DNA from: Convolutriloba macropyga
Lineage: Eukaryota
Direction of reading: 5' to 3'
NCBI RefSeq assembly: GCF_964194025.1
Contig: NC_134473.1
Coordinates: 52,886,001-52,950,000 of the forward strand
DNA: 64,000 bases
A program made the position numbers and the translations under genes. The notes beneath the pieces were generated by a model. It worked only from the letters and a program-made list of their open reading frames with translations, did no database searches and had not been told where the DNA came from. The stretch's first letter is position 1. Each line of letters opens with the position of its first letter. Shown here in pieces: positions 1 to 64,000 of the stretch.

Positions 1-12575: not shown

Positions 12576-15500
12576 TCATCTAGTGTTCGGATTGGAGTCA
12601 CAATTCATACGTGAACAAAGCTTATTGAATTTAAGTCATTAACTATTAATAGCAATCTTAGCACACTGAAAGAAAAGGCAGAACCTAAATAGGTTTTCAT
12701 GATGTCAAAAATGACGATTTTTATCATTGTCATGAGGTGAAATAAAACGTATTTCCTAACTTCACCGCGTGGAAGTTTTATTTCAAATTTAATTTGAAAC
12801 AAGTGTATACGTATATGATGTCCTTCATTAAAATTGAAGATGCTGCACAAAGTCACTGAATGGGTTCTTGATTTTGTCTTACCTGAGATAATGATTGAAA
12901 TTCAATATTGGTGTTTTTTTCTTTACACTGAGGCATAAGTTAACACTGATATCATGACGCGCGATGTAAATGAAAACAGATAGAAGTATAAAAATTAAAT
13001 CTTGATATTTTTTCCGAAATTTGGTCTCAGTTTTATAAAATCTGAGAGAAATATGTTTTACAATAGTCTTTCATTTCCGCTCGACTATTATCAAAATCCG
13101 CATGATATCAATTGAACTTTATGCAGTTCTAGTTTTTTCTACCTCAAATTGTATAGTTATTGAATTCGTGCAGGTTCAATCTTCGTACTCATATACTACA
13201 AGAGATTACAAAACATTTTTTTTTCGCAGTTTTGATGAAGTCAATTTTTCTGGCTGTTAATAGTGCTTGCTTTCCAAAAAAGAGAAAACTAGTTACTTTT
13301 TGTGACAATTTTTCTGTGTGTTGCAGTGATCCTGCAAAAAATGAATACTTTTTCAAAACAACAATTTCGTAGAATTGCGCGATTTCAATCAATTGTTACA
13401 ATGACATCATATTTAGTTTTTGATTGTATCCAAGTAGACACTCTCTCATATTTTCAATCACCGGTTGGTTGAGTTAGTTAATTCTAATGTTTCGGATTTA
13501 ATTTTCATTAAATGGCACTTCCCTCCTGCTTTTTCAGTTTTAGTAGTTTTTAATCGCACTTTTATCTAATCATTGCCAATGTGAAATTGTCTCCTATTAC
13601 GTCAAATTTTAGTTATTTCCAGCGTTTTCCAAAATTATTATAATTATTTGAATATTTGAAATGTTTGTTTTTATTTCTTTTGGTTTTGCTGCTCACTTCT
13701 CGAAAAAGGTTTGATGGTAATTTCTTCAAAAAATTGTCTAGTCTGAAAAATTCTCTAGTAACTGTGTCCAATCTTGTGCAAACATGTTGTTTGTTGCTCT
13801 TTGTTTATATCAAATAACTACATTGCGAGAAAAACATTCTGTTGTCTTTTTTGTCTCTAGAAATTTGAATATGTAGAAGTTTGACATTCACTGCTTCGTC
13901 TGTATTAGGTAGAAACGCGGGACGTTCACTGCATTACATTTGCTGATTTTTTAATCGTTAAAGTGATTCATCTATTTCAATTTTTCCAGCAAACCAGATA
14001 GAATTTTTGAATCATCTAGTGTTCAAATTGGAGTCACAATTCATACCTGAGCAAAGAATCGTGAATTCAAGTCATCAAATCCTAATGGAAATCTTAGCCC
14101 ACTGAAAAAAGACAGAGCCAATTATAAGTTTTCACGAAGTCAGAAAAATCACGATTTTCATCATTGTCATGAGCTGACAAAAAGACTGATTTCCTAATTT
14201 GACCATTTTGAAGTTTCATTTCAAACTTAGTTTGAAAGAATTGTAATTAGTTATATACATATAAGACGTCCTTCATTAAATTTGAAGATGCCGCAAAGAG
14301 TCACTGAATGGTTTCTTGATCTTCCCTTATCTGTGATATTGATTGAATTTCACTATCAGTATTCTCTTTTTACACTGAAGCATAAGGTAACACTAATATC
14401 ATAATATCATGACTCGCGATGTATATGAAAACAGATAGATGATTAAAGATTTTATCCTGATTAATTTTCTAAAATTTGGTCTGAGTTTTAAAAATCTGAG
14501 AGCATTCGGTTTTACAATTGTCTTCCATTTGCTCTCGACTGTAAAAGCAAGAGATTACTAAATATATTAAGTTTGGCAGTTCAGATTAAATCAAAATTTT
14601 TGCAGTTAAAAGTGCTTGCGTTCCAAAAATAAGTAAATTGGATATTTTTGGTGACAATTTTTTTTCGAATTGTTGCATTGATCCTGAAAAGAATCTATAT
14701 TTTTTAAAACATAAACTTCGTAGAGCGGTGTAGATTTTAACCATCTGGTGCAAAATCATAGAATATTTTTCTTCGCTGTTTTTTGTATCGAAATAGTAAT
14801 ATTTTCAATTTTTCAATCTCTGGTTAGTTAAATAATTAATTCTAAGGTTCTCTGACTTCCTTTTAAAAATTAGCAATCCTTCTTACTTTGTCAATAATTT
14901 TTGGAAGCACACTTTTTTCTTCCTTTTTTCTATTTTATAGTGTCTCCTTTTACGTCAAATTTTAGTTTTTTTCTAAATCTTCAACAGTAATTTTAAATGT
15001 TTAATATTGTTTTCCTTTCTTTCGTTTTTCCTGTTTTCATATCGAAAAACATCTGAAAATTTTTTTACAAAAAACTGTTTTTATGAAAACAGCAGAATGA
15101 ATTGTGGCCAATTTTTTGTCAATTTTTTTGTTGCTCTTTGTTAATATCAAAATACAACAACATTGAGAAAAAAATGTTTTTATTATTTTTTCTTTGTTTC
15201 ACTAGAAAATTGTGCATATTGAAAAAAAAAATTTTGACAGTCAGTTCTTCATCTATCTGTATTAAAAAGTAACATGCAGTGTTCACCACTCTTTACTGTT
15301 CTCTTACCACTGAAAATGTAGAACTAGTTCTGATATTTCACAAACCTAAAATTGAATCAGCAGATGTTCTCCGATGTTTTCCTAAAAACTGAATATAAAT
15401 AATCAATTGAGGAAATTCTCGAATTGCTCAGCTGCCGATTTTGCTTCAAACTTATTTCCCAGTGCGAATGTTTGAACGAAGGCTCAAAATTGTCATACGA

Positions 15501-18140
15501 ACCTTCTTGTCTACTAAGTTCGCTGGTCAAAGCAACCTTTGTTAACTAACTGCTCCAGTTAAAATTAACTAATTTAAATTTTACATCATCTCTAGAGAAA
15601 AATCTGAACCACATTGAAAACTAAAAAAGGCATATTTGAGTTAAAAGAGACTAAAAATCAGATAGAAACTATATCCATGCAGGGTGGATAACAATTGAAG
15701 CCTTGACTTTTTGCTATTGAGGCGTTTACACAGGTTGTCAAAACAAAATTCTGTTAAATTATTTTTACTGTTATTTGAAAACTTTATTTTGTGAACACAT
15801 AAAATTCTAAAACCGATTCCACTAAGCATTAGAAAGAAGGTGAAAGAAAACTTATTATATTACTCGAGGAGATGTATTGATTTCCAATTAACAGCTTCTT
15901 GAATTCAATAATATACACTAAATGTTCTGGTTCATTAATATGCTCAAAGACGCAAGATGTTCTCGTGCTGAATCTTTTTGCTCTTTGTATTTCATGTGCC
16001 GCAAAAAAGGAAGCGACAAAACTTATTCAGTCCTGAGAAAAAATATACTGGTATTTGAGCCGAAGTATTGCTCAGAAAAATGTAGCTTGATTCTCAGCGG
16101 TTTTTTCTGCATTTTTCCTATGTATATCTTCAATTTTTTTACTGATGGTGCCCCTAGTACTTTAAGTGAACTCCTGTTGCAGCGTTTGGAATATGCAAGT
16201 GCGTTTGGGGAGTTCAAATAGTGCACACCAACTAAGTTGGGATGCACAAACGGAAAAGATAAAGTTTTCTTAGCAGATATAGCTTCTTGAAAACCTTAAT
16301 CTTTTTTTACTCCAACATGAGACTTATTTACATGTGCTTTTTTATGCCTTGATAAGTTTTCCAATTCTCACTCATTTTGTTTTGCACCAATATGTGGAAC
16401 AATAATTCGATTGCGTATTAACATTGAGTTCAACCGGTATTGTTTTCTGGAAAACATTATCTGGAGAAATACGCAAACAATCTGAAAATTCGTTTCGAAT
16501 TTGAGCCGATAACCAGCATTAACTAAAACAACCAGTTGTAAAATTTTAAAAAAAATAGAACAAAATTTTTTTCACATTTTAAAGCTAAGAATGAGGAGGG
16601 CAGATAAATTGTGGGCGTGGTGAGATAACGGGAACAAGTATTATATGAATAGCTTGGCATTATACGTTTTCAATCCTCAAGTGTTCGGATGGAGTCACAA
16701 TTTATACTTGAAAAGAGCACGTTGAATTCAAGTAATTGACTCTAAATAGAATCTTATCCCACTGAAAAAAAACAGAGCCAAATATAACTTTTCATGATGT
16801 CAGAAGATGATGATTTTTATCTTTGTCATGAGCTCACATAAAGACTTGTTTCCCAATTTGACTTTTTTGAAATCTCATTTCAAATTTAATTTAAAAGAAT
16901 TGTAATGAGCTATATACATATAAGACGTCCTTCATTAAATTTGAAGATGCTGCGAAAAGTCAGTGAATGGTTTCTTGATCTTCTATTATCTGCGATATTG
17001 TTTGAAATTCATTATCAGCGCTCATTTCTTTACACTGAAGCGTTGCAAATCAAAACAGATACACGCATAAATATTTTATCCTGATAAAATTTGGTCGGAA
17101 TTTTAGAAAATCTGAGAGCAATATATTTTACAATGGAATTTCATTTTAGCTCAACTTTAATCAAACTCCGCGTGATATCAATTGATCTCAAAGCAGTTCT
17201 GGCTATTTTTTTCTCAAAATATATAGTTTTTGATTTCGTGCAGGTCCAATTTTAGTAGTCAAGTAGTAAAAGAGATTGCAAAATAATTTAAGTTTGGCAG
17301 TTTTGATCTAGTCAAACCTTTTGCAATTAATAGAGCCTGCGTTCCAAAAATAAGTAAATTAAATAATTTTGATGGCAATTTTTTTCAAATTGTTGCAGTG
17401 ATCCTGATGAAAAAAGTATAAATTTATTTTCAAACAACTACTCCTTGGAGCGGTGTAGGTTTAACCCAATTGTTGCAATGTCATAAAAAACTTTCCTGCA
17501 CTTTTGGTCGTACCCAAATAGCTATTTTTCATTTTTACAATCACTGTTTAGTTGAGTTACTTAATTCTTATGTTCTTAGACTTCCATTTTAAAAAGTAGA
17601 ATTTCTCTCTCACTTTGTCAGGAACTTTTTGAAGTACACTTTTATCTTGTCATGTTACATATAATAGCGTCTACTATTACGTCACATTTCATTTTTTTTC
17701 TAAAATTTCAACAATAGTTTTAAATATTTGTGATTGTTTTCCTCTCTTTTAATTTTGCTGTTTTCTTGTCGAAAAACATTTGAAAGAAATTTTCGCAAAA
17801 AAATTGTCTGTTCTGAATATTTTTGATTGAATTGTGTCCAATCTTGTGCAGATTTGTTGTTGTCGATCTTTGTTTATATCAAAAAATAGCAACGTTGAGA
17901 AAAAAATCTTGTTATTTTTTTTCTACGTTTCTCTACAAAATTGTGCAATAAAAAAACAATTCTGACACTCAGTGCTTATCTATTTGTATTAAATAGAAAT
18001 GCGTGATGTACACTGCTCTTTACTGTTCTTTTATTCCTGAAAAGTGTGTAGAGCTGTCTCTGATATCTTAAAAATGTAGCAGCAGATGTTCTCCGATGTT
18101 TCCTTATAACTGAAAATAAATATTCAATTGAGAAATTTCT
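12576..18140 (+). repeat. Three diverged ~1.4-1.5-kb direct repeats (~12576-13975, ~14011-15420, ~16674-18140)
   Basis: Each starts atc(a/c)tc(t/a)agtgttc..attggagtcacaatt and shares collinear blocks such as gtccttcattaaa.ttgaagatgc, ttgca(g/t)tgatcctg and tacgtca(a/c)attt; no coding capacity seen. Confidence 0.85.
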
Positions 18141-21100
18141 CCAAATTGTACTCTAATATTTTGACTATAGGTAATAACAATGAAAAATTATAATTAAACA
18201 ATCAATTAGGTTGTGACATTTTGACAACAAATTATTGTTTGATATTTTTACCTCAAATTTTTTTCAAATCTCACCATATGGTTGCACTACAATTCGGCTC
18301 CTTGTTTCTTACCAAAATATTAATTTTTATTTGAGCTTTCAGATAGACAGTAAAGGAAACGTTGACGCCTGACGTACAAATACAAAAAATATTGGAGACT
18401 CAAAAAGATTCTTGGTGATGCAGCTGCTCTCCTTCTAAGGGCAGATAAAGCTTTACACCACCCAGTTTTTCTCAGTGGTTTCGAATTGGTCCTAAATTTA
18501 CATATTTTGCAAATAAAATTTGTAAACTTTTTTATCCGCAATACAGTAGATTATTACCGTTGAATTTACAGTAAATGAATGAGACTAAATGGCAAACATA
18601 CAGCCGGCTGAATAACAGCTCTTCTCTGACAAACATCCAACGAAATTGAAGTTGAAACGTTAAAATTTGTTTTGTGTTTTTTATTAGACAAGTAAATGAT
18701 AAATTGAACAGAAGGTTTTCTAAAGCTGTAGCCATAGCACTAGGCCACAGTTATGCAAGTTTCGAATTTCCAGTTACAAAAGATCATGGAAAAGGTCACA
18801 GTTACTGTAAAAGTATCTAAACTAAAAAATAAGATTTCTAATCTCAATACTGCAAAATCTCTCTCTTTCTAATATCAATCTTGGATTCAAGAAAAATAAT
18901 ACTATTAATAATAAAGACTAATATTAAATCCAAATCATTTAAACACAATAACAAACGTTCAGCATTGCTGAAGAACAGTTCTGTTTTGCTCGATATTTCA
19001 AACTATTATGATGTTGAAACAGCCAAATTTTGCTGAAATATTAATAATAACTAAGGTTATAAAATGAGTTTAAAAATTTCAAAAGATGTTAGCCATATAA
19101 TTTGTCTATAGTTATGCCAGGTTTGCGTTTTCTGTTACAAGGATTATAGAAAACATCGCAGTTAATGTAAATGTATCTGAATTGCTGTCTCATTTTTCTA
19201 ATACTATTATAAGCAAAGCTGTCCATTAGTTTCAATGACACTAATATTGGACTTCGTAAAATTTGGTAGCAAAACTTAAGAGAAAGTTTTGTCTATTTAG
19301 GAACTTTGTTCTTAATCAGGGAAAAAAAGAAACTATCTAACTTAAATCTCTTTTCAACATATCGAGGTTACTTAAACTGTCAGATCAATAAATACATTTA
19401 CAGAAAACAGACTCGGTACTATTAAAGCTATTACAGTACAGAAATAACTTTAATACGCACTGTATGGTAGTTTGATTTGACCAACTCAATTTTGGGTTTG
19501 CTTCAATCAGCTGTTTTTTGATTTTTTGTTATGCTATCCCCGTGCTCCAGTACAAAAAAAATTTAATTTTGATAGGTTGTCGATAAAGATGCAAACATAT
19601 TTTCATAAGGTCCTTTTCTCCAGATAAATTTGATTTCAATGAAAAGTTGTTACCCATGGACTAAATAATTGTGTTGAAATTTCTATAGCAACTACAGAAT
19701 CCATCGCAAACCAATATAAAACTTATGTTGCTATGAAAAGGCTGACTTTTTGTTTAGTGCATGTGTGGCATTACTGGTTGAGTGATAGAAGACTTTTACA
19801 AGTTTGAGTATCAGTTGAAGCTTGAGTCTGAGTTCATGCATGATTTTTACTTGATAATGAGATTATTATTCCGACCCACTTTAGTGGGGGAGGAACTATA
19901 TACTCAAATGGTTTTTTTTGTTCAGTCAATTTTGGCCGATCGATATAATCATCGTAGAGAGTTGTGATGGTATCATTAAAAAGCTCGTCCAGCGTAGAAT
20001 ACGGAATTAAAAAGATTTTTTCAGTTTTGGCTTTTTATAGGGAGTTATCGAGTTTTAAAATTTTTTGAAAATTTGACGAAACTCATCTGTTTTTATTCAC
20101 ATTTCACGGTATTTTGGACCTAATTTTCGTCAATTTTTCAAAAATTTGTTCAAAATTTTTGCTGTAGTGTTATTGATTTTATCTCTAAAGATAGAGGAGG
20201 TTTGCTGAATTTTTTGATCTTGAGTTTTTTGGCAAAAATTTTAGAAAAATTTTTTCGAAATTCGATTTTTATCGGGACCAAATTTGCTTTTTTATCCTAC
20301 TTATTTTAAATTTGCTGGAAGTAGATAGCTTGAAACAGCGGCGGCATACTCTTTTTAAGCTGACAAACGATTATTTCTACACCCGTTGGCTTTGAAAGTC
20401 TTCTGAAATTAAAATTTCGCCAGTTTTTTGCAAATTAAAAAACTCGATAACAATAAAAAATGCATTTTTGTTTTTGACAAACTGAAAAATTTTATTCAAA
20501 AATTGATCTAATTCGCAACCATTTCAAAAAAGTGAAAATTTTGTTAGACGCGTAGTAACATCTGGGAAGCTCACGACAATAAATTTTTTAGATTTTAATG
20601 GGGCGCGACATTTTTTTCAAAATATTTCGGCTATGTAAAAGTTTTATATGTAAACTTCTTTTATTTACAAGAAATTCAATTCAAGGCTCATGGAGTGACA
20701 GATACCATCCAAAAAACGAGGCCCAACGAGATTATAACACGGTTTCAGAATATGCTCATGGTTTTTGTGGCTCTGACCAATTGTTTTCGTAAACAAATTT
20801 TAAATGTAGATCTTGAATTTTATTTTCATTTGTTATCTTTTTTGCAGTTAAATGACTTATTGTCCGCCATCAAAGATCCAGTCATTTCTTAAGAGGTTAA
20901 ATCAATCTAGACAATTTTTCAGTAGTTATCTAATGTCTGTTGTGACTTTGAATATAATTGTTTTAAGAAAATGTCGGTTAATTTTCGAACTTTGTCACTA
21001 TTTTTATCTTATTCGTCTCATGTTAGGGCGCAGTCTCAGTAAAAACGAGCAGAAACCGATTTCCTGTGGGTTTTAAATTATTGTTCGTATTGGTTCTATG

Positions 21101-21949
21101 TTCAACTAATGGTCTCTTTCTCTTTAGACTAAGCGTTTTCTTAATTTTTTTTTAATTTCTGAATATAATTGTATATTTTATGTTTCATTTTGTTTCCTTG
21201 TCAAATTATCATATTACTGACAAGTTTAATTGAACGAAAAGCAAAGTAGGGAAAACGCACAGCGTTGGAAAAAAGCGTATCTGATATATTAATTGATTTA
21301 GTTATATAATTTGCGCTTTTTGAGCTGAGACACAGTTGTCTCGCAAAATTTAAATGAATTTTTTTTGTTTTTGCCTATTTTTGTCGTTTTCTTGTTGTTC
21401 TACGTCATATACTTGATAACAATAGGTCTCAATTGCTTCCCCAGGACATATAATTCAACCTAGTTAAAGATTTCAGTTTATAGCTGTTTGTTTTAATGAC
21501 TTTAAAATTGAAATAAGAGTTTTTCTTTAAATGTATCCCACTGCTTTCGTTCACGTAACCATGTAACTCGATCTCAATAACAAGAAGTCTCAAATACTTT
21601 TGTTGATTCAGATGTTTTTTTGCGCTTGGTTATACGTTGTGATCTATTGCTTCGACCATCATTTTCACAAAATGTTTTCGAGGTTTCTATCCTGTTTAAT
21701 TTTTTGGTTTCTTTTTTGTCCTCTCCTCGTGAGGACAGGCCTCATATGTTTTCTAATGAAGTATAGGTTAAAATGTTTTGTTTAAATTTTATCTGATGCG
21801 AGTTTGATTTTATGATTTTGTTTATTATAGCCATCGAGTTTTGGTCCTAATTAGTGTTCGTTATTTAATATTTATTATTGTTCTTTGTAGTAGTCCTATT
21901 TTCAATGACGTTTGTTGGCCCTCTAGGGTGGCATTATTGTATTCGGTTC

Positions 21950-22308
21950 TGCTTTTTTCACACCTTTTCATTTAAGCCCCTATCTTTTAACCCCGGTTTA
22001 TTCACCTATCAATTAACCCCTCTATCATTTCATCCCGCCAATTAGCAGTCGACATTAATGCACGTTTTGACATAATTAAGTGGATAAACTAATTCCACGT
22101 TCGGTTCTGATAGTTTCATATCAAATACCACGGGCCGCTGAGGCATGGCCATGGCCGGCGAGGCATGGCCAAATGATTATAATGCCAATTTAATAATCAT
22201 TATTTTATTGAAAGGTTGAAATCGGGGTGAAATGATAGAGGTGATACATCGGTGAATAAATCGGGGTTAAATGATAGGGGGTTAAATGAATAGGGGTGAA
22301 AAAGCGGT
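21950..22308. mobile_element. MITE-like foldback element with ~90-bp imperfect inverted arms
   Basis: ttcatttaagcccctatcttttaaccccggtttattcacc...cctctatcatttcatcccg pairs with cggggtgaaatgatagagg...ggtgaataaatcggggttaaatgatagggggttaaatgaa. Confidence 0.7.
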
Positions 22309-22699
22309 ACATGATTGTAATCCATTCGTTGTTTATTGAACGATATGTATGTTGTTGAAGGTTTTCTAACACTTCATCCTTTGGTAGCCAACAGAAATAA
22401 GGATGAGCGGGGTCGAAACCTTATGTGCGTACGCACATTACCGAGCCTCCTTGTTACTTGATAGCTAAGCATGCTGACAAAACAAAAGGCGAGCAAATTG
22501 ATTGCGCTTTGGTTGAATGCGCCATTGAGATTTGCTTTATGTATGCAATAAACTCTAATGTTTAATTGACATGAATGCGTCTGTTTATATTGGAAAACCG
22601 GCTCCATCATTTAGTTCAAGTAGAAAAGTAACTATTTGCAATTCCTTAAGTGGGTGTTTTTTGCTGCAAATGATCAATGCCCTCATTTTCCAGCTAAAA

Positions 22700-23268
22700 T
22701 GTCGTACAGAAATCGTCCTCTGTAGTTGATTGTGTTTGCTGAGCGATTTTACGATTTTAACTGCTACGAAATTATTAGTGATTTCGCGGAGCGTTTCCAC
22801 TACTAAATTTGTACCTAGTAGATTAAACTTTCTGAGCCTCACTTTTAAGTGGTATTCGCGTCGAAAAAAAAGCGTCAACTTTTAGACTGGTATTTCGCTT
22901 AGCGAAACGAATTCTATCTGATATTCCGAGTTGAGTGATTCGCGGAGCGAAATTAGAAATAAAGTGAGTCAACTGAAAATTGAATTTGGATTCAAGAGAG
23001 TGAATTAATAGGAATAGCAGAATTTTGATCAGCAAATTGATCATAACGTATCTTAAATAGAAATGGAAATTTGCGGTAAAACAAAATGAGCAGACAGTAA
23101 GAACAGACAATTAAATTACAATGTTAACTAAACAAATTTAGCAGGCATGAACGAGGCAGATTTGATCTTTACATCAAATTGAACAAAATGAAATAAATGA
23201 CTAAACTGAAATAAATTAAAGATTAAATGAAATTAGGGGTTTTAGCACACTAGAAATGACAATGACCA
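22700..23268 (-). repeat. 3' LTR of gypsy element
   Basis: Begins tgtcgt on the + strand (ends ...acgaca on the element strand); collinear with 26594-27163 through aatgacaatgacca. Confidence 0.88.
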
Positions 23269-23559
23269 AAATTACTGAAATTTTGATCCAAAGGATTGGT
23301 AGAGTGATTTAAGCCAAAAAGTGGATGGGAAATGTCCGCGTTCTCGATTTTGGCACTGGAATGATAGTTATTTGGCGTCAATTCGCTAATTGTATTGCCC
23401 ATTTTCGTAATCGCAGAATATTCTCGATTTCATGCTGCAAATTCACAGCATAATTTTTCATTGGAATGCGATTTATTCGAGGCCGGTTTTATAAGTGGAT
23501 TTTGTATAATTTTGTGCAATTAAAAGTAAGCGTTTCGCACTGCGTTTAATTGCGTCCAA

Positions 23560-25400
23560 TTTAGCAACAATGAATTGGTCATCATAAGTGGAAATATTAA
23601 CAAGTTTTTGCTGAGGTTCGCTGAGATGTAATCGACTAATCCCATTTTTGAGCCAGGAAGATAATCTATTGAGAATTCAAAAGGTAAAAGTCTATCGACT
23701 TAACGTGTTAGACGGCTATTATACGATTTCTTAGCTCTGTTTTCTCTCATTTTAGATAACAACACTCTGTGGTCGGTTATGACAGTGAAGGGCTTTCCAT
23801 AAAGGTAATATTTGAAGAAGTGTTCGACGGACCAAAGAACAGCCAATAATTCAAGCTCGTTAATGCTACATCGATCTTCCACTGAATTTAAGAAATGCGA
23901 TGCAAAAACTACAGTATACCATCCGTTCGGAGTGCGCTGCTCTAATGCACAACCCAAACCTTTACGAGAAGCATCGCAATTTATACGTGTTTCCAGATCG
24001 GGGTTAAAATGTTTAGTTTCCGTTGTTTCTGCAAATTTCGTTTTTATGAACTTGAAATGTCGTTCCTGTTCATCTTTCCAGACTACTTTTGTATTTTTTT
24101 AAGTAGAGGTCTAAGTTGGTGACACATTTGAGATAAATTTGGTATAAATTTTCCGAGATGATGTACCGATCTTATAAAAGATCGCAATTTCTTGAGATGT
24201 GAGGGTGAAGAAAATTCTCCAATGGCATCATTTTTTTTGATAATGGTCTTATTTTTGTTTTGAGTGATACTATGTCCCAGTCATTCAATTTGATCTTTCG
24301 AAAAATGACATTTTGCTAAGTTGATACGTAGATTTTCCTGATCTAATTTTATTAAACATTTTCATACAAGATCGAGATGTTGTTCAATTTTACCTCTACT
24401 TACTATCAGTATGTCGTCCAAAAAACAGAATGTATCAGTCAGGCCGGCGAGCGTACAATCAATTGCTTTCTGAAATTCGGCAGGCAAATCCGTTAGTCTG
24501 TAAAGTCCCGTTTTAAAACGGTATGCGCCGGACATATCTCCGCTTACTATATTAAAGTTACAATGGCGGGCCGTATCGCTATGCAGATTTAATTGGCTAT
24601 ACGTGTACTTCAAATCAAGTGTCGTAAAGTAGGCCGGTTCTTGCGGCTTGTTTGACCGTGTTTGTGTTATAGTTTGAGTCAAAGAATCAATATTTAGCAT
24701 CTGGTACTTATTTGTGTATGGCTTTGTTCAAGATCTTAGAATCTAAAGCTATTTTGATTGAATGGTCTCTTTTGACTTTGATAATGATTGGAGATTAAAA
24801 AAACTGGTCAGAACAGTTTGATAATTTTTCACTGTGTCTTTCGTTTAGTAATTTTTTGAGTTCGATCTTTACCTTTGGTTGAAGGTGGATTGGCACTTTT
24901 CTCCCTTTTTGATGTGTGACACGATAATTTTCATGGAATTTTGAATTGGCAGTATGATGTTTTAATGTCTCAACTCTTGAAACTAATTCTGGAAATTTTT
25001 TTGGCAGAGATTGTTTTATTACACAAGGTGTTTCAAAATTATTTACTTCTATGTTCGGGCAAGGCTTTTCTGAAATAGTTATTCCCAATTGATTGAAGAA
25101 ATCACGTCCAAGAATAGGTCGGAAATTGTCTGCAACTACCGTGATTTTTGCTTTTTGAGTTTTCAATCGTTACAACGAATTGGCTTTTCAATGTTCCGAG
25201 TGTTTCAACTATATCGCTAAATAAGATTTGAGTTCAAGTGATTTTTTCTCTGACCATTGTGCTGGCACGCAATTAAACATTATCTCCTTGACAAGTGACA
25301 TATTTTTGATAGTACAGCCACTACCAGAATCGAGAAGAAAATGGCGATCCGAATTTTCAATTATTATTGTCAAATTCTGCAAAGCGATTCGGGTTGTATA
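23560..25400 (-). pseudogene. pol: Gypsy pol: aspartic protease, reverse transcriptase and RNase H (frameshifts and stops)
   Basis: FLLDSGSG (protease), ILGRD, YFTTLDLK...FCFLDDILIV (RT), CDASRKGLGCALEQ, ELELLAVLW, TDHR (RNase H). Confidence 0.92.
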
Positions 25401-25513
25401 AAGATTTTCCACTATCGCAACATAGTTATCGTCAGGAGAGTCGTATTCAGAATTAAACTGTTCATTGTAGTTTATGTAATTTACGTTTTGATTCTCTGGA
25501 TTTATGTTTTGCT

Positions 25514-26594
25514 CTATATTTTCAACATTTCTACATTATTGATGCGAGGGTCTTGAAGAGAACTTCTTGTATTATTTAATTCCTTCCGACATACCTTTGC
25601 GATTTGATTGAGCAAACCACAATATTTACATTTCTTACCCAGAGCATGGCAAACCTGACGATGCGTTGAAGTCCAAGTTTGGCCACAACCTCTACACTGG
25701 CCAGTCGCTGCTCGATTGAATGAAATTCTGCCTGATTGATTTCCAAAAGCATTCGCGCCGCAAAATCTATTGAAGGATTGTATGGGTTTGATTGCTGTGC
25801 CATTTGTGTTGTTGTTGTTGTTGTTGTTGTTGGAAGATATTCGCTGTTGGTTTTGATGTCCCATCTGCATAATGACAGCAATGCTGAGGGCTCTTTCGGG
25901 GTCTACTGTATCACGGAGAAGTTCACGTTTAATATCATCATCCAACATAATAGTGATGAAGATGTCTCTGATTTTCACTTCCTCTCAACTTTCGAAATTT
26001 CAAATTTCCGCTAACTCTTTCAAAATGCTATAGAATTGTTTCACAGTTTCAGCGTTTTTCTGTTTCCTTGAAAAGAACACATAGCGGTCGAAAGTGATGT
26101 TTCTGGGTCGTATGAAAGCTATTTCCATCATTTCCCAAAGTTTGAGAGTAGAGAGATCGTAGATGTTATCATGAGGGAATTTTTGCGTTAAAAGACTTCT
26201 TCCTTCCGTCCCAGTACTGAGGTAGAGGAGTGAGGCACACTTCTGATCACAGAGCAACCATGGTCTTTCGCCACACAAAACACCTGCCTCCGTGATTTTC
26301 TGGCATTTCAATTCCTATTGGAGCTTCAACTGACTATTGCGAATTTGACGATCCCGTTCCGTTTGCTCTGTTGCATCCTCGATGGCCATTTCGTATTTTA
26401 TCTCGACCGGTAGTCGTACATGTTTGGTTTGGTTGGATTAGTGTGTCCAACGTTATGTTCTCCCTTGCAAGGATTGCTAGTTTCACTTGGATGCGCCACT
26501 TCTCCCATCGTATTGGAGGGTCCGATGTAGCCCGTTCCCAAAACGGTTCAATGAAAAGTGGGTTCTTGCGTGATTTGCGAGCTGACTGCGCCAT
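25514..26594 (-). pseudogene. gag: Gypsy gag with two Zn knuckles (frameshifted)
   Basis: ORF pieces 26334-26594, 26000-26311 and 25514-25978; FDRYVFFSRKQKNAETVKQF capsid-like motif; CRGC...H...C-ALGKK-CKYC....(Q)....C knuckles. Confidence 0.85.
26584..26593 (-). promoter_or_regulatory. Primer binding site TGGCGCAGTC (likely tRNA-Ser)
   Basis: Directly follows the LTR terminal CA on the element strand; resembles the tRNA-Ser PBS of Drosophila 17.6/297 gypsy elements (recalled, not searched). Confidence 0.7.
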
Positions 26595-27180
26595 GTCGTG
26601 AAGAAATCGTCTTCTGTAGTTGAGTGGTTTTGCTGAGCGTTTTTAAGATTTTTTTTGTTACGAAATTATTAGTGATTTCGCATAGCATTTCCACTACTAA
26701 ATTTGTATATAGTAGATTAAACTTTCTAAGCCTAAATTTGAAGTGGTATTTGCGTCGCAAATACAGCGTTAACTTTTAGACTGGCCTTTTGCTTGGCGAA
26801 ACTAGAGTTATATCTGATATTCTGAGTTGAGTGATTCGCGGAGCGAAATTAGAAATAAAGAGAGTCAACTGAAAATTGAATTTGGATTCAAGAGAATGAA
26901 TAATTAGGAACAGCAGAAATTTGATCAGCAATTTGATCATATCATATCACAGCTAAAAATGGAAATTTGCGGTAAAACAAAATTAGCAGACATTATGAAC
27001 AGACAATTAAATCACAATGTTAAATAAAAAAATTTAGCAGGCATGAACGAGGAAGATTTGTTCTTCAAATCAAGATTGAACAAAATGAAATAATTGACTA
27101 AACTGAACTAAACTAAAGATTAAATGAAATTAGTGGTTTTAGCAGTACAAATGACAATGACCATTGTATACTATATCACA
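26594..27180 (-). repeat. 5' LTR of gypsy element
   Basis: tgtcgtgaagaaatcgtc... matches 22700 onward; candidate outer end ...atcaca at 27180. Confidence 0.88.
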
Positions 27181-28678
27181 TAAATACTGATCAGAGCTTT
27201 TGAACAGGTGTTCTCGCATTGCGCATATCTGTTTAAAAGATGTTGTAAGGCACTTCAGCGCCTACTGTTTCCGCTTTTGTTTAAGAAAAAAGTTTTGTTC
27301 ACCTTGATCAGAAACTTTGATTGCATAGCGTCTGTAAAAACAGCGCCTTTCAGGTGCTCCTCGGTTTCGGTTTTTTAGAAGTTTATAAAGGTTTTGTTAT
27401 TTTTACTGCAAATTTTGCTCTGCCGTGCATCTTGCCGTGCAATTGCAAAATAACAGACATACAAAAGAAGTCACCAATATGGCTAAGCTGCTGCATGAGC
27501 CTCTTTGACAACAAGAGCTGACACTTGCAAATACAAATATCATCAAGATGCTCTAGAAAGAACGAATGGGGAACAAAAATATAATCAGAAACCTATTGTC
27601 ATAGTTTTCGCATGCACTTCTTGATTTTTTTGGCAACTCGAGATTGCAATCCGCGAGTTTTTGAGTTTTGTGGATTTTCTCAAAGCCTAATATTGATGCA
27701 GTTCTGATTGACCCCCAAAGTTTTACGCATACGGTTTATACTCTGATCAATAACTAAGTAGCTAAATTAAGCTTATTTTTGTGTAACTGATTAAGACTCT
27801 ATGATGACGACAGGCATTGACATTTCTAGGTCAAATGGTTGATTGGAAAGTGTGAGTTCAATGATCAGCTAAAGGTTGAATTTTGCAAGCTTTTATATTA
27901 TTTAACACTTTCTAACGTTTATCTAAAAGTTAAGCTTCTGGATCTTGCATCTTTTAAAATGAAAGTTATTTGCAAGATTCTTTAACAAAAATGTTAACCG
28001 TCAGAATCTCGCAAAACTGTTGCAGTTCGAATGGGGTTGAATAAATATTTTTGCTTAACTATTCATTATCAATAACACAGACAATTTCTCTTAGATGCGT
28101 GTTTTGATCAATGAATAATCTCTGGCCCTTTTTTATTACCATTGATGGCTATTGAATCCACTTGTGATATGCACTTAAAAGGGGTTTTTCCCTTCTAGAG
28201 GAACCCCCCCCCCGTGGTTATATACCGTATAACCCACAACTTTGGTCCCTATAATTGAGTGGGGGGGGGGCTGTAAAAGGTCGACCACTTTTTTAGCATG
28301 ACTTTGTGATTATTTTAAGTAATGACTTTGACGTAGTGCATTTGACACAAAACGACCTTAAAAAGCTAAACATTTCTGGCACAAGAGGTTCTATAAAATA
28401 GCCTAAGGTATATCAGCTCAAATACAGTCAGTGCTAATCCTGCGTGAATCAAACACCAATTTTTGTAATTAATTTTCACGAGCTTTCCTTAATCCCCTCC
28501 GAAATAGCCTCAAGGTAAAATTTCCTCTCTCATATGAAAAAAGTCAATTGTGATAAAGCAAGAAAACACTTCAAAGATTTACTCCGGGAGGTTTTGACAG
28601 GTTGCCGCTGAGTACAGATTTTACTCAAGGTTTCACTGTCCGGTATAATCCTTATATTAACAAGATATTAGTCAAGTT

Positions 28679-29378
28679 TAACAAAAAACATATGAAATTT
28701 TGCAACAAATTTGTCACGAATCTATATCCTCTGACCTATAAGTCTTGTACCTCTCAGCGCAATGAACAAAACTGACCACAAATAATCGTTATCATTTTAA
28801 TTCAATCATTTACGCTTTGTTTTTATATTTTTCAGTTTTTTCTTCCAGAATTAATTGTAACAATCTTAACCTCTCAAAGAGAACATTTTTTGCGCAAATT
28901 TTAAATATCTTTTTGAACATTTTTCTTAAATTACTTTTCGACCCTTAAGTCAAATTTTACCAGTTAAACCAGATATAAGTTTACAAACATTATTTTTAAC
29001 ATTTTAAATCAAAACTTATTTTCATTTATAACAAAAAACATATGAAATTTTGCAACAAATTTGTCACGAATCTATATCCTCTGACCTATAAGTCTTGTAC
29101 CTCTCAGGGCAATGAACAAAACTGACCACAAATAATCGTTATCATTTTAATTCAATCATTTACGCTTTGTTTTTATATTTTTCAGTTTTTTCGTCCAGAA
29201 TTAATTGTAACAATCTTAACCTCTCAAAGAGAACATTTTTTGCGCAAATTTTAAATATCTTTTTGAACATTTTTCTTAAATTACTTTTCGACCCTTAAGT
29301 CAAATTTTACCAGTTAAACCAGATATAAGTTTACAAACATTATTTTTAACATTTTAAATCAAAACTTATTTTCATTTA
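28679..29378. repeat. Near-identical tandem duplication, 2 x 350 bp
   Basis: aacaaaaaacatatgaaattttgc at 28680 and 29030; only two substitutions seen between the copies. Confidence 0.95.
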
Positions 29379-32300
29379 TTTTTATTCCTAATGCATTTAA
29401 TCTTCATGATGCTCGCCGTTACTCTAACGACAGAAATTGAAACGCATATTTCAAATTTCATCCCAGACTTTTTTATTTGGTCGTTTATCTTAAAACTGTC
29501 TTGAATTAAACAATCAAATTAAATCGCGTGAAAAGATAAGTGTTGGTGTTTGTGAATTGTATAAAATAGATAAAAGTCTTTGAACTCTGTTTTCATAATT
29601 GCGAGTATTGATTTAATCCCTTAGAAACAGACAACTTGGTTAGACTTCTAAAGACATCTCAAATATTGATTAGCTCAGAAATTTAGACGAAAGCGGATTT
29701 TATTTCTCAAGTGTATTTATCCGATTATCACAGTTCCCCGGAAAGGTATTTAAGCTATTCTTTGCTATTTTTATTCGCATTTTTTATGCTTTTTTCTTTA
29801 AAAAAAATAAAGGGGTTAAGAAATTTTGTTGCAATGAGCGAATGAGTGCTTGAACTTAGGTAACTTTTTTTTATTGAATCAGTCCAACAACAGACGTTCA
29901 GAATTACATAACCATAATTATAATAGGACGAAACTGATCTTTGAAGAACAAATGCAGTTTAATTGATTTACAACGTCAAATTACCTTTTTATGTTCCTCG
30001 GTTTCGGCACCTAACTCACAATTAAAAATTGACAAATTAAATCTGCTCTATATTGATTTCGCTTAGTGTATCGATTAGCAATGAGGACCAAGTTATTTTT
30101 TGATCCGATGAGAGCCTACTTGATTTTGGTTAATTTCGAACGCGCTTTGTTGTTCAAAACAGATTCAAATTTTGATCACAAGTGTTCGCTTTGTTATTAC
30201 TACTACAATGTAAGGTAAGCATATGTTGTTCTCGACTAGTCCTGCCTGCATGACACAGGATCAAACCTCCAATTCTTCAGCATGTTGACCTGGCAAGTAT
30301 TGCAAATTTTCTCCTGCATAATCCTAAAAAAATGTCAATTTTTAAGTTATTTTGTTGATTTCAAGCGCAAAATAATAATAAATTGTTTGTAGAGACGAGA
30401 AACAAAACAATTTCGCAATTACAATTGGCGCTACCAGGACTCTGAAGAACCTATTGGATTCGTTTGAGGTTTGTTAATATGCTAATAAATGAGGTCTGTT
30501 AATATGCTTTGCGTCCATCCCCGATGGTCTTGAATTGCCAGTTGCAATTCTAAAATTGCCTGTTGCAATCCAAATTTTAAATTCCTAAAGCTCTGCACTG
30601 AAAATTCCAATGAAATCTCTTAAATCAATATGGCAAAAAGAAATACATAACAATTGTTTACAGGCTCAATTTCAGGCGCTCTGTAGCGCAGAAATATGTT
30701 CTGAAATGCACTGAATGCAAAAAAATTATATTTGAAAAATGAGCTGTAGGTGTTGTAGTAAATAGAACGAACTGTTCTTTCTAATTAATTCTGTCCTTCT
30801 GAACGCCCTTATTTCTGCCCTTATGGGCTTTTTACAAAATTTTTGCCTCTATTTTCTTGTTAGTGTTATTTTTTCAGCGTATGTTTTTCATTTATTTCAC
30901 AGAACTATTAGCCTTTTCTTACAACAATTTATTAGACTGCAAGAGAGGTTGCTTAAAAACAATAAACTCTGGCTACTAAAGTATTTCATTTTTCTAAGGG
31001 ATATTTTTAGTGCTCACAGGAATTTTTGAAAAAGCCTCTGAATAATTGGTTTTGCCGATATTATTGTGTTTATACGTATGATATGTTCATTATGTGTGAC
31101 TATTCATGATAAACAAACTAAATAGTGGCGGTCAAGCAAACCAATAGGCAGGCAAGCCAAAATTTGAAAATGAGGTCAAGGAAGTCAAAATATTTTGGGA
31201 CACCGATATTTTAAGTTGCCCCTGGCGGGTCGGTGGGCGCTCTTCGCGCGCGTCGCTGCTTCGCCACGATAAATGACCCGCGGTTTTCGGATTACATCCC
31301 ACAGCGGATGGGAAGCATGGCCATGGTTGTCGGTCCGCTGAGGCCTGTATTCACTAGATGTCTAAAAACTGACGTATTTTTGCTTCTTTGGTGTATTAGA
31401 AGAAATTATATATCATGAAACTATGTGTAGTGTTGATTGTATCGGTTAACAATGTAATATTTCTAATAGATTACATAACTATTACATAACTTTCGGCTTG
31501 TTTTTTGTCGGCTTACTTTTAATTCGGCTTACTTTCCGTTTACCAAAAAAGGTATGTTCGATTTCAGAAACGAAAAAATAGTCAATGCAAAGATTATAGT
31601 TGGTCTTTACACTACGAATAATTGAGATTGAATAAAGTTTTTAAACGCAATGGCAGCACTTATTCCATCGACTTCAATTAGATGCTCCATTGATTTTTCT
31701 TCATTATTTTTTGTTATAATTCAAATTCAACAAAATGAAGTTTTTTATTTTCTCATTTAAAATATAGCAGACGTATTAACCAATGATAGCAAGTTTGTCT
31801 ATTCATTAACAAACAAAATTTTTGGTACCATCCTAACAAAGTAATTCCTATTCATTTTATCACAGTTAGAGTTTGCTGTTTCAACAAACCGTGTCTAGCG
31901 ACAATATCCCAAAATAAAATCGAAATTACCAAAAACTTATCAGTTTGTAACCAAACCTATCAGTTTGGAACCAAACATTTTTTTTCCAAGCTAAAACTAA
32001 ACATATTATTTCACATATCATTATATGTTAAAAAATGAAATTTATTCAAGAAAAGTCAAAGGATAATTTCAGAAAAAATATGGTACTAAAAAGTTTCCAG
32101 ACCTGTAAAACCTGTTTAGGAAAAACTCAAAAAGTTTCAAGCAAAAAAAATTCTGATACAATAAGTTGCCGTCAAGTCAAGTTAATCAAATGGATCTGTG
32201 AGTTCGTAGATCTGGAACTCTGCTTGAACGAAGTTTCATACGGACTTCTACCAAATATTAATTAATTTTTTTTTCTGTAAACGCTGCTTCCTGACTCTAC

Positions 32301-32739
32301 ACATTTAAGGATCAGAATTGCATGCCTCACAATCTGCGTTCCTTTTTTGTGAAAAATGGCGAAAGTACAAAAGGCGTTTATATTGTTGAAGAAGATTCTT
32401 AAGCTTGATTTTTGTCGTTGTTCGTCCTTAATTTTATTACGCTGAGGCTAATTTTATCACTGGGGATCAAAACTTTCAACGTTCAGTCGGTAATGTAAAA
32501 ACTTTCGATCATTATAAAAAGCAACATTTGAACCAAAAAGTGTTCGTGGCTCAATTGGTTTTTTGATGAATCTCTCAATAATTTTCCACATTTTGTAGAA
32601 AATTGGTTCTACTGTGCTTATGCAATCTGGTTATAACAGCTTATAACATATGGTAAGACGATTGCATATTGTAAGAGCTGATATTCTGGTGAAAATGCAA
32701 ACCCTTGAACAGAAGCTTTGTCAATCAAACAAGTAACAA

Positions 32740-34440
32740 GCGAAAAAAATTCCTGAAACGGAATAGAAAAATTAGCCAGCAGAGCTAAGAGTCTATGTTT
32801 GCAAGGTGAATTTGGTTGCGCAGCAAAAATCCTGTAAAATAAGAGATTTGCGCCTAATAGCAGAGCTACGCTGAACGCACTAGCAGAGCTACATCCCAAA
32901 GAAGCGCCTCCAAGCTGGCACTAACCTGATAATGTTATGTTGCAACAAGTGCGTATCAATTTAGCAATAACATAGTTTTTGAACAATTGGAAAATTTCAG
33001 CAAGTAAACTGCAGCTGGTCCTTCCGAGATGTATCCAGAGCATCTATTGCACGAAGTACAGTGTACTGCTCCCGACCACTCCTAATCCGCCCTTAAAGTT
33101 TGTAAATACTGGAAGCAGGGCTAAACTCCCTTCTTTTGTTTCAAAAACCATCTGCAGCGCATTGCTCACAACTCTATCCAAAAAGAAAGGAAGAGTACGT
33201 CCAATAGCTGTCAGTGAAAATCTGAGGCGACTCATTGCTAAATGTTTAGTGAAAGCAGCAAAATCAGAAGCAATTGAGTTGTTCGATTACATTCAGCTAG
33301 GGGTTGGAATCAGCGGAGGTGCGGAAGCAATCATCCACTCTGCGAAAATCACATACGAAAAGATTCTCAACAACGACTCTAAGAAAGGAGTGCTTCAGAT
33401 TGATTTTCGAAATGCATTTAATTCGGTTAAGCGTTCACACTCACTGCAAGCAGCATGCGATTTCATACCAGGTATTGCAGCCTTCACAAGTTTTTGCTAC
33501 TCTCAGCATGTTCCACTACTGTATAATAACACCAGTCTTCAACGTGAGTCGGGTGTTCAAATAAGGGGATCCCTGGGTCCACTTCTCTTTTTGTTGACGT
33601 TATGGCCTGTTATAGTAAAAATAATAGACGCGGTTCCAAATCTTACCCGGCACAATTGGTATTTGGACAATGGTTTCGCTGCAGGCTCTGAAGATCAAAT
33701 CTGAACAACGCTTGATATCTTAGCCAATGAAGGTCCATAAGGGGTCTGTATTTGAGGAAGGACAAGTGCGAACTCTGGTCAATCGTAGATCTACCCGCAG
33801 TTGATCGAGAAGTTGCAGGAAATACGGGCAATGGTTTTGAAGTACTGGGTGCCGCTGTCTGATCACCAGAATTTGTTTCTTCTTGCTTGCAGAAACGTGT
33901 TCAAAAGGTTGTGTCGCTCTTGGAGAATTTGAGTTATCTGGATAATCCTCGATGTGCTCGCGTCATACTTCGTTATTGCCGAAGGACACCAAAATTAGTC
34001 TACTCTCTACGCACTAACACGCCGACAAGGGATTTTGTCGATGTTTTAAAAGTCTTTGATTCCAGCCAACGGGGTGCGTTAGATCAAATATTAGGTACTG
34101 TCACCTGTGACAGTGCATGGAAGCAGTGCATGCCAATATACTTTTCTGCCCTCGGAGTGCGGCAGAGAAGTTCAGTTACGCGATTGAAGCAGCCGAAGAG
34201 CGAAAGTATGCGCAAAACGAAAATAGCTGCTCTGAGGAAGGAATTTTGTTTTTTCCTCTTGCTGTTGAGTCAATGAGCGGTTTGTCAGTTACACTCAAGA
34301 AAACGTTAAAGCGCATAGCTCTGTTAGCTAACAGCAGGAATAATCAGTCGCAAGGACATGCTATCGCCTTTGATGGGTTGGCTCAGTCGGTTTCCGGTGT
34401 GATTGTACGAGGATCGGCTGAAATGTTGCTTGACGAGCCC
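32740..34440 (+). mobile_element. Decayed CRE-clade non-LTR retrotransposon (RT plus partial restriction-like endonuclease)
   Basis: GEFGCAAKIL...LAELHP, RPIAVSENLRRLIAK, QLGVGISGGAEAIIH, QIDFRNAFNSV, SGVQ.(R)GSLGPLLF, WYLDNG; C-terminal AEERKY...FFPLAVESMSG; an internal deletion near 34165 removes the CCHC/PD part. Confidence 0.85.
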
Positions 34441-34566
34441 CGTAACCCCGACTTTTGCAAATGTTTTTTGGCAAATTCTTTTTTGTGCAATCATTTTGAA
34501 CTCCAAGAAGACTGGAGTCAATTAAGAGGGGTCAACCAATGAGAGACCAATTAAGAGGGTCAACCA

Positions 34567-35187
34567 AAGAATGCCATAAAATACTTAGTATATTTTTAGT
34601 ATATATTGTATTCAAAACAACCAATCCGGATGAATTAAAACAAATCTTTGTTATCAAACTTTGATTAGGAATTAAAAATTTTTGCTAATGAAAAGTTGAA
34701 ATAAGGAAGTGTTTGTTTTGTTGAAGAATTCTTCATTCTTCTCAATAGCTCTTTATAACATCAGTCTTGTTCTACTTAAATTTCAGAATTCTTCTCTTTT
34801 CAATCTTCATTGAACCCTTGAAAATTATTTACGTTCTCCCCACTCGTTGGGTGAGACAATACTTACAAAAACGAAGGTCCCGTTTTTGTAAGTATTGTCT
34901 CACCCAACGAGTGGGGAGAACGTAAATAATTTTCAAGGGTTCAATGAAGATTGAAAAGAGAAGAATTCTGAAATTTAAGTAGAACAAGACTGATGTTATA
35001 AAGAGCTATTGAGAAGAATGAAGAATTCTTCAACAAAACAAACACTTCTTTATTTCAACTTTTAATTAGCAAAAATTTTTAATTCCTAATCAAAGTTTGA
35101 TAACAAAGATTTGTTTTAATTCATCCGGATTGGTTGTTTTGAATACAATTTATACTAAAAATATACTAAGTTTTTTATGGCATTCTT
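34567..35187. repeat. Near-perfect 621-bp palindrome (307-bp arms, 7-nt spacer)
   Basis: Arms 34567-34873 and 34881-35187 are reverse complements with about four mismatches; centre aaaaacg-aaggtcc-cgttttt. Confidence 0.97.
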
Positions 35188-36701
35188 CATTTGAGCAGGA
35201 ACAGACGGACGTACTATAATAGACGGAGTCTTTACAATTTTTTATACTTCAGCGAATACATCAAGAAAAAAATCATTTTTGTAACCTCAAAAACTTCACA
35301 ATTGTTTTGGCGGCGCACACATATCATGCTAAACGAGTACGGGTAATATTGCACATAAATTGTTGTTAGCATATTTCAATTATCGTTGTTAAATGTATGC
35401 TATATTACTTACTATATATATTGCTTGTTGTAATTTGGCTATTCGATACCATTAACTTATTGTTCTTGATCTACATTTTACATGCGATAGCTGGTACAAT
35501 TTTTCTGCAAGCTCACTGCAAAGACTAGCATAAAAACTTGCAAGATCATGGTAAGATCCACAGCAATACTTGTAAAGATCTTGGCATCAATGTTGACGCA
35601 TTTGCATAAAAGTTGCAAACATTTGGCGTGGCCTTCCAGGTTCTTAAATATGATTAGTTCGGCTTCCGAAGAAAATTCTGCTGACATGTTTTGAGAGAAC
35701 GCAATTGGGTTTCTTAATTAATTCTCATTAACACTACCAGACAAAAAGACAAAATGTTTCAGAAGCAACCAGAAAAGCAAATAAGGTATTGTATATTGTG
35801 GTCTATATTACATGTCTTTAGGAGTGTTTGTATGATCCTGCAAGAGATAAGAGATTTAATCGGTATAGCTCCGCGGACTTTGCAAATCCACAAACTTTGC
35901 CTTATTTTAAAGCAGATCTGAGACAGGATGAACAAACGTAGCCGTCTATCATAGCAAAAAATTGAGTTCCTTTGTTATTAAGTTTGGCTACTAAAATTTT
36001 CTTAATCAATCACGGCTAGCTGCTAAAACAGGCAAAAACAAAAAAAAAGATTTTAGAAAATTTTTTATTTCTTTCCGGAAAACGAATAAAATAAGCAGAG
36101 TGAAATTTTTGGAGCGTTTTGTGCCGTCACATGACAACGGGTTCTCGTAATTTAGGAGCTAATACTTCTAAAATTGAATAGAGCGCATAAAAGTTGTCAT
36201 TAATTGAACCTTAATTTCTTGAAAGCCACAAAGAAACAAAAAATCATTTTTATATAAAATTGAGAAAACTTTGGTAATAATTTTTCCAAAGAAATATAAT
36301 ACTAGTAAAAATCACAGACGCATTGCAATTTTTACTAAACAGTATCATTGTAGAAATACAGAGTTCTCAGTTTTCACTGCTTGTTCCAGGGCTCATTCAG
36401 TTTTCATACAAGTCTCTAACGCCTTATGTGTCTATTTTGTTCAGCTTTTTAATATTTATTGGTCTGTTTCGTTAAGTCTGATTCAAATCGTCCATAAATT
36501 TTTAATTTGATTGAAAACCGGACTATATTTTGGGCAATGCGCTACATGTCACCGCTTTCCTTCGACGAATTTGCTAGCAACCTTTAACTTATGCACATGA
36601 TCACTAAATAGATGAAACATAAGATCTTGAAAGCATTCAAAATAATGTAACGAGTTTAGCTTGTTTGACATATCTAACAAGTAGTTTCCGTCCTAATGAT
36701 T

Positions 36702-37207
36702 CCCAGGGTGAGGTCCGGATTCAATTTGAGCTACGATCACCCACTCGAACGCACACCAGTGTGTTCCCAAACGTAAATTACTGGGTGTGAACAGCAGTTC
36801 GAGCGCAAAATAGTCTGGGCCATGGTCTGATTTAGGTCTGATCAGAGGTCAATTCGGTCTTGAAGGTCTGTATAGTCTTTATAGTGTTTATAGTCTTTAT
36901 AGGTGCACTAGAGTCTGGACCATAGTCTGGGTACCGTCTAATCAAAAGTTTTCTTGGTCTGGAAAATCTGATTAGAAATCATTTCTCTGGGACATCTGAT
37001 CAGCTGTCATTTCAGTCTGGATAGTCTGATCATAGCTCAATTTGGGTCTGGACCTCAACCTGGGTTCTAATTATAGTCTGGACCATAGTCTGGGTACCGT
37101 CTGGATCTGATCAGAAATTATCTTGGTCTGCTAAGTCTGATCAGAGGTCATTTCAGCCTGGATAGTCTGATCATAGCTCAATTTGGGTCTATGGACCTCA
37201 ACCTGGG
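36702..37207. mobile_element. CCCAG-ended MITE (EnSpm/CMC-like) with duplicated right end
   Basis: TIR cccagggtgaggtcc / ggacctcaacctggg (right end occurs twice, ending at 37064 and 37207); flanked by tt/tt; many gtctgatcag subterminal repeats. Confidence 0.7.
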
Positions 37208-39200
37208 TTGTAATTCACAATTTTTAAGTGATCAATTGATCGATTGCAAATTTTACTGAGTGTTTACTATTGTTCTCTGACAATTTTGGTGATCATGCGC
37301 TGAATTTTTTACCACAGGACGTTTTTGAGGTAAAAATTCGGTGCACGCTCTGCTCTAGTTCTTGATCTGTTGTTTTTGTATTTTGTACATGGAAATCAAT
37401 ATTTTGCACCGTAACAACTGGGCCATCAGCAGGAGAACGTTTAGTCATAATTTCTGCTAGGCAGAGAAAACAAGATTTAAGTTTTTTTCGATATTTTACG
37501 CCTTTTTCATATCTTATTGCAAACCACATTTGTGGGCACAAATCACGCTTATCGGGCACAAGTAATGCTGTACCTAATTTTTTTGTACCATTGTCATAAA
37601 TGATCATAGTAATTTTTAACATCACTTATACCATGGTTAATAAAACTATATACCACAACAAATATATCATGCGTCAATACATAATTAACAAGAGGGTCGA
37701 CCAGTTTCTGAAATTTTGGAAACTCAAGTTGTCAAGTATACGGCGAACTTAAATCCTGAAATATTTCTACAACACATGCGAGTAATTTATATTTAATAAA
37801 GTTAAAACAAGTTCCAACACCAATCTTAATTTATATCCTGTTCCGTTCGAACTTCCTTTAATCAGATCGATTACCCGTCAATCAATCCAGACAACGGGAA
37901 TCATTTCCTAAATTGGAATCATGTTGCTGTGATCTGTACTTCCCTATAAAAATAGGGAAACAAACAAAGTATCTGTATCTAATTACAGCTATTTTGTCTT
38001 GTGAACATGTGTAATGTTTTACAGCCATAAGTCTAAACAGGAATCGCCAGACCTACTGGACCTGAACCTGCGAAGGAGTCGCTAGCGGTAGTTATAAGTT
38101 ATAACCCCCACGGGTTTACTAATGTCCATAATCACAGAGTCATTTGAGAATATAAAGAAACAAAGCTGCAAATATGAGGTAAGACCAAAATGGCTTCAGG
38201 GCCAAAAAGTGCACACCTAGAGAGTTTTCTTAATAATAACTTTTGAAAATATTTATGTAATTAATGAGACCTAATTTTTCGTTCTCTAAATGTGGATGTT
38301 TTGATAACGCAAACAAAATTCTAATTAAACTTTAAAGACAATTAGTTTCAATTGACGCGAATTTTCTAATATTAACTTTGAAAATTGTTATGGTTTTTAA
38401 CATTGGACATATTCGGTAGGCACCTTGAAAACATTACGATATTTAGTGTAGTCATTTTAGAAGGCAGATTTCTAAATTAATTTTGCAGATTAAGTCAAAA
38501 GTCACGCATTTATATACCAAAACTTGTTCTATTTATGAAACTCTTATTAATATGAGTAAAAAAAAATACAACCAACAGCCTCTAATGGTATGTACTTCGG
38601 AAAACCTCTAGCAGTTCTCAAAGTTTCCGACTTTTGTATTATATAGAGAGTTCAAATAGGTTTTGCTACAACGCTTTCGATGGGAGCCCAATTCAATGAC
38701 AGGTTCGAGTGTTGACAATCTTACCTTGATTAATTGTGGAGTACAGATGCTCATTTCCTGAATTAACCCTGTTACAGGTTCCGTTCCAAGGGGAAACTTT
38801 TATTTTAACCTCGACACTGAGTCGTCAAATCATTTCCACGATTAATTCCGTAAGCTCAAAATCAACGATCAACTTTTAAGAGAAGATTCTTTCAAAACAA
38901 AACATTCAATTTGTTTAAATCTTTTTCTAAGAAAAGGAAATTTGAAGTTTTCAACAAAAATCTTCAATTTAAAAGGTGAGCTTATTTTCTATGACTTTTG
39001 CATCAAAGTTTTCTCTCTTGACTGACTGCCTTCCTCTAGAAAGAACGTAAGTCTTGTCATGCGTGTTTATTGGTGTATGTGGGGGGGGGGGGGGGGGTGT
39101 GTTTGATTGTGAGTGCGTGCGTCCGTGGGTCCTTGCAAACATGTGTGCAGTTCCTCTGTTTTTTTTATTTGTCCATCTGTCGAAAGTTATGTCCAGATAA

Positions 39201-39372
39201 CCCACGTTGAGGTGCCAAACGGAAAAGACCTCTGATCAGACCCAAGTCCCAGACAACTTCGAGCGCACTTCGAGCGCACATGGTGTTTCGAGCGCACTTC
39301 AATCTGATCAGTGGACAATTTGGTCTGGCACGGTCTGATCAGAGGTCTCTTCCGGATGGCGCCTCAACTGGG
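39201..39372. mobile_element. Short MITE related to 36702-37207
   Basis: cccacgttgaggtgcca..cggaa.agacctctgatcagacc / ggtctgatcagaggtctcttccggatggcgcctcaactggg; aa/aa flanks; shares ttcgagcgca. Confidence 0.75.
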
Positions 39373-40057
39373 AAGCTTGACGTAAATATACCAAGCTGAG
39401 CTAACAAACAACATGATGGCATCGGGTCCAAAGTAGCATATCAATGGTCGAAATAGAGCGTTTGCCTCCAAATTTTCTTTGAAAATAAAAAAAACTTGAA
39501 AAACTGAATGGTGCAGTCAAAAATTGCTAGATAAAAACTAAAAGCAAATGAGTGTAAGATCTAAATGGATTTTGTTAGGGTTTAATCTTCATAAACTAGT
39601 TTGACAGCTCCCTCCACTTTCGTTCAGAAAAAAAACCAAAATTATCCAACATAAAGTCGAGTACCTATTTTCTTTTTTCATTACGAGCTAGAACATGATA
39701 CATTTTGCAGCCATTTTGCAACCATTTTAGGCTGTAGATTTTGTAACAAAATATTGGACCTTAATGGCAATATTTGGTAAATACAGTTGCCCACATTTAC
39801 TTAAATTAAACTTCTCTTCGAATTTTGCTAGCAAATAATTCATTGTACGGACGGTGTCAATGACTTTTGAAATAAATTTCGCATCTCCAAGAAAGGAAAG
39901 CAAGTATAGACCATCAAGTAGAAAGCAAACTACAGAAATATTGGTTTCATAAATAGCCCGAGTACTTGTATACGCAAAAAAAAATTATTTAAGGCCCATA
40001 TTGTTTACAAACTTGCCGGTAATCTCAGTCCATAGGCCTGCATTGGGGAAGGAAAAT

Positions 40058-40569
40058 TGTAATATACCACTTCTTAACAAAAAGAGAACTACATTTTTGC
40101 TGTGATCTTGCATTACACAAGCTTATGATATAGCGTGTGAGTCCACAGGAAAAAAAATAGAAGCACTTGTGGCATTATCTGAAATGAATTGCGTTTTCAA
40201 AATCGAGATGTTCTGCGGATCGTCAAAATTTATGGTTACTGTTCTGCCATCAATTGAACTGGATGTAAAGATGTAAACTGGATGGTGCCGAAAAATATCT
40301 GTTCTGCCCGCTGAAGTGTAATATACCACTTCTTAACAAAAAGAGAACTACATTTTTGCTGTGATCTTGCATTACACAAGCTTATGATATAGCGTGTGAG
40401 TCCACAGGAAAAAAAATAGAAGCACTTGTGGCATTATCTGAAATGAATTGCGTTTTCAAAATCGAGATGTTCTGCGGATCGTCAAAATTTATGGTTACTG
40501 TTCTGCCATCAATTGAACTGGATGTAAAGATGTAAACTGGATGGTGCCGAAAAATATCTGTTCTGCCCC
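40058..40569. repeat. Identical tandem duplication, 259-bp period
   Basis: tgtaatataccacttcttaac at 40058 and 40317; identical translated segments in ORFs 40123-40329 and 40382-40612. Confidence 0.95.
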
Positions 40570-41913
40570 CCCCCCTCCTCCCCCCCCCTCGTTGCATTCT
40601 CCGTGAAGACAATATTTAAATAAATAAATGCTTTAGAATTTCTATTAATCTTGTATTTAGCCATAATTTCGATGAATTAAGTGTTAACAAATCCTGTGGA
40701 GTTTTTGAAATTCAGGATGATGGTGATTTTCATGATGTTCAGACCAAAATCAGGGTAAAAATTCATAATGCTCACCGAAACCTCAGAATTGAGATTCATG
40801 ATGTAAAGAGTCAGCTCGGAATAAGTTAGCTCGGTTTAATATAATTTTATCACGAAATGTCCCATTAGATGCTATGATCAGATCTCTGAGCATAGAAAAA
40901 AAACAAAATGAATTTTCGATGATTCAGTTCTGAACTACTCTGACACCCAGTTCAGGACCCAAAACGGTTTCATCCTACTAGATGTAGCTTTTGTAATGGA
41001 ATTGATCATGGAAGAAAAAAATGTTTTGGAATTTTGAGCAATATGTTGCTTTTGTTTGTTGTACAATGTCAAAAAATGGTTAAAAAAAGTTTCGAAGAGT
41101 TTTTGTGGTTGTTATTAACACGCTCAAATTCCGTTCCATTTGAACTCCCTCTAATTTTCTATCGCATCGTTTCATATATATTTTTCTATAATTGTATTGC
41201 TTTTCTGATCAACGCGCGTCCAAAAAACGATTACCATGAAAGCATAATCTATTGTTTATCACATATGCGTTTGGATTTAGCCTATTCCTAATTTGGTCTG
41301 AATATTTTGCTGTCTATTTTCTATCAAGTTGCAGGTACTTTAGTTATGCTTTTCCTCCATTTGTTCAATTGAGCCAGAAAATTCATATATGTTTTTTTTT
41401 ATAAAAACGTATTAAAGTGTAACAAATTTCATGTTGATATCGATATTATTAGCCAAATAAACATAAGTTCTGTTTCAGGGAAAACCTTAAAGAAAAAATT
41501 GTATTGAGAAAAAGATTAAGACTTTTTGGAAAAATTGAGATAGAGTTTCAAGGGTGGGATTTTTTTGTTGCCAATTGAAACTGTAGATTAATCGTTAAAA
41601 ACGATTAATAAATTGTTGAAAATTTCAAAACAATAGAACTGTACTTTCAAAAATACATTTTGTTTTAAATGCAAAAGGAAACAACTAATAGAAAAGATGG
41701 TCAAAAAAAATTGTTGAAAGTGTAAAAAGTGTGTAAAACAAAAAGGCCTAAAAATTCAAATTTCGTTTCTTTTTCATTTGAAAATGAGACCTTTCATTCC
41801 GATTCAGCACACTATACAATTATCTGACCTGAAAATATTTTCTTCGAACAGCCATAGGATGTGTATATGTACAAAAATAAATCGTAGTGAGGATTTTTTT
41901 TCTCTAATGCTCC

Positions 41914-42417
41914 NNNNNNNNNNNNNNNNNNNNNNNNNNNNNNNNNNNNNNNNNNNNNNNNNNNNNNNNNNNNNNNNNNNNNNNNNNNNNNNNNNNNNNN
42001 NNNNNNNNNNNNNNNNNNNNNNNNNNNNNNNNNNNNNNNNNNNNNNNNNNNNNNNNNNNNNNNNNNNNNNNNNNNNNNNNNNNNNNNNNNNNNNNNNNNN
42101 NNNNNNNNNNNNNNNNNNNNNNNNNNNNNNNNNNNNNNNNNNNNNNNNNNNNNNNNNNNNNNNNNNNNNNNNNNNNNNNNNNNNNNNNNNNNNNNNNNNN
42201 NNNNNNNNNNNNNNNNNNNNNNNNNNNNNNNNNNNNNNNNNNNNNNNNNNNNNNNNNNNNNNNNNNNNNNNNNNNNNNNNNNNNNNNNNNNNNNNNNNNN
42301 NNNNNNNNNNNNNNNNNNNNNNNNNNNNNNNNNNNNNNNNNNNNNNNNNNNNNNNNNNNNNNNNNNNNNNNNNNNNNNNNNNNNNNNNNNNNNNNNNNNN
42401 NNNNNNNNNNNNNNNNN
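41914..42417. other. Assembly gap (N run)
   Basis: Run of N. Confidence 1.
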
Positions 42418-42522
42418 CTTGTTAATGTTTGTGAGTCGATTAGTGAGTTTGTGCGCGCGTGTGTCCATTGGTGCATGAACTAGTGTGTTCATGAGTTTGT
42501 GCATATGTTCGAGTGTAAATGT

Positions 42523-42588
42523 GTGAGTGAGTCAGTGAGTGAGTGAGTAAGTGAGTGAGTGAGTGAGTAAGTGGGAGAAGAGTGAGTA
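42523..42588. repeat. (GAGT)n microsatellite
   Basis: gtgagtgagtcagtgagtgagtgagtaagtgagtgagt... Confidence 0.9.
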
Positions 42589-44069
42589 TTATAGAAAAGT
42601 GTGGAGAGAATGAAACGAAATTATATCCAATTTGTCCGGTTTGCGAAGTTCTTTTCTCAAGTTGAATATCAATTGCTGAACGAGAGAAATTCTCGTGCTG
42701 TTCAAAATTTTTTCAGTGTTCCAAGGTTATCAATAACCTGCTATATCTATGTTTAGGCAGATATTTATGTAATTTCAATTTTAAATTGCTCAAAGTAAAC
42801 AAGAGTTTCTCAGTTTTAAATATGGCCTCTTGTTAAATCGAAATGTAGCATTTCAAACTTTCGCAAAATTTTCATACCAGTCTTTTTTTGAGTTTATATG
42901 AAACACTGGATTTTTAGGAGATTCTACTAGTCAGAGTTGAGCACAGATTTTCTCTCGGTTTAACGAACAGGAAGAAATGTGTAACTGAATCAAATTTATT
43001 CACGATTTGAGCTCCGAATTTTTTACTTTTCAAACAATGGGAAATCAAATTTTGTGTAGGTTTAGGTTGTTTCTAATGTACAGTGAATACTATACTTTTG
43101 TAAACAAAAACTATAATACACTTTGCTAATTGTGTTGACTCGAGAGTCTTCCTTCTTATCAAAATTACTTGGTTCAATCGTGTATCTACTTTTAGTTTAT
43201 ATATAACTGTTGTGGGTGTGATTACCTCTGGAAACAATAAAACACCACAATTCTACTAGTCGTTTCTTGTAGTGTACTGTTTGCGTCTCTTTTGTTCTTT
43301 TCAATTCAAAAACTGCCTTGTATTGCGTGTTATCACTTTTTTCAGATCTGTGCTCTTATTTTGATAAAGTTTAAAGTCAAGTTTTCACTTAAAGTACAGT
43401 GAAAAAACGATGTTTGAACGAAATTTCGTTTCATCGATGCTGGCGATTTGTTCATAGGCTGCAATTTGTTTCCTTTTCGTACTGCTTTTTCGAGATTTAA
43501 AATTTTTTCTAAATAGTTCGCAAGTCTTCTTTCAATCAATTTGGAGTTTAGTTTTTGTTTGCGTTGGTTAATGGAAACTTTTATATTGGAATTGAGGTCT
43601 TGCCTTCTTCTGTTTTTCCTAGATTCTGATCACGTAATTGGCTTTTTCTCATGTCAATGAGAAGTTGAATTGGTAATGTCATTTTAATCGCGCTGAAGTT
43701 GTATAAACAGGCAAGCAGTTTCAGGTTTTTAAAACTGCTTTTGAATCTGAACCAGAAAACAGCGTTTAAACAAGTTCTATGCTTTGCAGAGAACATTTTT
43801 GTTCATGCGAGGCATTTTGTTTTTTACCGTTCCTTTGAGTTTCTAAGGACTTTTGGGTCTTTTCCATTATAGCTCCCGACCAGCTTAGTGGTCAGAGAAC
43901 CTATAGTCCCCAATTATGGTAAATATACGGATCTAATCTTTTTCGCCCCCACCCTCAGTGTTTTTATGATCCCCAGTTATATGTTGTTATATAGCACGTT
44001 ACTATGTAAGAAAAGTGCACGTGCGCTTGAGGGTCATAAAAAATTATGCTCACTAAGCTGGGCGGGGGG

Positions 44070-45250
44070 AGTAGTAATAGTTAAGCAAGACAGGGGGGTA
44101 AAAAGAAGTACCTATGTATTACCATTAGGTATAGCCCATTTTCCCTCAAATCCCAAAGATGTACCTCACAGCAAGATACCCACGCTGTTCACAAGAGGGG
44201 GATTAGGAAGTTAATCCCTTAAGATTAAATTAGTAAGGCCATTTACTCATTCCCATATTGCACTTTAATAATGTAAATTTCCAAAGACGTACCTCACAGC
44301 AAGATACCCAAGCTAATCTCTCAAAGGGGATTAGTTAGGTAATGTTTTGATATTAAATTAGATAGGGTGACTCATTTACACTTACGTACGGTTTACGTGA
44401 TTTTCAAAAGTGTTCCACACAGCATGATACCCAAGCTGTTCGCATGATACCCAAGCTGTTCACACGAAAGGGATTAGCAAGACAGTGCCTTAACAACAAA
44501 TTAGTAAGGACATTGACCCCCTACCATATTACAGTTTACAAATGTAAATTTCCAAAGATGTACCTCCTCACAGCATGATACCCAAGCTGTTTACACGAAG
44601 GGGACTAGCAAGATAATCCTTCAATAATAATCTAGGATGACTAATTTACAGTTACGTACGACTTTTCAAAAATTTACCACACAGCATGACACCCAAGCTG
44701 TTCACACTAACGGGATTAGTAAAATAGTGTCTTAACAACAAATTAATAAGGTCATTTACCCCCTACCATATTACACTTTACTAATGTCAATTTCCAAAGA
44801 CGTACCTCACAGCTTGATACCCCAGCTTTTCTAACGAAAGTGATTAGCAGGATAATGTTTTAATAATAAATTAGGTAGGATGACTCATTTACAGTTACGT
44901 ACGTTAGACGTGATTTTCAAAAATGTACCTCACAGTATGATACCCACGCTGTTCTCACGAAAGGGATTAGCAAGATAGTGCCTTAACAAATTAGTAAGGA
45001 CATTGACCCCTACCATATTACAGTTTACTAATGTAAATTTCCAAAGATGTACCTCCTCACAGCATGATACCCAAGCTGTTTACACGAAGGGGACTAGCAA
45101 GATAATCCTTCAATAATAATTTAGGATGACTAATTTACAGTTACGTACGACTTTTCAAAAATTTACCTCACAGCATGATACCCAAGCTGTTCACACTAAC
45201 GGGATTAGTAAAATAGTGTCTTAACAACAAATTAATAAGGTCATTTACCC
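44070..45250 (+). repeat. Left TIR plus array of nine ~125-bp units
   Basis: Core tacctcacagcatgatacccaagctgttcacacgaaagggattagcaagat at ~44161, 44290, 44415, 44565, 44680, 44803, 44925, 45050 and 45165; higher-order 489-bp duplication (44522 vs 45011). Confidence 0.93.
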
Positions 45251-45548
45251 ACGCATTCCCATATTAACAAAAAAGTACATTATTTTTAATTTTTGGTTTT
45301 TACAGATTTTTTAACAATTTTTAAATCAATTTTTTGTTTAAAATAGAGTTTTACTGTGTCGTTTTAAACTGAATTCCAATTTTCCTATTTCAGAAAAAGT
45401 TGTATTATTGTTTTGAAAATGTTCATTTCTTATTTTTTTTAGCCAATCAACTAATCTGTCAGATCTGATTTTGGAATGTTGATGCTGAAAAACATTATTG
45501 ACTCATTTTGTCTTTTGTCTTGGTTGAGCATTAGTAGCCTAAAGAGAA

Positions 45549-46175
45549 ATGCAAAATACTCCAATTCTTCCTTTACTTCCTTCTACATCTTTTCTCTCTA
45601 CACTGCATTCAGGTTTAGATTACGTTCCTATCACGGAAGAATCAATATTTAAAACGGTAGTAACCGAGAACAATTTGGAATTATCGTTTGAGGTGGATTG
45701 CACTAGAGTAACAATTAAAACATAGACTACTAGCTTGACACTTCCGAAGGATTTGTGGAGAACTTTAGAGGCAGCTAGACATCATAACCTCCAGCTAGCC
45801 GAAGAAAAAGTCAACAATTCATTGCTTTCTCTCCAAACTTATTTTCAAACCATTGAAAGAATTCCAAAAGAACAAGGGTTTCACCCGTTGAAAGACAGCA
45901 AAGGTATTATGTTCCCGTACTCTCGTGACATAAATCACTACGGTGTTTGGTGGGTAGAAGACATGTTCTCCAAGCATGCTGACTCATTTTCTAAAAAACC
46001 AGAAGCCTTCATTCTGCCCGATTTCAAAGATCTTATTCTTCCTCCGATTCAAGAAACTGACAATGAAGAGAGTCAATCATCTCATCAAAATATTCCTTTC
46101 TCGAAATGTAGGTGTTCTCCAATAGAACAGAGAGATAACTCGCTTGTGTTCGATGCTAAAATTTCCCTCACGTGA
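45549..46175 (+). pseudogene. Polinton hypothetical ORF (~208 codons, one in-frame TAG)
   Basis: ATG at 45549 is in frame with ORF 45735-46175 and separated from it by a single TAG at ~45723. Confidence 0.6.
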
Positions 46176-46483
46176 CTAAATATAGAAAACTCATCTTTGA
46201 CATAAAGTGATGTTACTAAAAAAAGAAGTGACATAACTATTACGTCATGATGCAAGCTCTATTTTCGTTGGTTACGAATTATTTTATAAGATCTCATTGG
46301 ATACGAAGCTTATTTTTGCTACTGTTCTCGTTCTTACTTAAATTTCATTGGTTCAAGATTTCAAGCCCTTTCTTGAAGACAATTCATTCATTTGTTTCTT
46401 TCCACTCTCAATATTCAGTTACACTTGTATACCCAACTTTTCTGCTTTAAAAATTTTACATACTTCACATTCTCACTTCACAG

Positions 46484-47269
46484 ATGGATCAAAGCTCTGT
46501 CTCTCCTAACTTCAAAAAACCATTCTCCTTTCCCTTCCGCAAATGAGATTACAAAGGAAAACCAGTTTTTCCCTCACCACAGTTGGAATACCACAATGAG
46601 AGCATGTTTTCTCTATTTAAAGACAACAACGATAAAAAAGACAACACCGGCCCAAAACCAAATGAGGAGCACGATGGAAGAAACAACTGTTGGTCCTTTC
46701 AAGAATACGGGAACCAGAAGTTTCAAATCAGCATTCCAGAGGAAACCGTCAACACAAACTCTAACTGGACTCACTTGAAAGTATTTCGCGAAAACGTGGA
46801 AAGTGAATATGTTCTGCATCAATTTCTGATGCTATCGGCCAGAGAATTGAAGCTTGTTATTGAAAAGATACCTGAGATGATAAAAGAAGCACTACTGTTC
46901 GAACCTACTGTAGGTACTGCGAAGCTGGTGATTGACGACACTGTGTTCCAACCAACTGATATTGAGGAAAAAGCAAAATTTGACGTGTTCTGGGAGGTGA
47001 GTGAGACTGCTCGACGGAAGGTGTGTGTGACTAGAATATTTTTCCAAGATGATCCGAATTTATGTTATTTCACAATCAAGCTGTTCACACGAGGGACTGA
47101 AAAGGACAGTTTTAGAAGGAAATGCTTTCTTTCGGTCAGAATTGGTGAGATGGAGAAAGTACACAAAATGAGTGATGAAATTATTTCAGTGCTGAACAAA
47201 GTCAAAAATCAAAAAAAGATCGCAAAGTGCATAACTGTAATTGTAATTTTTTTATATTGTATGTTGTGA
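46484..47269 (+). pseudogene. Polinton ORF with two internal repeats resembling PC4/PUR/Whirly ssDNA-binding folds (one in-frame TGA)
   Basis: ATG at 46484 is in frame with ORF 46583-47269; two ~70-aa segments share a W..E...K.h.h...h.hKhF........h.h...Eh..h pattern; the fold call is inference. Confidence 0.55.
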
Positions 47270-47322
47270 TGTTTGTATTTAATCACTTTTTAAAATTTAA
47301 TGTTCCGGTACAGTTGCTAGAT

Positions 47323-47721
47323 ATGAACATTGAGGAAATTGTAGCGTTGGAGAAAGAAATCAGTAAACTTTTTGTTGGAAATACAAAACGCAAAAATTAT
47401 TTTTTGGCTGTCTGTCGAAGCTTGGACAAAAGTGTAGATCTGGATAAAATCAACAGAGAAACTCCGTTTGGGGGACTAATAGGAGTTGGTGATTCAAAGT
47501 TAGAAAAACTTCTCAATTGGTCAAAAAATTTTCGATTTCATGCTACATTTCATGATGCCGCAGGATGCCTGAAAACAAATCTAAATATCGGCCCTGGATA
47601 TTGTTACATGGTTCCATTTTTTAATTCTAGATTGAATTTTTGTTTCTTGGGACATATGACAGGTTTTGCATATTGTCGTTTTTTGAAAATGTCACCACGA
47701 TTCCAATTAATCAAAGTGTGA
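47323..47721 (+). CDS. Putative phospholipase A2-like HD protein
   Basis: Intact ~132-aa ORF with PFGGLIGVGD (Gly loop), HATFHDAAG (HD dyad) and GPGYCY; adintoviruses are known to carry PLA2-like genes. Confidence 0.5.
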   Translation: MNIEEIVALEKEISKLFVGNTKRKNYFLAVCRSLDKSVDLDKINRETPFGGLIGVGDSKLEKLLNWSKNFRFHATFHDAAGCLKTNLNIGPGYCYMVPFFNSRLNFCFLGHMTGFAYCRFLKMSPRFQLIKV

Positions 47722-47763
47722 ATCATTATTACCTAAAGACGAACAAAAATCAGTTGCTCTCTA

Positions 47764-48018
47764 ATGACAGATCATCTCAATCACGCATCTGACTTTATTT
47801 TTGATAATAACCAGCAAGAAAGACCTCCTTGGAAAATCTGTGGTCGCACCTGCTCTCGAACAGCTTTTCTGTCAATATTTCAGTGCTTAGTTGTATTAGT
47901 ACTGCTTCTGTTTTCAATTATTAATCTTATTTTTGCTAGAACTTGTGACGAACGAACAGTTTGGATTGCTATTCTTTCAAGTGCCGTTGGTTATATACTT
48001 CCGAATCCCAGAACATAA
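47764..48018 (+). CDS. Small two-transmembrane-helix Polinton protein
   Basis: Intact 84-aa ORF: WKICG, hydrophobic IFQCLVVLVLLLFSIINL and VWIAILSSAVGYILPNP; lies directly upstream of the ATPase. Confidence 0.7.
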   Translation: MTDHLNHASDFIFDNNQQERPPWKICGRTCSRTAFLSIFQCLVVLVLLLFSIINLIFARTCDERTVWIAILSSAVGYILPNPRT

Positions 48019-48019
48019 A

Positions 48020-48688
48020 ATGAACAAAATCATTTCAACAAACGAACGAATTTTGATGTATCTTGTTGGTCCTTCCGGATCTGGAAAAACTGTCTTTATC
48101 AATGATATGCTGCGAATGAGAACTTTTCAACCATCATTTGATCGAGTTTTATACTTTTATAAGCACTTTCAGCCAATTTACGACACAATGGTGCAATCAA
48201 TTGCAGACATAGAATTCATTCAGGGCGTCGACTTTGATTTAATCGACAACTTACCCGCTGAAGGCACTAAATATTTACTTATATTCGATGATTCATTTGA
48301 CATTTTTTCCAAGTCGGAAAAATTCAACGGAATTGCGACAGTTGGTAGACATCGAAACCTAAATTGTGTATATATCAAGCATAATCTCTTCCACAAAAAC
48401 AAAAAAGGACGTGATGCCGAGCTGCAGACTACTCACATTGTTTTGTTCAAATCACCTAGAGATGTGCAGCAAATTGATATCTTGGGAAGACAGCTAGGTC
48501 TCGGAAGACAAATAAAACAGTGGTATGATGTTGCAACACAAGAACCATATGCTCATCTTATGATTGATTTGAGACCATCTACACCTGATTTGTTGAGATA
48601 CTGTTCAAATGTAACATCATTTCGCTCAGAATTCTTCGTACCGAACAGTCGTGCTCGTTTTACTGATATTAATGATAAACCCACATAA
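48020..48688 (+). CDS. A32/FtsK-HerA family DNA packaging ATPase
   Basis: Walker A GPSGSGKT, Walker B LLIFDD, GRH arginine motif, HNLF, VLFKSPRD; stop may be slightly premature. Confidence 0.93.
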   Translation: MNKIISTNERILMYLVGPSGSGKTVFINDMLRMRTFQPSFDRVLYFYKHFQPIYDTMVQSIADIEFIQGVDFDLIDNLPAEGTKYLLIFDDSFDIFSKSEKFNGIATVGRHRNLNCVYIKHNLFHKNKKGRDAELQTTHIVLFKSPRDVQQIDILGRQLGLGRQIKQWYDVATQEPYAHLMIDLRPSTPDLLRYCSNVTSFRSEFFVPNSRARFTDINDKPT

Positions 48689-48779
48689 CTATTATAATCT
48701 GAAGCTCTTTCGGAATCTCAGCTTTTCTTCTAAATTGTCCTAAAGAGTTCATCAGATTTCTCTGATGAACTCTTTAGGA

Positions 48780-49497
48780 ACAGATCGTAATATTTTTACT
48801 GACTTGCGATCTACTCGATTATTCATCAGAGGAAGGGTTATTAAAGGAGATCGAACAGGTTTAGACAAAGACGAAGAAACATTATTGGTAAACAATGCTC
48901 TTCATTCTCTTTTCTCTAATTGTGAAGTCTATCTAAACAATGAACAAGTTCACAGTGCTTCGAGAACCTGCCATATTTTACTATTATGAAGAAGTTCCAA
49001 AGACGTTTATTTTTCCCGCAGGACAGAACCAGTTTATACAAGAAAAAATATTTTCGAACAAACCAATTCGAATGATTGATATTGATATGAATCTGAATAA
49101 TGAGTTCAGTGGAACATACAACACGAATTCGTTCCATTTTCGTAAATTTGGTCTTCGAAAAGTTAAAATTGTGCGTGGGAATCAAACTATAGTCAACTTG
49201 AAAACAGAAAATCACGTGAGAGCTTATATTGAAACAATGAAAGCACTCAATTTTGATGATGACGGTCCTAACATTCAATACAAGGATTCTGAAAACCATT
49301 TTCATTTATTTTTCGATCTTACTTCCACACAGGAGGCCAATGTCGAAATGCATTTTCCTGATGTAGTTGGAGCAGGAATTCCTTTAGAGCTCTACTTTGC
49401 AAACAATTTGACCAATACTGTAGAATTATTTGTTAGTGGTGAACGTATAAGTTCAATTGCAATTGATAAGGAGGGATCAGTCACCAAAAATGGATAA
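48780..49497 (+). pseudogene. Polinton major capsid protein (double jelly-roll), N-truncated and internally deleted
   Basis: DLRSTRL...VNNALHSLFSNCEVYLNNEQV joined out of frame at ~48958 to the C-terminal half KTFIFPAG...FSGTYNTNSFHF...FDLTS...LELYF...GER.S.I.ID. Confidence 0.85.
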
Positions 49498-49882
49498 TCA
49501 ACAACTCTTACAAGTTGTCAACAGGTTCCCACACCTAAAGTTCAAATACCTCGGTTCCTTCCCTGCAGATCTTCGACCAAAAAATTTACCTACAAAAACG
49601 TTTTGTATAATCAACATCGATCCATCTACTCAACCGGGCTCCCACTGGATTTTGCTTGCGAATAAGAATGGAAAGTTGTTCTACGGTGATTCGATGGGAG
49701 AAGTTTTGGAAAATATGGCATCAGGACAAAAGCAAACTTTGGTTCATTAGTACAGGAGAATCCAAGATTCAGAATTGTGTGGTTTATATGCTACTTATTT
49801 TGCATATGTATTATTTTCCAAAGTCTCATCTAAATATTTAAAAGATTTTTATATTTTGAAGTTCTTTGCTGATGTTTTGTGA
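49490..49882 (+). pseudogene. Adenain-like cysteine maturation protease, copy 1 (in-frame TAG)
   Basis: YLGSFPAD, IINIDPSTQPGSHW (His), YGDSMG (Asp); reading through the TAG at 49748 gives IQDSELCGLY (Gln/Cys). Confidence 0.9.
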
Positions 49883-50350
49883 GTTTTGAAAACGAAAGTC
49901 TTGAACTGTTTCAACAGTAATCCGTAAAATGTTGCAAATGGTTTTCAAAACTTTCTATTGAGGTTTTGTAATTTTGTGTTTAATTAATTGTATGTGTATT
50001 TGTATCTAATTCATTTATTTCAAAAAAAGGTCTTTTGTTGAAAAGAGATTTTGGTAGGAAAACTGAATTAAAAACATAAGTAAAGAGGCGATGTAAGTAT
50101 AAGACTAAGGAAAATGAGTTTTAAATCTAAAGGAGTAGTGTGAATACCATCTTCACAGACTTTACGCTACGGATAAAAATATGACAGTCCTACTTTCTTT
50201 AGTTCGTAGATACGAACTTTCTTGTTGTCAACAACTCTGAACCCACGATTTGTTGAATAAACTCGCTCCTCATTGAACAGAACTTTTCTATACTTGTTTA
50301 GGGAATCCTCAATATTGTTCTTGTTGAGTTCTTTACTTGATAGTTTAACT

Positions 50351-50891
50351 GCTTCGAGAACCTGCCATATTTTACTATTATGAAGAAGTTCCAAAGACGT
50401 TTATTTTTCCCGCAGGACAGAACCAGTTTATACAAGAAAAAATATTTTCAAACAAACCAATTCGAATGATTGATATTGATATGAATCTGAATAATGAGTT
50501 CAGTGGAACATACAACACGAATTCATTCCATTTTCGTAAATTTGGTCTTCGAAAAGTTAAAATTGTGCGTGGGAATCAAACTATAGTCAACTTGAAAACA
50601 GAAAATCACGTGAGAGCTTATGTTGAAACAATGAAAGCACTCAATTTTGATGATGACGGTCCTAACATTCAATACAAGGATTCTGAAAACCATTTTCATT
50701 TATTTTTCGATCTTACTTCCACACAGGAGGCCAATGTCGAAATGCATTTTCCTGATGTAGTTGGAGCAGGAATTCGTTTAGAGCTCTACTTTGCTAACAA
50801 TTTGACCAATACTGTAGAATTATTTGTTAGTGGTGAACGTATAAGTTCAATTGCAATTGATAAGGAGGGATCAGTCACCAAAAATGGATAA
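50351..50891 (+). pseudogene. Major capsid protein C-terminal half, copy 2
   Basis: Duplicate of 48957-49497; retains IRLELYF. Confidence 0.85.
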
Positions 50892-51276
50892 TCAACAACT
50901 CTTACAAGTTGTCAACAGGTTCCCACACCTAAAGTTCAAATACCTCGGTTCCTTCCCTGCAGATCGTCGACCAAAAAATTTACCTACAAAAACGTTTTGT
51001 ATAATCAACATCGATCCATCTACTCAACCGGGCTCCCACTGGATTTTGCTTGCGAATAAGAATGGAAAGTTGTTCTACGGTGATTCGATGGGAGAATTTT
51101 TGGAAAATATGGCATCAGGACAAAAGCAAACTTTGGTTCATTAGTACAGGAGAATCCAAGATTCAGAATTGTGTTGTTTTTATGCTACTTATTTTGCATA
51201 TGTATTATTTTCCAAAGTCTCATCTAAATATTTAAAAGATTTTTATATTTTGAAGTTCTTTGCTGATGTTTTGTGA
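50884..51276 (+). pseudogene. Cysteine protease, copy 2
   Basis: Duplicate with the same TAG; ELCGLY has become ELCCFY. Confidence 0.88.
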
Positions 51277-51512
51277 GTTTTGAAAACGAAAGTCTTGAAC
51301 TGTTTCAACAGTAATCCGTAAAATGTTGCAAATGGTTTTCAAAACTTTCTATTGAGGTTTTGTAATTTTGTGTTTAATTAATTGTATGTGTAGTTGTATC
51401 TAATTCATTTATTTCAAAAAAGGTCTTTTGTTGAAAAGAGATTTTGGTAGGAAAACTGAATTAAAAACATAAGTAAAGAGGCGATGTAAGTATAAGACTA
51501 AGGAAAATGAGT

Positions 51513-54500
51513 TTTAAATCTAAAGGAGTAGTGTGAATACCATCTTCACAGACTTTACGCTACGGATAAAAATATGACAGTCCTACTTTCTTTAGTTCGT
51601 AGATACGAACTTTCTTGTTGTCAACAACTCTGAACCCACGATTTGTTGAATAAACTCGCTCCTCATTGAACAGAACTTTTCTATACTTGTTTAGGGAATC
51701 CTCAATATTGTTCTTGTTGAGTCCTTTACTTGATAGTTTAACTGTGTCTGTTTCCTCATCGTAACAGCAGTACGTCTTTGAACAAAGAACAATCATTTTA
51801 GAGCACCGAAATTCTTCCTTAAAATGTCCAGGAATTCTCTTGTCAAAGGCAGCATGTTTTCTACAACATTCTCGTGGGAAGAAATTGCTGCTGGAGTTTG
51901 CTGCAAAGTTATCATTGCAGTCGCTCTGTCTCATCCAATACCACACTGATCGCATTTCTGGTCGAATGATGTCGTCAATTTTTTCCTCGCTAAGGGCCAT
52001 GTAGAGACTGTCGGTATCCATTTCAATGAGTTCGTACTTGTTCTTATCAAAAAAAAGGGGAGAAGAAGTTGTATTTAAGTTGTAACATGGTGAGTTTAGC
52101 GTACTGGAGGATGAAGAAGCCTACAACGATTGGTTCTTTATGATCGATACGCGACCTGCTCATTTCTACTTCATATATCTGCTCTGGTAGCTCATTCATA
52201 GTCTTGAAAAACCTATTGTTGATAAATTTGTCCACCTGTGATCCTTTCACGTACTGGGTATTCGTATGTCGACTACGGTCTATGATCTGATATCCATACG
52301 AACTGTTTCCTATCAGCTTCATTGTCTCCGCAACGACTGTTGACTCCTTATTCTGGTCTCCTTCGCGTCGGGCGTCGACAACATTCTGAACAAATGTCTC
52401 AAAGCAGCGCCGGGGAGTGTATTGGAGAAACCAAAAGACGTCTTTCAGGATCACACCTTTTTCTAGATTAAAAAAAAACAAAAGTGGTGTAATAACTGGT
52501 CCTCGTTCTAGCTTGAAACTGGAAATGAGCATTTTTCTGGGTCTGGATAGTAATTTGTTGCGTTCTGCAAACTCTTTCATATGGTCCCCAATATCATCTT
52601 GTCCAACTTCACAGTTCTTGAAAATTGGAGGAAAGTCTTTAAAGTAATGATACTTATCCTCCGGAACTTCAAGACTACAATCGACAACACCAAACAGTTC
52701 TCCACGTTTAATTTTCTCAATGAGCGAGTTTTTGTTCGTCGATGGTTGGAAGGGATAATTTGACTTGAGAAAGTCTTCAACTCAATTTGTGTTTTCGCTC
52801 CTCCACTTCTTCCATTGACTCTTCCAGATCTCTTCAACATTCAACCCCAATCCCTTCAGGTACTCTCTTCTATCATTGTCACGTTCTCTCCGCTTCAATC
52901 CTCTTTCAATGTCCTCGAAGAGAAGCGGTTTTTCCTCTTGACAGGGACAAAATGAAAGAAGCAACCCATCGCTTCAAAAACCGTGTTGCAATGGTTACAA
53001 AATCCATCAACTAAATAAGGACCGAGCTTCTTTTGTTTCTTGTGTGTGAACTGGGTTTGTATTTTACAATTGGGGTGAACCTGTTGGAAGTAGTCCATGA
53101 CCTGCTGTTCAAAGTAGCTTCTCCAGTTCCTGTTTGGATGAAATTTTTCAGTCTGTTCATTGTACTCCCACTTTGAATAGGGCCCTGTTGGCATCTGTTT
53201 TGTCATGGAAAAAGGGTAAAGTTGACTTTCATCAATGCCGACTATAGATTTGCAAACATTTTCAGACTCTCTGATCTTTGTTTCCCCGACTTTTGCATAC
53301 CTTGTAAAAATAATTGAGGGTTCCTCTGTTAGCCACTTTTGAATGTAGTTGTCGTAGTCTTTATCCTTCTCACAAAACGGAAAGAAAGCTGCATCTGTTT
53401 ACGAATGAAGGAACCTGTTTGCCAAGTTGGTAAAAGTGTACCCCAATTTTAACATGTCTACTTGTCTTGAGTGGTAAAAACTGATCATTTTGTTCATAGC
53501 CTCAAGTGTAGGTTCGACTTCTTTGTTATTGTACCACCTGACGAAGTCGCGAAACGTCTGCATGCCTTCTCTTTTCCAATTTTTTGGCAGCTCCAAGTAA
53601 TTTTCTTTAGCATTTTGTGGAATTTTCTTGAGTCGCATCTTCTTCAAAATTGTTTCCTATTGCATTCCACTGTTTTTCAATTGCACAAACTTATCGTACT
53701 CGACCGACAGAACGTTGTGGTTCTTCAACTTGCTCCAGAAACTATCTATTGGAGGTAGATGGGATTCATTCAACTTCTCAATACTGTCGAACCATTCATA
53801 GGGGAAGAAACCTTTTTCTTCACTTGCTCCATAGGCTTTCAGGAAGTTATTCAAAGTTGTCGCTCCTCCCAGGAAGTTTAAAATGTCCAGAAATTGTAGA
53901 CCAAGAAAAATCATGCCAATATTTTTATTCCCCATTCGAATCACTTTAGGAATAACGTTTTTTCTATTAAGAGGTGATGCAGAAGATACTCTTTGATTAA
54001 GTTCAAATCGTACCTTGAACTGTTGAACCCAAACACAGGAATGGTGCTGTAAAAGTTCTTAAAATATTGTCTCAATTTTGACAACATCTTGAGCTTGCAT
54101 CTCAGTCTCTGAACTTCAAGGTCTTCGTCTTCCTCGCCGTCAGGTTCCGCCTCGTTTTCAATTAAGTCTTCCGCTCCGGTGGGTACCTGCCTGTCTTTCA
54201 CTGGAACCAATTGTTGAACAGACCAATATTTTTCCTCCAATTGCAAGACGAAATTATTGAGTTTTTCCTTCATTAGAAGTGAGCTTTTTTCTGCTATATT
54301 AGTCAAGCTGGATACAAAATCACGGATTAGTTGAAGCGGATCTTCGTTGCAAATAAAAATTGTCTCGGAAAGCAGATTCGAGGATATTGACACACTAATG
54401 GGAACATGTTTTCCTATCCACGAAGTCAATTCTGTGTTTCTGAGTGTATTGTTGGGGACTGTTATTGACTCGAAATCGAATACGATAAGAATACAAAACA

Positions 54501-55842
54501 ATCTCAACTCCTGCGGAACATTAATATTCAATTCTTCCAAGCGCTCGAAAATAGTTTCTGATAGCTGATAGGCCCCTGAGGGATAGTGGTGTTTTGTTTT
54601 CTCTGAGCAATTCCTCATGTGAACTCCCAAATTATTTGATCTGTCGAAAAAGTGATCGCATACATAGCACCGGAACTTTTTGAGGAATTTGTTAACGTCT
54701 GCTGTCCAGCAGATATGGTTTTCATATCTCAGTAAAGAAGTTGTCCTTGAACGTTTCATCGAGGAGCGACGAGTAAGTTCAGCAAACATATCCGATTGTT
54801 CGTCAAAAAATATGGAGCAAACTTGAATATTTCTGTCAACTAGAGCCTCAAAAACAGGAACATTGTCCTCATGTATTCCTGGAAAGGTTTCGCCATCTCT
54901 CCATGTCGCTGAGAGGAAGGTCTGCATTAACTCCATTGTGTTTTTGCTGTAGATCATTGCTGCCATGTAATTCGTAGGCCAATGCACGGAACATACACAA
55001 ATTGTCTTGGTAAGGTTTGTTTTTGCAGTCAGATACAAAACATTTAACTTTTGGATTCTTGACAAAGGCTGATGGAATAGGTTGTTTAATGCATCCTAGC
55101 GGAACACGACTGAGCCGAAATACAAAGAAAGTGACATTTATAACGCAATAAAACTTCCATTCTGTGTCTGGACGTTGATTGATTAGATTTGGAAAAATTT
55201 CATCTTTTCTCAGCATTGATTTGATAAAATTGAGATCTGAGTCGTCAGAGAGAACCATGGGATTAAAAAATATGGGGTTGTTATCTGCTGTGTAGTAGTA
55301 GCGAAACTGTTCAAGATTTTGCACACTCTGCAGCACGAATCCAAATGAAATATTAATTTTAGTTGAACTGGGTAACTCGTTGTAAACACAATCCAATTTT
55401 TCAATCACGGTTTCATGATTGATCTCCATTATTTTGAAGTTGTGAAATTTCTTTCTGGACAATTCAAGAACCGAGTCTCGCAGAAAGTGTTAAACCGTTT
55501 GAAGTACACTATGAAGAGCGGGAGATTCTCCATAGATAGATAAGTCAACTTCCTCGTAGGTGCTAGGAGTTGAACGCTGGTGACTGTTTCGTTTGTGATG
55601 TAGAAGTTGATAATATGTAGAGAAGGATAAGGGACAGCTGCTACAAGAAAACTTTTTCCTGATAATCAGAGACGGTGCATGTACAGAAGCAATGTGTTTC
55701 TAAAGTTTTGCTTCGCCCGGAAATGACTGTGAGCATTGTGAACATCTTTTTGCGTGAAGCTTCTGATGTCTGCTCATTTGGATTTCATAATAAGCTTATT
55801 GCAGGAAGAACACTGTACCTTTGGGTTAGAATTTCTGAGCAT
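51513..55842 (-). pseudogene. polB: Protein-primed family B DNA polymerase with N-terminal C2H2 fingers and Vsr-like insert (multiple frameshifts and stops)
   Basis: ExoI VFDFES, ExoII GFNSSRYD, QFLD, KGFFPYEW, ExoIII YNNK(E)V, motif A GIDESQLYPFSM...MPTG, motif B KLIGNSSYG, motif C EMDTDSLY, K.Y, C-terminal YP*RKV..DGIHTTPL. Confidence 0.95.
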
Positions 55843-56027
55843 TTTCGCTGAAAATAAAAAGTAAAATGTTAGATTGGAAGTGAGAAAGGAGGAGTAAAAA
55901 CAATTGTTAATATGAAAGTTGCGATGGAAAAAAAATTTGTCAGAAGTTGGAATGATTATTGTACTCCACAGCACTGAATTCTGTAAATCAGAAAAATAAA
56001 ACGGAAATGAAATATCCTTTATCAAAT

Positions 56028-56290
56028 ATGACGTAATTATGACGACATAATGACGTAATTGCGACGACAAAATGACGTAACTATGACGACATAATAACCA
56101 AATTGTGACGACAGAAGGACGTAATTATAAAGACATAAAAACGTAATTGTGACGACATAATGACGTAATTGTGACGACATAATGACGTAATTGTGACGAC
56201 AAAATGCGTAATTATGATGACAGAATTACGTAATTTTGACGACAAAATGACGTCATTTTGACGACACTATGACGTAATTGTGTCGTGCTA
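56028..56290. repeat. Minisatellite of ~12 x 22 bp carrying CRE/ATF-like motifs, upstream of polB
   Basis: Unit atgacgtaattgtgacgaca(t/a)a; one perfect TGACGTCA at ~56248. Confidence 0.9.
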
Positions 56291-56427
56291 TGAGGTTATT
56301 GTGTTGTTATGATTAATTTTGACTATAAAATAGTGACTAATTGTCTAATCATGTGAGAATTATATGATTTTCAATGATTTTTTTAATTCAAAAATTGGGT
56401 ATATATTCCTTCCTCAAAAACATGTTT

Positions 56428-57045
56428 TAATAAAAGTAAACTTACCAGTTTCTTTTTTGGATTTAAAGGTGAAGTGAAGTGTTGTATTATCTACTATAGG
56501 GGGAAGTTTTGGCTGGCTAAAATGTTCCAGTTTAAATACAGGAACAACGGAAGATTTCTTTTAATTAAATTTATTTGCTTACCCGCTTCAACACTGCAAG
56601 TGTTCAACTTGAAACTCTTCTTGCTGCAAGGAGAAAGAAACAAAGGTTATATGAAAAAATGATAAGTTAAACTAGAATTTGGATCAACTGATTTTTAGAA
56701 GTTGTTTGAAATAATGAATAGGAGTAGTGGTTTGGGAATAGGAGTAGTGGCTTAATAAAAGCAAATTTACCAGTTTGTTTTTGGATTTAGAAGCGAAGTG
56801 AAGTGTTGCAATATCTACTATTTGGGGATATTTTGGCTGACTATAATGGTCCAGTTTAAATACAGGAACAAAAGAAAATTTCTATTACTTGAAATTGTTT
56901 GCTTACCCGTTTCAACACTGCAACTTGAAACTCCTCTTGCTGCAAGGAGAAAGAAACAAAGACTATCTGAAAAAATGATAAATTATACGAAAATTTTGAC
57001 CAACTGATTTTTAGAAGTTGATTGAAATAATGAATAGGAGTATTG
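56428..57045. repeat. Diverged tandem duplication, ~325-bp period
   Basis: gaagtgaagtgttg..a.tatctacta and caactgatttttagaagttg.ttgaaataatgaataggagta each occur twice. Confidence 0.9.
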
Positions 57046-57075
57046 GCTAATATATGAGCAAGCCAAACTAATTTG

Positions 57076-57731
57076 TTATTGAGGGATTATCTTGCTAATC
57101 CCATTCGTGTGAACAGCGTGGGTATCATGCTTTGAGGTACGTTTTTGGAAATTTACATTATTAAAGTGTAAAATGGTAGGGTGTTAATGACCTTAATGAT
57201 TTGTTGTTAAGACACTGTCTTGCTAATCCCTTTAGTGTGAACAGCTTGGGTGTCATGCTGTGAGGTACGTCTTTGGAAATTTACATTAGTAAACTGTAAT
57301 ATGGTAGGGGGTCAATGTCCTTACTAATTTGTTAAGGCACTGTCTTGCAATCCCCTTCGTGTGAACAGCTTGGGTATCATGCTGTGAGGTACACTTTTGA
57401 AAATCACGTAAACCGAACGTAAGTGTAAATGAGTCACCCTATCTAATTTAATATTAAAACATTACCTAACTAATCCCCTTTGAGAGAACAGCTTGGTGTC
57501 ATGCTGTGAGGTACGTCTTTGGAAATTTACAATATTAAAGTGCAATATGGCAATGAGTAATTGACCTAATTTAATTTTAAGGGATTAACTTGCTAATCCC
57601 CCTCGTGTGAACAGCGTGGGTATCAAGCTGTGAGGTACATCTTTGGGATTTGTGGGAAAATGGGCTATACCTAATGTTAATACATAGGTACTTCCTTTTA
57701 CACCCCCCAGCTCTGCTCACGTTATACGACT
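57076..57731 (-). repeat. Right TIR with five ~125-bp units
   Basis: Reverse complement matches 44070 onward, e.g. gaagtacctatgtatta.cattaggtatagcccattttccc.caaatcccaaagatgtacctcacagc. Confidence 0.93.
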
Positions 57732-60700
57732 GGGGGGGTCGGGAAACAGATCAGATCCAAATATACCATCATGGGCGCTATAATTTCATGGGGGCTATAC
57801 AAGCCAAGACTCGGCCCTTTTTCCAAGGGATTTTCAACGTCGACAGTAGTCATTTTGTGGACTACTTTTTGTTTGCTCAGTGAATATAATATGCCTTGAG
57901 TTGTCCAGGCCTTGAGTTGTTCAATTCCACTCAAAAATGGTGTTTACATGCACTGATTAATTAGTTTGATTAAAGACATACAGCCAGTGTAATCGGAAAA
58001 TAGTGAAGCAGAGCATGACAAAATCTTCGGTTTTTTCTAGAGTCTTGCAGCTATGTTTATGGTAGTGAGTTTTTGCACGAACTGAATACTCGCAACAAAA
58101 CCAAATTATTCAACATTTGCACGCACGGATAAAACCGGGCAAACCATTTTGCTATAAAGTATATATCGAAGCATACAAAAAACACTTTTATCCAGACTTT
58201 GGCTGGCTCAAATTTTCTTTGAAGCTGAAGTTGATTGTGCGTCAAAATTTGGTCTAAAATTTGTCCACGAGACATCAAAAACAGTGCTCAATGATATGGT
58301 CTGTCCTACAAATATCAAAACCCTTGCGTAACTTGATTGTTTTAGATTATAATGTCACAGGTGCTTAATGGGAAACAGTTTTCTTTTATTTTATAATAGC
58401 CGATTTATTTTATTTTATAATTTTATTTTCTAATAACCGAACTATTGTGGCATTTGAAGTTATAAATCGTAAGTTCATCTGATTGAGAGTCATTTATGCC
58501 AATTTGAAAAGTCGCAGTGGGACATGAGATTCTCTATTAAAACACCCGTTTCTCGAGAAACTTCCCATTTTTATTTGTGGTGGGACCAAATATGAACAAA
58601 CATGGAAAAGAATTCAAACCACTTTTTTCTGCTCATACAAACTGTATTTAAACTGGCGTGAACATATATGAACGGTCCATAGATAAACAAAAAACATTCA
58701 CATTGCAGCACAAACAATCAAAATTTGAATCAATCGACTGGGTTGCGAGACAGTCAGTTCCATCGCAAGGTACAACTAGGATACTGAAATTAATCCGTCT
58801 GAATAATTATTTAGTTTCGACATCCCTTGCGTTCATTTTTTCTCGATGCCTCTTTGCAGCAAAAGTCAACTTGCTGGCTCCTGCATAACTTTCATCATTT
58901 TGTTTTGAAAAATCACATTATAGCCTTTTTCATCTCCCCGCTCATTGAATGAGATGAAAACAAGTTTTAACGCAAAATTTTTGACGCCTGTCCCTTTTCA
59001 ATGAATGATAAATTTTAAAGAAACTTTGCTTTAGCTTTATTAGGGGACTTTTTATGAAACCTCTGGACAAAATGTGGTTCGGCTTTCAATGCCAAATTTG
59101 AACAAATCAGTTGAAAACAACAGGCAGGCCATGGGGAAAAACATTATTGTCTACTAGACGTTTTTTTCTGGAGAACTATTTAAGTCTTTTGCACGGCGAT
59201 ATGATTGAAGTTTTTTTTATCAAACGAATATCTCATCTGCAAATGAAAATACAAACTTCGAAAAAATTATGACTCAGATTCAGCCATTCTATGGATTCTC
59301 TTTCAACCAACGCTGAAAATTCAACACTGAAAAGTTTTTCACTCAGGAAAAAGGAAAAAGAATGCAGTATTAAAAAACTATAAAAAAAACTTCTATTAGA
59401 TTAGAGTTGACTAGCAGTAGAATTTATGTGACTAGAGAAAGAAAACTAAAAACGGACACATGCTGGAAAAAAGATTGAAAAAAGAAGTTTTATGCTCTTA
59501 ATTTTTTCAAAAAAAAATAAATTTTTTTCTATTAGTTAAAAGTATATTGGGTAAAATTCAAGGAACATAACAAGAAAAGGAGGATGACAAGGTTACTAAT
59601 CTTTTATTTTTCTTTTTCACATTTATTGTATGCATTTGTATCCAATTTTTTCTACTAAATTCTTTTTTTTTCTTCCTTGTTAAGAGAAGGAATTAGTTTT
59701 GACCGGGATCGTAACACGTGTTAAAACTGATGCATCTGTGGCAATCAACAACAAAACATTTACTTCTAAAAAATTATCTCAATAGCAAATATATCTCTTA
59801 TAGACATTTTCTTTTAAATAAACATCGCTAACTGTGATATCTTGTGTATATAAAATGAATATAAATTATCCCAGCAGAAGCTCGACAAAGTTTCTTGTTT
59901 TTATTGTGTTTGTGGACAAATGTTTCTTGTTCCCCAAAGTGGTATTTAACTTTTAATGATTTCAATTGTGGTTATTTTTTGTAAACCAATTGGCGTTTGT
60001 TCATGCTATTTTGTAGAACAGTCTGAGATTTGTTATGCCCAGATGAGCGTCAGAAATGGTAAAATTGTATGCGCAGACGGATGAATCATTAAGTAGAAAA
60101 ATTCAGGTTGTAAATTTCAAAGTCAGACCTGATCAGAATAATGGAAATAGTTCAAAACAGTTCTGCAATTTTTAATATTTCAGAGCTGATATTCAAGGCG
60201 AACTTGGCCCGGGAAGACTGTCTTGTTTTCTACGCTTTTGTTAGGTTAGCTGAAGCTAAATTTTTGTATGAAACAGATATTTTAGTCTTCCCGCAATAAT
60301 CTAGTTGAATTGTCTGTAAATATTGCTCTTGCCATTTAAATCTATAATTTGGAATGATCAATTTGTTCATAAATTACTCAAAATATTCTTTAAAACTCAA
60401 TTCAAAAAGTTTTTATTTTTAAATATTTTCTCTTTTTCTGGCTCAATCTCTACATTTCTTTGATAGCCTAACAATCCCATCTATCTGCTTTCAAAAAAAC
60501 CACTGGAAAATATCCTCTGCAAAGAGTTAATACAAATTATTTTGCAGTCAAAATTGAACTGAAAATAAGGAGACGCCGTTCTTTCTTTTGTTCTTTTGTT
60601 GATTTCCTTTATTTGCTGTTAGCATCACAGAAGTTTTGAGCACAAAAAAATGCCTTGTTTTCCCTTAATTTAAGTTTCAAAGAACAATTAAAAATCTGCA

Positions 60701-63492
60701 ATAAGTCCGTCCTAGATTGAGTTTTTCACGAGCTCAGAGATGTCTCTCCATGACTAAAATTTATGTAAAGAGCATGATATTTTTCTGAGAATTAATTATT
60801 ATTTTATTGTTTTCTGTATAATTCCAAGGGTGCCTTTATTTGCAATTGGACAACAATTGTCTCATTATAAAGGTGTGTTCAATGAGACTATCAGAATTCA
60901 ATAAAAATTAAGCAACGTGGCTGTTTAGAAAAGGTTGCAATAAAAATGAAAGGCCTCCCATTATAATAACGCTTAAAAAAATTTCTACTTTTCTGCAGCA
61001 ACTTCTTTTTTTAATATCTGAATAATTCGCATCGTTTCTTTACGCAAATAAGTTCTTTTAAAATACATTGTATTAAAATTTCACTTAATATGAAAATTGA
61101 TATTATCAATTTCGTTTCGAGAACTTTGCAAGTTCTCAAAATCTTTCTATGAAAGTGGGATATTCTTGCCAATTTTTTGGTACTGACATCGGAGAAAGCG
61201 ATGAATATATTTGTTTTAGACATTGTTTTTTAGTGAATTTCCTAAGTTCAGATCTAAAGCAGGCACGGTTTTATTTGCTGTCCGTTTTTTTTTGTCTGTG
61301 CAAATGGACAAGAAACAAAAAATCGGAAGCTCCGAAGTCTTCCTGATTTTTCTCCGTCTTTAGCGGTTTACTTATAATCGTTATAAGCTCAATTGGTTTT
61401 AATCAAATATTCCCTCAGTTATAAAGGTACAACCATTTGCTGCAAAACTTTGCAACTTTAAAAACTTGCTTTTATCATGATCAATAATGTCTATTTTTAC
61501 AAAAAGCAACAAGCTATTCCCCATCACTTCTCTTCTTTCCCGAGAGTTACCTGGATCTGAAAATATTTTTGTTGCTTAGCAAAAGTATTTTGATTGGCCT
61601 CACCATTAGCAGCAGATCAATTTAATTTGGTTCCAGGTGGGAATTTTCAGGAAAATCAACGTTGGCAGTCAAATTTAATCTTAATCTGTTCAACAGTACA
61701 ATATGCATAGCAAAAGATTGCAATAAACTAATGTTACATAACCTATACCAGACATTCGTTATTGTTCATTTCTGAAGATATCCAAAGAAACTCATTTCAG
61801 GGTGACGAGTTTTATCCAGAGCCACATTTTCTGTTTCCTTACTAATTGAACTAAAAAGCAAGTTGATAGACTTTACATGTCATTTCGTCGCATTGAACAC
61901 GATTTTTTTCCAGCTGGGGGAACCTAAAATTAGGATGCAAATTAAGGTATAGTTGTTGGACCAAAAATGCTGAGACGCAGACCGACTGACAGTTGGGAGG
62001 GGGGGGGGTGTTATGTTCAAGAGAGTCACTTTTGGTTACTGTATCTCTTGAGAAATGACTTTCCTCCACTTTGCGCAATGAAGTGGGATTTTCCTTAATA
62101 CCCTTGACCTGTACCTTTTAAAATACTTTCTGATCCCCGAGTTGTCGTGAAATTTAATAAAATTGGAAACACCTAATTAACACCCCCCCCCCCTCCCTCC
62201 CTACCTCCTACCCGTGCTTTTTTTTCTTTGTGATAGTTTTGTACAAATTCCGGGGACTTCACTTGCGCCTTTTTGCTATTAGCAGTAACACCAGAAAAAG
62301 GTATGCACATTTTGTTCATTGTACATTCCCTACTGCAAACTCAGCTATTGAAACGCTAGGAATTAGTTACAGATATGAATTAGGGAAGTAATATCAGTTA
62401 CAAAATTGAACTTAAAAACGTGATTTTTCTGTGCTTTTTAGTTTTTTTTCAAAAATAACATCTCCTATTGACAAAGGCTGGGCTGATTTGAGTAGGTCGT
62501 CTGAACAAAAATAGCATAATTCCAAACCTTACGAAATTACCCATTGTTATTGGTTTTCCAATGTTGATACTGCAAATATATGAGATAATTGAGCTGAGCA
62601 GACGCAAATACTGTCTTCTAACATCTTACGTTTACTTTTAGACGTCAATTGTTTTTTAATTATACGTTTTCTATTTTTCTTCAAAAATTCTCGGCTTTAA
62701 ATTCACAGTTTCTTAGGTATTTCTTTGTTTCTTAGCCTTCATTATTTTACATATAAAGATAAGTGAGCATTGGAAATAACAAAAACTCAATAAAAATAAA
62801 ATGTTATAAAACTTAACATTCATAGACCTTTCATGAGAAATCTCCCAATATTTCAATTACCGCTGCAAAATTTAAAAAAAACCTGAAAACCGCAAGCTGG
62901 ACAGATTTTATCGTACATTAATTTGAGGGAAGTTGATTACTCTCCTAACACCAGTGCTAGTGGCGTTTCAAAGAAGAGCCTAACAATCAAGTTCCTTTTG
63001 CCACGGTATGCCTGGGTACCCTTTACCCACTGTTATTCCATAGCAACACTTCCGATGTTTCGCAACCAAGAAAAAGTCATCCCTTTCCTAAACATTGAAT
63101 TACATCTATAAATCAACATTATCGCTTGGTGTTTCAAACTTGCAGTTTCATTGCGCGTTTTTTTGCACAATATTTGCCGAACTTCTCTTGCGTCAACTTG
63201 TAATCTTAATGAAAAATTGATACAGAAAAAAAGGCTGACACCTTAAATATTCAATGAAATTGCTCAGAATTTAAGTCACTCTTTTTGCTAAATGTGAAAA
63301 AAAAACGTAATGAAAATCTAAATGCTGTAGGAAGTCGGAACCAAAGAACTAAAAGAAATGAACTAAAATTTTTCCCTATGACTTTTTTTACAAGTATTCT
63401 ATTATGCACCTAATTGCTGTACAAAATCCAAAAAAGTTTAAAAAAATGTACTAAAATTTTTCCCTATGACTTTTTTTACTAGTATTCTAATA

Positions 63493-63740
63493 CCCGGGTT
63501 GCCCATCATACACAATTCATAGTAGTCATACTAGGTCATATATGATTCCTAGTATTCATAAAAGGTCATATACGATTTGTATGATTTCTTAGTAGCCATA
63601 CAAGGATCATATATGATTTCCTAGAAATCATACAGTGATCACCCAAAAAAATTCAAATCTAAAAACTGTATATCTTCATTTTCTTTTGATGTTCAAAAAA
63701 TTTCCTGGAACGAATCATACAAGGTCATATATGACACATA
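63493..63740. mobile_element. CCC-ended MITE remnant with gtcata/catatatga subterminal repeats
   Basis: cccgggttgcccatcata followed by repeated ggtcatatatga and tagt..cata motifs; partner end not seen. Confidence 0.4.
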
Positions 63741-64000
63741 AAACATTGATTGGATTCACAAATTCCCGTATAATGTAGTCAGAGGATATAAAAAATTATT
63801 ATATCGCATTTTCATTCCTTATTTCATTCTTTGTTTGGGCGAAAAGAACAACTTTCCAATTTAAGAACATTCAGAAAACGAATTTGAGGTTATTTGCAAA
63901 AATTTTTCCAATTATTTTTTTACAAATGAGCATTTATAGGTATAAACTAGCATCAGAGAATATCAGAACTTTTATTTATCTATTTGGACTTACTCATTAA

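What the first reader, a model, noticed from the sequence alone, without database searches (positions are those of the whole stretch)
55575..55842. Three C2H2 zinc fingers at the N-terminus of the protein-primed polymerase, hidden from the ORF track
Repairing one frameshift (~55778) and reading through two stops gives MLRNSNPKVQ-CSSC-NKLIMKS.MSR-HQKLH-AKR-CSQC-SQSFPGEAKL*K-HIASVH-APSLIIRKKFS-CSSC-PLSFSTYYQLLH-HKRNSH, continuing in frame into ORF 54869-55462. A fourth finger (CYVC...HMRNC) precedes the exonuclease. Inference: a sequence-specific DNA-binding head on the terminal-protein/polymerase could recognise the iterated TIR units, an iteron-like origin recognition system for a linear protein-primed replicon.
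Basis: partly seen in the sequence, partly recalled or inferred. Interest (0 to 1): 0.72.

Follow-up and report, generated by a model that had tools for sequence, protein, structure and literature searches.

The report
Zinc fingers reading Polinton genome ends
A broken virus-like transposon carries a DNA polymerase that starts with zinc fingers, and in intact relatives those fingers' predicted DNA targets are repeated right beside each element's own ends, suggesting a self-encoded way of recognising its replication origin.

Summary
Observation confirmed. The fingers are the decayed start of a Polinton-type protein-primed polymerase (ZnFx3 - terminal protein - vOTU - ZnF - exonuclease - polymerase) in a 13.7-kb integrase-less element with TIRs and a 6-bp target duplication. 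The fusion is real and common: 56 of 70 informative relatives and 34 of 38 intact genes have in-frame fingers. The scan noted a similar fusion before on other DNA. New here: in relatives with DNA, the standard finger code predicts hexamers iterated 20-190 bp inside the ends (GAGGAG, GCTGTG exact; GCGCAG, GATTAG 5 of 6). Two elements 97% identical in polymerase differ in three helix code residues and in three matching iteron bases; that prediction was made before seeing the DNA. Global permutation tests are mixed (p 0.0009-0.25, not blind). All good matches lie in a sister clade. This copy's fingers have atypical linkers, no exact TIR match, and only a weak match to the 22-bp array (p=0.10). 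Best reading: finger-tipped pre-terminal protein that binds subterminal iterons to load the polymerase; well supported for relatives, unproven for this lineage. Not found in the papers searched.

The parts
44064..44069 (.). left copy of 6-bp target-site duplication GGGGGG
44070..45260 (+). left TIR, begins AGTAGT, array of ~111-128-bp units
47903..48688 (+). packaging ATPase (Pox_A32 E 4e-9)
48937..49850 (+). C-terminal remnant of putative major capsid protein and broken adenain-like protease; first copy of a ~1393-bp duplication
50349..51195 (+). second copy of capsid remnant and protease remnant
51500..55842 (-). decayed protein-primed PolB gene, broken by several stops and frameshifts
55754..55812 (-). 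C2H2 finger 1, split by a frameshift near 55780
55679..55744 (-). C2H2 finger 2 with an in-frame stop
55580..55645 (-). C2H2 finger 3 (TP-proximal, aromatic helix, probably structural)
55110..55462 (-). terminal-protein (TP/D1) domain; candidate priming Thr in loop at 55177-55163
55091..55105 (-). conserved P-[IL]-G between TP and vOTU, candidate cleavage site (inferred)
54712..55006 (-). vOTU protease with catalytic Cys (55006-54995) and His (54726-54712) motifs; interrupted by a frameshift
54607..54669 (-). fourth finger (C2HC) between vOTU and exonuclease
52997..53014 (-). core of VSR/DUF559-like nuclease insertion in the palm
55848..56445 (-). candidate 5'-UTR intron (GTAAGT ... TTTTCAG), untested
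56023..56282 (.). 22-bp minisatellite, ~11.6 copies, rich in TGACGTAA (bZIP-like) and GACGAC
56427..57046 (.). 324-bp tandem duplication upstream of the polymerase gene
57051..57731 (-). right TIR, begins AGTCGT on the minus strand, ~128-bp units
57732..57737 (.). right copy of target-site duplication GGGGGG

Best explanation
The fingers are the N-terminal extension of the pre-terminal-protein part of a Polinton-type pPolB polyprotein (ZnF array - TP - vOTU - ZnF - Exo - Pol). Shown: fusion, domain order, conserved priming-loop Ser/Thr and vOTU dyad. Shown by comparison in relatives: the first two fingers' code residues predict hexamers iterated just inside the element's own ends. Inferred: the fingers bind those iterons and so bring the TP-polymerase precursor to its cognate origin next to the (AGT)n tip; vOTU then cuts after the conserved Gly, leaving fingers with TP on the 5' end; the TP-proximal finger is structural. 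This gives element-specific, re-programmable origin recognition. The window copy is a dead example from a lineage whose fingers have drifted from the canonical tandem geometry, so its own target is unidentified.
For: Fusion: 56 of 70 representatives with >=70 aa upstream; 34 of 38 intact 5'-closed genes, 26 of 28 clusters at 90%; 3 of the 4 exceptions fit one same-position GT-AG intron. Model of natural relative P0002: pLDDT 88.6, three finger folds, 128-246 aligns with Y-polymerase little fingers (Z 4.5-4.8), 254-386 with OTUs (Z 8.2). Ser/Thr 68 of 70, Gly 66 of 70, Cys 66 of 69, His 47 of 52. First fingers: Arg+6 34 of 44, Asn+3 19 of 44. Iterons: L023 GAGGAG x8, L029/L031 GCTGTG x5/x6 (exact), L028 GCGCAG x2 and L032 GATTAG x5 (5 of 6) within 250 bp of the tip, <=0.41 per 250 bp elsewhere. 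L028 vs L031: 96.9% identical TP-pol, 61% identical fingers, three helix changes match three base changes in the same flanking context. GAG vs GAT contrast ranks the two Arg-1/Asn+3/Arg+6 elements first of 8 (p=1/28), on separate branches. Iterated-hexamer test p 0.0009-0.002 in 3 of 4 settings, wrong-order controls 0.21-0.33. Published helix tables agree.
Against: Window lineage: 0 exact F2F1 matches in either TIR; linkers 3 and 11 aa; finger 1 one residue short. Its clade (L003, L010-L012, L016, L054) shows no convincing match, and L003's iteron is TCACGTGAC, host-factor-like. Tests are mixed: exact p=0.006 but one-mismatch p=0.25; PWM p=0.029/0.11, 0.29/0.54 without the two best elements, while a polymerase-internal control gave 0.08 and 0.037; inward >=2 setting p=0.14. 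Code and tests were fixed after several matches had been seen. SKYSLKR pairs with GAT against the Ser+3 rule. TGEKP-like linkers in only 3 of 89. No binding data; origin role is inferred from position only.
Confidence: 0.6

Rival explanations
1. In this lineage the fingers are a non-specific DNA/chromatin tether or structural cap on TP, like the phi29 TP N-terminal domain; the TIR units and 22-bp array are read by host factors.
For: Non-canonical linkers and spacing; TP-proximal fingers have Arg+6 in only 5 of 36 and aromatics in 19 of 36; no exact TIR match; the 22-bp array has 6 TGACGTAA sites and the same motif recurs at ~46240 upstream of left-arm genes; phi29 TP N-domain binds DNA non-specifically (PMC4974454 passages).
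Against: Finger 1 keeps Asn+3/Arg+6 across the family; the L028/L031 co-variation cannot be explained by non-specific binding.
Confidence: 0.2
2. This lineage's fingers bind the 22-bp array upstream of the polymerase gene (autoregulation or an internal enhancer/origin element), not the TIR.
For: 7 one-mismatch sites for the three-finger pattern in 270 bp, on both strands, versus 1 in each TIR; array sits 190-440 bp upstream of the ATG.
Against: Shuffled units match as well in 10% of trials; array is dominated by bZIP-like sites; array and TIR share fewer k-mers than random windows.
Confidence: 0.12
3. Fingers do bind the subterminal iterons, but for packaging, integration-complex assembly or control of terminal promoters rather than for initiation.
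For: Sequence comparison shows only where sites lie; a QxGG-like motif between last finger and TP in 15 of 30 elements could release the finger array as a separate protein.
Against: Fingers are always on the TP-polymerase precursor; sites begin 20-100 bp from the tip, where auxiliary origins lie in adenovirus (recalled).
Confidence: 0.15

Closest known systems
Polinton/Maverick (adintovirus) pPolB with TP-vOTU-EXO-PALM architecture (Krupovic et al. 2024, PMC11161782)
   Same: TP of little-finger fold with a hydroxyl residue in the alpha2-beta4 loop, active vOTU dyad, TIRs, 6-bp TSD, AGT ends, ATPase.
   Different: An N-terminal C2H2 array and a post-vOTU finger are not mentioned in that text ('zinc' 0 hits); priming candidate here is mostly Thr; this copy lacks an integrase and most of the capsid gene.
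VSR-containing pPolB2 of marine nematode and mollusc Polintons (Jeong et al. 2023, bioRxiv 2023.08.22.554363)
   Same: Nuclease-like insertion in the palm (DUF559/MTES hits in relatives, below cut-off).
   Different: Paper text does not mention N-terminal fingers; clade membership not tested by tree.
Drosophila-associated adintovirus 2 protein A0A7D4VFN9, labelled 'C2H2-type domain-containing protein'
   Same: Top Foldseek match over 517 columns, E 2e-15: a finger on this protein type is already in automatic annotation.
   Different: Position and number of its fingers not seen; its source paper does not mention them.
Adenovirus origin: pTP-Pol recruited by host NFI and Oct-1 (recalled)
   Same: Sequence-specific binding next to the terminal core origin loads a TP-polymerase complex.
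   Different: Here the specificity module would be self-encoded, fused to TP and variable between elements.
phi29 terminal protein N-terminal DNA-binding domain (PMC4974454)
   Same: DNA-binding module N-terminal to the priming domain.
   Different: Helical and non-specific there; C2H2 with code-like specificity here.
Plasmid iteron/Rep initiator systems (recalled)
   Same: Short direct repeats at the origin co-varying with a self-encoded DNA-binding domain.
   Different: Linear protein-primed replicon, zinc-finger reader; analogy, not homology.

Membership tests
Polinton/Maverick (autonomous) | protein-primed PolB | tested here: met
   DNA_pol_B_2 pieces and Exo/Pol motifs; broken in this copy
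Polinton/Maverick (autonomous) | [quoted passage not shown] | tested here: met
Polinton/Maverick (autonomous) | (AGT)2 end motif | tested here: inconclusive
   left AGTAGT, right AGTCGT (motif from PMC8097293)
Polinton/Maverick (autonomous) | rve integrase | tested here: not met
   no tblastn hit in the window from ORFs of the 81 loci, which include integrases; the copy is therefore filed as a defective Polinton derivative, not an autonomous member
Polinton/Maverick (autonomous) | packaging ATPase | tested here: met
   Pox_A32 E 4e-9
Polinton/Maverick (autonomous) | double jelly-roll capsid and adenain protease | tested here: inconclusive
   remnant aligns to a 447-aa ORF of L045 (E 8e-10) whose capsid identity is inferred; Peptidase_C5 E 0.2
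TP-vOTU pPolB (Krupovic 2024) | D1 with little-finger fold | tested here: inconclusive
   Z 4.5-4.8, rmsd 3.1-3.8, 89-96 aligned to three Y-polymerases over 128-246; middling Z
TP-vOTU pPolB (Krupovic 2024) | hydroxyl residue near Pro/Gly in alpha2-beta4 loop | tested here: met
   Thr 49 + Ser 19 of 70
TP-vOTU pPolB (Krupovic 2024) | vOTU fold with Cys/His | tested here: met
   Z 8.2, rmsd 3.6, 116 aligned; Cys 66 of 69, His 47 of 52
Classical tandem DNA-binding C2H2 array (Zif268 type), window lineage | beta-beta-alpha fingers | tested here: met
Classical tandem DNA-binding C2H2 array (Zif268 type), window lineage | TGEKP-type linker and 12-residue spacing | tested here: not met
   linkers 3 and 11 aa, finger 1 spacing 11; met in L030/L032
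Classical tandem DNA-binding C2H2 array (Zif268 type), window lineage | predicted site present in cognate DNA | tested here: inconclusive
   no exact match; one-mismatch matches only
Classical tandem DNA-binding C2H2 array (Zif268 type), window lineage | sequence-specific binding | not testable with these tools
   needs EMSA/SELEX

The most novel reading that the evidence does not exclude
A large branch of animal Polintons/adintoviruses uses a zinc-finger-tipped terminal protein as a programmable origin-recognition module: finger helices and subterminal iterons change together (even by swapping the finger exon between 97%-identical elements), giving each element its own replication specificity, and the window element is a decayed member whose fingers read its TIR units or 22-bp array.
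Probability: 0.45. Interest if true: 0.85.

Novelty: new variant of a known kind. Interest (0 to 1): 0.7.

Why it matters
How Polintons recognise their own ends has no proposed mechanism in the papers read. A C2H2 code on the pre-terminal protein would explain the fast divergence and internal repeats of Polinton TIRs, predict which copies can trans-replicate which, and give a natural library of finger-site pairs. The L028/L031 pair turns this into a simple reciprocal binding test. It also suggests terminal proteins could be given chosen specificities in protein-primed amplification tools.

Tried and rejected
No genome was held for the window. Single-protein locus scans found nothing usable. 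The GTDB scan gave 13 loci, of which 5 candidates (4 of them plus L001) were checked as a held-out set; none had both fingers and a terminus. Foldseek on PDB had no hit at E<=0.001. No RNA holder listed, so the 5'-UTR intron is untested; a crude acceptor regex found 0 of 16 in relatives and also missed the window's own site. A shared motif between 22-bp array and TIR was rejected (fewer shared k-mers than controls). 'Fingers are a separate ORF' was rejected (L055 remains unexplained). A host zinc-finger gene inserted next to the polymerase was rejected because fingers are in-frame across the family. One first strict-regex count was dropped for an HMM-based one. Nine of 35 elements and 18 of 35 were dropped for lacking a codable tandem pair or a terminus.

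Full report
1. Observation. On the minus strand an ATG at 55842 leads to a CxxC at 55812; the reading frame changes near 55780, and the next frame carries the His pair of finger 1, finger 2 (with a stop at 55700-55702), finger 3, a second stop at 55490-55492 and then ORF 54869-55462. Finger 4 lies at 54669-54607 after another frame change, just before ExoI at 54480. Only 5 finger-like motifs occur in six frames of the 64 kb, 3 in this gene. Pfam scores of the X-read-through are below gathering cut-offs; the natural relative P0002 passes.

2. Context. The gene lies in a 13,662-bp element (44070-57731) flanked by GGGGGG on both sides, with AGTAGT/AGTCGT tips and TIRs made of ~128-bp units. It keeps a packaging ATPase, duplicated capsid and protease remnants, and the broken polymerase; no integrase was detected although the related loci used as queries contain them. 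I file it as a defective Polinton derivative. Thousands of contigs from four runs of one organism lay on it, so the family is multi-copy. The host was not identified; an AT-rich animal genome is inferred from the flanks.

3. The fusion is real and common. Of 10 longer homologues, 7 carry fingers in the same ORF as the downstream domain; the other 3 start inside TP. Among the best 150 of 1,113 representatives, 70 have at least 70 residues upstream and 56 of these have 1-6 fingers. Among 81 loci, 38 hold a 5'-closed frame with TP, OTU and C-terminus; 34 have in-frame fingers (26 of 28 clusters at 90%), and 3 of the 4 exceptions fit one same-position GT-AG intron.

4. Anatomy. AlphaFold2 on natural relative P0002 with 70 relatives (pLDDT 88.6, pTM 0.53) gives three finger folds, a domain at 128-246 that aligns with little-finger domains of Pol kappa, Pol IV and Pol eta (Z 4.5-4.8, middling) and an OTU domain at 254-386 (Z 8.2). 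That is the TP-vOTU order of Krupovic et al. 2024 (PMC11161782, sections 5-7 and passages read). The loop where that paper places the linking residue holds Thr or Ser in 68 of 70 rows; the Gly before vOTU is kept in 66 of 70, catalytic Cys in 66 of 69 and His in 47 of 52. If vOTU cuts between TP and itself, as that paper proposes, the fingers stay with the genome-linked TP (inference). The fingers are not equivalent: first fingers have Arg+6 in 34 of 44 and Asn+3 in 19 of 44, TP-proximal fingers have Arg+6 in 5 of 36 and aromatic surface residues in 19 of 36; TGEKP-like linkers are 3 of 89.

5. Do fingers read the ends? In relatives, often yes by prediction. Using recalled code rules (consistent with helix tables in PMC5260015 Table 3 and PMC7317221 Table 1, passages read; PMC11187957 passages gave no triplet table), the site 5'-[F2][F1]-3' was compared with the 250 bp inside AGTAGTA tips. 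L023 (RYDNLQR, RDDNLRR) predicts GAGGAG, found 8 times; L029/L031 (RKDSLNR, LLQDVKR) predict GCTGTG, found 5 and 6 times; L032 predicts GAGTAG and has GATTAG 5 times; L079 predicts NGGGAT and has 3 exact sites plus one near site. The strongest case is L028: its TP-polymerase is 96.9% identical to L031's but its fingers (RVDNLKQ, RRSDLKR) are 61% identical. The prediction GCG-AAG was printed before I saw its end; the two outer iterons read GCGCAG in the same flanks where L031 has GCTGTG, and the third still reads GCTGTG. Three base changes correspond to three code-position changes. In an 8-element two-finger clade, the two elements with Arg-1/Asn+3/Arg+6 in finger 1 have the highest GAG:GAT ratios (p=1/28) and are not sisters; among three SKYSLKR elements the one with Arg+6 in finger 2 has G-initial sites.

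6. Against. Global tests are mixed and were designed after several matches had been seen. Automated regions, 26 of 35 elements: exact p=0.006, one mismatch p=0.25. Rule-defined ends, 17 of 35: PWM p=0.029 and 0.11, 0.29 and 0.54 without L023 and L029; a polymerase-internal control gave 0.08 (0.037 without those two), so p near 0.03 is noise for that test. Iterated hexamers: p=0.002, 0.14, 0.002, 0.0009; without the two best 0.05, 0.57, 0.02, 0.015; wrong-order controls 0.21-0.33. L003, L007, L011, L012, L016, L050, L068, L073 and L075 show weak or no match, and SKYSLKR goes with GAT against the Ser+3 rule. A held-out set could not be obtained. All good matches fall in one clade (100/98); the window's relatives P0005/P0007 fall in the other (midpoint root; 23 loci chosen for having ends or full fingers plus 3 proteins).

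7. The window element itself. The code applied to its close natural relatives gives NAT-G(G/T)C-GAN. The two-finger pattern has 0 exact matches in either TIR; one-mismatch sites include GGGGAT in TIR units (5) and GACGAC/GTCGTC in the 22-bp array (18). The three-finger pattern has 7 one-mismatch sites in the array and 1 in each TIR, but 10% of shuffled units do as well. The array is rich in TGACGTAA, shares fewer k-mers with the TIR than random windows, and lies in a candidate 5'-UTR intron, so a host-bZIP enhancer is at least as likely. With a short finger 1 and 3- and 11-residue linkers the code may not apply. The target of this lineage is open.

8. Mechanism. Most likely (0.6): a finger-tipped pre-TP-polymerase binds short iterons just inside the tip, positions the priming Thr at the (AGT)n end, and after vOTU cleavage the fingers remain on TP. 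Shown: fusion, order, conserved residues, iteron co-variation in a sister clade. Inferred: binding, origin role, cleavage site, and extension to this lineage. Rivals: non-specific tether (0.2), iteron binding for packaging, integration or transcription (0.15), binding to the 22-bp array (0.12).

9. Known or new. A finger on this protein type is in automatic annotation (A0A7D4VFN9) and an earlier scan note saw a four-finger version on other DNA (e1-7369206); I confirmed the fusion here but not that note's intron claim for this copy. Text searches of the passages of PMC11161782, bioRxiv 2023.08.22.554363, PMC8502044, bioRxiv 2024.03.25.586562, PMC8363768, PMC8097293 and PMC3671162 found no mention of N-terminal fingers on pPolB. 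Library searches (listings only) showed no paper on finger-TIR recognition, and the scan index had no such note. Supplements, figures, Repbase reports and subscription journals were not seen and may show the fingers. phi29 comparisons rest on passages of PMC4974454; adenovirus and plasmid-iteron comparisons are recalled.

10. Verdict. Observation confirmed; interpretation partly supported: well supported by natural contrasts in relatives, unproven for this copy. New variant of a known kind; interest 0.7.

Noticed in passing
related loci, linker between last finger and TP (e.g. L010-L012, L043, L051, L056, L062, L073, L075, L079): A Gly-Gly motif, mostly QxGG, occurs in 15 of 30 elements (6 of 57 protein representatives) but not in the window lineage; possibly a protease site that frees the finger array.
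   Followed up: partly
L028:5001-5363, L029:2766-2968, L031:6245-6447: Same-position GT-AG intron separates the finger exon from TP; L028 also appears to have further short introns upstream, and its finger exon is only 61% identical to L031's while the rest is 97% identical, suggesting exon/end swapping.
   Followed up: partly
window 55848-56445 (-): Candidate 5'-UTR intron that would contain the whole 22-bp array; the earlier scan note reports a 5'-UTR intron in a similar gene.
   Followed up: partly
window 48956-51715: ~1393-bp tandem duplication covering capsid remnant, protease and the polymerase 3' end; contigs of other copies diverge near 48764-48779, consistent with an internal deletion of integrase and most capsid genes here.
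   Followed up: partly
window 46180-46260: Single copy of the TGACATAA / TTACGTCAT motif of the 22-bp unit upstream of the left-arm genes; suggests a shared promoter element.
   Followed up: no
window 45726-48018 (+): Four ORFs with no informative Pfam hit and no hit from the related loci; 47179-47721 has an HD..Y pattern recalling viral phospholipase A2 (recalled, untested).
   Followed up: no
L003:806-937, 4993-5199, 18345-18506: Terminal repeats carry iterated TCACGTGAC palindromes, host bHLH/bZIP-like, unrelated to that element's finger predictions.
   Followed up: no
L012:16140-16265: Terminus forms a long near-perfect hairpin with CCAAT boxes.
   Followed up: no
L023, L028, L029/L031, L032 termini: Where finger 1 has Asp at +2 the iteron is mostly followed by G (21 of 24 inward sites), as the cross-strand Asp rule (recalled) predicts; with Phe at +2 it is mostly followed by C.
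   Followed up: partly
L082-L094: Polinton polymerase contigs sit inside bacterial MAGs, several of bivalve symbionts; probably host contamination of the bins.
   Followed up: no
window 4723-5130, 23700-26642, 32976-34542: Decayed reverse-transcriptase elements (LINE-like, Ty3/gypsy-like, another non-LTR type) by inspection of ORFs; labels recalled, not searched.
   Followed up: no
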